A stretch of DNA of 63,433 nucleotides, the filler included, from Octopus bimaculoides (Eukaryota), in assembly GCF_001194135.2 (NCBI RefSeq). It is 4 parts of 4 records of this genome, joined end to end, with 100 filler letters (N's around TTAATTAATTAA, not from the genome) between each part and the next. Parts side by side here need not be neighbours in the genome. Positions count along the whole stretch, not along the records: positions 1 to 27,873 come from NC_069010.1; 3 more parts are not named here. One strand, 5' to 3'. Positions 1 to 63,433 of this stretch are shown here, in pieces. Each line of letters begins with the position of its first letter. Positions within the stretch are counted from its first letter, which is position 1. The translations under genes and the position numbers were made by a program. The notes below the pieces were generated by a model. It was not told the origin of the DNA. It did no database searches and saw only the letters and a list, made by a program, of their open reading frames with translations.

Positions 1-2646
1 GGTTCGAGTTGACTGTGTACACTTTTTAATGTTTATTAGAAAATTTATAATGGTCATTGCAAGTGGGCAAAATCTCTGAAATCATTGGCAATGTGATATA
101 TATTAGGACACTTTCAAGTTAACCAACACCCAGATTAGTACTGGAGGAGATATATTTTATCAACCCCCGTAGAATGAAAGGCGAAGTCGACTTCGGCGGA
201 ATTTGAAAGTAAAGCGTCGGAAGAAATGTTAGCTCGCCACGTAAAATAATATTAATAATGCAAGTACTGCAGCGTACAGGTAGATCTTTCTTTACTATTG
301 ACTCTTTCTCCCTCTTTAATATATTTATCATTTTCATGAATGTTAGCCGGTTTCGTAGCATGTTTAAGAAAAATAGTCGGTGGAATTTAATAGCCTTCTC
401 TATTTAGACATGAAACGCGAACAATATTTAGCTGAAAGTCTACTGCGATATTCATTCTTACTCCAGTGCATGAATANNNNNNNNNNTTAGCTGAAAGTCT
501 ACTGCGATATTCATTCTTACTCCAGTGCATGAATAACGTAAGTAAAGGGCGATCACTGCAAATTAGTACCAAAATGTAGTCATGGATCCGACTACACAGG
601 GTGCCAAGATCACAGATAGAACCTGCTTTTTATATCATATCCACGTACAAGCCATTCCTTATATATTTCTCATATATATTTTATTACTTTATATATTTTT
701 CTGTATATTATTTTTCACCCTNNNNNNNNNNNNNNNNNNNNNNNNNNNNNNNNNNNNNNNNNNNNNNNNNNNNNNNNNNNNNNNNNNNNNNNNNNNNNNN
801 NNNNNNNNNNNNNNNNNNNNNNNNNNNNNNNNNNNNNNNNNNNNNNNNNNNNNNNNNNNNNNNNNNNNNNNNNNNNNNNNNNNNNNNNNNNNNNNNNNNG
901 ATGTGTTTGACAGACAGGAGGGTGTATTTGTGTATATACATATATAACTGATGTGTATATGAACACAATGATGCGCATATACATGAGTATGTGCGTGTAT
1001 GCGCGTATTGTATGTATGTATGTTTACACACACACACATATATATATATATANNNNNNNNNNNNNNNNNNNNNNNNNNNNNNNNNNNNNNNNNNNNNNNN
1101 NNNNNNNNNNNNNNNNNNNNNNNNNNNNNNNNNNNNNNNNNNNNNNNNNNNNNNNNNNNNNNNNNNNNNNNNNNNNNNNNNNNNNNNNNNNNNNNNNNNN
1201 NNNNNNNNNNNNNNNNNNNNNNNNNNNNNNNNNNNNNNNNNNNNNNNNNNNNNNNNNNNNNNNNNNNNNNNNNNNNNNNNNNNNNNNNNNNNNNNNNNNN
1301 NNNNNNNNNNNNNNNNNNNNNNNNNNNNNNNNNNNNNNNNNNNNNNNNNNNNNNNNNNNNNNNNNNNNNNNNNNNNNNNNNNNNNNNNNNNNNNNNNNNN
1401 NNNNNNNNNNNNNNNNNNNNNNNNNNNNNNNNNNNNNNNNNNNNNNNNNNNNNNNNNNNNNNNNNNNNNNNNNNNNNNNNNNNNNNNNNNNNNNNNNNNN
1501 NNNNNNNNNNNNNNNTATATATATATATATATATATATATATACGTGTATGTGTGTGTGAGCGTACGTATATGTATATATGTACATGTGTGTATACGCAG
1601 ATTCTATGAACGCAGTTTTACTTTCCCCACGCCTATTGGAGTAATTTCCTTTTATTCAATGGTTTTTTTCATAGCGTTTTTGTTTGTCTTAATAACTGAT
1701 GAGATGCCAGAGCAGACTTCAACCCCGACATCCGAAACTCTGAGTTTTATTATGACAACCAACTAATTGTCANNNNNNNNNNNNNNNNNNNNNNNNNNNN
1801 NNNNNNNNNNNNNNNNNNNNNNNNNNNNNNNNNNNNNNNNNNNNNNNNNNNNNNNNNNNNNNNNNNNNNNNNNNNNNNNNNNNNNNNNNNNNNNNNNNNN
1901 NNNNNNNNNNNNNNNNNNNNNNNNNNNNNNNNNNNNNNNNNNNNNNNNNNNNNNNNNNNNNNNNNNNNNNNNNNNNNNNNNNNNNNNNNNNNNNNNNNNN
2001 NNNNNNNNNNNNNNNNNNNNNNNNNNNNNNNNNNNNNNNNNNNNNNNNNNNNNNNNNNNNNNNNNNNNNNNNNNNNNNNNNNNNNNNNNNNNNNNNNNNN
2101 NNNNNNNNNNNNNNNNNNNNNNNNNNNNNNNNNNNNNNNNNNNNNNNNNNNNNNNNNNNNNNNNNNNNNNNNNNNNNNNNNNNNNNNNNNNNNNNNNNNN
2201 NNNNNNNNNNNNNNNNNNNNNNNNNNNNNNNNNNNNNNNNNNNNNNNNNNNNNNNNNNNNNNNNNNNNNNNNNNNNNNNNNNNNNNNNNNNNNNNNNNNN
2301 NNNNNNNNNNNNNNNNNNNNNNNNNNNNNNNNNNNNNNNNNNNNNNNNNNNNNNNNNNNNNNNNNNNNNNNNNNNNNNNNNNNNNNNNNNNNNNNNNNNN
2401 NNNNNNNNNNNNNNNNNNNNNNNNNNNNNNNNNNNNNNNNNNNNNNNNNNNNNNNNNNNNNNNNNNNNNNNNNNNNNNNNNNNNNNNNNNNNNNNNNNNN
2501 NNNNNNNNNNNNNNNNNNNNNNNNNNNNNNNNNNNNNNNNNNNNNNNNNNNNGCTCCAGCATGGCCACAGTCAAATGACTGAAACAAGTAAAAGAGTAAT
2601 CAAATAATAAAAGGATGCATTTTAATACAAAATAAATTCTATAGAT

Positions 2647-2968
2647 CAGGGGTTTTCAAACTTTTTGATTTGCGGACCCCTTTATATTTCANNNNNNNNN
2701 NNNNNNNNNNNNNNNNNNNNNNNNNNNNNNNNNNNNNNNNNNNNNNNNNNNNNNNNNNNNNNNNNNNNNNNNNNNNNNNNNNNNNNNNNNNNNNNNNNNN
2801 NNNNNNNNNNNNNNNNNNNNNNNNNNNNNNNNNNNNNNNNNNNNNNNNNNNNNNNNNNNNNNNNNNNNNNNNNNNNNNNNNNNNNNNNNNNNNNNNNNNN
2901 NNNNNNNNNNNNNNNNNNNNNNNNNNNGGACCCCCTGTGGTCCGCAGACCACAGTTTGAAAACCACTG
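2647..2968. mobile_element. Non-autonomous hAT (Charlie-like) DNA transposon, interior mostly N
   Basis: TIRs CAGGGGTTTTCAAAC / GTTTGAAAACCACTG flanked by an exact 8-bp TSD CTATAGAT (2639-2646 and 2969-2976). Confidence 0.85.
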
Positions 2969-3525
2969 CTATAGATCACAAATATTTGTGTAGATACATT
3001 TTTTACTCCAGTCACTGAACTGCGGTCATGCTGGGGCACTATGTAGAAAGGATTCTCGTTTTTAGTCGATTGAATCGAACTCATTGCTTATTGTCTTTTA
3101 AGCTGGGTACTTATCCTATACGTCTCTTTAACCGAGCCGCTAAGTTACCCAAACGTAAACAAACCAACGAGGATTGTCAAGCGATAGTGCGAGACTAACA
3201 CAAGCATGCACAAATACACACGCACACATATATACATGGTGCGGACGGTATTTGAGGACAGCTTTATGGTTTTAAAATAATGCTTATATTATAACAGAAT
3301 AAAAATGTATCTTTATAAAAATAAAATAACATAAACATAAAGCTAAATTATCAATTTAATAATTTCATTCATATTTCTTATGAGATGACCCGAAATATAA
3401 TAAATATCATCTTTTGCTGATAAATTATCTGATTTGTGAGATATNNNNNNNNNNNNNNNNNNNNTCAAAGACTGTTTTATTTTAATGCTCATTTAAAAGA
3501 AACTATTTCGCTATTATCAATTTAG

Positions 3526-3669
3526 GATGTCCACAAGAACTGTATGGTAAAGATTGTATAAATAAATGCCATTGTTCTCGAGGGGAATCATGTGACCAAA
3601 TTTCTGGAATCTGTAAAAATGGCTGCGAAGACGGATGGCGTGGAGAGAAGTGTGACAATCAAACATATG
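3526..3669 (+). CDS. Exon encoding a laminin/MEGF10-type EGF-like repeat of an EGF + F-type lectin protein
   Basis: tttag|GA...TAT G|gtgagt, 144 nt, phase 1-1. Translates GCPQELYGKDCINKCHCSRGESCDQISGICKNGCEDGWRGEKCDNQTY, with 8 Cys in EGF-laminin spacing. Splices in frame to 6612. Confidence 0.85.
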
Positions 3670-6611
3670 GTGAGTACATATTTGTTCAGGNNNNNNNNNN
3701 NNNNNNNNNNATATGGTGAGTACATATTTGTTCAGGGTATGGGGATACTTAGATACTTAGATAGCTCTCGACCAGAATTTACCCAGGCCATAACTAACCT
3801 TACAGTAGCACCTGTGAAAACATTTAATCATGCTTCATGTTACAGTCACGCAAGTAAAGATTTTTTTTTCTTCCTTTATGCGTCTTGGCATGATTTTAAA
3901 GAGAGTAGGGCCAGTTGAGGCAAAATGGTTCTGTCTCAGTATTGATGCTGTGTAATCTGTTCTAAAATGAGTAATATAGATGTAGGTGTTATAGGTAACA
4001 GCAACAAATAAAATAAGTATTTGTAATGTGGAGTGGTGTATGGATATCCGTGGACATTACGAAATTGAGAAATTTGTGGCTAAAATATAGTATAAATTTG
4101 TATATATTCGTTGATTGGAATATTGCGTATTTACGAAAATTTGTCGATAGGATATTGTGTACTTACGATACAAAATAGTCAACAATTCAAGAATAGAAGG
4201 AATCAAAATAAGAGAGATAAATGAGGCTACGTTGTATAGATGTTGACAGTTCATCCCTTTAGTATTCAGATTTCAAACCAGGTATGAATATTTACTGCGG
4301 ACCACATGACATGAATACTTATGTATTTAATATGATATAAAAACTTCGGAGCAATAAGCAGATAATATTATCTTATTGGCGCTATAGTAAGTCCTGGTTT
4401 AGTAAAGATGTAAGCTCAGCGCTTTACGCGGTGAGAATACAGTAAAATTGGCGAGTGTTTTATAAACCTCCAGTGTTTAGTTTTCTCATTTATGTTACTT
4501 GGAAAATCTGTGAATGCAAGTGGAATCGGGCTTTATTAGTCATGGTATAAATAGCTGAGACAGAGGAGTGGTATTTATTTACGTCCTTTTTTTTTTATTC
4601 CAAGTTCATTTCCACCCTTCNNNNNNNNNNTATTTATTTACGTCCTTTTTTTTTTATTCCAAGTTCATTTCCACCCTTCGACTGAACTAACCTTGAATTT
4701 TCACCCTTCCAGTCAGTGTCGATAAAATACATATCAGTAATATATACTAAGATCTATGCAATAAATCCATTATTACTTATGAATTGGAGATGTGTTGTTC
4801 TCGTTCTACTTACAGAGTATATTACATTTCATATTCCAATATGTCAGCCTTTCTGGTTTTCAGATTCCTATGACTGTATCATTGATGGAGTATATTGTTG
4901 CATCGTAATGTTAATGTTTTTCGCAGTCGTCTAATTGGGGGTGAATTAATGTAGGATTAAAACAAAGATATTAATAGTCTATCAAAAGCATTCGTTAACG
5001 AGGAAATTGTACCTATATAATTTTATATTTATTAAAATTTTCCAGATAATATTTTACATCAAAATTTTTAAAATATTTACAATGTAATGTAAAGAAAAAA
5101 AGAGAAGTCGATCGTTTATGTAGTTCCTAAATGTTTTAAACGATCATGTGGGTTTATCCCAAGTTGCGGTGCATTAATAAGTTCCAATTTAGAACAAAAT
5201 AAATTTGAATTTATAAGCTTCTACTTGCATATAATACAAAAACCAAATAAGAATGAATCATATAGAAATATATACTCGCATAAAAAAAAAAAATATATAA
5301 AAAAATCCCTCCCCTTGAGAGAAATTTCTCCGCCCCGCCCCTTTTATTTCTTAGAAAACCCTATTTCTCTCTGCCTCTTAAGCTACAAATAATCATAGAT
5401 GGCAGATCGTGACGGCGGTAACCAGTCAAATTTCACACGAGTTTAAAATAAATTAGCGCTAAAAATTCAGGCTTATGTAGAATTGAAGAAATTTTATATA
5501 ATTATAACTTTCTCGATATTCTTGACAGATTTCTATGCATATTTCCTTTATAAATGTGAAGTTTCCTGTTATAACTGCCATATCTAATTTGGTAATTTTG
5601 GGCGATACAAATTTAATATACCTTAAGTTATACACTGCATTAATCAAACACGTGATAATGCTATAAAATAGCGTGATCAGGATAAATTATCCANNNNNNN
5701 NNNNNNNNNNNNNNNNNNNNNNNNNNNNNNNNNNNNNNNNNNNNNNNNNNNNNNNNNNNNNNNNNNNNNNNNNNNNNNNNNNNNNNNNNNNNNNNNNNNN
5801 NNNNNNNNNNNNNNNNNNNNNNNNNNNNNNNNNNNNNNNNNNNNNNNNNNNNNNNNNNNNNNNNNNNNNNNNNNNNNNNNNNNNNNNNNNNNNNNNNNNN
5901 NNNNNNNNNNNNNNNNNNNNNNNNNNNNNNNNNNNNNNNNNNNNNNNNNNNNNNNNNNNNNNNNNNNNNNNNNNNNNNNNNNNNNNNNNNNNNNNNNNNN
6001 NNNNNNNNNNNNNNNNNNNNNNNNNNNNNNNNNNNNNNNNNNNNNNNNNNNNNNNNNNNNNNNNNNNNNNNNNNNNNNNNNNNNNNNNNNNNNNNNNNNN
6101 NNNNNNNNNNNNNNNNNNNNNNNNNNNNNNNNNNNNNNNNNNNNNNNNNNNNNNNNNNNNNNNNNNNNNNNNNNNNNNNNNNNNNNNNNNNNNNNNNNNN
6201 NNNNNNNNNNNNNNNNNNNNNNNNNNNNNNNNNNNNNNNNNNNNNNNNNNNNNNNNNNNNNNNNNNNNNNNNNNNNNNNNNNNNNNNNNNNNNNNNNNNN
6301 NNNNNNNNNNNNNNNNNNNNNNNNNNNNNNNNNNNNNNNNNNNNNNNNNNNNNNNNNNNNNNNNNNNNNNNNNNNNNNNNNNNNNNNNNNNNNNNNNNNN
6401 NNNNNNNNNNNNNNNNNNNNNNNNNNNNNNNNNNNNNNNNNNNNNNNNNNNNNNNNNNNNNNNNNNNNNNNNNNNNNNNNNNNNNNNNNNNNNNNNNNNN
6501 NNNNNNNNNNNNNNNNNNNNNNNNGTAAAACATTAATGAAAAATGTGGCCCCCGTTTTAAAAAAGATCCAAACTTTATACTGAATATTAATTCAGGCTTC
6601 ATTCTTTTCAG

Positions 6612-6869
6612 TTAATATTGCTCAAGGTAAACAAACGTATCAAACAAGCACTTTGGAATGGGATAAAGTAATAGCTTTACCCAATGGAAAATGTGTGAAA
6701 AATAAGATGTGGATGTCATCCGGCAAGGCAGTTGACGGTAATTTTGATCATGTTTTCGAACATATGTCATGTACACATACAACATCGGAACAAGATCCAT
6801 ATTGGGAAGTGACGTTGGATAAACCATACATGATATCTCAACTGAGAATATACAATCGAATGACACACT
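6612..6869 (+). CDS. Exon encoding the N-terminal part of an F-type lectin (fucolectin/FTP, F5/8 type C fold) domain
   Basis: ttttcag|TT...CAC T|gtaagt, 258 nt, phase 1-1. Translates VNIAQGKQTYQTST...SSGKAVDGNFDHVFEHMSCTHTTSEQDPYWEVTLDKPYMISQLRIYNRMTH, with the NIAxGK, AVDGN, CTHT, PxWxVxL and IYNR hallmarks. Confidence 0.9.
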
Positions 6870-6999
6870 GTAAGTATTGCTAAAAATACTACTCTCGTTA
6901 TTGTTGTTACTCACTTTCAATAAGTCCTGATTAAGCAAACCTCTGGTCAAAGGAATTCCAATCGTGACCATCCTATCATTTTTAAGACAGCTATGTGTG

Positions 7000-7921
7000 A
7001 TTGGATGGACATGTTGGCGCTGCTGTTTTTAACAATTTCAGTGGCCAGTTAGAGGATTTGTCAGCTCGTATGTGTTCATTCCTGTTGAAATAGCGTATAT
7101 ACAGAGAATTAAAAGAACATTATAATTGTTTCGTGGAATTTGAACTGTTTTCTCTCCACCACTGATTCTATGACAATGGAAATAACTTTTGTTTGCTCTC
7201 TATTTCCACTCCACAATGGTAGAAACTTGTATTGATTGTATTGACAATATTAATGGCTATGAATTAAGAAGATCGGATCCATCCAACAAACAATCTTTTA
7301 TATCTGTAATATCCCTAATGGCTCGTTCATCACTTTGAGCCAGGGACCAAGAGACATTCCTTTCAGTGGAAACATTCCCCTCCCCTGAAAGCCTAGGTCG
7401 TTACATCTGCAAGGAAGGTAAGAGCTTTGGGGATATGCAAAAGACATTGTACTTATTGACTATTTTCAAAAGAGACTCACTATCAATGGAGAGTACAGTG
7501 CCAACATGCTGAGGCAGTTACGAAATGCTATCAATAATAGACGCGCAGGAAATCTGACAAAAGTGGAGTTGTTTCATCAGGCCAATGGGCATGCACACAA
7601 GTCCTAGGTTTCAACGGCTGTTGTGCATGACTATGGCTTTGAACAATTTGAACACCCTCACTATTCTCCTGATTTGGCCCAATCTAATCCTCATCTGTTC
7701 CTCAACATGAAAAAACATGTATGGGTAGCAGTATCGCAGTGATTATGACGTCATATCCGCTGGTATTACTAGTTACTTTTGAAGTCTTCTTTAAACAGTC
7801 AAGTGTCAGCTTACCTGGAATTAAACAATGCAGTAATTAATAAGATGTGTTGAAATTAATGTATGCAAGATTTCATAACTCCAACATAGTCAGCTTATGA
7901 ACTTTTCAGCCCACCCTCATA
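7000..7921 (+). mobile_element. Degenerate mariner (DD34D) transposon in an intron of the lectin gene
   Basis: Frameshifted remnants of the IVLIDY, LFHQxN and EHPxYSPDLAxS...LFxNMKKH transposase segments at about 7300-7780, ending in a mariner-like TIR (AACTTTTCAGCCCACCCTCATA). The 5' boundary is approximate. Confidence 0.75.
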
Positions 7922-8471
7922 AAACGATATTCGTTATATTTTATCTTCCAGATTTTAGAGAAATTGCTATAGTTTCTAATTAAACCGAACAGTGTATAAC
8001 TAATATGATTTTTACAAAGCAATACATTTCAACGTTGAATATAGCGAGGCATAAAATGAAGCGAACAAATACCTAAGCAAAGCATTACCCCATTACAAAT
8101 ATGCATATATACACACAATCACGAATATACATATATATACACACGAATATACATATACCTGCCCCATCACGAATATACANNNNNNNNNNNNNNNNNNNNN
8201 NNNNNNNNNNNNNNNNNNNNNNNNNNNNNNNNNNNNTATATTTTTACACACATCTATACATACCTTCATACAGTAGTACTAAAAATGCCCTAGATTATTG
8301 ATTTTGTTCAATTCATTGTGTTATTGATTGTATTATTTAATTAGAAAAATTATGAAAAAGGGAAACCCTTCCCTTGGTGATCTTTTGAAATTATTTTTCT
8401 TTNNNNNNNNNNAATTATTCTCAATATAGCTAACATCTGATTTCAGTTTTACTCTTATATTTTGATTCTAG

Positions 8472-8654
8472 ATTTCAGGTTGAGCGGATTTAAAGTTTAT
8501 CTTGGATCATCACTTTGTTTTGAGAGTACAAAAGATGAATACAAGAAACAAGTAATCTATATCAAATGTCAAAAACCAGTATATACAAGTAATGTCAAAA
8601 TATCGTTAGAAGGAAAAAAGAAAGCGCTTACTCTTTGTGAAGTGGAAGTAATAC
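8472..8654 (+). CDS. Exon encoding the C-terminal part of the F-type lectin domain
   Basis: ttctag|AT...ATA C|gtaagt, 183 nt, phase 1-1. Translates YFRLSGFKVYLGSSLCFESTKDEYKKQVIYIKCQKPVYTSNVKISLEGKKKALTLCEVEVI; RLxxFxV and LTLCEVEV are FTP hallmarks. Confidence 0.9.
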
Positions 8655-10171
8655 GTAAGTTATGTATATCTGTTATTTCACTTTAAAAAATACTGATTTA
8701 TCAGAATGGTATCCATCAATGAGTTAATAGCGCTATTGAGGATGCAGAAGAGAATATCCATCTCCACTTTACTGAAACGATTTCAGTTCAGTATTACAAG
8801 TTAAGCAAACATTTGCCAATTATACTGACATACTGCTTACCTACAGTCGCGAACTTTATATCTAATGAACAAAGTCATTAAACTGGCCATAAAACATCCT
8901 GCTGGTATTGATTAGAGTGTTGATAAACCTAATTACGATAGACATAACAAACATTTCTCCGGTTTAAGGACACAGTGTGAGACGACTGCTGTTATCGTTA
9001 GGCCTAAATCATCGAAAGGTANNNNNNNNNNNNNNNNNNNNNNNNNNNNNNNNNNNNNNNNNNNNNNNNNNNNNNNNNNNNNNNNNNNNNNNNNNNNNNN
9101 NNNNNNNNNNNNNNNNNNNNNNNNNNNNNNNNNNNNNNNNNNNNNNNNNNNNNNNNNNNNNNNNNNNNNNNNNNNNNNNNNNNNNNNNNNNNNNNNNNNN
9201 NNNNNNNNNNNNNNNNNNNNNNNNNNNNNNNNNNNNNNNNNNNNNNNNNNNNNNNNNNNNNNNNNNNNNNNNNNNNNNNNNNNNNNNNNNNNNNNNNNNN
9301 NNNNNNNNNNNNNNNNNNNNNNNNNNNNNNNNNNNNNNNNNNNNNNNNNNNNNNNNNNNNNNNNNNNNNNNNNNNNNNNNNNNNNNNNNNNNNNNNNNNN
9401 NNNNNNNNNNNNNNNNNNNNNNNNNNNNNNNNNNNNNNNNNNNNNNNNNNNNNNNNNNNNNNNNNNNNNNNNNNNNNNNNNNNNNNNNNNNNNNNNNNNN
9501 NNNNNNNNNNNNNNNNNNNNNNNNNNNNNNNNNNNNNNNNNNNNNNNNNNNNNNNNNNNNNNNNNNNNNNNNNNNNNNNNNNNNNNNNNNNNNNNNNNNN
9601 NNNNNNNNNNNNNNNNNNNNNNNNNNNNNNNNNNNNNNNNNNNNNNNNNNNNNNNNNNNNNNNNNNNNNNNNNNNNNNNNNNNNNNNNNNNNNNNNNNNN
9701 NNNNNNNNNNNNNNNNNNNNNNNNNNNNNNNNNNNNNNNNNNNNNNNNNNNNNNNNNNNNNNNNNNNNNNNNNNNNNNNNNNNNNNNNNNNNNNNNNNNN
9801 NNNNNNNNNNNNNNNNNNNNNNNNNNNNNNCAAAACGTAAAGACGGACAATATGCCATTACGCATTTTGTCCGGCGTTATAATGATGAACTGAATGCAGA
9901 TGTTGTAGATTCATAGTCATCAGTTTATATAATTATACATGTAATATTTGATGTGCCATTGACATGAAGAGACACTCCAATTATTAAATTTAAACCGTAA
10001 TCATTCTATGAAATATTATTGCAACTGAATATTAGATACTAACGTTAGTGAAATACATNNNNNNNNNNNNNNNNNNNNNNNNNNNNNNNNNNNNNNNNNN
10101 NNNNNNNNNNNNNNNNNNNNNNNNNNNNNNNNNNNNNNNNNNNNNNNNNNNNNNNNNNTTTATAAACTTAC

Positions 10172-10297
10172 CCGATTTGAATTAAAGAATGCTACGATAT
10201 TCAGATAAGAGTTTTCGCTTACAAACCTCAGGAAATTCACAGTTTTACTTTCTACTGGTGTTTCCGTAACAAGGAATTCCTTTTCACATGAAGGACC
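10172..10297 (-). CDS. RPTP second (D2) phosphatase-domain exon
   Basis: tatatag|GGT...CGG|gtaagt, 126 nt, phase 0-0. Translates GPSCEKEFLVTETPVESKTVNFLRFVSENSYLNIVAFFNSNR, a diverged FIxTQxP...TVxDFWRxV...IVxL segment. Confidence 0.7.
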
Positions 10298-10687
10298 CTA
10301 TATATATACATAAAACGCAAACAAGAAGAACAATATAAAAATCAGAATCCAGGCAAAGAAAATTGAACACAATTATGGTCTCACGTAGTATTATGTTTCT
10401 TTTTAATTGCAACAAAGTGGATTCAGTAAGAGAGAAAGAGACATCTTCCTAGAATCTGAGTAGTAACACAAACAAACCGTCATCGACAGGCCAAGTAACA
10501 ATAGCATAGGAGACATTTGGAAAGACCATAACTGATATGGCCACAACTTTAAAAAAAAAAACCCTACAGAATCAACCTGAACAAGCCAAAATTCCATCTT
10601 TGAAATTGTTCTACTCTCAGTATATAATGTTAAATAAAGAAATTTTATACATATGTTATGATAGTAATAATCAAAAATAGTTTGAAT

Positions 10688-10734
<47 letters not shown>

Positions 10735-10748
10735 CGTGNNNNNNNNNN

Positions 10749-10783
<35 letters not shown>

Positions 10784-12414
10784 CGTGTGTTTGTGTTTGG
10801 AAATTAATGAAACATATCGAAACAAAAGAAGATTGAGATATTAAAGATTATTGGAAAATTTAAAGACGATGTCTTTAGATGTGAATAAGATAGGTTAATG
10901 AGAGAGATATTTGAGATGATTCTGGTAAACTCAGTAATTCNNNNNNNNNNAGGTTAATGAGAGAGATATTTGAGATGATTCTGGTAAACTCAGTAATTCT
11001 ATAAGCGATAGGAATGAAGGAAACTCTAAATTTTGTTACTTATATTTATTTATTGTAGCCATGAACTATTTTCTTCAAGTAAACCAATATCTAAGGTAAA
11101 AATATTATTTTTTAAACGGTATGTTAAATCCGTTTNNNNNNNNNNNNNNNNNNNNNNNNNNNNNNNNNNNNNNNNNNNNNNNNNNNNNNNNNNNNNNNNN
11201 NNNNNNNNNNNNNNNNNNNNNNNNNNNNNNNNNNNNNNNNNNNNNNNNNNNNNNNNNNNNNNNNNNNNNNNNNNNNNNNNNNNNNNNNNNNNNNNNNNNN
11301 NNNNNNNNNNNNNNNNNNNNNNNNNNNNNNNNNNNNNNNNNNNNNNNNNNNNNNNNNNNNNNNNNNNNNNNNNNNNNNNNNNNNNNNNNNNNNNNNNNNN
11401 NNNNNNNNNNNNNNNNNNNNNNNNNNNNNNNNNNNNNNNNNNNNNNNNNNNNNNNNNNNNNNNNNNNNNNNNNNNNNNNNNNNNNNNNNNNNNNNNNNGA
11501 AAAATAAGCATGCTGAGCGTTACTTTACGTGTAATATGTTAAAATTCATTCAGTTATAAAATATATTCACTATGTATCAGGCTTTACTGAAAATGTCTTA
11601 GTTATGAGATTATTTGAAATCAAGTATAACTACAACATAATTCATCAATAACATAGAAAATATTTCTTTCATCTTGCTTGTATCAAGCCCAACGTAACAC
11701 TGAACATATTTGACTTAACAAAAAGATGAATGCTGAATTTGAGCTCTGCAAATAGGAAGTGTAGGAATTATTTTAGTTTAATTGTATAAAATTGCTTCGT
11801 TTTTAAGAAGTTGCTATTTAGAAATTAGAGCCGTAATTGGTGGTTTGTGTATCAATTACATTGGTTTTACTTAAGCACTGTTTTTTTTTTGTTACTTTAC
11901 AATTTGGGAGCAATATCACTGAATACCTAATATTATGAAATAGAAAAGAATTGTAATGTTGGTTGTGCCATAACTCATTAGGTTGTGTATATAAATGACG
12001 ACAAGCGTTTATTGTCTCTGTTATCAGGTAAAGGAATATACATATTAAACATAACCGTGATTTTATGTCAACCTCCCCAGCACGGCCCTACCCACAGAAT
12101 TTCATGTCTTCAATTGTCAACTAACTTTCAATCACAAATCTTTAAACAACTAGTGTTTATGGTCGAAAATAAATTCTCAGAATGGGACACAGTAATACCA
12201 AATTTGAAACCAAGTAGTTTAAGAGGATCTGGAGTATTCTTCGAGGATTTTCGTTCTTGATACATTCAAATTCCGCCGAGGTCGACTTTGCCTGTCATCC
12301 TTTCGGGGTTGATANNNNNNNNNNATAAATTAAGTACCAGTTGCGAACTGGGGTGAATCTAATCGACTGGCCCTTTCCCCCAAAATCTGGAGGTCTTGTG
12401 CCTGGAGTAGAAAA

Positions 12415-12680
12415 GATTTTATGTCCTGATGGAAATGTTTTGCCTGCCTGTCACTTGTGTCACCAAAATTGTAAAGGAATTTAGGAAGGTGACCGTGGAA
12501 ATTGCGCAGCTTCGTACTCATATTTGCTCCCAACTTTTGAAAGTTTATTGTCGACTATTTCCACATAGTTGGCTGCCCAGAAAGTCATTTACAACTATTA
12601 AAAATAAATTCTATACTGTTGCGTTAAAGCAATTCATTGATCTTAGAAAGTTCCATCTTCCATCAGTTTTCTAGATTTAT
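12415..12680 (-). mobile_element. Decayed DDE transposase C-terminal fragment, probably Chapaev3/CMC type
   Basis: Reads ...VVNDFLG...NYVEIVD...LGANMSTKLRNFHGHLPKFLYNFGDTSDRQAKHFHQDIK, resembling the MSxKxHFLHSHLDxFPENLGAVSDExGERFHQDI segment. The superfamily label is from memory of that motif. Confidence 0.6.
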
Positions 12681-14869
12681 CTTTTCATTGCTCAGACCGA
12701 GAAATGCTCTACAAATACAGTGAAAGTATCATCTGCTTTTATCCAGAGATTTAACAAACTACTTCGTAATGCCAAGTTCGATACGGGGTAGGGATAGAAT
12801 GATTTTTCCCAGTTGAATTACAGACTAATCAGCCATATTAAATGACCCTGGGACTAATGTTTTATGCGGCCATGCCTTGACCACCCAATGTATTTCTTTC
12901 GCTCTGCTGACTCACATATATAAATTTAGTATTATATTTTTCATGCAAACAATGCGTTTCTCTGAAAAATACATACAGACAGATTGACAGGGAGACATAC
13001 GGACGGGTGGACAGACAGGTAAAGAGATAGATAGACAGATACACAGCCAGACAGAAAGACGTATAAATACACAGCTAGAGAGAGAGAAAGAAAGAAAGAA
13101 AGATAGCTGGATGGATGGATGGATGGATTGATGGAAGTTGCAGGAATTGGAAATATAACTGAAATTCCACAGCTTTACATTCAAGTAGAAAAGAANNNNN
13201 NNNNNNNNNNNNNNNNNNNNNNNNNNNNNNNNNNNNNNNNNNNNNNNNNNNNNNNNNNNNNNNNNNNNNNNNNNNNNNNNNNNNNNNNNNNNNNNNNNNN
13301 NNNNNNNNNNNNNNNNNNNNNNNNNNNNNNNNNNNNNNNNNNNNNNNNNNNNNNNNNNNNNNNNNNNNNNNNNNNNNNNNNNNNNNNNNNNNNNNNNNNN
13401 NNNNNNNNNNNNNNNNNNNNNNNNNNNNNNNNNNNNNNNNNNNNNNNNNNNNNNNNNNNNNNNNNNNNNNNNNNNNNNNNNNNNNNNNNNNNNNNNNNNN
13501 NNNNNNNNNNNNNNNNNNNNNNNNNNNNNNNNNNNNNNNNNNNNNNNNNNNNNNNNNNNNNNNNNNNNNNNNNNNNNNNNNNNNNNNNNNNNNNNNNNNN
13601 NNNNNNNNNNNNNNNNNNNNNNNNNNNNNNNNNNNNNNNNNNNNNNNNNNNNNNNNNNNNNNNNNNNNNNNNNNNNNNNNNNNNNNNNNNNNNNNNNNNN
13701 NNNNNNNNNNNNNNNNNNNNNNNNNNNNNNNNNNNNNNNNNNNNNNNNNNNNNNNNNNNNNNNNNNNNNNNNNNNNNNNNNNNNNNNNNNNNNNNNNNNN
13801 NNNNNNNNNNNNNNNNNNNNNNNNNNNNNNNNNNNNNNNNNNNNNNNNNNNNNNNNNNNNNNNNNNNNNNNNNNNNNNNNNNNNNNNNNNNNNNNNNNNN
13901 NNNNNNNNNNNNNNNNNNNNNNNNNNNNNNNNNNNNNNNNNNNNNNNNNNNNNNNNNNNNNNNNNCTCCAGCTGTACCTGAAAACAGAGATGAATGAGTC
14001 TAAAATTGCATGAACGCAGTGTTGTCAGCAAGCGGTGAATTTTGATATAAAAATCATTCGAGTTTCACAGTCATTAGTTTGGTAAAGAGAGGAGAAAAAC
14101 CTTCGTTTCATGTAAACCTTATTGGACTTGAAGAAGGAAATGACTGGGTGAGATTAATGCAATAACTAGTTTGAACTGTTATGAATCGTATTTAGATGTT
14201 GGAAAAACTGAGGTTCGAATAAGAATGCAAGAAGCCGTAAATTTGAAGCATTGGAACAATTTACATATCTGAAGAGAGAGGAGGTCTTAAAAGTAGTCAG
14301 GCATATGAATCTTTGTATCCTACATAACGTGAATATATTGTTAGAACGCCGTATTACTGTGGTATATGGCTTGAGAGATCCTCCCACATAGATGTACAGA
14401 GCTAAAAGCTCAGACATATCGTTATTAGTCGAGAATCATGTAGCATGTTAATTCAATGCATGGAATTCAGTGAATAATTCTGTAAATAGCTAAAGTTTCA
14501 TACTAACAGGTAAAACCTCTACGTGCATTTTACCCACATGATTTATACAGTGCGTATAAGAAACACATGTGCCAGGAGTAGGAATTCACTATGAATTAAN
14601 NNNNNNNNNTGCGTATAAGAAACACATGTGCCAGGAGTAGGAATTCACTATGAATTAAATATATTACTATAAATGAAAACAGTCGAACGATCTTTTAAGC
14701 TTCGTTATGGAATTAAGAAAGTCCATGTGGATTTCTTCTTGGTGGCGAGTGAAACTTTAGAGTCAATATAGTGACTCTAAAAAGGTAATTATGTGAATGT
14801 AAGAATACAAGATACTGCTAATAAAAGTATCAAATTAATGTGTGGATTCATGTGCATAAATAAATAGCT

Positions 14870-14901
<32 letters not shown>

Positions 14902-15696
14902 NNNNNNNNNNNNNNNNNNNNNNNNNNNNNNNNNNNNNNNNNNNNNNNNNNNNNNNNTGTGTGTGTGTGTGATTTCAAAAGATTGTTTTTCGTTTTCTAA
15001 ACACATTTTTGCCTGAGATATTATTGCTTCATAATTATAAGGAATTTCATTGATTGTCTGCTTNNNNNNNNNNNNNNNNNNNNNNNNNNNNNNNNNNNNN
15101 NNNNNNNNNNNNNNNNNNNNNNNNNNNNNNNNNNNNNNNNNNNNNNNNNNNNNNNNNNNNNNNNNNNNNNNNNNNNNNNNNNNNNNNNNNNNNNNNNNNN
15201 NNNNNNNNNNNNNNNNNNNNNNNNNNNNNNNNNNNNNNNNNNNNNNNNNNNNNNNNNNNNNNNNNNNNNNAGAGAGAGAGAGAGAGAGAAGAATCACTCC
15301 CAAAATCGGGCAGGTATTTTATTTATCGATTGAATAATTATAGGTGAAGCTGACCTCAGCCAAATTTGAAATCAGAGCGCAGACATAATCACGAATANNN
15401 NNNNNNNGCTGACCTCAGCCAAATTTGAAATCAGAGCGCAGACATAATCACGAATACTACAAAGCAATTTGCACGAAGTTTTAATGTTTCTGCCAATTCA
15501 TCACCTTTCNNNNNNNNNNNNNNNNNNNNNNNNNNNNNNNNNNNNNNNNNNNNNNNNNNNNNNNNNNNNNNNNNNNNNNNNNNNNNNNNNNNNNNNNNNN
15601 NNNNNNNNNNNNNNNNNNNNNNNNNNNNNNNNNNNNNNNNNNNNNNNNNNNNNNNNNNNNNNNNNNNNNNNNNNNNNNNNNNNNNNNNNNNNNNNN

Positions 15697-15805
15697 CTTG
15701 CGAAGCTTTTTGATACATGCCAGTACATCAACATCTTGATCACTCACCATTTCATTTAGAAGTATGTCAATGCAAATGTAAGCTCCTGTACGACCAACGC
15801 CATCA
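15697..15805 (-). CDS. RPTP D1 exon (PTP signature loop), 5' part (remainder in N gap)
   Basis: ctctttcag|T GAT GGC GTT GGT CGT ACA GGA..., phase 2 start. Translates CDGVGRTGAYICIDILLNEMVSDQDVDVLACIKKLRK. Confidence 0.92.
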
Positions 15806-16751
15806 CTGAAAGAGGAGCGAAGGGCAATAAAATGATTATGAGAACTTCCAACAATTTAAAAAATAACAAGATAAATACTTGGATTAGGCTCAGAGAACAT
15901 AAATTATTTACAATTCTTATTCAGGAGTAGGAAAAGAAAGAGAATTGAGTAATATTAGAAATGAGATTCTAAATTTGACAGTAACGCGTCTGGCAGTATA
16001 TTCTGTATCACCCACCAAAACAGTTTTAAATAAAATCTTTCTTTAGGGGTGAAAACAATCATTATTGAGGCGACAGATTCTGTTGATTTATGACAAAGTT
16101 AGTTAAAATTTCTTGACTTACTACATCACACATGCCTACATTACTAAGAACCTAGGATGTAAACCTCGGTAATTTTTCTCAGTCAATATCCTATTTTGCG
16201 ATGCTTTCTTTTCTTTAAACCAACTCAATGTTTAGAATTGACTTTTTGTTGACGTGTGTTTTCTTTGATTAAACATAAGTTGACTCTAAAAACGTTTTGA
16301 ATATCATTGTTACACAAAGAATAGAAAACGCAGTAAAAGTTCTACAGAAGCTCATTTGGTTCACTTTAGGCAAAATCTTTGTGGAATTTTACACCTAATG
16401 AATATAATTTTACTACAAAATGCACTATATAATAACAAAACACTTCAAAATTTAACATTTTATGTCATCAAAGCACACACCCACCCATCCACACACGCAC
16501 ACATACACACAAACATAAGTTTTATTTCTCGCTACTCAAGTGAGTCATAAAAAATATAAACAATGCTACATGAGTATATATACAGGCAGCTTCAAATTCA
16601 TCTCTGATACTATCGATTCTCTTTCAGAAATAATGAAAAAAGAAACAACACATTATTATATAGAAAATATAAGTTTGCTTATTATTAATATAATTATATC
16701 TACATACATATATAAAATATAAGTCATGTTGATATAATTATAGTTACAAAC

Positions 16752-16913
16752 CAGCAATGTACGACCAAAGGGTATGATAACTCTTCTCTGATTTTCAAAG
16801 CGTTTCTGAATTCTAAGACATATTCGGCGTGAGGTGGAATGTTATGATCTGGCCNNNNNNNNNNTTTTAAAGAAGAAGTGATTGATTATCCAACTTTCAT
16901 CTTGATAAACTGT
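16752..16913 (-). CDS. RPTP D1 exon (WPD loop to VHC)
   Basis: tttacag|ACA...TGC TG|gtttgt, phase 0-2. Translates TVYQDESWIINHFFFK-x-WPDHNIPPHAEYVLEFRNALKIREELSYPLVVHC. 152 nt are visible and 3 nt inside the 10-N gap would give the usual 155 nt. Confidence 0.9.
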
Positions 16914-17588
16914 CTGTAAATAAAACATGAAAAGGTTTGAAATGAACGACATGGGAGAAAATAAATGAACCACATATAAAGCACTATAACACTGTGTGTG
17001 TAGTACTTATACATTTCTACAGTTTTCAACCGATTTTCAACAAATTTTAGACACACATTATTGATATTGACTTATAAAATCGTTTCATATACTTTGTAGC
17101 ATATTATTGTTGCATAACGAAATACCGCGTACCTACAAGCCATTCATATTTATGTAACACCTTCTAGGACTGTATTTGATATGTAAAATTGGTNNNNNNN
17201 NNNCATATTTATGTAACACCTTCTAGGACTGTATTTGATATGTAAAATTGGTATATTCAATAAGTCGCACCACTGTATTTAGTGGATATTGAAGCAATGT
17301 GTTTGTGGATCATTAAAGAGGTTAGGTGGGTGCAGATGAAAGCGCAACAACTCCCGAAATATGGCATTCCTCTTTTTACATCTTCGATCTCATAGTTTGT
17401 TCATATCTGGCGTCNNNNNNNNNNGATACGAAACGTCGTTACAAAAATCAGGCTATAATTTCTATAGACTATCCGTAGAGATATCCTTAACAGGAGATTT
17501 ATTCACTCCAATAAATCGTGGAATTTAAGTGGAGGATGATACTTAACAGTTGATTAGATTTTGTTCAATCAAATGTGGGTGGGTTCTA

Positions 17589-18351
17589 TATAGGGCTTTC
17601 CTATAAGATGTTATCCACCCCTGATTGGAACTCTCCCGTATGACATGTACGCATGCTNNNNNNNNNNNNNNNNNNNNNNNNNNNNNNNNNNNNNNNNNNN
17701 NNNNNNNNNNNNNNNNNNNNNNNNNNNNNNNNNNNNNNNNNNNNNNNNNNNNNNNNNNNNNNNNNNNNNNNNNNNNNNNNNNNNNNNNNNNNNNNNNNNN
17801 NNNNNNNNNNNNNNNNNNNNNNNNNNNNNNNNNNNNNNNNNNNNNNNNNNNNNNNNNNNNNNNNNNNNNNNNNNNNNNNNNNNNNNNNNNNNNNNNNNNN
17901 NNNNNNNNNNNNNNNNNNNNNNNNNNNNNNNNNNNNNNNNNNNNNNNNNNNNNNNNNNNNNNNNNNNNNNNNNNNNNNNNNNNNNNNNNNNNNNNNNNNN
18001 NNNNNNNNNNNNNNNNNNNNNNNNNNNNNNNNNNNNNNNNNNNNNNNNNNNNNNNNNNNNNNNNNNNNNNNNNNNNNNNNNNNNNNNNNNNNNNNNNNNN
18101 NNNNNNNNNNNNNNNNNNNNNNNNNNNNNNNNNNNNNNNNNNNNNNNNNNNNNNNNNNNNNNNNNNNNNNNNNNNNNNNNNNNNNNNNNNNNNNNNNNNN
18201 NNNNNNNNNNNNNNNNNNNNNNNNNNNNNNNNNNNNNNNNNNNNNNNNNNNNNNNNNNNNNNNNNNNNNNNNNNNNNNNNNNNNNNNNNNNNNNNNNNNN
18301 NNNNNNNNCGCCTAGCCAAGGGAGATAACCTACTTATAGGAAAGCCCTATA
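17589..18351. mobile_element. TIR-bounded DNA element (MITE-like), interior is N
   Basis: 19-bp perfect inverted repeat TATAGGGCTTTCCTATAAG (17589-17607 / 18333-18351) with further imperfect pairing inward. Confidence 0.6.
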
Positions 18352-18619
18352 CATATATGTGCGTGTAGTGAATTAAAGGCAGCATTAATAACTGGCAGTG
18401 ATTCACTTGAGCTCATATGTATAAACCATTCATTAATGAATATGCAGTGCCTCAATAAATATAGACTTCAGGTTTAACTTTGGAGTACATTTAAAAAAAA
18501 AAAAATGGTTTACCATTTGTTTGCAATATCTTGGCTCATTTCATGAACATTAAAAAATCGGAAAATTTTGAATTTGCAGTTTCTGCAAACTTCTAGATTT
18601 TTTTCTCTAGAATTGATTT

Positions 18620-19090
18620 TTGATGGATGGCAAGAGTTAAAGTCCAAAAATTATTGTCTCTGTTGTTTTTTTGTAAGTCTGTTGTAAGACTTTTGCTCGT
18701 TTATATATTTTGTCAAATACGTACGTGTGTTGTTATCTCTGAATAACATTGTTTTATTTGGATGTCTAAAAATAGTAGGGCACTCTGACTGGAATCTACT
18801 GTGAATTCCTGAATCAGTGAATGAAGTATGTTGAGTTTGTTGTTAAAATTTTTGAAGCTCTTCGTTTGATTTGTCCCAAAATGTAAAACGGTCATCCAGT
18901 TTCCATTTATCAATAACATTAAAAGAAACTGATGAAATGCCTGTACTTTTTTCTCGTAAGTAGCCTATTACCAGTTCGGTATACGAGTGTGTGGCTATTT
19001 TACCCAACACTGTTCCTTTTATATGTTTTTCCATCAAAGATGAAGACGTTCACTTTCAGTACTACCTACGTAGCTTCAGATGTGAAGTCA
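18620..19090 (-). mobile_element. Penelope-like element reverse transcriptase fragment (decayed)
   Basis: Across frameshifts: NVFIFDGK...IKGTVLGKIATHSYTELVIGYLREK...KLDDRFTFWDKSNEELQKF/NNKLNILH...LLFLDIQIK...FLDFNSCHPSKI, the PLE RT palm and thumb motifs. Confidence 0.8.
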
Positions 19091-19404
19091 ATTTTGAATC
19101 GCAAAGAATATTAGAAACAATAAAATAGTAGAAAATGAAAAAACAACGGCATTTCACTAATTTTAGACTACATTTTATTCTTTTTAATCCTTTATTTCAG
19201 TCAGTCATTATCCCAGTACTTGTTTATCAAAGCCTGGTAATTATTATATCGTTGTCTTTTGCCGAACCGCTAGGTTACGAGGGCGTAAACTCACCAGCAC
19301 CGGTTATGAACCGGTGATGGGAGGACAAACACAAACACAAAGGAAAACATACATAGATGTAGATGTGGATATATATATATATATATATATATATNNNNNN
19401 NNNN

Positions 19405-19439
<35 letters not shown>

Positions 19440-19667
19440 GATGAGCTTCTTTCATTTTCTGTCTTCCAAATCCGCTTTCGGTCAGCCCGGGGCTCTAATA
19501 GAAAGCACTTATCCAAGGTGTCACGCAGTGGGACTGAACCCGGAAGAATGTGGTTGGGAAGCAAGCTTATTTTACTGAACGCTGATTTCAAAGTCAAAGT
19601 GCTTCTGTTTTAGACCTTTTAAGCAGTATTAGTTTTACATAACATGAAATATTATGGAGAGCCTTAC

Positions 19668-19709
19668 CTTTGAAATAAAAAATCTTCGGTGTATATAGGT
19701 TGAATGACA
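19668..19709 (-). CDS. RPTP D1 exon, 3' part only (remainder in N gap)
   Basis: Emerges from the gap as CHSTYIHRRFFISK|gtaagg, phase 0. Fits the YxxRxFxxxK end of the KCxxYWP exon and is in frame with 16913. Confidence 0.6.
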
Positions 19710-20148
19710 NNNNNNNNNNNNNNNNNNNNNNNNNNNNNNNNNNNNNNNNNNNNNNNNNNNNNNNNNNNNNNNNNNNNNNNNNNNNNNNNNNNNNNNNNNN
19801 NNNNNNNNNNNNNNNNNNNNNNNNNNNNNNNNNNNNNNNNNNNNNNNNNNNNNNNNNNNNNNNNNNNNNNTTTTTTTTTTAATAACTGTATTTCGTATGT
19901 GATGAAAATATGAGAATTGAAATTGGGAAAGTATTTGAGCGTGATGTGACGCGTGTGAAGAGTCAAATATAATCAAGTGATTATTAGTGTAGGAAACGTT
20001 GGTACCGAGAATCTCTATACTTCCATTTCGACTGAGAGTATGTGTAGTATGAACACATTATCAACAGAGTAATTTAGTAAAAATCTTCATACAATCCATT
20101 AAACATTTACGGTTTAACATACCCACAGAACAATAAATACATATATAT

Positions 20149-20190
<42 letters not shown>

Positions 20191-20200
20191 NNNNNNNNNN

Positions 20201-20235
<35 letters not shown>

Positions 20236-20413
20236 GTGTGTGTGTGTGCGCGCTCATGTATTTGTGTGTCTGTGCGTGCACAATACACACATACATACAT
20301 ACATATGTATAAAGGAAATTTCAGAAAGAATTTTTCTGTTGTAAATGTTCCCTGATAGATACGATATCAATTCAATAAAATTATTGTTAAAATCTCTATT
20401 TCTTAAAACGTAC

Positions 20414-20564
20414 CTTTCCTGCGGCATTCATATCTTCCAGTAGAACAATAATATTACATTTTAATTGCCAAATCATCCTCCAAAAGTCTGTCACTGTACT
20501 TNNNNNNNNNNTTTTAATTGCCAAATCATCCTCCAAAAGTCTGTCACTGTACTTTGTGTAGCAC
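20414..20564 (-). CDS. RPTP D1 exon (DFWRMIW motif; true length 98 nt, split by an overlap artefact)
   Basis: ttgaatag|GT GCT...GGA AAG|gtacgt, phase 1-0. After removing the duplicated gap flank it reads GATQSTVTDFWRMIWQLKCNIIVLLEDMNAAGK. Confidence 0.9.
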
Positions 20565-21219
20565 CTATTCAAATAAAAGATGCATAAAATAACACTGAAT
20601 CAGAAATATTTAAAGAAATTTTTATATCACTGTATTCTGTTCATATTNNNNNNNNNNNNNNNNNNNNNNNNNNNNNNNNNNNNNNNNNNNNNNNNNNNNN
20701 NNNNNNNNNNNNNNNNNNNNNNNNNNNNNNNNNNNNNNNNNNNNNNNNNNNNNNNNNNNNNNTAAATTTCCTTGTTATTTGTACTAATCCTGTACGTTAT
20801 ATTTCCCGCAATCAATAAACTCTAAGTCAGGCTCATAGCATGAGAATTGCTTTTCAAAGGCTCAAACATTAGAAGTAATTNNNNNNNNNNNNNNNNNNNN
20901 NNNNNNNNNNNNNNNNNNNNNNNNNNNNNNNNNNNNNNNNNNNNNNNNNNNNNNNNNNNNNNNNNNNNNNNNNNNNNNNNNNNNNNNNNNNNNNNNNNNN
21001 NNNNNNNNNNNNNNNNNNNNNNNNNNNNNNNNNNNNNNNNNNNNNNNNNNNNNNNNNNNNNNNNNNNNNNNNNNNNNNNNNNNNNNNNNNNNNNNNNNNN
21101 NNNNNNNNNNNNNNNNNNNNNNNNNNNNNNNNNNNNNNNNNNNNNNNNNNNNNNNNNNNNNNNNNNNNNNNNNNNNNNNNNNNNNNNNNNNNNNNNNNNN
21201 NNNNNNNNNNNNNNNNNNN

Positions 21220-21251
<32 letters not shown>

Positions 21252-21810
21252 AATGGAATTGTGATGGTGAGCATTTAACACTGAAAAGAAAAATGAAACA
21301 GCGTTTCAACTCAGTGTGGGTATATGCGTGTATGCTTGTGTGTGTTCAAGGGAAGTATGTGAAAGTTTATGCGTGTGAGCCAGCTTTCTTTCAGTAACAA
21401 ACGATCATCGATGTAATATCTCAACAGACAACCACTAGATAACATTGAGAAGTGTATTAATTTGAACTACCATCCGTATTCTATCTGTTGTGTTATACAT
21501 AATTATTACAATTTCATACATCTACACATATAGATATACAAACTCATTAGAGAAAATAATTATTGCCCGAGTGTATCAAGAATATAAAACGACTGCAGTT
21601 GAAAAGTATATTTAAATACACATTTAACAATTCACACATGTGCCGAATTTATTTGTATTAAGAAATTTATGTAATAAATTTTGAATAGGGAGTTTTTACA
21701 ACATCNNNNNNNNNNTAAATTTTGAATAGGGAGTTTTTACAACATCAGCTATAAGTCACGGACTGCTTTTTGTGGCTTTAAGTCGTATGAATTTAGGTTG
21801 GTTTGAAAGG

Positions 21811-21925
21811 AAACGTCACTTCGAAAAAGTTGGTATTTACGTGCCAGCTCCCGTAATTGGTCACGGCCAGCTTTATGTGGCCTTAAGTTGTACAAGAAGG
21901 AAGGAAAACTTAAAAATTCTTTTGA
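21811..21925 (+). mobile_element. Helitron PIF1-like helicase C-terminal fragment
   Basis: FEKVGIYVPAPVIGHGQLYVALSCTRRKENLKILL matches the xxxVGIxLxxPVFxHGQLYVAxSR motif. Confidence 0.8.
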
Positions 21926-23136
21926 AGGAAACAAGCAGTCANNNNNNNNNNAAATTCTTTTGAAGGAAACAAGCAGTCAAGGCATGTTAGCTGCAGATAG
22001 AGTTTTCACACAAAAAATTGGTAATGAAAGAATTTTAAAACTAAAAGCATGGATTTGTATATTATTCATATAGGCGTAGGAGTGGCTGTGTGGTAAGTAG
22101 CTTGCTTAGCAACCACANNNNNNNNNNNNNNNNNNNNNNNNNNNNNNNNNNNNNNNNNNNNNNNNNNNNNNNNNNNNNNNNNNNNNNNNNNNNNNNNNNN
22201 NNNNNNNNNNNNNNNNNNNNNNNNNNNNNNNNNNNNNNNNNNNNNNNNNNNNNNNNNNNNNNNNNNNNNNNNNNNNNNNNNNNNNNNNNNNNNNNNNNNN
22301 NNNNNNNNNNNNNNNNNNNNNNNNNNNNNNNNNNNNNNNNNNNNNNNNNNNNNNNNNNNNNNNNNNNNNNNNNNNNNNNNNNNNNNNNNNNNNNNNNNNN
22401 NNNNNNNNNNNNNNNNNNNNNNNNNNNNNNNNNNNNNNNNNNNNNNNNNNNNNNNNNNNNNNNNNNNNNNNNNNNNNNNNNNNNNNNNNNNNNNNNNNNN
22501 NNNNNNNNNNNNNNNNNNNNNNNNNNNNNNNNNNNNNNNNNNNNNNNNNNNNNNNNNNNNNNNNNNNNNNNNNNNNNNNNNNNNNNNNNNNNNNNNNNNN
22601 NNNNNNNNNNNNNNNNNNNNNNNNNNNNNNNNNNNNNNNNNNNNNNNNNNNNNNNNNNNNNNNNNNNNNNNNNNNNNNNNNNNNNNNNNNNNNNNNNNNN
22701 NNNNNNNNNNNNNNNNNNNNNNNNNNNNNNNNNNNNNNNNNNNNNNNNNNNNNNNNNNNNNNNNNNNNNNNNNNNNNNNNNNNNNNNNNNNNNNNNNNNN
22801 NNNNNNNNNNNNNNNNNNNNNNNNNNNNNNNNNNNNNNNNNNNNNNNNNNNNNNNNNNNNNNNNNNNNNNNNNNNNNNNNNNNNNNNNNNNNNNNNNNNN
22901 NNNNNNNNNNNNNNNNNNAACAGGATAAACTACCCCTATTTTGCAGAGAAAAGTGTAAGTGGCTAGCTCACTCTCACACACTTTCATACATGTTAATGGT
23001 CATGGTTTTTAATATTTTTTTGTCGTTGTAAAATCTTGTTAATATTTCGTTCTTTTATCTTGTTNNNNNNNNNNGTTAATATTTCGTTCTTTTATCTTGT
23101 TTGCAGGATTCTTTATGTGAATTTGTGTGTTGTAAC

Positions 23137-23365
23137 AAATTTTGTTGTGTCTGGGCAGAGTCATACTGCCTTAATATCTAACACACTCACCGGTTCAAGT
23201 TCCACTCATTTATTATTTTTTTCTTCTTGTTTTTCTTTCGCTTTTTCTTTTTTCTATTTTTAAACAGAAANNNNNNNNNNTTTAAATAATATGTAAATGG
23301 AAATTGAATCGGTGAGTGTGTTAGATATTAAAGCAGTATGACTCTCCCTTGACGCAACAAAATTT
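23137..23365. repeat. About 80-bp imperfect inverted repeat in an RPTP intron
   Basis: Arms about 23137-23218 and 23283-23365 share GAGTCATACTGCxTTAATATCTAACACACTCACCG; the spacer contains a 10-N gap. Confidence 0.8.
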
Positions 23366-23398
23366 CTTGATATCTTTGTTGCTGTAATCCATCTACCG

Positions 23399-23675
23399 TG
23401 GAGGTGCAATGGCCCATTGGTTAGGGAAGCGGACTCGCGGTCATAGGATCGCGGTTTCGATTCCCAGNNNNNNNNNNNNNNNNNNNNNNNNNNNNNNNNN
23501 NNNNNNNNNNNNNNNNNNNNNNNNNNNNNNNNNNNNNNNNNNNNNNNNNNNNNNNNNNNNNNNNNNNNNNNNNNNNNNNNNNNNNNNNNNNNNNNNNNNN
23601 NNNNNNNNNNNNNNNNNNNNNNNNNCAAAGGGTCAGCCTTGTCACACTCCGTGTCACGCTGAATATCCCTGAGAA
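23399..23675 (+). mobile_element. tRNA-derived SINE (family D), interior partly N, antisense in an RPTP intron
   Basis: tRNA-like head with A box TGGCCCATTGG and B box GGTTTCGATTCC, followed by non-tRNA body sequence. Confidence 0.65.
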
Positions 23676-23694
23676 TGAAAGGGTTTTGACGTAC

Positions 23695-23768
23695 GCAGAT
23701 GAAGTTTGCATTGATGTAATCTGAAGAAGAAATCTCGTCAGGTCGAAGTTTCACACGTGAATGGTCGT
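23695..23768 (-). CDS. RPTP D1 exon (DxxRVxL / DYINA motifs)
   Basis: atttcag|AC...TGC|gtacgt, 74 nt, phase 1-0. Translates YDHSRVKLRPDEISSSDYINANFIC. Confidence 0.92.
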
Positions 23769-25390
23769 CTGAAATATGCATCGAAAAATTATACACATGT
23801 TAGTTAGTAAGTTATTAGTTATATCAGCAAAAAGTAGAATCTGTAAAGATATCTAAAACTAAAATCATAAATATTGCTTAGGTTACACAAAGTGATTGAA
23901 CAAGTGATATTTGATAAAAAGAAAATAAATACAATAAACATTAGANNNNNNNNNNNNNNNNNNNNNNNNNNNNNNNNNTGCTTGGTAATACCAAGGTAAA
24001 GGGGGTGGGGAGCATGTGAATTTGTAAGAGCGAGAACATAAAAAGAAATAATAGATTGAGACAATATTCCGAATTTTGCATAATTTAAATCGTTCAGTAG
24101 AAATATAATTAGTTATCGGTGGATAAAATATTAGGAATAATTAAGAGATAAATTATGAGATTTTGATCAGCCAGCAAATTACTTTAAAAGAAATTAAAGA
24201 CTTTCCTGAAAAATAAATCAATTTGCTGGATTCAAGCCGGTCACATTCCTTTGAACTCAATATTATCACAAAATTGAATCCTTTTTATACTAATGCAGAA
24301 TCTATTGAGTAATACCATGACATTATTTGTTCAATATAATCTGGGTGCGTATTTCACCTGTCTTTACGTTCTGAGTTCAAATTGCCTTTCATCCTTTCGG
24401 AGTTAATAAATTAAGTACCAGTTGCATACTGGTGGTCTATCTAATCCACTGGCCCATTTCCCAAAAATTTCGGGCCTTGTGCCTAGATTAGAAAAAAATA
24501 TAATCTGGATGCCAGATTTTATAATTGTCTTTAAAAGGCTAGCAATTTCTAGATGCATTTTATTTCAAGGACTCACCAAGCATAAATCTCCCCATTCATA
24601 GAGGTTACAAAAGTATTTANNNNNNNNNNGAAGCATTTAAATGTGTTTGTAGGTATTTCTCATATATCCACTTTCACTTTCACTTTCTGTCGCTCTTATC
24701 ATAACGTTATATCTATTTCTCTGCATATCATTACTTACCAGCTTTACTCGGAGTTTAAATTGAAAAATATATAAATGAGGTAGTCTAGATTAGGTAATTT
24801 ACTTCGAACATAGAAATATTACATAAACCTTTCTACTGAAGGCACANNNNNNNNNNTTACTTCGAACATAGAAATATTACATAAACCTTTCTACTGAAGG
24901 CACAAGACCTTGAAATTTTGTGGGAGGGGACTAGTCGATACATCAATTCTAGTGTTTCACTGGTATTTAATTTATCGATCCCGAAGGATGAAAGACAAAG
25001 NNNNNNNNNNNNNNNNNNNNNNNNNNNNNNNNNNNNNNNNNNNNNNNNNNNNNNNNNNNNNNNNNNNNNNNNNNNNNNNNNNNNNNNNNNNNNNNNNNNN
25101 NNNNNNNNNNNNNNNNNNNNNNNNNNNNNNNNNNNNNNNNNNNNNNNNNNNNNNNNNNNNNNNNNNNNNNNNNNNNNNNNNNNNNNNNNNNNNNNNNNNN
25201 NNNNNNNNNNNNNNNNNNNNNNNNNNNNNNNNNNNNNNNNNNNNNNNNNNNNNNNNNNNNNNNNNNNNNNNNNNNNNNNNNNNNNNNNNNNNNNNNNNNN
25301 NNNNNNNNNNNNNNNNNNNNNNNNNNNNNNNNNNNNNNNNNNNNNNNNNNNNNNNNNGCTTTACAATATATGAAAGAAATCAGTATTTAC

Positions 25391-25478
25391 ATGGAAGTAT
25401 AGTTTTACACTGATTCTTCTTTGCATTCTCAGGTTTCATTCCTTCATTATAAGCCAGTGATAAGGGCTTTGGCAGCCT
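25391..25478 (-). CDS. RPTP D1 exon (KNRY-loop exon)
   Basis: attcacag|AGG...CCA T|gtaaat, 88 nt, phase 0-1, the size and phase typical of this exon in RPTP genes. Translates RLPKPLSLAYNEGMKPENAKKNQCKTILP. Confidence 0.85.
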
Positions 25479-26769
25479 CTGTGAATATAGGAAAATGAGA
25501 GCCTCACAGTGTTAGCAATAACATAAATAACAAGACTAAATTACAGAAGATCGTTCATAAATAACATCATCATTAGCGACACATTATTAAGAATCTAGTA
25601 ACAGTAATTAAAAAATACACTACTCGCAATATAATTAGCTAAAAGTTATTAACAATATACTTAGCGACACAATGGTCTTTGATCTGGGCACAAGAGCAGC
25701 AGTTTTGTTGGGAGTGGATAAGTCGATACTCTAGCTCCCAATATTTGATTGCTATTTTATTTTATCGTCTCCGAAAAGATCAAAGATGATTGCTGTGGGA
25801 TTTGAACTCAGAATGTAAAGAGTTCGATGAAATAACGCAAAACAGTTTTTTCCGATGCAGTAACGATTTTGCCAGCGCACCGTCAATGTCACAGAAGTGA
25901 TACGTTTAGTAAGAAAGTATTAACTACTAACAAAAGGCATATTATTAACACTAGAGTAAATAATACAGTCCTATCAACACAGAACCACGTTAAGTGTACA
26001 CGTGTCTGTGGAGTGCTCAGCCCCTTGCACGTTAATNNNNNNNNNNNNNNNNNNNNNNNNNNNNNNNNNNNNNNNNNNNNNNNNNNNNNNNNNNNNNNNN
26101 NNNNNNNNNNNNNNNNNNNNNNNNNNNNNNNNNNNNNNNNNNNNNNNNNNNNNNNNNNNNNNNNNNNNNNNNNNNNNNNNNNNNNNNNNNNNNNNNNNNN
26201 NNNNNNNNNNNNNNNNNNNNNNNNNNNNNNNNNNNNNNNNNNNNNNNNNNNNNNNNNNNNNNNNNNNNNNNNNNNNNNNNNNNNNNNNNNNNNNNNNNNN
26301 NNNNNNNNNNNNNNNNNNNNNNNNNNNNNNNNNNNNNNNNNNNNNNNNNNNNNNNNNNNNNNNNNNNNNNNNNNNNNNNNNNNNNNNNNNNNNNNNNNNN
26401 NNNNNNNNNNNNNNNNNNNNNNNNNNNNNNNNNNNNNNNNNNNNNNNNNNNNNNNNNNNNNNNNNNNNNNNNNNNNNNNNNNNNNNNNNNNNNNNNNNNN
26501 NNNNNNNNNNNNNNNNNNNNNNNNNNNNNNNNNNNNNNNNNNNNNNNNNNNNNNNNNNNNNNNNNNNNNNNNNNNNNNNNNNNNNNNNNNNNNNNNNNNN
26601 NNNNNNNNNNNNNNNNNNNNNNNNNNNNNNNNNNNNNNNNNNNNNNNNNNNNNNNNNNNNNNNNNNNNNNNNNNNNNNNNNNNNNNNNNNNNNNNNNNNN
26701 NNNNNNNNNNNNNNNNNNNNNNNNNNNNNNNNNNNNNNNNNNNNNNNNNNNNNNNNNNNNNNNNNNNNT

Positions 26770-27185
26770 GCATTGGTCCAGACGCGTTTTCCACTGCTTG
26801 AAGCAGTCCTAGAACTCTTTTCCCACCTCTTCCACATCTGCAAAACGTTTTGCTTTAAGGGCCTTTTCATTCGGCGAAACAAAAAAAAATTGCAGGGAGC
26901 AAAATCGGGTGAATAGGGAGAGTGGGTAAGCAGAATCATGTTTGGTCAAAATCTGCAGGCGCATTGTCATGATGAAATAACCACGCTCCACTTTGCCATT
27001 GGTCGGGGCGTTTTCGTCTCACCACGTCTCGCAAACGCTTCAGAACTTGTAATCAGTCCCACAAGGAAGAACAAATTCTGTGTGTTTAATTCCTTTCGCA
27101 TCAAGGGAGAAAATCACAATCACTTTGACATTGGATTTCACTTGACACGCTTCTTTTGGGTGGAGTGGGCGCTGGTGATATTGAA
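26770..27185 (-). mobile_element. Mariner transposase fragment
   Basis: PKEACQVKSNVKVIVIFSLDAKGIKHTEFV...HHDNAPA...THSPYSPDFAPCNFFLFRRMKR / KRFADVEEV across frameshifts. Confidence 0.85.
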
Positions 27186-27187
27186 TG

Positions 27188-27233
<46 letters not shown>

Positions 27234-27257
27234 NNNNNNNNNNNNNNNNNNNNNNNN

Positions 27258-27302
<45 letters not shown>

Positions 27303-27532
27303 ACATTATAGTAACTCAGGGCTAACAATATAGCAAATAATACATAACTAAAAATAAACTATCACATTACTCTGAAATAAAACATTAACTTATAAATAAT
27401 GACATTGATAACAATAAAATGGTTTACGAATAAACAAAAACTGTTAAAATATTCACGAAAGACAGTCACTGACCNNNNNNNNNNACGAATAAACAAAAAC
27501 TGTTAAAATATTCACGAAAGACAGTCACTGAC

Positions 27533-27716
27533 CAGGAATTCCTTAATAAAGGGTTCAACCTCCTGTTTTTTCTGAGCAACATATGTCAGTAGGTTTAGCT
27601 TTAACGAAGAACTGGCNNNNNNNNNNTTTTCTGAGCAACATATGTCAGTAGGTTTAGCTTTAACGAAGAACTGGCCATGGGGATGTATATACTTTGGTTT
27701 TCGTTCAATGGTATTT
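27533..27716 (-). CDS. Receptor-type protein tyrosine phosphatase, juxtamembrane/wedge exon (true length about 125 nt; contains an assembly overlap artefact)
   Basis: ctctgcag|AA ATA...TTC CTG|gtcagt, phase 1-0. After collapsing the duplicated flanks of the 10-N gap it reads EIPLNENQSIYIPMASSSLKLNLLTYVAQKKQEVEPFIKEFL, matching the LxxYVxxK...FxxEF pattern that precedes D1, and is in frame with 25478. Confidence 0.75.
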
Positions 27717-27873
27717 CTGCAGAGATAAATGATAATAAATATTAATAAGAAAGAATTGCGCAAATATTCTAATATAAATAGTTATGAAGTAGAAATACGA
27801 ACTCTTGCACACACATACACAAATTTGCGCACACTTAAAATCTCGTATATATATATATATATATATATATATA

Positions 27874-27973
27874 NNNNNNNNNNNNNNNNNNNNNNNNNNN
27901 NNNNNNNNNNNNNNNNNTTAATTAATTAANNNNNNNNNNNNNNNNNNNNNNNNNNNNNNNNNNNNNNNNNNNN
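27874..27973. other. Artificial scaffold-join spacer
   Basis: 44 N + TTAATTAATTAA (27918-27929; stops in all six frames) + 44 N = 100 bp. Confidence 0.93.
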
Positions 27974-28011
<38 letters not shown>

Positions 28012-28074
28012 TAAACAATATATGTATATGTATGTATGTATGTATGTATATATGTATGTATATATGTATGTATG

Positions 28075-28670
28075 AAAACGCAAATAGTAAGCGGAGTTCC
28101 ACAGGGCACTGTCTTGGGACCACTGCTTTTTATAGTGGCCCTCTCAGATATGCACTCAAGTGCCCGGATAGCCACCCTTGCAAGCTACGCAGACGATACG
28201 AAAGTCTCGCAGAAAATACAGAACCCCAGAGATGTTGCACATCTGCAGCAGGCATTGGACTCAATTTACAGATGGGCTGAGGATAATAGTATGCAGTTTA
28301 ATGCTGAAAAATTCCAAGCCCTGCGCTACCAGTGTCCAAAACTGAATATGAAACTTACAGCGTACACTGGTCCACAGGGAATTTCAATCCCAGAGCCTAA
28401 ATCAGTGAGGGACCTGGGTACCGACATGAGTGATGATACCTCTTTCCAAGTGCACATTACCAGGATAGCGACAAAGTGCAGACGACTGCCTGGATGTATC
28501 CTGAGAACATTCAGAGCAAGAGATAAGGAAACCATGATGGTCCTCTGGAGGACATTCATCCTCAGCCGCCTGGATTACTGCTCCAAGCTATGGTCACTCA
28601 ACAGTGTGAAATTAACAGCGGACCTTGAAGCAATCCAGAGAAGATTCACAAAGAAGATCGTCTCTTTGCA
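28075..28670 (+). mobile_element. CR1/L2-type non-LTR retrotransposon RT fragment
   Basis: Open frame SGVPQGTVLGPLLFIVALSD...YADDTKV...LQQALDSIYRWAEDNSMQFNAEKFQ...SRLDYCSKLWS...LEAIQRRFTK, flanked by microsatellites. Confidence 0.92.
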
Positions 28671-29088
28671 ACTGCAAATACTTTACATATACCACGTCCT
28701 CGCGTTGTTGATTTTTGTGTTTGTTCTTCGCTTTTTTTTATTTACTCATTCTCTCTCTCTCTTTCTGCATCTATATATATATATATATATATATATGCTA
28801 TAAATTATTTACTATAAATTATTTACTATCTATTTGCACACATACATNNNNNNNNNNNNNNNNNNNNNNNNNNNNNNNNNNNNNNNNNNNNNNNNNNNNN
28901 NNNNNNNNNNNNNNNNNNNNNNNNNNNNNNNNNNNNNNNNNNNNNNNNNNNNNNNNNNNNNNNNNNNNNNNNNNNNNNNNNNNNNNNNNNNAACATCTGT
29001 CGGTCAATTGACTTGTGTCCACATATTTATGCGTTATATCTGAATTATTACACACTCGTATATGTGTGTATGTATGTATGTATGTATG

Positions 29089-29122
<34 letters not shown>

Positions 29123-29229
29123 TTGTGTGTGTATCTATGTATTATCTTGTGTATGTATGTGTGTGTGTTTTATGTATGGTTGTAGATAAAGTACATAAAA
29201 CATTACCCGAAAAAAGCACTTAATAAATA

Positions 29230-29500
29230 TTGGGCTGCAACAAAAGTTCGTACCGTTTTTTTTTTTTTTATGTAAAATTCAAAAGCAATCTTTAGATATT
29301 TGCACATAACTTTATTCAGCCGTATATGTTTCATTTTGTTCTATTACCTTTCACCATTTTTGAAATAACTTCATCCTCCCAGAACTTGGCTTCTTTCTGG
29401 GTCATGAACTGGTCTAAGAGGATTTTACAGTTTTCCAAAGAATTGAAACTTTTCCCATTAAGAGAATTTTGTAAGGATCTACATAAATGTAAGATCCAAA
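29230..29500 (-). mobile_element. Mariner 3' end (transposase C-terminus and TIR)
   Basis: HLCRSLQNSLNGKSFNSLENCKILLDQFMTQKEAKFWED...VIEQNETY, then TIR TA|TTGGGCTGCAACAAAAGTTCGTACCG at 29230. Confidence 0.8.
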
Positions 29501-29977
29501 GTGTAAGTCCGAAAGATGTAGAGAGACAGCTTAAATACGTCCATGCTCAATCGCTGGCCAACGAGAAAGAGAATGAATTGAGCGGGAACGCTTGCTTGTT
29601 TAATTCCGCGCATGCGTGAGACTACGCATGCGCACGGCGTTACTACACACTCAACAGACTAGACTGTTAGAAAAGAAAAACTCCTAACATCGGGCTACAA
29701 CAAGTAACCTCAGATGCCAAGAACCCTCCTATCGGGCTACAACAAGTAACTTTAGGTGCCAAGAACCCTACTAAGTATCCTAGCTGTCCCTAATAACACT
29801 ATTTTCTGGAGCTGTACTAAACTAGGTTTTGTAGTAACGCCGTGCGCATGCGTAGTCTCACGCATGCGTAGAATTAAACAAGCAAGCGTTCCCGCTCAAT
29901 TCATTCTCTTTCTCGTTGGCCAGCGATTGAGCATGGACGTATTTAAGCTGTCTCTCTACATCTTTCGGACTTACACT
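29500..29977. repeat. 148-bp near-perfect inverted repeat (arms 29500-29647 and 29830-29977); spacer holds a 45/42-bp tandem duplication (29681-29767)
   Basis: Direct comparison of the arms shows only about 2 mismatches. Confidence 0.92.
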
Positions 29978-30605
29978 CGACAGCTCGCTCACAACTACAG
30001 AACAACGTCCCAACAACTATGCTCATACACACAGAAGCTGTAACAACAAGAACTAAAGATGTATATATTTACCACCTAAATAAAGTGTTGTTTAAGTTGA
30101 TAGTCTGGAGTTCAGCGTTCCGTTATATTCTTTAATTACATAGTAGGAAAGTCAGGTATACATCTAAAGATGTATAACCCACTTTCTACTAAAGTTTTAT
30201 ACCTATTTCTTCTGTCCGTCTGTTCAGATCTTTAGGGATCGTTCCCAATGCATCTATAACTACTAGAATACACTTTACCTGCACTTTCCAAAGTCTCTGT
30301 AATTCAATAGTGAGGTTCTCATACTTTGCTATTTTTTCTATACTTCTCATATCAATATCAATATCAGGCACTTTCTATTTTCAGGCCTTCTAACTTCTGT
30401 TACTCTGTCAGTCTGAATGTGGAAGTCCCACAACATCTTATATTTCTTACCTTCTAGTACTTTGCTAGATTCACGTTCATACCATTTATCTGTATGTTCA
30501 AATCTTAGCTTTCTACATAACTCCCAGTGAATTAATCTCCTTAGATTATCATGTCTTTTCTTGTATTCTTTCTGCGCCAGTATGTTACATTCGCTTACTA
30601 TATGA
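29680..30605 (-). mobile_element. R4/Dong-type (RLE) non-LTR retrotransposon 3' region, split by an insertion at 29831-30193
   Basis: HIVSECNILAQKEYKKRHDN...MLWDFHIQTDRV...RRP / EKIAKYENLTIELQRLWKVQVKCILVVIDALGTIP...EEIGIK, resuming at 29830 as KPSLVQLQKIVLLGTARILSRVLGT*. Confidence 0.85.
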
Positions 30606-31480
30606 GTTGCTGTAGGCTTGTGGGATGGTACCGAGTCTTGTTGAAACACATAAGGTCTTCCGTTGCGTATATTACCGATCCATGGCTTAACCATTGTGTT
30701 CAGAACATCTATGTAGGCAGCAGAGTTTACTCGAAGACCGTGTGGAAAGAAGTGAGGAGGCATCACATGTCCTTCATTGCTGACAACCCCTCCCACCCCC
30801 GAACCATGACAGTTGCAGGAAATTTTGTACGCATTACTCTTGGAACTTCCGAAGAGTCTGTACATAGCCATCTGCCATTTCTTCTGTTTACTTTCTGATC
30901 TTAATCAAAGTCTGAGAAGAACTAAACGACACCTTTCTCTGTTGGGTTTTTAAGTTTGTTCAGGAATCTTCTAGATTTGATTAAGTGATTTTCCTTCACT
31001 GTTTCTGACATGAAATGACATTTTCTCATCGCATAAGATGTCTATCTGATGTCTTTGTGGACAACATTTCGGATTGTTCCTTCTGACACATGGTTTCTTT
31101 TGGAATCAACCCCATGGATACTTTGGGATTGCCATCAATGGTCTCCTTTATTTGTTGAATAAATTCTGGTGTTCTAATAGTATCAATGCGCCTACAATGT
31201 TTCTGACGTTTTGATACTGGCGATACATTACTGTCTTTAGCCACCAACTCCTTGCAAATTTTGTAGACGAAGGATCTTAGCGACTTTTAAAAATCGTGCT
31301 ATTTCTAAATTCTAAATTGCTATGTTCAGCCTTTATAGCCACAATGACTGCGTGCCTCTTCATTTATTGTGTAATCATAGGATCTGCCATTGATAATTCT
31401 GAAATATAGAAAATATTAAGTTGATAAATATACTGCTATAATAAAATTAACATATGTCCTCAAAAACCTTATGCACCCTG
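30606..31480 (-). mobile_element. maT (DD37D-type) Tc1/mariner transposon, decayed and 3'-truncated
   Basis: TIR TA|CAGGGTG at 31480; N-terminal RHAVIVAIKAEHSNLE...VSKRQKHCRRIDTIRTPEFIQQ; catalytic VVSNEGHVMPPHFFPHGLRVNSAAYIDVLNTMVKPWI...YVFQQDSVPSHK. Confidence 0.85.
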
Positions 31481-31520
31481 TATACACATACACACACACA
31501 CATATATATATACACACACA

Positions 31521-31583
<63 letters not shown>

Positions 31584-31700
31584 GTATACATATATGTATA
31601 TATATACACACACACACATATATATACACACGCACGTATGTATACAGACACACATATATATGTATATATATACACACACACATACATGCATACATATGGT
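31475..31700. repeat. Compound (TA)n/(CA)n microsatellite; similar tracts at about 950-1600, 10692-10800, 19370-19435, 20148-20310, 27189-27301, 28000-28075, 36300-36690, 37995-38125
   Basis: Directly visible dinucleotide and tetranucleotide runs. Confidence 0.95.
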
Positions 31701-32701
31701 GGGTTTCTTTCAGTTTCAGTCAACCAAATTTACTCACAGGGCTTTGGTCGGCCCTGGGGTATAGTAGAAGATACCCAAAATTCCTATCCATGCCCGTACC
31801 TGCATGTGTGTATATTTGTGTATATACACACACAATACACACACACACACACGTTATATTTTGTTTTGTGTCAATAGATTGAGGTCGGTGTATTCGACTT
31901 ACTTCATCCCCTAAACTTGCTGGCCTTGGGCCAAAATTTGAAGCCGATATTTATACAATGCAGTATTATAAATCCCTTTCAACCGATTTTATCAATCAGT
32001 TCTGTATACGTGTGTTTAAAAGAAAAAGAAAAAACCCACCAGTTTTGACACCCATGAGAAAGGTTGGTAAGAAAAGCGTGGCATCGGCTCTTTACCAGTA
32101 GCGGTCAGAAGGAGTTACATCTGGTTTTTGATTGTCATAAAAAAAATGGAAAAAAGAAAGACCGTGAGAAAAACCCCAAGAGAAAACTTTTCTTCGTTAT
32201 TATTATGCCCTTTGGTTAGGGGTCAGGCAATGCCATAATGGCGTATGAAGTAAACGCTTGTAGAGCGGGATTGGGGCCTGGCCGAGCGGGACGGTGTTGA
32301 TGTGTGTGGTAGTGGGGTGGATGGGAGAAGGTCAAGAATTTGTTTTCCCAAGCTCTTGTGTACGAAAGTGATTTGTAAATCTACTGATATGGATCTATAA
32401 TACAGCATTATACATACATACATACATACATACATGAGAGAGAGTGCAGCAAGAAAAATCTTTTTCGGATTTATGATTTACTGACAATGTAAGCACACAC
32501 ACACGCCCACATACATGTGTGTATATACACATACATGCACATATGTGTGTGTGTGTATATGTATGTATGTGTACACACACACCCACACATATATATATAT
32601 GCACAAACACACACACACATACACTTTCGTACGTTGGTTTATGTAGGAAGAATGAGGTAAGAGTGTCTATTGAGCACCCCTATTTTTTTCGAGTATATAT
32701 T

Positions 32702-32736
<35 letters not shown>

Positions 32737-32750
32737 CTGAAATTGAGAGC

Positions 32751-32829
32751 TTGTCTTGCAACTCGAATCTCACGCCACTGCATTTCCGTCAGATGATCTC
32801 AGTGGTGTGAAACTCAAGTCCTCAGACAA
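32751..32829 (-). ncRNA. Candidate pre-miRNA-like hairpin (unverified)
   Basis: Folded by eye on the - strand: 21-position upper stem (4 G-U, 1 mismatch), 3x3 internal loop, 6-bp basal stem and 19-nt loop. Confidence 0.3.
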
Positions 32830-35164
32830 ATCCTGTTTCAGTTCCAATATTAAAAAAAGTGTATGTGTGTACGTACGTATGTACATTCTAAAATATCAAT
32901 ATAAAATCCAATTTTACTGTTGTTTATTTGCCAGGCAGCCTTTAAATACCATACATAAATTATCATTGACATTTTAGCCGTTATCAACCATTTTTTTTTT
33001 ATTATCAGGAATATTGTATATAAAAAGAGTTTTTGTAGACTGTGTTTTCTCTTTTAAGATGGTTGGGAAATTTCGCTTCCAATTCTACAGGCCGATTGAT
33101 TAAGTAAAAGCCTCTTCGTCAGCTAACCCATCTGTAGCTTCTTTCAAGATTTTATTTAATTATCTCTGTTGAAATAGCCTGCATTAAATTTTTCCTCATT
33201 TGAACATGTAACCTTGAACTAAAGATAAAATTATATATTTTAGTGCTAATGATGTTGTATTACATAATGAATATTTTGTTTTTCTTGATTCGTTTTTCAA
33301 TTAGAATTTTTTATATTGTAACAAATGTTTTGTTCTTGCGAGTTCAAAGAAACATTAAGACACAGCGATACACATACGCACGCACACACAGTCACGTTTT
33401 AGTATTTGGGCCCTCGGTGGCTAATAAAGAAATGAGTATTTGTATGAAGTATCAGAATCAAAGTGTTTGCCTCATTATAAAATTGTATGTAATCTGTGTG
33501 TGCTTGTGTCTGTGCATATGCATGTATGCATAAGTATGTATGTATGAATCTTTTAGGCAGAGAGAGAAGGCGTAAGAGACGAAGAGAAAGAAGAACGGAA
33601 GAATGGTTGTGAGCATTTTATATTGTTTTAGTTATGAAATGTTCCACCACTACCCTACTTGGTAAATATTAATATGATGTTAATATAGTATGAAGAAGAT
33701 ATTTATTTGAAAGTAAATTCGCTTTGAATGCTAAATGAATTAATTTTTTTTTAAACCAAATTTGTTGTTACCATTTACATATTTTTACAATTTTCTGTTT
33801 GAAAGCCAACATATAATTTCAAAACAGTACAAGAAATGACAGATTGCATATTAAAATATCTTACACTTATTTAGTTTTACGCCTCGATATTTTGAATTCA
33901 TATCTTCACAAAATTGACCTGGACTTTCAGTCAATGGAATGTACTGGAGTCGATTCAACTGACTTTATTCATCCCTTGATACCTAAAATAATAATAACGC
34001 TCTAATTGTACATAGTGCTCAGGTGCATTACAACTCATCAGAAAAGGTAGCCAAAAGTGCATGTACGGTTCATAGAATAACATATTTAATGCAGTATGTT
34101 TGCTAGAAATATTTTTGTACTGCAATAAAAGAAACAGTAACTAATTTTAATTTTTTTGTTGAATAAATGTAGCTATGCAGGACACATTTTGATTTCATCA
34201 GCAAAGCACAAACTTCAACTTATTTGCTGAAGCAGTGATGGAGAAAAATCACTAAATGTGCAAGTTTGTACACTTTTTGATGTAGAAAATAACATTTTGA
34301 GAATCAATGACTCAGAAAAACCATACATGTTAAAAACAATAGTTATGACAGTATTGATATATTTAATGTAAGAAACAAATAGTGTGAGGAAAACAAAAAA
34401 AAAGTGGGGGAAGACTAGTAAAATTGATAATGAGGTCATAATAAGAACAAAACATGTTCAGAATTATCTCCCATATTTGTGTGAGTAATGAAATAATTTT
34501 TGCCATGGAATACTATTCTTTTTTGTCCTTGTTGCTTAATTATTTTCAGTTGGGTTTAATGCTCGTTGCATACATTAGAGCTTAACTATTACCTTACATA
34601 TTTTAGCATAGGTCAACTTGTTTAATAAAATTGATGAAAGTGTATTTTCAGCATAAATTACAAATATTGATTTCTAACTTTATGCATCTTTCAATGTAAG
34701 AAACAATCTTTGTTACATATTTCTTTCATATAGAGAGGAACAAATGAAAATATGATGAAAGTTAAACATTAAGGAAGTTCCACATTTCATGTCACTTTTC
34801 TGAAACTTTGTATGAGACTAAATGATCTTTTGAGCCACTTATCTCAACAGAATTACATGACTTTTAAATCCCTTATCAGCTGGTGTGCTTGTAGTGCCTA
34901 GGTGGTTACTTTATTATTGGAATGTTCCATTATTATTTATGTATTTTAATGTGTCACTAATGCCATTAGTCTTTCTATCAGCACAGTATTTTAGACTAAA
35001 TCTATTTCATCCTTTTCTGTTTTAGCATATTGGTTTGGTTTATAAACATATTTACTTAATATGATAATGTTAATATTTAACCAATGATTAAAAAAAAAAA
35101 AAAGAATTAACACAAAAGCAGCCATTGGTTGTTTGAGACTTTTATTTATTTATTTATTTAATTG

Positions 35165-35256
<92 letters not shown>
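35165..35256. repeat. (CAT)n trinucleotide run of about 30 units (tail of an RTE-family copy)
   Basis: Directly visible; abuts the family B sequence. Confidence 0.95.
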
Positions 35257-35969
35257 ACGTTTTAACATCCATTTTCCCATCCTAGCATGGTGTTTTTTGA
35301 AGCCAATTTTCTATGGCCAGACATGTTTTCCCAGAATACTGAAGATGAATGACACTTCTTGTATGATAGTGAAATGCAATGTCAAAGCATGAAGACACAA
35401 ACTTACACTCACTCATACATATATATATATACATGCATACATGTGTGTGTGTGTGCAACAGACTTCCCTACAGTTTCCATCTACCAAATCCACTCACAAG
35501 GCATTGATGGACCAAGGGTTATAGCAGAAGACATTTGCCCCAGGTGCCATGTGATTGGGAAGCAAGCTTCTTAACCACACAATCATACCTGCATTACTGT
35601 ATAGTACTCATCAAAATAAGGATGGGATTTGTTTCTGTCTCGTTTCAGCAATTCTTAACCTTTCTGCTCGAAGCTTTGCTCCATTTTCTTATGTTTCATT
35701 TTCTCTTCTTTCAATTACTCTTATTCCTTGAGCTCTGCATTCATTTCTACCTTGAGTTCTGCATTCATTTCTACTTGTATTTTTTATTTTATTTTACAGC
35801 ACATCTTTCCAATTTATGTCACGCGTTGGTTTCTTCTTCACCTTCTTCACCTGCAATTGCCAATAGTTTATTTAAAAAAGCAAGTTTTTCTTTTATTCAC
35901 CCTTATGCTCTCATTTTCTTACTTTCCAGTTAGCATAAGTTCCCTCCATTTTTATCATCATCATTCATT

Positions 35970-36165
35970 TATCATCGTTTAACGTCCACTTTCCATGCTA
36001 GCATGGGTTGGACGATTTGACTGAGGAATGGTGAAACCGGATGGCAACACCAGGCTCCAATCTGATTTGGCAGAGTTTCTACAGCTGGATGCCCTTCCTA
36101 ACGCCAACCACTCAGAGAGTGTAGTAGGTGCTTTTACGTGTCACCTGCACGAAGGCCAGTCAAGT
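35970..36165 (-). mobile_element. RTE 3'-tail repeat copy (family B); other copies at about 35165-35370(-), 43515-43667(+), 43685-43980(-), 46290-46480(-), 52102-52293(+)
   Basis: Shared core and (GAT/CAT)n tail; 35975-36160 and 52102-52270 are nearly identical as reverse complements. Confidence 0.8.
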
Positions 36166-36415
36166 CTGGCTTACAGTTTCTCCTCTCTATCCTGTTAAAC
36201 CTGCTCCCTCTACAAGTCTCTGAACCTAAACCACCAACTATTCATTGGTCATATACTTCCTGTATTGAGGACATCTAGTATATTTCACTCCTCTCCAAAG
36301 TCATGTGTGTATATGTGTGTGTGCATGCATGTATGTACTATTAAATGCATGTTTGCATATGTGTGCGTGTGTGCATATATACATGTGTGTGTATATATGC
36401 ATATATATATATATA

Positions 36416-36448
<33 letters not shown>

Positions 36449-36688
36449 CTCGAAAGAGAGATATATATATAGAGAGAGATGTTTGTATGTATGTGCATGT
36501 TTCTGAGTATGTATGTATATGTGTGGATGGATGGATGGATAAAGAGATAGATAAACAGGCAGGCAGACAGACAGACAGACAGACAGACAGATACATACAT
36601 ACATTCATACATACATACATACATACATGTTATATGTGTTTGTGTTTGTATGTATCTCTGCTGTATATCTGTATACATTTATATATAA

Positions 36689-36779
36689 CTAGCAGAAATA
36701 CCCGGCGTTGCCCGGGTTAAAGAGAATAATGAAATCTAAAAACGCCGTCTAGACTACGCATCATTTTTATATATAGAGA
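36689..36779 (-). mobile_element. Complete 91-bp non-autonomous Helitron
   Basis: On the - strand: A|TCTCTATATATAAAA...CCCGGGCAACGCCGGG-TATTTCTG-CTAG|T, i.e. 5' TC, subterminal GC hairpin, 3' CTAG, AT target and no TSD. Confidence 0.8.
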
Positions 36780-36894
36780 TGTATATACACACACGCACCC
36801 AAACACACGTATATATATGTATATCAATATAAATATATGAAAGTCAATGAAGTTTCGTAAAAGAAGGTGATCATGTACATACTTTCTTGCTGTT

Positions 36895-36994
36895 NNNNNN
36901 NNNNNNNNNNNNNNNNNNNNNNNNNNNNNNNNNNNNNNTTAATTAATTAANNNNNNNNNNNNNNNNNNNNNNNNNNNNNNNNNNNNNNNNNNNN
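36895..36994. other. Artificial scaffold-join spacer
   Basis: 44 N + TTAATTAATTAA (36939-36950) + 44 N. Confidence 0.93.
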
Positions 36995-37512
36995 AATTCA
37001 TAAACAAAACAATACCTACAACCTTCATATACTACCCAATCTTTATGCACTATAAGGTCGATAAGAGGTGGGGGTATAAGGTCACTGGCAGTGTTCGCGG
37101 AAGATGATCTAAAAACTTCCGGTACTGGTGGACGGGGTGAGAGGGCGGACGTACCGCGGGCTAAGTGAGCTTTGTCGTGTGTTCTATCAGCATAGAAATT
37201 CCAATACGAATTGGGATGAAGTTGGGAAGTGAACTGGTTATATGTTTGGGTTCGCGTGCAAGTCGAAGAGGAAGTGGTGGAAGAAAGTGGTGATTCAGAG
37301 AGAGAGAGATAGAATAGATAGATAGATAGAGAGAGAGAGAATATATATATACATATACAAGCATACATTTTAATGTTTACTTTGCCATGGTGACATAGGT
37401 CAGATGAAATTTGTTAACACAGATTTTCTATGGCCAAATGCCCTTCTCATTGCCAATCCGCATTTCCAATAACAGCTAAAAGAATCATAGGGAAACAGAG
37501 TTTACTACTTAC

Positions 37513-37667
37513 CACCAGAATATCTAAATATTGTTTATGATATGAAATTACAAGTTTAAATTTCTTTTGTAAACTCTTCATTAGTTCTAAGAGATAGAGC
37601 GCCTTCAAACGATATAACGTCTCAAGATCCTCAGGATCCTGTCCTTGTGTTCCAACCATACACAGAA
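37513..37667 (-). CDS. NOL6: NOL6 exon (last one visible before the assembly join)
   Basis: cattgcag|TT...GTG|gtaagt, 155 nt. VLCMVGTQGQDPEDLETLYRLKALYLLELMKSLQKKFKLVISYHKQYLDILV. The 15 exons sum to 2247 nt = 749 codons without a stop. Confidence 0.9.
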
Positions 37668-37995
37668 CTGCAATGAACAACAAAAAGTTTGTTTAGAAAT
37701 ATCAGAAAATTCATCATTGATGAGGTGTATTATAGCATTTATCCAGGGAGCCAGACATTATGTGACCATTGTATGGTGGCTGAGTAAACCACAAACATGA
37801 GGTGGCTGTGATATTATTTTTTACTTTTTTGTAAAAAAACATTTCATTCTCCCTCTTCTTGAAAATTTGCCATGCAATGAAAGCCGGTTAGAAATCCTTT
37901 TTACACATCTATATCAAAATATGCTTTCAGTTTAGCATTCTATCTTATTATTTTTCATTTTCCTATTATTTCTCCACGTGCGGTTAACACAACCC

Positions 37996-38073
<78 letters not shown>

Positions 38074-38957
38074 ATATACATATATATAGACACACATATA
38101 TATACATGTGTGTGTGTGTGTGTGCACGTTTGTCCCTCACACCACCATCTAACGGTGAATGGATATGTCTTAGATACATATATGCAAATATACAATACAC
38201 ACAATCATATAAACACTTACACACAAATATACATATAATCTGAAAGTATACACACATATAACTATCATACAGAAGACAGGTAGCCTACTAACATATGGTG
38301 TCAATGATAGGTAAGGGTGATTATATGTATTATTTTACACCCACTTTTCCCTGCTGACATACGTCATCAATGGAAATTCCCTATAAGTAGTTGAAAGTAT
38401 CCTGTGAGAATTTCATTATTTCCAATTTTTTTTTCTTTTGATGACACTCGAAGTAGTTTTGGCCTTTCCATCAACATATTTAGCATTAAGTCAAATGGAA
38501 GTTCCACTGAAAAAAGATTTCTTTTGTTCACTGGATTGTAATTAATGGAGTAAATTTAGTTGCATAAATTCTTTCAAATAATTGCCACTGCAAAAGTATA
38601 ATGGTGAAACAGTTACTAGATAACAAATCAAAATTGGGTCGGAATTGAGGAAACCTTGGATGACAAAAGGAAGAATGTGACCTTGGTTGAGTTACCATGT
38701 AGAATCTATTCTACATCATAACTTACTAGAAATAACAACTATATCTCTATCAAATCACACAGCCTTACAAACAGTGAAGGAAGGAGACATTAGATAGAAG
38801 GTGAATTATGTAGTAGTCGTACATAACACCCTTCCAAGACAGGATGGTCACATATAGAATATCTTTGAACAGAGGTCTGCTCCATCAGAGTTAAAACAAC
38901 ACCAATGTAAAAAAAAATGTGATAAAATATATATATAAAGCATAACAAAATTCCTAC

Positions 38958-39063
38958 CAGTGACAACAGGACAATAATGAGGACAAAGATCAGGACTTGG
39001 GATGTTTCGGTTTTTCTGAGACAAACAATTTGGTGAATCTCTGCAACCAAGAGCAGGAAATAC
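38958..39063 (-). CDS. NOL6: NOL6 exon
   Basis: ttcttgag|GTA...ACT G|gtagga, 106 nt. VFPALGCRDSPNCLSQKNRNIPSPDLCPHYCPVVT. Confidence 0.85.
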
Positions 39064-40708
39064 CTCAAGAAAAGAAACAAAAAAATTAATTTAAAAACCT
39101 GCATTGGGAAGAAAAGTATTAATATGGATTGACTCCATCTGCATATTCTGACACTGACATACAGAAATATTGTTTAGTTTATTCTTATTATTCTTCAATA
39201 ACATATTTCCTAATTACAAATAATATCAGATGTATCCTGGTTCAATAATGCTACATTGTGTTCCTTTATGTGCTTTAAGAGGATACTAAAGGGTTGGTGT
39301 CAGGAACAATAGAAAACACAGCCTCAGAAAATCCAACCAACATATGTCAGTGTGGAAAACAATGATTATGCAGACTAATAACAAATAAATACATGGTATC
39401 TCTGTTTCAATTTCCTTTTAGAAAATTTACATTTTCATTTTATCAAAGACTCCATCCTTTTGTTACTTCAGCTCTGTTGAAATACACAGCCTTTGGTTTA
39501 ATTAATGATCTGAGGCACTTGTTTGGAATGTGGTGTCATCAGATCCTTGGTGTCTCTCTACGCAACCAAATCTCAAACATCCGAGAACAACGCCAGCAAT
39601 AACCAACCATTGAAGACCAAGTCTAGCATATCAGGCTAGTGGTTTGGCCATGTCTACAGGATGGGCACTGGAAGACTACCACACTTTTGTGGTGGTAGCA
39701 GCCCAAAGAAGACATGGGCAAAACAAACTGAAGAAGATCTGAAGTTGATCTTGAGCCATAGATCAGAAAGCATGGAATAACACCATCACCAGAGATTGTC
39801 ATCCAGCAGTGTATTGGTTGAGAAGACAGCCTCCACCTCCAGCTGCCAGCTATGGATCAATTGATCATCAATCAATCAATTTTGAAAATAATGACAAATT
39901 TAGTAAACTAACTTTGTTATTATTAATTCTTTTATTCTTTTACTTGTTTCAGTTATTTGATTGTGGGTCATGCTGGAGCACTGCCTTAAAATGTTTGTTA
40001 TTCAAAGAAATCAACCCCAGGACTTACTCTTTGCAAGCCAAGTACTTATTTTAGCGGTCTCTTTTGCCAAACTACTAAAAGAGGTTTGTATCATAAGAAA
40101 CAGGGGCAGATTCAGGTATTAAAAGAATTGAACCTAAAATTAGAACACAATCTTTGAAAAACATCAAACAGCTGATGAGGAAGACAGAATTGTTATTTAT
40201 TTTTTTTACTCTAGATTATTAATCACACAAACCTATAATCAAAGGTATTCCAGTGAGCTGTGTAACTTTCAGTTACGAACATTTAACATATGTCCTATAA
40301 GAGCGAAACACTACAAAGAAGAACAAATATAGACAATGTGTCCTTCCTTTTTTAAAATGTGGTCTGATATACATATAAAGCAAGACGGTCATGACTGGAG
40401 TGCCTTTGATCATACTGAGTCTAGGTCAAACTAGGAATAAACTGAAGGGAAAAAATATATATTTTGTTGTGTCTAGGGATGGTCATTATGTCAATATTAT
40501 TAACACATGCAGTAGTTCAATTCCACTCCTTTATTATTAGTCAACTGGTTAAATATCCAAATCACTAATATATAATTTATCATGCCCCAACATGGCCATA
40601 ACTAACTTAGTGGAATCAGTAAAGGTACAAATTGCAAAGTCTAACACCACATCCTGAATATTTGTTTAAAAGAAGTAAAAATGTAAAAGTGGAATTTTGG
40701 AGAGATAC

Positions 40709-40937
40709 CTCAGCAAATCGAAAAACAGGAGAAATTCCTTGAATATCTTTGATATCAACAGTAATTTTAATGTCGCTAATAATTTTCCTAAGTTTATCAC
40801 AGGCTTGGTTTACTTTAATGCTGGCTTCTTCACCTGTGCCATAATCCTCCTCTGGACTAGCTTCTTTAGGAAGAGTTAGGATGGATTCAATACAAGTTGC
40901 AGGAAATACAATAGCTTCCGGTGGAATAGAGAAGTAT
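40709..40937 (-). CDS. NOL6: NOL6 exon
   Basis: tttccag|A...GAG|gtatct, 229 nt. YFSIPPEAIVFPATCIESILTLPKEASPEEDYGTGEEASIKVNQACDKLRKIISDIKITVDIKDIQGISPVFRFAE. Confidence 0.93.
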
Positions 40938-41366
40938 CTGGAAAAATTAGAAACAGAAATATGCAGAGTTACTATAAAGCAAGCAACTTAAAACAGGGAA
41001 GGATACGTTAGATACAGCAGTCTAATATATACTATACCAGGGAGGAAAAAAAGCTGCAACACCTTTGCTTATGAATCTTTGCATATGTTACAAATTAGAC
41101 AGTCACTTGTGGCTAGGTTTAGTGGTAATTTAAAAGCAGAATGAGCTGTACGTCCTCCTGGGAGAATGGTGGCAACAAAGCCAGACAATGGCACAGCAAC
41201 TGCAATGTCTGCTCAATCAGGAGTAACCTGGAGCTAAACAAATGGAAATAACATTCAAAACCTGACACTGAAGAAAAGCTTCTACCTTCTAAGGACTGCT
41301 TTAGCCTAATGGGTATAATAAAAAAAAAATCAATAGAACAGAAATGGATTAGTGTGTGTATATATA

Positions 41367-41401
<35 letters not shown>

Positions 41402-42362
41402 TAGTAAAGATTTGGGAATGAAAAAAATCCCACAGAAGATACCCCTGAAAGTTTAATGAAATTTAGATACAGAATGCAGAAGTGAGTGAGTCCAGTTTTT
41501 AATAGCAAGGATGACAACTCTAGTCATGTTTCCTCGCCAGGGAAGTAAGTCCAAAAGCAACTGCTTGATCTTAGAAAAGAATTGTAGCAGGATTGCTGGT
41601 ATTTACTTGCTAATAAACCATCAGCGGAGAAGATCTTAGTATTATCAAGTGTTTCCCTGGAAGCAAAAATGGTGATGAAGGTTTTGGTGCTGCTTAACTA
41701 TTTGGTGTGGTGAAAATCGCTGATAGAATTAGAAGAGAAGGGAAAGGCAAAACTAGTTCAATAAACATTATGGAAATAAGCAAGTTTGTGACCCAAAGTA
41801 CCATTCTTACTCAAAAGTGCCTTAACATAGCCACATATCTTCAAGGTGTCTACAAAGCAGCCATTTAATAATTAATGTCACTTGAAATGTTTATAACCAA
41901 TAACTAACTCCCAAATAAACTTCATAAACATGATATCTTGTTTGTTGTACAGTGGATGTAATTTTCAGCAAAATTGATCACCAACTGATACACACTATAG
42001 AAGAAATTAAAATAGCAACTTTTAAACCAGTAGTTGTTTAGCCTCAGGTCAACCTGACCCAATAGAGCTTAGATCAAGTGTTCCATTCATGACCATCCTG
42101 TCATAACACATTTATGTTTAAATACCCAGTTCTTTTAAGAAGGTGGTACAATTTGACTTGAAAGACCATTGGCTAGTTTCAAAAAGTGATCACAGAGTAA
42201 GAAGATATACACAACCTGATCAACGCAACTAAAATAGAAATCAACAAATTCTCAGACTTATAAAGAAATAATACTAAAACTGGATATACAATAAATGTAA
42301 ATTTTTTTTTTTAAATCAATAAAATTTTAAAATTGCATGAAGTTTCAACTAAAAATACCTAC

Positions 42363-42514
42363 GTATTTAACATAAAAGAAATAATTTCATAAAAAATCAT
42401 CCTTTTCTTGTACATAGTTGGTTTGTTGAGCCAAATGACAGCCTCACAAATGGTACCGTCTTTAAATTTTCTCAATTCAGATTTCCCTGACCAAAGTTCT
42501 CGGAATTCTTTAGC
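42363..42514 (-). CDS. NOL6: NOL6 exon
   Basis: atattag|GCT...AAT AC|gtaggt, 152 nt. AKEFRELWSGKSELRKFKDGTICEAVIWLNKPTMYKKRMIFYEIISFMLNT; FRxxWxxKSELRxFxDGxIxEAVxW is diagnostic. Confidence 0.95.
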
Positions 42515-43067
42515 CTAATATTCAAAGAAAAAAACTGTTCATTTTATTTGCCTCTTTTGGGTTGAGTGTTCAAGAAACACTTTTTCAGTAAATGCACCAT
42601 TGTTGTTTTAAATAAATACCCTTTTATATATGTATATCATGGTCTTTCCCATCGATAGATGGCATATGAGTTCAGCAATTTCTTGCTGAACAACCACACA
42701 GATGATTTGTTTATAGTGATCAAATGTTTGGATATGCTCCTCCACTCAATCAAATCGACATTACCTGTACAAGTGCACAATGTACTGCATAGCAGATGAT
42801 GAAACAAGTGCAGTTCAATGCAAAATTAAGTGTTTTAATCAAGAACACAACGCCCAGTCTGGGAATCGAAATTAGTAATATAAGTTATTGATTCAGAGAA
42901 TCATGTGGCTATCACAGGAAGCTTCTCTAATGGACTTTGCTATCAGACCACATGGCAATACAATACAGAGAAGTGTAATGCAGAGTGTCCATGCAACTGA
43001 AATCCAGAAGGTCGAACTGATAAAACTACTTCATGAGGAGTATAAAACATAAAAATTCAGGATATAT

Positions 43068-43494
43068 GAGAGGTGAATATATTTATCCACTTGACATCCA
43101 AGGATTACAGCCATTTTACAGCCTTTTTCACATAGTAATAGATTCAATATGGAATAAATTATGCTTAAATGCTTGCATTAATATGCATACTATACATTAT
43201 GCAATACAATTGCATATGCACAAATAAAGAAAGCTAGCTCATCAGAACATCATGATTACACCAATGATTCAACTCGTTGGTGTAACCATGATGTTCTGAT
43301 CTGATGAGCTAGCTTTCTTTATTTGCTTTGATATGTAAATGTACAATTGTATTTTATAATGTATAACATGCCTATTTAATACAAACGCGTAAGCATAATT
43401 TATTCCATACTAAATTTATTGCTACATGAAAAAGGCTGTGAAACAGCTATAATATTAAGGATGGCAAGTGGTTAAATAAATATATACACTTCCC
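43068..43494. repeat. Long imperfect foldback (about 200-bp arms, 12-nt loop) in a NOL6 intron
   Basis: Arms about 43068-43264 and 43277-43494 align as reverse complements, with a near-perfect inner 45 bp apart from one 5-nt indel. Confidence 0.88.
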
Positions 43495-44451
43495 AAATTT
43501 TTATGGTTTGTATATATGTGGTTGGTGTTAGGAAGGGCATCCAGCTGTAGAAACTCTGCCAAATTAGATTGGAGCCTGGTGTTGCCATCCGGTTTCACCA
43601 GTCCTCAGTCAAATCGTCCAACCCATGCTAGCATGGAAAGCGGACATTAAACGATGATGATGATGATATATATATATATATTATGATCATCATTCAACAT
43701 CTATCTGCCATGCTGGCATGGGTTGGATAATTGGACGGGATCAACAAGATATGAATCTAACATTTGTTTTGGTATGGTTTCCACAGTCTGGTGCCCTTCC
43801 TAGCACCAACCACTTTAAAAGATATGCTGAGTGCATATTCTCATGACACTGGCTAATACAGTTACCAAGTAACTTGCAAGACAAATAAAAAGACTCCTTG
43901 ATGAAAGGGGACTGTAATAGAATTGGCGGTGGCTTTATGCCAGGTGTTGAGAGGCTAAAGTACAATAGGGCAGGCCCAGGTGTTTGCATTTATAACGGTG
44001 AGAGAGAATAACTGGCATGATGACAATGACAGTGATGACAAGGTGTCAGAGCATGCTCTCAAAATACAAGTGAGTATGAAAGAATACTAAGAATCAGGAA
44101 GAGTGGATGGATAAGTTTATTAGCCTGTGAGAGGAGAGTGACAGATAGAGGTAAAGATGAATGTAATAAAATGGAACAAGGATAAAATGTGGCTGATGAT
44201 ATGTATTCAATACTACATTATCATATTATTCTGTCTGGCCAGATATGACTTATTAAACCTCCTCAGAATACTTGCAGACATAATTAAATAATAACCATTC
44301 ATTGAACGAATTATAATTTTTAATCCGATTATTAATACTATATTAAACATATTAACATTAACTATTGTTTTTTATGTTGATGACATTGCTGAGTAACTAA
44401 CTTCAGTAATAAATATAAAACATTGCTTAAAGTGAATTTCAATAAACTTAC

Positions 44452-44571
44452 ATCTTGGTGGTCAGCTGGGGGTCCTTTCTCCATAATACTGTAGCAATGT
44501 TCCTCATCTGAACTGAGACCAAAAGTCAAACACTCTAAAGAATTGTGTGGTGGTTCTTCATTGACTGACCA
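44452..44571 (-). CDS. NOL6: NOL6 exon
   Basis: tctacag|TGG...GAT|gtaagt, 120 nt. WSVNEEPPHNSLECLTFGLSSDEEHCYSIMEKGPPADHQD. Confidence 0.93.
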
Positions 44572-44864
44572 CTGTAGAAAAGAAAACTATTTATTAATAA
44601 ATCAAAACTAGATATCAGTAACTATCAGTTATCAAAACAAAGAACAGATTTATTTAACAGATTTCTCTAAACATTGTTTGAATACCAAATGAATAACAGT
44701 GTAGACTAAAGCAGTAATCCAAATACCACACTGATATTTGGTTACAGCCCTTTATGTACTAAGTTCAAATATTAATGCCTACTTTGCCTGTCAGCTTTCA
44801 GAGATCAATAAAAAAAAAATATCTGGAGTTAAGATAAGGTAGTGCCCCAGTAAAGTCATCATCA

Positions 44865-45345
44865 TCATCATTTAATATTTGCTTTCCATGCTGGCATGGG
44901 TTGGACAGTGTGACAGGAGCTGGCCAGCTGAAGAGCTGTCCAGGTTCCTTGTCTGTTTTGGCATGGTTTCTACAGTCGGATGCCCTTTCTAATGCCAACC
45001 ATTTTACAGAGCATATTGGGTGCTTTTACACAGCACTGGCATGGGGGCTTTTATGCAGCATTAGCACGGGTGCCTTTACATGGCACCAGCACCCACAAGC
45101 CTGCAAGATTAGGATTGCTCAACTGAAGAGGGATGCAAGGGACATGCCTGTATGCAAGGACAACCATGATTTTACTTAGCCTGATGCATCTTCTCAAGCA
45201 CAGCAAACCACCAGAAGTCTCGGTCCCTTGTCATCCCCTCTGTGAGGCCCAAAATCTGAAGATCCTTTCTCACCACTTCATCACACGTTTCTGGATCTAC
45301 CCTATCCACACATTCCCTCCACAATTAGAGATTGACACTTCTTGA
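44865..45345 (-). mobile_element. RTE-type LINE 3' end (ORF end, 3' UTR, (GAT)n tail)
   Basis: Degenerate ...DEVVRKDLQILGLTEGMTRDRDFWWFAVLEKMHQAK*, followed by the GGGCATCCxxCTGTAGAAAC...CAACCCATGCxAGCATGGAAAG tail and (GAT)n. Confidence 0.75.
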
Positions 45346-45529
45346 TGCAGCTGTTTTCAGCAAAAAAATAATGACTGCAATACTGACATTTAGAGTAGTT
45401 AAATATGTAGCAGTTATCAACAGTAACATTTGTCACCGTCAAATTCTATAATAAATTCTGTAATAAAGTTGCACCATTCCTATGAATAAAAAAAAAATGA
45501 ACTAAAGAAAATCATGAGAATGACCTTAC

Positions 45530-45707
45530 CTTAGAGGTAACTATAGGTTTCATTTGGAGATGCCTCACTCGTTTGGATAGAATTTTATGAATGAAGTTCA
45601 TTAGATTTGGAAGAACTGCTAGAACACAAGACCCACCAAAGTCTAGATTTTTCTGGGAAAATTTTGGTTTTGTAGATAATTCTTTCAGTGCATTCATATC
45701 AGTGATA
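45530..45707 (-). CDS. NOL6: NOL6 exon
   Basis: tttgcag|T...AAG|gtaagg, 178 nt. ITDMNALKELSTKPKFSQKNLDFGGSCVLAVLPNLMNFIHKILSKRVRHLQMKPIVTSK. Confidence 0.88.
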
Positions 45708-45767
45708 CTGCAAATAAATAATTACAAACACAAACTCATTTAGATTAGTGTTACAAACTGAAGAGTA

Positions 45768-45809
<42 letters not shown>

Positions 45810-47677
45810 TGAGAGGTGGTATTTATTTATTTATTTATACATATTGAGAGATGGTATTTATTTATTTTAGCTGAATGCATAAAGATATTAAGTGTCACAC
45901 CAATTCAAGTATTTATCAGATGGTAAAATTTTAATGGTTACTCAGATGTCCACCAGCTGGGGCAGAGATGAATAACTGGCACTATTAAGAAATATAAACC
46001 TAGCAAGCAAAGAAAAGAGAATGGTAGATAGATACTTAGTTAAGTAGGTAGATACACCATATAAACACTAGTAAAGTATTTTCACACTGTGAACTTCAGT
46101 GTCAATGTGAATACAAAATACAATATACACACAAACATCTATCAGTCACGGGCAAACTACAGCCTGAAGGACTTTCTGAATTGCACACTAATGAGATAGT
46201 TCCTTGGATTTTTTTTTTTTTTTTTTTTTGGTGTAGTCCGCTTTGTCTGATGCAATCTATTTCTTGAAAAAGGTTGCTTATGCCTTGTATACCATCATCA
46301 TCATCATTTAATGTGCATGTTTCATGTTCATACGAGTTAGACAGTTTGTCAGGATCCAATGGGCTCAAAGACTGCATTGTGCTCTAGTGGCATGGTTTCT
46401 ACAGTAGGATGTTCTTCCTAATGCCAACCATTTTACAGCAAGTAGTGGGTGCTTTTTACATTCCACCAGTACTAGTGAGGTCAGCATGCAGTTCACAAAA
46501 CTATAATAACGTGGGGTGTGGAGGCAGTTTTATGCTAAGAGATGAAGGATTAAAATATGAGAGAAAGCAAAGTAGGTATCTTGAAGTAGAAGAGTTACAT
46601 GGTTACACTTCAAAGGAGGGTGGGGAGAATGATCAGTAGGAGCTACAAAAATAATAGTAATGTCTTTGGGTGGATCCCTAAGGTACAATGTGAGCAGAAG
46701 TGAGGAGTGTGGGTGCAAGAGTATGTGGGGGAGCAAGAGGAGAGGGGATGTAAGAAACAACTGTAAAGATAAGATAATGTTGAAGAGTGGATGTAGGGAA
46801 TGGTAGATAAGAAGTGGGGGATGACTAATGATGCATAGATTGGAGAAGGTAGAGGGTGGAAGGTGCTTAATCTGATTAAAGATTTGTTCAAAAAACAACT
46901 CGGACAAGATCCTGCATGTCAAACTCTTCAATAGCAGCAATTTGCCTGCACCCTTAAAAGCAAGTGAAACATGGGCTACTACAAAGAAAGAACAGTGATT
47001 GGTTATGACACAAGAGGGCTGTGGAAAAACCGAAGCTAGGAATAACATCAAAGGAGTATATACGAAACTAGGTAATTCAAGAATGGGGTGAATGATGTGA
47101 TTGCAAAATGCTGAAAATACAAGTTTTGCTGAGGTAACAGGTCAACCCAAGCAGTTGTCAAGAGGTATCCAAGAGATGAGCAGAGACCTCTCAGACAACC
47201 TTCAAAAAGATGAGAGAATGACAGTCAAACGATTCAGGTCCAAATAAAAGAGAACAATGCAAAGAAGGGAAGAATGGAAATGCATTGTGACCAGCTGTGT
47301 ATGAGGACATCTGATAGTTTGATCAATAAGATTTTCATTACAGACCAAATTAGAAATATTTGATCTTAGAATACATTGACAAATTACAGAGAGGGAGACA
47401 CTATGTTAATTGGTTTTGCTTCGGTAATGCACCAAGGAAGCTAGAAGCCAGAGGTTCAGTCCCTACCAGATGATACTTTTATATTTCCCAGATTTCCCAT
47501 TTTTGTAGTTACTAAAATTAAAACCTGTAGTCTTTAATCCTTCAACAAATTTTATGTTATTGTTTAAAAATTACGAATTGCATAAAATGATTTTAAAATA
47601 TTACCAATCAAATAACAGTGTAGATAATGAATAGTAAGATAAAATTAAATATAACAAACAAAAAAAAGGTAACTTAC

Positions 47678-47793
47678 TGAAATATCTGGTCATACCGCAT
47701 GCAAAATGGAATTTTTTGAATGAAAATAGTATGGAAACAATCTCTATTTTGAGAATCCAATATTTCAAGAGTCATAGAAGCTTCATGTTGCAA
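47678..47793 (-). CDS. NOL6: NOL6 exon
   Basis: ctccag|TTG...TTT CA|gtaagt, 116 nt. LQHEASMTLEILDSQNRDCFHTIFIQKIPFCMRYDQIFH. Confidence 0.92.
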
Positions 47794-48312
47794 CTGGAGG
47801 GACACAAATTGAAAGTCAATGACAAGTTAAGAATAGTCAATTCAGCCAATACAAATACAAACCACACACACACTCAGATCCAATATATTTTCAGGTTGTA
47901 TTCTGCTTCCTTCCATAATTTTATGTTAAATTAGTTTACAAAGACTAGTTTAACAATGGCCAAGTTAGTTATTTTATCAAAAGCTTCAACTATCTTTCTT
48001 CATTACTTCCAAAATTAATTGAAACTTACGGGCAATGTGCTTTGTGAGAAATATATTCAGGAAAGGTTTAACTGGGACTCAACACAATGAAACAGCAAGA
48101 TTTGAACAGGTTCTAAATACTCTGAGGTGTCAAATTCAAAACCATGGAGCATTGTATCATAATCAGATTTCTGCCTCTCACATCTACTTTCACTTTCTAT
48201 ACTAGATTGTACATCACTGTTCAAGTCAACTCTCATTTGTAGTAACTGCCCTCCAACAAAAACACATGATGCATTACAGAGACTATGTAAAATGCAAAAA
48301 GAAATGCCTTAC

Positions 48313-48476
48313 TTCCAAAAATGTATAAGATGATAAAGCAGCTGTAAAATTAAGAAATCCAGTGGAGTCTACAAAAGTTACATCAAAAGCTTCTATAAAA
48401 CTGTCTAAAGTTGGTGCATTTTCTTGTGATTCGTGATTGTAGAAGCTGATACCATCTTTAACCCAGTCACTGTTTG
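48313..48476 (-). CDS. NOL6: NOL6 exon
   Basis: ctccag|CA...GAA|gtaagg, 164 nt. ANSDWVKDGISFYNHESQENAPTLDSFIEAFDVTFVDSTGFLNFTAALSSYTFLE. Confidence 0.93.
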
Positions 48477-48874
48477 CTGGAGGAGAAACAACAAAAAAGA
48501 AAATTATATATCACTACTAAATCTAATCAGTCCAAATTCAACAAAATTTCCAGCTTTTCTAAATAAAAAGATTTCTCTAAGCTAGTAAGTGAAGTTAAAG
48601 AAACAGCAGAAACCAATTTTTAAAAGAAGTTAAACATTTGAATATAACTAAGGCCACCCCACCCATCCATCCATTATTACTGAGAATGTAAATCAATATA
48701 ACACAACCCTTTAGCATTTAAACTGGTCGTACCCAGCCCAAATATTCTCCCAAATATTATCCAGATCCAGCCTCCCACACCTACACTACAATATCAACCT
48801 AAAAATAAAGTATCTCATCATAGAAATTTTTAAGCTGTAAGATAATTCGTGATTAATTCAAAACAATGTGAATA

Positions 48875-49037
48875 GGCGCAGGAGTGGCTATGTGGTAAGT
48901 AGCTTGCTTACGAACCACATGGTTCCGGGTTCAGTCCCACTACGTGGCACCTTGGACAAGTGTCTTCTACTATAGCCTCGGGCCAACCAAAGCCTTGTGA
49001 GTGGATTTGGTAGACAGAAACTGAAAGAAGCCTGTCG

Positions 49038-49068
<31 letters not shown>

Positions 49069-49233
49069 GTGTTTGTGTGTCTGTGATTGTCCCTCTACCA
49101 TCGCTTGACAACCGAGAGAGCGATAGAATAAGTACTAGGCTTATAAAGAATAAGTTCTGGGGTCGATTTTCTCAACTAAAGGCGGTGCTCCAGCATGGCC
49201 ACAGTCAAATGACTGAAACAAGTAAAAGAGTAA
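48875..49233 (+). mobile_element. Near full-length tRNA-derived SINE (family A) with internal (TA/TG)n; probably one of the known octopus tRNA-SINE families
   Basis: A box TGGCTATGTGG, B box GGTTCAGTCCC, tail GCTCCAGCATGGCCACAGTCAAATGACTGAAACAAGTAAAAGAG. Partial copies at about 2553-2600, 3005-3240, 19200-19572, 22073-22117, 31697-31800, 35455-35590, 39935-40100, 49700-49825, 51020-52466. Confidence 0.85.
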
Positions 49234-49821
49234 ATAAGCATTACTTTTAGCAAAAAACCTGAATGCTAAAGGGTTACAAGCACACATATAACAGAATCAG
49301 CTGATAGCTTATTCTACCCAGAACCCTTCAGTGTTTATTGAGGAAATGCTGACCAAAAGGAAATTCATTAAACACAACGTATTCCTTTTAAAATTGGTAA
49401 GACATTTGTAAAGAGTGATTTTGGACAAAATCTTGAGCAGTTGAAGTAACTTAGAGAATTTTAACTGTAAATGATATTAGATATAAATACCAATTCAAAC
49501 AGAAAATAAAAACAGGCTCAATGGTGAGGCTTGAACCTGCAAGTGATAGATATGTGGTTTAGATTCCTGTGAACGGGCATGTTGCAGTTTTAATGTCTCA
49601 GAGTAATGTTACAATGTACCAGCATACTATTGTAGTTAAGATTTACAATAGAAGATGGCACATCCATTCAAAACAGTGGAATGTGTGTGCATATATTAGG
49701 CACAGGCATGGTTGTGTAGCAAGAGATTTTAGATTCAGCCCTGTAAGTGGAACTTTGGTCAAATGTCTTCTACTACAGCCCCTGGCCAACCAAACCCTTG
49801 TGAGTGGATTTGGTAAACAGA

Positions 49822-49855
<34 letters not shown>

Positions 49856-49870
49856 ATATATATATATATA

Positions 49871-50280
49871 GGCGGCGAGCTGCCAGGAATGTTAGCATGC
49901 CGGGCGAAATNNNNNNNNNNNNNNNNNNNNNNNNNNNNNNNNNNNNNNNNNNNNNNNNNNNNNNNNNNNNNNNNNNNNNNNNNNNNNNNNNNNNNNNNNN
50001 NNNNNNNNNNNNNNNNNNNNNNNNNNNNNNNNNNNNNNNNNNNNNNNNNNNNNNNNNNNNNNNNNNNNNNNNNNNNNNNNGGGCGAAATGCTCAGCGGTA
50101 TTTCGTCTGCCACTACACTTTGAGTTCAAATTCCGCCGAGGTCGACTTTGCCTTTCATCCTTTCGGGGTCGATTAAATAAGTACCAGTTACGCACTGGGG
50201 TCGATATAATCAACTTAATCTGTTTGTCCTTGTTTGTCCCCTCTGTGTGTAGCCCCTTGTGGGCAGTCAAGAAATAAGAA
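49871..50280 (+). mobile_element. tRNA-derived SINE (family C); other copies at about 150-250(-), 12265-12416(+), 24368-24500(+), 25690-25870(-)
   Basis: Shared core TTCAAATTCCGCCGAGGTCGACTTTGCCTTTCATCCTTTCGGGGTCGAT...AAGTACCAGTT, preceded by a tRNA-like head GGCGGCGAGCTG. Confidence 0.8.
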
Positions 50281-50286
50281 ATAAGA

Positions 50287-50326
<40 letters not shown>

Positions 50327-50679
50327 TGGTAAAAGATATAAATCATCATCATCATTTAACATCCGATTATATGTCTGTTATATATATAAATATATATATA
50401 CACACACACACACACACAAGTAAAAGGTGTAAGCATAAAAAAAAACCCTGAAAAGTCAAAGTTTCAAGTGAAATCACTGCATTCTCTTTGTTCATCTTAT
50501 GTGCCACATTATAACACTAATGATTGCTTCATTATAAAAAATATCATTATAAATTATGACAACCACAACATCACTTTCCCATCATCAATAAATCTGCTTT
50601 TACATAAATTTATGACTCAATAACTAATATTCAATGGTAGCAACAATAAGAGTATAGAATAAACAAAGCAAAAACTTAC

Positions 50680-50800
50680 CAAGGTTGTACAGGGTTGTGC
50701 GGAACACTTGATAGCTACTCATTAATTTATTCAATCTCTTCAGCTTAAGAAGGTAGGCTACATACATTGAAATTATAAAACCAGACACAGCACCATAACC
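50680..50800 (-). CDS. NOL6: NOL6 exon
   Basis: tttgcag|GGT...CTT G|gtaagt, 121 nt. GYGAVSGFIISMYVAYLLKLKRLNKLMSSYQVFRTTLYNL. Confidence 0.95.
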
Positions 50801-51228
50801 CTGCAAAGGAATATAAGAATTATAAATGCAAATAATGGAGTGAGTGTACCTTGTCCTTCACCTCAACATCAGTCATGTAACCCTTCTATTGCTGACAATT
50901 ACTCTAATTCTGAGAACAAACTTATGCTTTTTCAAAGGGAAAGGCCTCTGCCTGAAATGTTAAAACTTTTCTTCATGACAAGATGGTCTATTACACTTTG
51001 TGAAATGCTTATAGGGTTACTCTTTACTCTTTTACTTGTTTCAGTCATTTGACTGTGGCCATGCTGGAGCACCGCCTTTTAGTCGAGCAAATCGACTCCA
51101 GGACTTATTCTTTGTAAGCCTAGTACTTATTCTATCGGTCTCTTTTGCCGAACCGCTAAGTTACGGGGACATACACACACCAGCATCGGTTGTCAAGCGA
51201 TGTTAGGGGGACAAACACAGACACACAA

Positions 51229-51259
<31 letters not shown>

Positions 51260-52631
51260 ACTAGCAAGTTAGTTTTTGTTTGTGGCAGATGTTCAGGTGC
51301 AATAAAGACTGTAAACAAACAGGAAACAACTTCTATCTNNNNNNNNNNNNNNNNNNNNNNNNNNNNNNNNNNNNNNNNNNNNNNNNNNNNNNNNNNNNNN
51401 NNNNNNNNNNNNNNNNNNNNNNNNNNNNNNNNNNNNNNNNNNNNNNNNNNNNNNNNNNNNNNNNNNNNNNNNNNNNNNNNNNNNNNNNNNNNNNNNNNNN
51501 NNNNNNNNNNNNNNNNNNNNNNNNNNNNNNNNNNNNNNNNNNNNNNNNNNNNNNNNNNNNNNNNNNNNNNNNNNNNNNNNNNNNNNNNNNNNNNNNNNNN
51601 NNNNNNNNNNNNNNNNNNNNNNNNNNNNNNNNNNNNNNNNNNNNNNNNNNNNNNNNNNNNNNNNNNNNNNNNNNNNNNNNNNNNNNNNNNNNNNNNNNNN
51701 NNNNNNNNNNNNNNNNNNNNNNNNNNNNNNNNNNNNNNNNNNNNNNNNNNNNNNNNNNNNNNNNNNNNNNNNNNNNNNNNNNNNNNNNNNNNNNNNNNNN
51801 NNNNNNNNNNNNNNNNNNNNNNNNNNNNNNNNNNNNNNNNNNNNNNNNNNNNNNNNNNNNNNNNNNNNNNNNNNNNNNNNNNNNNNNNNNNNNNNNNNNN
51901 NNNNNNNNNNNNNNNNNNNNNNNNNNNNNNNNNNNNNNNNNNNNNNNNNNNNNNNNNNNNNNNNNNNNNNNNNNNNNNNNNNNNNNNNNNNNNNNNNNNN
52001 NNNNNNNNNNNNNNNNNNNNNNNNNNNNNNNNNNNNNNNNNNNNNNNNNNNNNNNNNNNNNNNNNNNNNNNNNNNNNNNNNNNNNNNNNNNNNNNNNNNN
52101 NGGTGACACGTAAAAGCACCCACTACACTCTCTGAGTGGTTGGCGTTAGGAAGGGCATCCAGCTGTAGAAACTCTGCCAAATCAGACTGGAGCCTGGTGT
52201 TGCCATCCGGTTTCACCAGTCTTCAGTCAAATCGTCCAACCCATGCTAGCATGGAAAGCGGACGTTAAACGATGATGATGATGATGATGATGATACGACA
52301 GGCTTCTTTCAGTTTCTGTCTACCAAATCCACTCACAAGGCTTTGGTCGGCCGGCCCGAGGCTATAGTAGAAGACACTTGCCCAAGGTGCCACGCAGTGG
52401 GAATGAACCTGGAACCATGTGATTGGTAAGTAAGTAAGCTACTTACCACACAGCCACACCTGCACCTGTTAGTTAATAATTATTCACAATATAAAGTATT
52501 TCTCGCTCTGAATAGAATATTCAGGTTTTGGCTTTGGGCACTTAGATTTTGTACCAACTAGCAATAGTTTAATAACTATGTTTTATCATAGGAAACAAAA
52601 CAAAGCAATACAAATATATATGTATACTCAC

Positions 52632-52807
52632 TGTATTCAAGTCTCTTTGATGGAGCCAAACTTTTAAAAGAATAATTCCATCTTTTAGCTGACCACTGTC
52701 AACACACAGAGATTCTTTGAGTAAATTTTGATTTTCTGTGATCAACAGATCTTTTAAAATAGACATGTTGTAGTAGGGTGTTGGGAGCAATAGATTTTCA
52801 TCATCAT
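52632..52807 (-). CDS. NOL6: NOL6 exon
   Basis: atttcag|AT...ACA|gtgagt, 176 nt. DDDENLLLPTPYYNMSILKDLLITENQNLLKESLCVDSGQLKDGIILLKVWLHQRDLNT. Confidence 0.95.
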
Positions 52808-52962
52808 CTGAAATATATAATACATAGAAGCATTGAAGATGGACATTAAATGATGATGATGATGATGATATACCAAATCAACAATTAAAGATTATCTTCA
52901 ATACAAGATTTAAAATTTAATGTAAATAAAGAGAGATAGAAATAAAGGAAAAGAGTTCTTAC

Positions 52963-53091
52963 CCTTGACCTCGACATCAGTTCCTGAATAAAACCAAGCC
53001 TGTCGCACATTGCACTTGTTGTGAGAAAATCGTGAATGTTTAAAATAAGTGGTCACTGGATGAATGTGAACCTCACAACTATCTTTGGCAT
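52963..53091 (-). CDS. NOL6: NOL6 exon
   Basis: gtttcag|AT...AAG G|gtaaga, 129 nt. DAKDSCEVHIHPVTTYFKHSRFSHNKCNVRQAWFYSGTDVEVK. Confidence 0.9.
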
Positions 53092-53988
53092 CTGAAACAG
53101 AAGTTAGAAGAATTAAGGTCTATTTTTTTTTTCTGTAGTTCCAGCTCAGAGCTGCAGCCATGCTGATGCACCGCCAAATTATTTATGAAAGAGCAATATA
53201 GAGGATAAGGACAGAACAACTCCATTAAAGAGTTCGCATAACCTTATAGGCAATGATCAATATAAGAGAATAGCAAGAATAAATTAGCATAGTTTTGAGA
53301 AAAAAAACATGAAACTAACACCAGGATCAGTAGACATTAATTTATAACATCAAGATTAATTACTCTTTCCTTAAAGAAAGAAAGAAATACAATAGGCAAC
53401 TACTTCATAATACATTATTGATTTACCTAAATCAATAAATATTATTTTAAATTACATAAAAATTATTAAGCTGATGTGAAATATAATTATCTTGATATAA
53501 ACTATAATTGACATAAAATTACAATACATTTATTAAACATAACACAAAAACACTGAATATTGGAAATTAGAGGTGTAAGAAATTCTCAGGATTAAAACAA
53601 AATTAGTTCTGATACAAACATGGTTCGATAAGCTAACAAACTTGTTCCAATTACAAACAATCATTATAACTAATTAGGGTTTAAAATATCTGTAGCTCAA
53701 AATCTGCAGAAAAAGAAACATGGTCAAGGACAAATAAATATATTTATTTAGCAAAGTCTCCAAAAAAACATTCATATTTGCCAATAATAGAACAAAATAC
53801 ATCTCACACACAATGATCTAAAATTTCCAAATGTCTTAACAAGAAATATATTTTTTATCCATTACTTATCAAGAACTTGCATGTTGATCTGGTCACATTA
53901 AATTGTAATTCACAAAAAGAGATTAAAATAAAATAGAATAGACAAATGAATTTTTGAAAGAAACATTATCAAACACAGATCATCTTAC

Positions 53989-54157
53989 CTCGAAGAACAG
54001 CTATAAGTATTGGTTTATAAGGATCACCATGATGGTAAGTGAAGCTCAACTCTTCAACAAATGCTTCATTTTTCAGGTGTGCAGCCAAAGCCACCAAATA
54101 CAGAGCTCTCTTACGGATATACCGCTGGTTCAGGAAGTCTCTAGTATCAAAGAATTT
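53989..54157 (-). CDS. NOL6: NOL6 exon
   Basis: ttttaag|AAA...CGA G|gtaaga, 169 nt. KFFDTRDFLNQRYIRKRALYLVALAAHLKNEAFVEELSFTYHHGDPYKPILIAVLR; LNQRYxRKRALYL is diagnostic of Nrap. Confidence 0.95.
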
Positions 54158-55049
54158 CTTAAAAACAAAACAAAATGGTCTTTTGTAATATATTGAACTA
54201 ATTATCTTATACATTGAAGTAGATTAGTTCATAGACTTACTTTCTGCAAGATGGCCTTCAATAATAGAAGATCAGTTCTTAAAAAAACAATCCGACTGGG
54301 AATTAAATCCAGTCAGACTCAGATTAGCAACTACTCAGGATCTACAAATCTATTTTGATTGAAATTTATAGCAAATAATTTATCTTCTTTAATCCTTGTA
54401 TCTTGTATGTGATAAAAACGAATTCTAAATCAGAGTTAAATAAAAAAGAGAAAACACAGAAATGGCTTCTTGTTGACACAAAAAAGAAATTAGTTGATTA
54501 TTTTTCCTATTATTCTTTAATAGCTTAAACGAGTGACTCCCAGTCTGGAATTCACAGATTCCTGGGAGTCTGTAAAGGTAATACTGGGAATCTATAAGAT
54601 GAGTCCAAAATGTATATATCCGAAACTTTACACACGTCAAGTATGAGATCAACTTTGGCAAGGTCACATCACACAACAAAAGTGTTCTGAATATGAAGTG
54701 ACTGCTTGTGTGTGAGTTTGATTCTGAACTTTAATAATCATATTAGCACAAGAATTAATGGTATAGCAACCATTGAAACTGTTGCTATGAATACTGTATA
54801 TTGTGAATATGGTATAGGACAGTTCATCATGAGCATGCACAATGAGAAACTATGATTACCAGTGACATTAATGCAAAGGGCCACAAGAGAATAAGATATA
54901 ATAAGATATGACCAACATTAATTTAAAGATCATATTTAATTACAACAATATTCAGTGGGTTGACACCTTATGGGTTCATGTTGATTTCTAAGATGAAATA
55001 TTGATATATCTTAAACTGAATCCACAAAATATTTCATATTAATACCTAC

Positions 55050-55232
55050 CTTTGGAATCTTCACAGCAATGTCAACATGGAGCCCTAGTTTAAGACAGGT
55101 GTCTAATGGGAAACTACCAATAATATTGACTGATGATGGTGGGTGAAAGCAGAATGTCCCTTCAACTGTAGAGGGTTTCTGTACCAAAGGAACTGAAAGA
55201 CCATGTTTCTGAACCCATTCTTGATCATTTAA
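55050..55232 (-). CDS. NOL6: NOL6 exon
   Basis: ttccag|TTA...AAG|gtaggt, 183 nt. LNDQEWVQKHGLSVPLVQKPSTVEGTFCFHPPSSVNIIGSFPLDTCLKLGLHVDIAVKIPK. Confidence 0.92.
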
Positions 55233-55856
55233 CTGGAAAAAAAGAAAATATTTTTCTCATTTTGGAAAATAATTTGTATAGAGTGTACAAAAGCACAATG
55301 GCTGTGAGGATAAAGTGCTGAACAACTAACCACATGGCCTTAAGTTCAGGACTTACTACACTTATTGTATTCTATCCCTTTTTCTAGTTTTCCCAAACTG
55401 AACAAAACAAGCCCCACTCTTACTAGTGTGATCATTCACACAGGCATACACACACACACACATGCATACAGTAGGCTTTGTACCAGCACTACCTACCAAA
55501 GTTACTCATAAGGGATTGGTCAACCCAGGAACTGAACCTGAAACCACATAGTTGACATCTTACTAAACAGGCATACCTGCATCTTGTAAATATAAAAGGA
55601 ATATCCTTCCTTATATCATTTGTGACAATAAATAGTGTCAACAACAACTCTAACCCTGAAACCAAATGTTATTTATGCATTACTATAGAACAGAATAAAT
55701 ATATACAATGACCTTTAGTTTCCCTCTTACAGTTTATTTTATGAAGCGTTTCTTAAAACCAGCATCATGATTACAATATCTTTGATATCAGAAATGTGAC
55801 TAACTTTAAAATCTTGCAAATCAAACAATAAACACTTGGATAAAAGAATAACTTAC

Positions 55857-55973
55857 CTGGTAGCTTTCACCTTTAGGTAAGTTCTGTAAGACATCGACAA
55901 GTTTCTGTACACTTTTCTCTATTTTCATTCTCTTCGCAAAACTCACTTTTACCTCTGACAAAAGCTCTTTAAT
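55857..55973 (-). CDS. NOL6: NOL6 exon
   Basis: ttaaag|ATT...CAG|gtaagt, 117 nt. IKELLSEVKVSFAKRMKIEKSVQKLVDVLQNLPKGESYQ. Confidence 0.9.
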
Positions 55974-57036
55974 CTTTAAAAAGAAACCAACATCACTTAG
56001 TATCAATGACTGTTCTCAATTTAAAATATTCATTTCCATTTTTCAAACAAAAGCTGATTAACAAATATGCTTTCTTTTCATTGGAATGAATCTTTTACAC
56101 ATACACATGGACCTTTAGTCTTAAAGTCAGGATCTAGTTTAGAAAATGATAGCTTGAAGTGGCTTTTGATAAATGAAACTGTATTATTTTGATTGTATTG
56201 AAAATGTCAAAAAATAATTATTCTCCATCTAAATTATATGAATGACCCTGCCCTGGATCTGCATATTTTTCACCTGTTTTCATCATAATTATCATTTACT
56301 CCTCCAGGACTCCCATCTCATCATCATTTGTTTACCTACATTTCTTATTGCCTCATCAAACACTATCTACTTCACTCTGACCCCCACTCCCAACAGCTTT
56401 CTCTAGATCCATAAACAAGAGACTTTACTGAACCAGCTCATCATCACCTACCAAATGCACATTGCTTTATTGTACTCATCCATCTATATTAGTGATGTGA
56501 TCAAGAAGGTGAATAGAAGAGTATAAGAACCAGAGTGAGTGGGTGAAGGGACTAAGAGTATGATGATAGAAACATTTATTAGGGTGAGAGTTATAAAAGA
56601 GAGAACAATAGACAAGAAACTTAGAATACAAACTCACAGAATATTTCACATTTGAAACAGCGCTACTGACATAGTATGCAATATAGTAAACTAAATTTAA
56701 CTGATTGGCACCAACATACTTCAACCACTAATTCTTGAGACATTGTTTTCCTCTCTTTTTTTCTCTCTGCCACTGCTTCTGAACCTGCTACATACCTTTT
56801 TCACTCAGACTTACCTCTTATTGTCATGTGTGACACTTCCTGGTCTGCTCAAATCTGCTAACCCAAGACCTTACACCTCAGAAATGCAACTCTGTAGAAT
56901 TACCCCAACTTTTCACTTTGTTCTCCAAACATCTCCCACCAATCTGGGAGTACCAGCAATGATCATGGAGACTGGTCTCCACTCTACAGACTAACTTATA
57001 GAAGATTTGTTTCATCTAAAATAAAACATAACTTGC

Positions 57037-57168
57037 CTGCATTCGGAAAAGAGAAGAATGTTGAAGATTTTCAATTTCTTTATATTCTTTCATTTCTTCA
57101 GCTGTTGGAGGTATTACATTTTTGTCACCACAAATCTTTTTCGTACTCCCTACTTGTTCCAAGTTTTG
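57037..57168 (-). CDS. NOL6: NOL6 (nucleolar protein 6, Nrap/Utp22) exon with GC donor
   Basis: ttacag|CAA...ATG CAG|gcaagt, 132 nt. Translates QNLEQVGSTKKICGDKNVIPPTAEEMKEYKEIENLQHSSLFRMQ, resembling the NOL6 PPTxEE...ENLxHSSLxRxQ segment. Confidence 0.85.
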
Positions 57169-57793
57169 CTGTAATTGAAAAAAAAAAGAAGAATAATTTC
57201 AAAAGGAAAAAAAGGTTATCATGATCATCTCATTTCTATTTTTTTCAGAAAAATTTTAGTCATTAAGATGCTAAAATGGGATTTTAGTCCTTGCTGGTTA
57301 TGTAATTATGTGGAGATGGGGGATTATGGGATACCAATGCCCTTTATAGGGCAATGGAAATTAAAGAGTATTGCTGATTCGATTCCATTTCACAACAATG
57401 TGTAAAAATTTTCAGAGAATCACATAAAGAACTGTCACATATGGCAGGCAGACGATCTTGATGCGATGAATGAGGTGACAACACTTGCTGTGATAAGGTA
57501 TTAGGTGAGATGATAGAGAAGTTAGAACACACCACCAGTATCATTACCTTCAACATCGACACAGGTACCACCAGCTTACTACGACCGCCACCAATAGTTT
57601 CTATGCAGTCGCTCACCTTGCTAGGAATAGCAGGCTAATTTGTCTAAAATCACACAATAAGATCTTAAATAAGGGCGTGTTGAATATAGTTACAAAAAAA
57701 TGTAAAATATAAATAGATTTATGTTATCCGAATCGAATTATATTCTCTGTCGGTTGAGATGAAAATACTTCAGGTGCTCTATTTCCTGCTTAC

Positions 57794-57796
57794 CAT
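57794..57796 (-). CDS. NOL6: Putative NOL6 start-codon-only first coding exon end (ATG|gtaagc)
   Basis: ggaaATG|gtaagc is a strong phase-0 donor that would give MQNLEQ... with the next exon. Other candidate donors exist nearby (57617, 58478), so this is tentative. Confidence 0.35.
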
Positions 57797-58809
57797 TTCC
57801 AACGTTTTAAGAATCTATGCAGGAAATATGATCGCGAAGCCTTCTGCATTAGATATAGTTTGTAGTTAATCAAGGAAGGCCACTTCGGGTAAGCACTTCA
57901 ACAGGGTGACGAAATTATTTGAACAGAATAAATGAAGTCTTCATCGTCATGAGTTTCTGGAGAAGTACAAAGTTTGCGTTACTAAAGTTGAAAGTTATGT
58001 TTTAGTAAAAACTTTTCGGAAACATTGTTTTGCAGGAAATATTTTGTTATGCAACCTGAATACTTGAAAAATACTTTCTTAACTAAAATAATCAACTGTT
58101 GAAAAATAAGCAGGGAATATTAACAGTTTTCTTTTAAAAATATTAATCGGCTGCCTTGATATTCTGTAACCAAAACAAAAAAGATTAACATGAAGACGAC
58201 TGTATTGCAAAATTTTCAAATGATGTGAATTAACCACGTGGAATGTGGAAGGGCGAAAACATCAAAACAGAGAGATAACAACTTTAAATATTTTCATAGC
58301 ATATGGCAGAATTAAATTTATAAATATGAGAAATACAAAAGATACGTACTTTGGAACTTTCGGTTACTACAGTCGCAGAATATTTTCGTTTTGTCATAAC
58401 AAATAATCGCCAGAAAATACAAAACGTGAAAGTTTGTATGAAATAATGTACAGCGGTGTTACCGGAAAATAGTTACCTTCTTAATTAAGTACAGGATTTC
58501 AAAATAAATGTTTAACCATTTCAAGGCTAAATAAATTTAATATACGAAATTTAATAAAATCTTGTTAGGTACTATTCATGGGAAAACTAAAATTACAGTG
58601 ACAACTTTAGTATCTTTTTTCTTTTTTTCGCAGTTTTTTCATATTTCAAATATATATTTTAAAAATATTAATTTTCCAGCTTATATATTTGTCAATGGGA
58701 ACATTCTCCAGACAAATTTAACATATAGTCCTCTGAACTATATGTTAAATCAAATTTTATATATTTAATATGTTAAATCAATTATTTACATTTGACGAAT
58801 ATTTGTTCT

Positions 58810-59345
58810 CACCCTCCAGCCTTCATCAGGTGTCGTGGGGAAATTTCGAACCTAGATTCTCATTCTTATGGTATTTTTTCGATGTTATTATTATGCTATT
58901 CATATCTGCATAGGAGGTTGTTGTGTCTTAGCATACGTGCTGCTTCTCTTAGTTTTCGTATTTTCCAGTGGTGTTCTCTGTCTATCATTTTAACTTCATC
59001 TCACAGGGGAAGATGGTCTCCATTTTTCCGATTTATCAATATCGCCTCGTGTCATAGCTTTGCGATGTTCATCTACCCTTATTTTGAGGGGACAACATGT
59101 TTCTCCTTTGTATAGCCTTACCACAGTTGCATGGGATAGTGTACACGCAGTTTTTGGTCATATTCTCTTCTATTGGTGGTTTTACCCGAAGGAGATATTT
59201 ACAAAGTGTTGCATTACTCTTGAATACTGCCCTGATGTCATATAGGCCGCATAGTTTTTGTATCTTTTCGGAGGCCTTTCACATAGAGTAAACAGACTGT
59301 AGACAGTTTATTGGTTTCATCCTCTATTTTCTTCATAATTGGAGT
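58810..59345 (-). mobile_element. Penelope-like element GIY-YIG endonuclease and 3' end
   Basis: LLYVKG...EKIQKLCGLYDIRAVFKSNATLCKYLLRVKPPIEENMTKNCVYTIPCNCGK...GETCCPLKIRVDEHRK...IDREHHWKIRKLREA, ending in ACCTGATGAAGGCTGG. Confidence 0.85.
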
Positions 59346-59379
59346 AGATAGTATGTTTTGGGGTCGCGTAGCCCATCTC

Positions 59380-59720
59380 ACTCAAAAGGTCTGTGAACAA
59401 GGTTTGTTTAAGGATGTTGAGCAAAACACACATGTTTCCAAAGGTGAATTATTCAAACCCCAAAGAATTCCTCTCAACACATGGCTATGATGCTCCCCAC
59501 TACTTCTGCTCGTGATCAGAGATGCACATATCGTCAGCTGCTAAGGGATATGCTCAACTGGTTAAGGTCAAACAACTGACAAGCAAATTGTGGTATTCAG
59601 CAGAATATTTGCTGTAGTCCAACTTTTTATACCAAGACCAAAAAATGTTCATGATAACACTTCTAATCAATTAAGATCAGAAGCCATGAGAGCCACTGCC
59701 TAGTACTGCATCCGGGCATT
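59380..59720. repeat. Probable interspersed repeat, unclassified
   Basis: Non-coding, compositionally distinct block between the Penelope fragment and an (ATT)n run. It resembles an abundant octopus repeat from memory, but there is no second copy in this window. Confidence 0.35.
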
Positions 59721-59790
59721 TATTATTATTATTGTTGTTATTATTATTATTATATAACTATCCAGCATTTGGTAGATTGAGGTCCATTTC

Positions 59791-60050
59791 GGATCTTGTT
59801 CAAAACGGGGGCACCAGTTTTCATTTATGTTTTATGTAGTGATTTTGGTACCGAAAGACTTTCAAACTTCGTATACTTATCTATTTTGTGTTATAGAACA
59901 GAAAAAAATTTTTGTATTCGAATTTATTTCATGTAAAAAATTGTCTTATTTCGATAATAGATAAGTATACGAAGTTTGAAAGTCTTTCGGTACCAAAAAC
60001 ACTACGTAAAACATTAATGAAAACTGTGGCCCCCGTTTTAAAATAGATCC
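59791..60050. mobile_element. 260-bp MITE-like foldback element; a second copy's right end is at 6525-6569
   Basis: 95-bp arms (59791-59885 / 59956-60050) with a perfect 43-bp inverted core. The same terminus (GTAAAACATTAATGAAAAxTGTGGCCCCCGTTTTAAAAxAGATCC) recurs beside the gap at 6525. Confidence 0.85.
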
Positions 60051-60597
60051 AAAAGTACCCCAACCAAGAACAAGAACTGTCTTTCAACGAATCTCCAAAC
60101 AATTTTCTTCCACCAAATCTCACTCAAAATTTTGGCCGAGTTGCGTAAGATGACGAACAAGTCCAATCGACCTCCCCTGCCTCTCAATACGAAATCGCGA
60201 AGTAATCTTCAGTTATTCTCTGACACTTGTCAGCGAAGTAAAAAATAAATAAATAAATAGAATCCAAAAAATAGCAACTGGAGATCTGCGTCAGTAAAAG
60301 ACAGTTTCGTATGCCACGAGAAGAGACGAAGTCTAAAGTTTCTGGCTGAGAACTTTTCTTCTCCATGTCACGATCTTCTCTCCACGAAGTGACGCGAACC
60401 AACACGAGTCTCTGTAAAGTCGCTCGGCTTATACCAGTCATTCAACAAGGGGGAAGAAAACCTTGCACAGCATTGTAGATCTTGATGTAGAAAAGAGGTG
60501 ATGGTCACAGATGGAATGCTTTTGATCATAAGTTCATTTCGTCAGGAATAGATAAGAGCAACCTATTTCACAACCTCTGCATATGTCAATTATCATC

Positions 60598-60623
60598 TGA
60601 TTGGTTCGTTGACAGTGACGTCA
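60598..60623. promoter_or_regulatory. Possible promoter elements: CCAAT box and CRE palindrome in a CpG-retaining region
   Basis: CTGATTGGTT at 60598-60607 and perfect TGACGTCA at 60616-60623; CpG-rich unique sequence at about 60100-60680. Confidence 0.3.
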
Positions 60624-60918
60624 ACATAGTACGAATTTCAAATTTCGTACAAACCTTGTCGCTGTTTTCGGAGAACAATAACATACAGCCACTTAAGGTA
60701 ATTACTTTAAGCGTTAATTAAACGTCTATCCTTATTTTACTAAATTATCTTTAATAGTTTTTTTTTAAACTTAACCAGAATGTTATGATATCGTGTTATT
60801 TTCTTTATATACTACTTTGGTTATTTTCATAGCTTGGTCTACGTGGTAACTATTGTCAAATAAATGTAAAGTATTGTTTACAAAACGAATAAATATTTCC
60901 AATAACTTATTTTTTCAA

Positions 60919-61018
60919 NNNNNNNNNNNNNNNNNNNNNNNNNNNNNNNNNNNNNNNNNNNNTTAATTAATTAANNNNNNNNNNNNNNNNNNNNNNNNNN
61001 NNNNNNNNNNNNNNNNNN
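60919..61018. other. Artificial scaffold-join spacer
   Basis: 44 N + TTAATTAATTAA (60963-60974) + 44 N. Confidence 0.93.
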
Positions 61019-61339
61019 TATTTTCTGTTGATCGAGAAGCAAACACTGTAGAGGATTTAAATACGGTACCACACACACACACGCTTGTTTATATACTGGC
61101 ATACACTCATCCATATATAGTCATACACATGAATGCACTAAATGTTTCCTCTCCAGCATCACACTCTCATATATTCTAAATCTCAGAAATAAGACCACAA
61201 TCTCATTCACGTATCCAGAAACAATAAAACACATCTTTAGAAAGACGGTTGTAGGAGTTAAAAAATAGAGATGGGAGATATTCCAGATTTAGAAATATAT
61301 AGTTTATGAAATACTATAAAGAAGACTAATTTAACTTTC

Positions 61340-61411
61340 AGTTTTGTTAATCTGGGCAAATGTCGGAAGACTTCTGCCTTTACAACCTTGATATTATTAC
61401 CTTGCAAATAC
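61340..61411 (-). pseudogene. Duplicated LRR exon with non-canonical GA donor (possible pseudo-exon)
   Basis: gttccag|G TAT...AAA CT|gaaagt, 72 nt. YLQGNNIKVVKAEVFRHLPRLTKL. Paralogous to 61874-61945 including intron flanks, but the donor reads GAAAGT instead of GTAAGT. Confidence 0.7.
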
Positions 61412-61529
61412 CTGGAACATAAAATTGAGTTACGGAGAAATTTAATGCAACAAATATGTGACACAGTAAAGAATAATATGACCAAAAAAATGGTTTATGG
61501 ACGGAGAAGAAAAAGAAGAAGAATTATGG

Positions 61530-61623
61530 ACGAAGAAGAAGAAGAAGAAGAAGAAGAAGAAGAAGAAGAAGAAGAAGAAGAAGAAGAAGAAGAAGAAGAA
61601 GAAGAAGAAGAAGAAGAAGAAGA
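61530..61623. repeat. (GAA)n run of about 31 units between the two LRR exons
   Basis: Directly visible. Confidence 0.95.
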
Positions 61624-61873
61624 AGGCAACTACTAAAAATGCAACAACAGAAACAATAAAAACAAGGTTTCAGAATTAGTGTATCACTAATCCATTCCTA
61701 AGTCTATATCTAGAAGTTTTTTAGTGTTTATGTATAGACAAGTACATTCAGAAACCATAAATACATCTTTAGAGACCAACGTGTGGGAGCGTAATATGAT
61801 CGATGCGAAGATATTACATATTTAAAATTATATCGTCAATGAAATACTATAAGAGAAGACCGATTTAACTTAC

Positions 61874-61945
61874 AGACTTGTTAAACTGGACAAATGTCGG
61901 AAGGCTCCTTCTGCGATATTTTTGATATTGTTATCGTTCAAAATC
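61874..61945 (-). CDS. Single leucine-rich-repeat exon of an LRR protein (partial gene)
   Basis: gtttccag|G ATT...AGT CT|gtaagt, 72 nt, phase 2-2. Translates ILNDNNIKNIAEGAFRHLSSLTSL, a 24-aa typical LRR (LxLxxNxIxxIxxxxFxxLxxL). Confidence 0.85.
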
Positions 61946-62039
61946 CTGGAAACATAAAATTCAGTTAAATACATTTATGGAACTTATTTGTGACAGAATA
62001 TTAAATAGTAAGAGTAAATAATTAGATGATGGATGAGAT

Positions 62040-62585
62040 GAAAAGTGGATTACAACTATGATTATGTTGATGATGATGATAGTGTTAACGTTAGGTGGCG
62101 AGTAGTGACGAATATAACCATGAAACAAAGGAGAGAAATATATGGTGGTTGTGTTAATGACGAAGATGTGATTGGTGCTAATGTTGGGGTTGATGTTGTT
62201 AATGTTGATTATTTTGATAATGATGGGGATTTGCATGTTTATAGTGATGATGAACATGATATTGATGTTGATGACGTTGGTAGTGAAGTTTCTGTTGTCG
62301 GTGATGCTGATAATGATGCTGATATCGATTGTGGAAATGAAGAAGAACAAAAGAGAAACAAGAAAATGAAGAAGAATCGGAAGACGAGAGGAAGAATTTC
62401 AAACAAAGATGACGGTAATGTAGAAACATTAGTTGAAAAAGAAAGAAAAGAGTAAAACGGAGAAGATGGGAAAGATGTAGAAGGAGACGAAGACGAAGAA
62501 GAAAAAAAATGATGATGGTGATGATGATGATGATGATGATGACGAAGTGGAAGTAGATTCGAAACAATGCGAAGAAATAGAGATA

Positions 62586-62652
<67 letters not shown>

Positions 62653-63433
62653 AAGAAGAAGAAGAAGAAGAAGAAGAAGAAGAAGAAGAAGAAACTGAAA
62701 AACAAACCCGAAAGAGGAAGTTATGGAAGAAGAAGAAGAAAAGGAAGAAGAATAAGAAGAAAAAGAAGAAAAAGAAGAAGAAGAAGAAGAAGAAGAAGAA
62801 GAAGAAGAAGGAGGAGGAGGAGGAGGAGGAGGAGGAGGAAGAAGAGGAAGAGGAGGAGGAGAAGGAGGAGAAAAAGAAAAAGAAGAAGAAGAAGAAGAAG
62901 AAGTAGAAGAAGAAGAGGAAGAAGAGGAAAAAGAAGAAGAAGAAGAAGAAAAAGAAGAAGACGACGACGACGATGACGACGAAGAAGAAGAAGAAAAAGA
63001 AAAAGGAGAATAGGTAGAAGAAGAATAAGAAGAAGAAGAAAAAGAAGAAAAAGAAGAAGAAGAAAAGAAGAAGAAAAAGAAGAAAAAGAAGAAGAAGAAA
63101 AAGAAGAAAAAGAAGAAAAGAAGAAGAAGAAAAAGGATGAGAAGAAGAAGAAGATGAAGAAGAACAACAACAACAAAGACAAGAAGAAAAAGAAGAAAAA
63201 GAAGAATAAGAAGAAAAAGAAGAACAAGGAGAAGAAGAAGAGGAAGAAGGAGAAGAAGAAGAAGAAAAAGAAGATGAAGAAGAAGAAGTAGAAGAAGAAG
63301 AAGAAGAAGAAGAAGAAGAAGAAGAAGAGGAAAACGAAGAAGAAGAAGAAGACGGCGACGACGACGACGACGACGACGAAGATGAAGAAGAAGAAGAAGA
63401 AAAGGAAAAAGAAGAAGAAGAAGAAGAAGAAGA
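62040..63433. repeat. Low-complexity trinucleotide region: degenerate GAT/GTT, (AAT)n, then a long GAA/GAG/GAC purine-rich tract
   Basis: Directly visible; from about 62620 the + strand is almost entirely purine. Confidence 0.95.

What the first reader, a model, noticed from the sequence alone, without database searches (positions are those of the whole stretch)
15697..27716. Receptor tyrosine phosphatase D1 with a rewired active site (KNQC, QGA, WPD, HCCDGVGR)
Seen: seven spliced exons with RPTP-typical sizes and phases rebuild a membrane-proximal D1 domain that keeps the nucleophile Cys, the C(X)5R Arg and WPD. However, KNRY reads KNQC, QGP reads QGA, and the signature is VHC-C-D-GVGRTG instead of VHCSAGxGRTG. 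Established: the KNRY Tyr sets the depth of the phosphotyrosine pocket, and an Asp at the Ala position of the signature loop is characteristic of the near-inactive IA-2/phogrin (PTPRN/N2, HCSDGAGR) enzymes and many D2 domains. Inference: this D1 may be a pseudophosphatase, a substrate trap, or have shifted substrate (for example phosphoinositides). The adjacent Cys-Cys pair could make it redox-switchable.
Basis: partly seen in the sequence, partly recalled or inferred. Interest (0 to 1): 0.72.

Follow-up and report, generated by a model that had tools for sequence, protein, structure and literature searches.

The report
Decaying duplicate octopus phosphatase domain
This is the first phosphatase domain of one of two recent tandem copies inside an octopus-specific receptor tyrosine phosphatase gene. 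Its odd active-site residues are recent changes found only in this copy, made under relaxed selection, so it is probably a dead or dying enzyme rather than a purposefully rewired one.

Summary
On the minus strand, seven exon pieces with GT-AG borders encode a classical receptor PTP D1 domain (Pfam PF00102, E=1.4e-39). It reads KNQC, (Q)GA, (W)PD and HC-C-D-GVGRTG. The TG|T junction lies at an intron position shared with Lottia, O. vulgaris and the sister copy, which all have AG|T (Ser).

The domain is incomplete. The 25-nt exon carrying the Q of QGA, about two thirds of the KCxxYWP exon, the first base of the Trp codon and the Q-loop all lie in N gaps.

The window is Octopus bimaculoides chromosome CM046630.1. 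It is the downstream unit of a roughly 20-kb tandem duplication in an octopus-specific RPTP gene (F5/8-type-C + EGF + TM + D1 + degenerate D2). The upstream unit reads KNQY, WTG and HCSAG. The collinear O. vulgaris gene reads KNLH, WPD and HCSAG. A canonical paralogue keeps every motif.

Y→C, S→C and A→D are therefore derived changes private to this copy. Only R→Q is shared with the sister copy. Since the duplication, omega is about 0.5 for this copy and about 1.1 for its sister, against 0.21 long-term.

Best reading: a relaxed, catalytically crippled duplicate, somewhere between pseudophosphatase and pseudogene. It is not a conserved rewired site.

The parts
27533..27716 (-). Exon E0: juxtamembrane and N-terminal part of D1 (EIPLNENQSIYIPMASSSLKLNLLTYVAQKKQEVEPFIKEFL). 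It contains the false gap 27617-27626 with a 49-nt duplicated overlap.
   Evidence: tblastn to P0001, P0085 and P0087. DNA and borders. Overlap.
25391..25478 (-). Exon E1 (88 nt, phase 0 to 1): RLPKPLSLAYNEGMKPENAKKNQCKTILP. KNQC lies at 25418..25407.
23695..23768 (-). Exon E2 (74 nt, phase 1 to 0): (Y)DHSRVKLRPDEISSSDYINANFIC.
20414..20564 (-). Exon E4 (98 nt after collapsing false gap 20502-20511): (G)ATQSTVTDFWRMIWQLKCNIIVLLEDMNAAGK. The Ala codon GCT lies at 20562..20560. This exon is used by RefSeq model XP_052834032.1.
19668..19709 (-). 3' tail of exon E5 (CHSTYIHRRFFISK). The rest, including KCxxYWP, is hidden in gap 19710-19870.
16752..16913 (-). Exon E6 (phase 0 to 2): TVYQDESWIINHFFFK-[real 10-N gap]-(W)PDHNIPPHAEYVLEFRNALKIREELSYPLVVHC plus TG.
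15697..15805 (-). Exon E7 (phase 2; the 3' end is lost in gap 15510-15696): T + DGVGRTGAYICIDILLNEMVSDQDVDVLACIKKLRK.
10178..10297 (-). Exon of the degenerate second (D2-like) domain: GPSCEKEFLVTETPVESKTVNFLRFVSENSYLNIVAFFNS. It is collinear with O. vulgaris L004 17251-17376.

Best explanation
The window is Octopus bimaculoides chromosome CM046630.1. Its minus strand carries the D1 exons of the downstream unit of a roughly 20-kb tandem duplication. The duplicated unit holds the last EGF exon, the TM exon, the juxtamembrane exon and D1 exons E0-E7. It lies inside an octopus-specific receptor PTP locus with the architecture F5/8-type-C domain + EGF repeats + TM + D1 + degenerate D2.

This paralogue lineage had already lost the Arg of KNRY before the duplication. 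After the duplication both units drifted under relaxed selection:
- The upstream unit lost the WPD Asp (WTG).
- This unit acquired Y→C (KNQC), S→C and A→D (HCCDG), an in-frame codon deletion, and several other changes at conserved positions.
- The S→C change also weakens the exon-6 splice donor, from AG|GT to TG|GT.

Inference: if the domain is made at all, it cannot hydrolyse phosphotyrosine efficiently. There is no Tyr to stack on pTyr, and an acidic side chain sits at the C+2 Ala next to the nucleophile. It could act at most as a non-catalytic binding or scaffold module. It is more likely a redundant copy on its way to becoming a pseudogene.

Shown here: the locus structure, the polarity of the substitutions and the relaxed constraint. 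Inferred: the loss of activity and the expression status.
For: - Identity: window 10396-27873 equals L003 60040-42563 at 100%.
- Two units: unit A has E0-E7 at L003 20998-32900, and unit B is the window. A second EGF exon and a TM-like exon lie between the units. The units are 80-98% identical at the nucleotide level, introns included.
- Only unit B continues collinearly into the O. vulgaris E8/D2 region.
- Polarised changes since the duplication: this copy has 10 synonymous and 19 non-synonymous (omega about 0.49; P=0.057 against neutrality, P=0.02 against omega 0.21). The sister copy has 5 and 21 (omega about 1.08).
- Copy against copy: omega 0.67 (bootstrap 0.39-1.29), dS 0.16.
- O. vulgaris against either copy: omega 0.45-0.52.
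- Long-term omega against the canonical O. sinensis copy is 0.21.
- No RefSeq or UniProt model found here uses this unit's E0-E2, E6 or E7.
- Literature: the Tyr of KNRY stacks on pTyr and sets pocket depth (PMC7320164). PTPD2 lacks that Tyr and is inactive on phosphopeptides (PMC2638020). Ala→Ser at C+2 alone inactivates HD-PTP and back-mutation restores activity (PMC2661844).
Against: - No stop codon or frameshift occurs in any visible exon, and all visible splice sites are canonical.
- This copy's omega of about 0.5 is borderline below neutrality (P=0.057), so some purifying selection may persist.
- It is the unit that is contiguous with E8 and D2, so it could be the unit actually used.
- RefSeq model XP_052834032.1 includes this unit's exon E4.
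- The assembly is very gappy. E3, most of E5 and the Q-loop are unseen, so neither intactness nor disruption can be shown.
- The branch counts are small: 29 and 26 changes over 196 codons.
Confidence: 0.6

Rival explanations
1. One reading: a selected, functionally rewired D1. It would be a dedicated pseudophosphatase or substrate trap, a redox switch using the Cys-Cys pair, or an enzyme with shifted substrate such as phosphoinositides.
For: - The nucleophile Cys, the C(X)5R Arg and (apparently) the WPD Asp are retained, with open frames and canonical splice sites.
- Omega of about 0.5 is somewhat below neutral.
- A precedent exists for a D1 pseudophosphatase that binds substrates and is redox-sensitive: PTPRU (PMC7320164).
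- The paralogue lineage has altered its pTyr loop in two species, KNLH and KNQY/KNQC. That pattern could reflect a long-standing non-catalytic role.
Against: - HCCDG and the Cys of KNQC are private to one copy of a recent duplication with dS 0.16.
- The sister copy and the O. vulgaris orthologue keep HCSAG.
- The sister copy has a different lesion (WTG). That is what drift predicts, not a shared design.
- There is no excess of non-synonymous change (omega below 1), so no sign of positive selection.
- No transcript or protein model containing these exons was found.
Confidence: 0.13
2. A fully dead pseudo-exon block. This unit would never be spliced into a productive mRNA. Only the upstream unit, or neither unit, would be used, and the open frames would simply reflect the youth of the duplication.
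For: - All database models use the upstream unit's E0-E3 and E5-E7 (P0238-P0240 and P0087).
- Including both units in series would break the frame, because E7 ends in phase 0 and E0 starts in phase 1.
- The exon-6 donor is weakened to TG|GT.
- E3 is not visible for this unit.
- O. vulgaris models of the orthologue skip E6-E7 altogether.
Against: - This unit, not the upstream one, is followed by E8 and D2.
- Its omega (0.49) is lower than that of the upstream unit (1.08).
- RefSeq uses its E4.
- There are no disabling mutations in about 200 visible codons.
Confidence: 0.2
3. An assembly or consensus artefact. The odd codons would come from sequencing errors, or from a chimeric short-read scaffold that mixes paralogues.
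For: - The scaffold is extremely fragmented, with 47 N runs, 49-nt duplicated overlaps and a break of collinearity at gap 10059-10158.
- No independent read-level check was possible.
Against: - The substitutions sit within contigs, not at gap edges.
- They are embedded in a general 10-19% divergence from the sister copy that includes synonymous and intronic differences.
- R→Q and the Cys of NFIC are shared by both copies.
Confidence: 0.05

Closest known systems
Sister unit in the same locus (O. bimaculoides XP_052834032.1 / UniProt A0A0L8G1J5 + A0A0L8G1I8; L003 20998-32900)
   Same: It has the same exon structure and is 80-98% identical at the nucleotide level. It shares KNQ-, NFIC and a near-identical exon 7 (GVGRTGAYICIDILLNEM.SDQDVDVLACIKKLRK).
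   Different: It reads KNQY, WTG instead of WPD, and a canonical HCSAGVGRTG. Its omega since the duplication is about 1.1.
Octopus vulgaris paralogues CAI9733298.1 (canonical) and CAI9733300.1/CAI9733306.1 (second paralogue, collinear with the window)
   Same: They share the architecture F5/8-type-C + EGF + TM + D1 + degenerate D2. Introns are collinear with the window at about 75% identity.
   Different: The canonical copy has KNRY, QGP, WPD and HCSAG. The second paralogue has KNLH but WPDHD and HCSAG.
Human PTPRU D1 (a receptor PTP whose D1 is a pseudophosphatase; PMC7320164)
   Same: It is the D1 of a receptor PTP. It keeps the catalytic Cys but has a non-canonical pTyr-recognition loop and a P-loop variant. 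It is predicted or shown to be inactive and could still bind substrates.
   Different: PTPRU's changes (GSRQ, WPE, a Thr in the P-loop) are conserved across species, and its redox partner is a backdoor Cys. Here the changes are private to one recent duplicate and WPD is kept.
IA-2/phogrin (PTPRN/PTPRN2)
   Same: It has Asp at the C+2 position of the signature (HCSDGAGR) and a non-Tyr residue in KNRY (KNRH).
   Different: IA-2 has a single PTP domain, WPA in place of WPD and a dense-core-vesicle ectodomain. Here the Asp arose recently from Ala, as the outgroups show, and a D2 follows. The resemblance is convergent, not orthology.
HD-PTP (PTPN23) and PTPD2 (PTPN14)
   Same: In HD-PTP, replacing the C+2 Ala (with Ser) inactivates the enzyme (PMC2661844). 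In PTPD2, loss of the KNRY Tyr abolishes phosphopeptide activity (PMC2638020).
   Different: Both are non-receptor PTPs, and their substitutions are conserved among orthologues.

Membership tests
Classical (class I Cys-based) protein tyrosine phosphatase domain, Pfam PF00102 | Significant match to the Y_phosphatase profile | tested here: met
   E=1.4e-39, 136.6 bits for the concatenated visible exons. The best solved relatives are receptor PTP D1 domains.
Classical (class I Cys-based) protein tyrosine phosphatase domain, Pfam PF00102 | HC(X)5R signature with the nucleophile Cys and the Arg | tested here: met
   CAT TGC ... CGT across the 16752/15805 junction. The junction lies at a conserved intron position.
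Catalytically competent classical PTP | KNRY pTyr-recognition loop with Arg and Tyr | tested here: not met
   It reads KNQC at 25418..25407.
Catalytically competent classical PTP | Ser at C+1 and Ala at C+2 of VHCSAGxGR[ST]G | tested here: not met
   Cys and Asp occupy these positions. Both are derived relative to the outgroups.
Catalytically competent classical PTP | WPD general-acid Asp | tested here: inconclusive
   CCA GAT is present. Only GG of the Trp codon is visible, next to a real gap inside the exon.
Catalytically competent classical PTP | Q-loop (QTxxQYxF) | not testable with these tools
   It is hidden in gaps 15510-15696 and 13196-13965. The family's canonical member reads MVQKRIQLEFIY.
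Tandem-domain receptor PTP (D1 + D2) | TM segment upstream and a second PTP-like domain downstream on the same strand | tested here: met
   A TM-like exon lies at L003 36892-36972, upstream of the window. A D2 exon lies at window ~10297..10178 and is collinear with O. vulgaris D2.
IA-2/phogrin (PTPRN/N2, R8) | The Asp at C+2 is ancestral to the family, combined with WPA and a single PTP domain | tested here: not met
   The outgroups and the sister copy have Ala. WPD is retained and a D2 exon is present.
Conserved pseudophosphatase (PTPRU-like) | Inactivating substitutions conserved among orthologues | tested here: not met
   HCCDG and the Cys of KNQC are absent from the sister copy and from O. 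vulgaris. Only the loss of the KNRY Arg is shared.

The most novel reading that the evidence does not exclude
The second paralogue of this octopus-specific F5/8C-EGF receptor PTP family may be a true D1 pseudophosphatase lineage, comparable to human PTPRU. Its pTyr loop is degenerate in two species (KNLH; KNQY/KNQC). In O. bimaculoides it carries two alternative D1 cassettes that could be used mutually exclusively. The HCCDG cassette would then give a non-catalytic, possibly redox-sensitive binding module.
Probability: 0.1. Interest if true: 0.6.

Novelty: new member of a known kind. Interest (0 to 1): 0.3.

Why it matters
If the copy is expressed, it would be another natural case of a receptor PTP whose membrane-proximal domain has lost catalysis. 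Only PTPRU is well documented in humans. It would also be a snapshot of how such pseudoenzymes arise after duplication: two sister cassettes have been hit at different catalytic motifs. If it is not expressed, it is an ordinary young pseudo-copy. In practical terms, the case shows that the public gene model for this locus (annotated as 'MEGF10') is a chimera of two duplicated units across assembly gaps. It also shows that the 10-N gaps in this assembly duplicate 43-49 nt inside exons.

Tried and rejected
- A search for the missing mini-exon E3 and for the KCxxYWP part of E5 in the window, by motif scan and short blastn, found nothing. L003 holds only the upstream unit's E3, at 25891-25915.
- The 'WPD' at 7584..7576 (minus strand) was considered as a D2 or second WPD loop and rejected. 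It lies in an intron of the plus-strand 5' exons, in sequence also present in O. sinensis L001 and L003. It aligns only weakly to the YWPDE motif.
- IA-2 orthology was considered because of HC.DG and LIDxxLNxM-like residues. It was rejected on outgroup polarity and architecture.
- DNA of the O. vulgaris gene for P0237 could not be fetched because its range is too long. P0086 is not on record. P0236 gave L004 instead.
- Pfam found nothing in the transposon-like ORF fragments.
- Two word-index protein searches returned only proteins of about 300 aa or less and missed the sister copy, which is hidden behind its cluster representative.
- Structure prediction was not attempted because about 40 residues of the domain core are unseen.
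Full report
**What is in the sequence**

The window is 34% G+C and is broken by 47 runs of N. On the minus strand I find seven exon pieces of a classical PTP domain, each with an AG acceptor and a GT donor.

| Exon | Window coordinates (minus strand) | Encodes |
|---|---|---|
| E0 | 27716..27533 | juxtamembrane and N-terminal part of D1 |
| E1 | 25478..25391 | ...KKNQCKTILP |
| E2 | 23768..23695 | (Y)DHSRVKL...DYINANFIC |
| E4 | 20564..20414 | (G)ATQSTVTDFWRMIWQLKCNIIVLLEDMNAAGK |
| E5, last 42 nt | 19709..19668 | CHSTYIHRRFFISK |
| E6 | 16913..16752 | TVYQDESWIINHFFFK-gap-(W)PDHNIPP...PLVVHC + TG |
| E7 | 15805..15697 | T + DGVGRTGAYICIDILLNEMVSDQDVDVLACIKKLRK, then a gap |

The concatenated exons match Pfam Y_phosphatase at E=1.4e-39. 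They align over their length to D1 domains of PTPsigma, PTPalpha, LAR, PTPkappa and others.

**Gaps, tested first as requested**

Most 10-N gaps are not gaps. The sequence on the two sides overlaps exactly. The overlap is 49 nt at 17194-17203 and at 27617-27626, which lies inside E0. It is 43 nt at 20502-20511, which lies inside E4. Collapsing each overlap gives a continuous frame.

The 10-N gap at 16855-16864 lies inside E6 and has no overlap. The frame holds if 3 nt are missing. That is what the sister copy shows at this spot (TTT AAA AAA TGG). Only GG of the Trp codon is actually visible.

Three parts of the domain are unseen:
- the 25-nt mini-exon E3 (NQRYIACQ+G in relatives), so the Q of 'QGA' is inferred;
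- about two thirds of E5 (KCxxYWP...), hidden in gap 19710-19870;
- the end of E7 and the Q-loop exon, hidden in gaps 15510-15696 and 13196-13965.

**The critical junction**

The TG|T codon is formed at an intron that splits the Ser codon as AG|T in three relatives. These are Lottia gigantea, Octopus vulgaris and the sister copy in the same genome. The same change turns the donor from AG|GT into TG|GT. By inference, that should weaken a donor whose intronic part (GTTTGT) is already poor.

**Where the window comes from**

An exhaustive profile search with the best first hit (O. sinensis P0001) found three octopus clusters. They are named:
- O. vulgaris CAI9733298/299, the canonical copy;
- O. 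vulgaris CAI9733300/301/306, a second paralogue;
- O. bimaculoides XP_052834032.1 with UniProt A0A0L8G1J5 and A0A0L8G1I8.

Fetching the O. bimaculoides locus (L003, chromosome CM046630.1) showed that window 10396-27873 is L003 60040-42563 at 100% identity. The full-length canonical protein (P0235, 1022 aa) has an F5/8-type-C domain, EGF-like repeats, a TM segment, a canonical D1 (KNRY, QGP, WPDHG, HCSAGVGRTG) and a degenerate D2 (VHCRKNFHKSG). A D2 exon of the window's gene lies at about 10297..10178.

**A tandem duplication**

L003 holds two units.
- Unit A spans L003 from about 16.4 to 34.3 kb. It carries the last EGF exon, TM, juxtamembrane exon, E0-E3 and E5-E7.
- Unit B starts with an EGF exon at 34474-34551 and a TM-like exon at 36892-36972. 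It then carries E0-E7, which is the window.

The units are 80-98% identical, introns included. Only unit B runs on collinearly with O. vulgaris into E8 and D2. RefSeq model XP_052834032.1 is a chimera. It joins unit A's E0-E3 to unit B's E4 and then reads into the intron (...GKVRFKK*). No model found here uses unit B's E0-E2, E6 or E7.

**Motif states across the copies**

| Copy | pTyr loop | QGP | WPD loop | P-loop |
|---|---|---|---|---|
| Unit A | KNQY | unseen (E4 in a gap) | WTGHV | HCSAGVGRTG |
| Unit B (window) | KNQC | (Q)GA | (W)PDHN | HCCDGVGRTG |
| O. vulgaris second paralogue | KNLH | QGP | WPDHD | HCSAGVGRTG |
| Canonical copies | KNRY | QGP | WPDHG | HCSAGVGRTG |

I used O. sinensis (E0-E2) and O. 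vulgaris (E5-E7) as outgroups. Y→C, S→C and A→D are all derived on the window's copy. P→T and D→G (WTG) are derived on unit A. R→Q and the Cys of NFIC predate the duplication. QGA by itself is unremarkable, because otherwise canonical Mercenaria PTPs also have it.

**Selection**

| Comparison | dS | omega |
|---|---|---|
| Window vs canonical O. sinensis copy (129 codons) | 0.86 | 0.21 |
| O. vulgaris second paralogue vs either O. bimaculoides unit (about 100 codons) | 0.33-0.40 | 0.45-0.52 |
| Unit A vs unit B (196 codons) | 0.16 | 0.67 (bootstrap 0.39-1.29) |

Polarised changes since the duplication are as follows.
- Unit A has 5 synonymous and 21 non-synonymous changes, giving omega of about 1.08. 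That is indistinguishable from neutral.
- Unit B has 10 synonymous and 19 non-synonymous changes, giving omega of about 0.49. P is 0.057 against neutrality and 0.02 against omega 0.21.

The catalytic-core exons of this paralogue lineage are weakly constrained, and more weakly still since the duplication. The numbers are small. They cannot separate a weakly selected non-catalytic protein from a young pseudogene.

**Mechanistic reading**

From the literature:
- The Tyr of KNRY stacks on the pTyr ring and sets the depth of the pocket (PMC7320164).
- PTPD2, which lacks that Tyr, is inactive on phosphopeptides (PMC2638020).
- The Ala at C+2 is so critical that Ala→Ser alone inactivates HD-PTP, and back-mutation restores activity (PMC2661844).
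- IA-2, which has a variant at this position, is inactive. According to the Magistrelli et al. 1996 title cited in PMC2661844, substituting two variant residues reconstitutes its activity.

With Gln and Cys in the pTyr loop and Cys and Asp next to the nucleophile, I infer that this D1 has little or no pTyr phosphatase activity. A vicinal Cys-Cys redox switch or a lipid substrate is possible in principle. Nothing here supports either idea.

**Verdict**

The 'rewired active site' is not a conserved design. It is a set of private, recent substitutions in one of two tandem duplicates that are decaying at different catalytic motifs. The duplicates sit in a fast-evolving, octopus-specific RPTP cluster. 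This is a new member of a known kind (a degenerating or pseudo-phosphatase paralogue) and is of modest interest.

Noticed in passing
window + strand 3495-3680, 6611-6862, 8477-8656 (and 9831-10058): These are exons for an EGF-like repeat and an F5/8-type-C domain of a family member on the opposite strand. They are 51-75% identical to the paralogues, and 6611-6862 hits Pfam F5_F8_type_C_2 at E=1e-7. Segment 9831-10058 is 100% identical to L003 16341-16568, and 1-356 is 98.9% identical to L003 7852-8207. Collinearity with O. vulgaris stops at gap 10059-10158. The block is therefore either an inverted partial duplicate or a scaffold misjoin.
   Followed up: partly
10-N gaps throughout, e.g. 477-486, 4621-4630, 10941-10950, 14600-14609, 15398-15407, 17194-17203, 20502-20511, 27475-27484, 27617-27626: These are false gaps. 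The 43-49 nt on either side are exact duplicates, which looks like a k-mer overlap left unmerged by the assembler. Where such a gap falls inside an exon (E0, E4), it artificially repeats 14-16 residues.
   Followed up: yes
L003 10001-50040 (RefSeq XP_052834032.1, named 'multiple EGF-like domains protein 10'): The public gene model is a chimera of the two duplicated units. It joins unit A's E0-E3 to unit B's E4 and ends in intron read-through (VRFKK*). Its name hides the phosphatase domain. Older models (A0A0L8G1J5, A0A0L8G1I8) split unit A into two genes.
   Followed up: yes
L004 (O. vulgaris OX597827.1) 8797-10024, and proteins P0237 and P0236: The O. vulgaris models of the second paralogue skip the intact WPD and signature exons (E6-E7). 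The skip is in frame, from E5 to E8. Two near-identical E8-D2 sets exist, differing by 1 aa. This hints at catalytic-core-less isoforms and at recent duplication in that species too.
   Followed up: partly
window minus strand about 26770-27110: ORF fragments here resemble a mariner/Tc1-type transposase (…HHDNAP…, …SPYSPDFAPCNFFLF…) and are split over three frames. The resemblance is my own reading. Pfam gave no hit for the fragments.
   Followed up: partly
window minus strand about 18330-19050: A run of ORF fragments in an intron (e.g. …FLDFNSCHP…) looks like a decayed retroelement. Pfam gave no hit.
   Followed up: partly
window minus strand 7584..7576: A 'WPD' (…CVHAHWPDETTPL…) caught by the motif scan is a chance match. 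It lies in an intron of the plus-strand 5' exons, in sequence shared with L001 6040-6310 and L003 12413-13267.
   Followed up: yes
window 19278-19404, 20110-20330, 21219-21345, 27141-27358: Long (TA)n, (CA)n/(TG)n and (CACA/TATA)-type microsatellites flank many of the assembly gaps. They probably caused the contig breaks.
   Followed up: no
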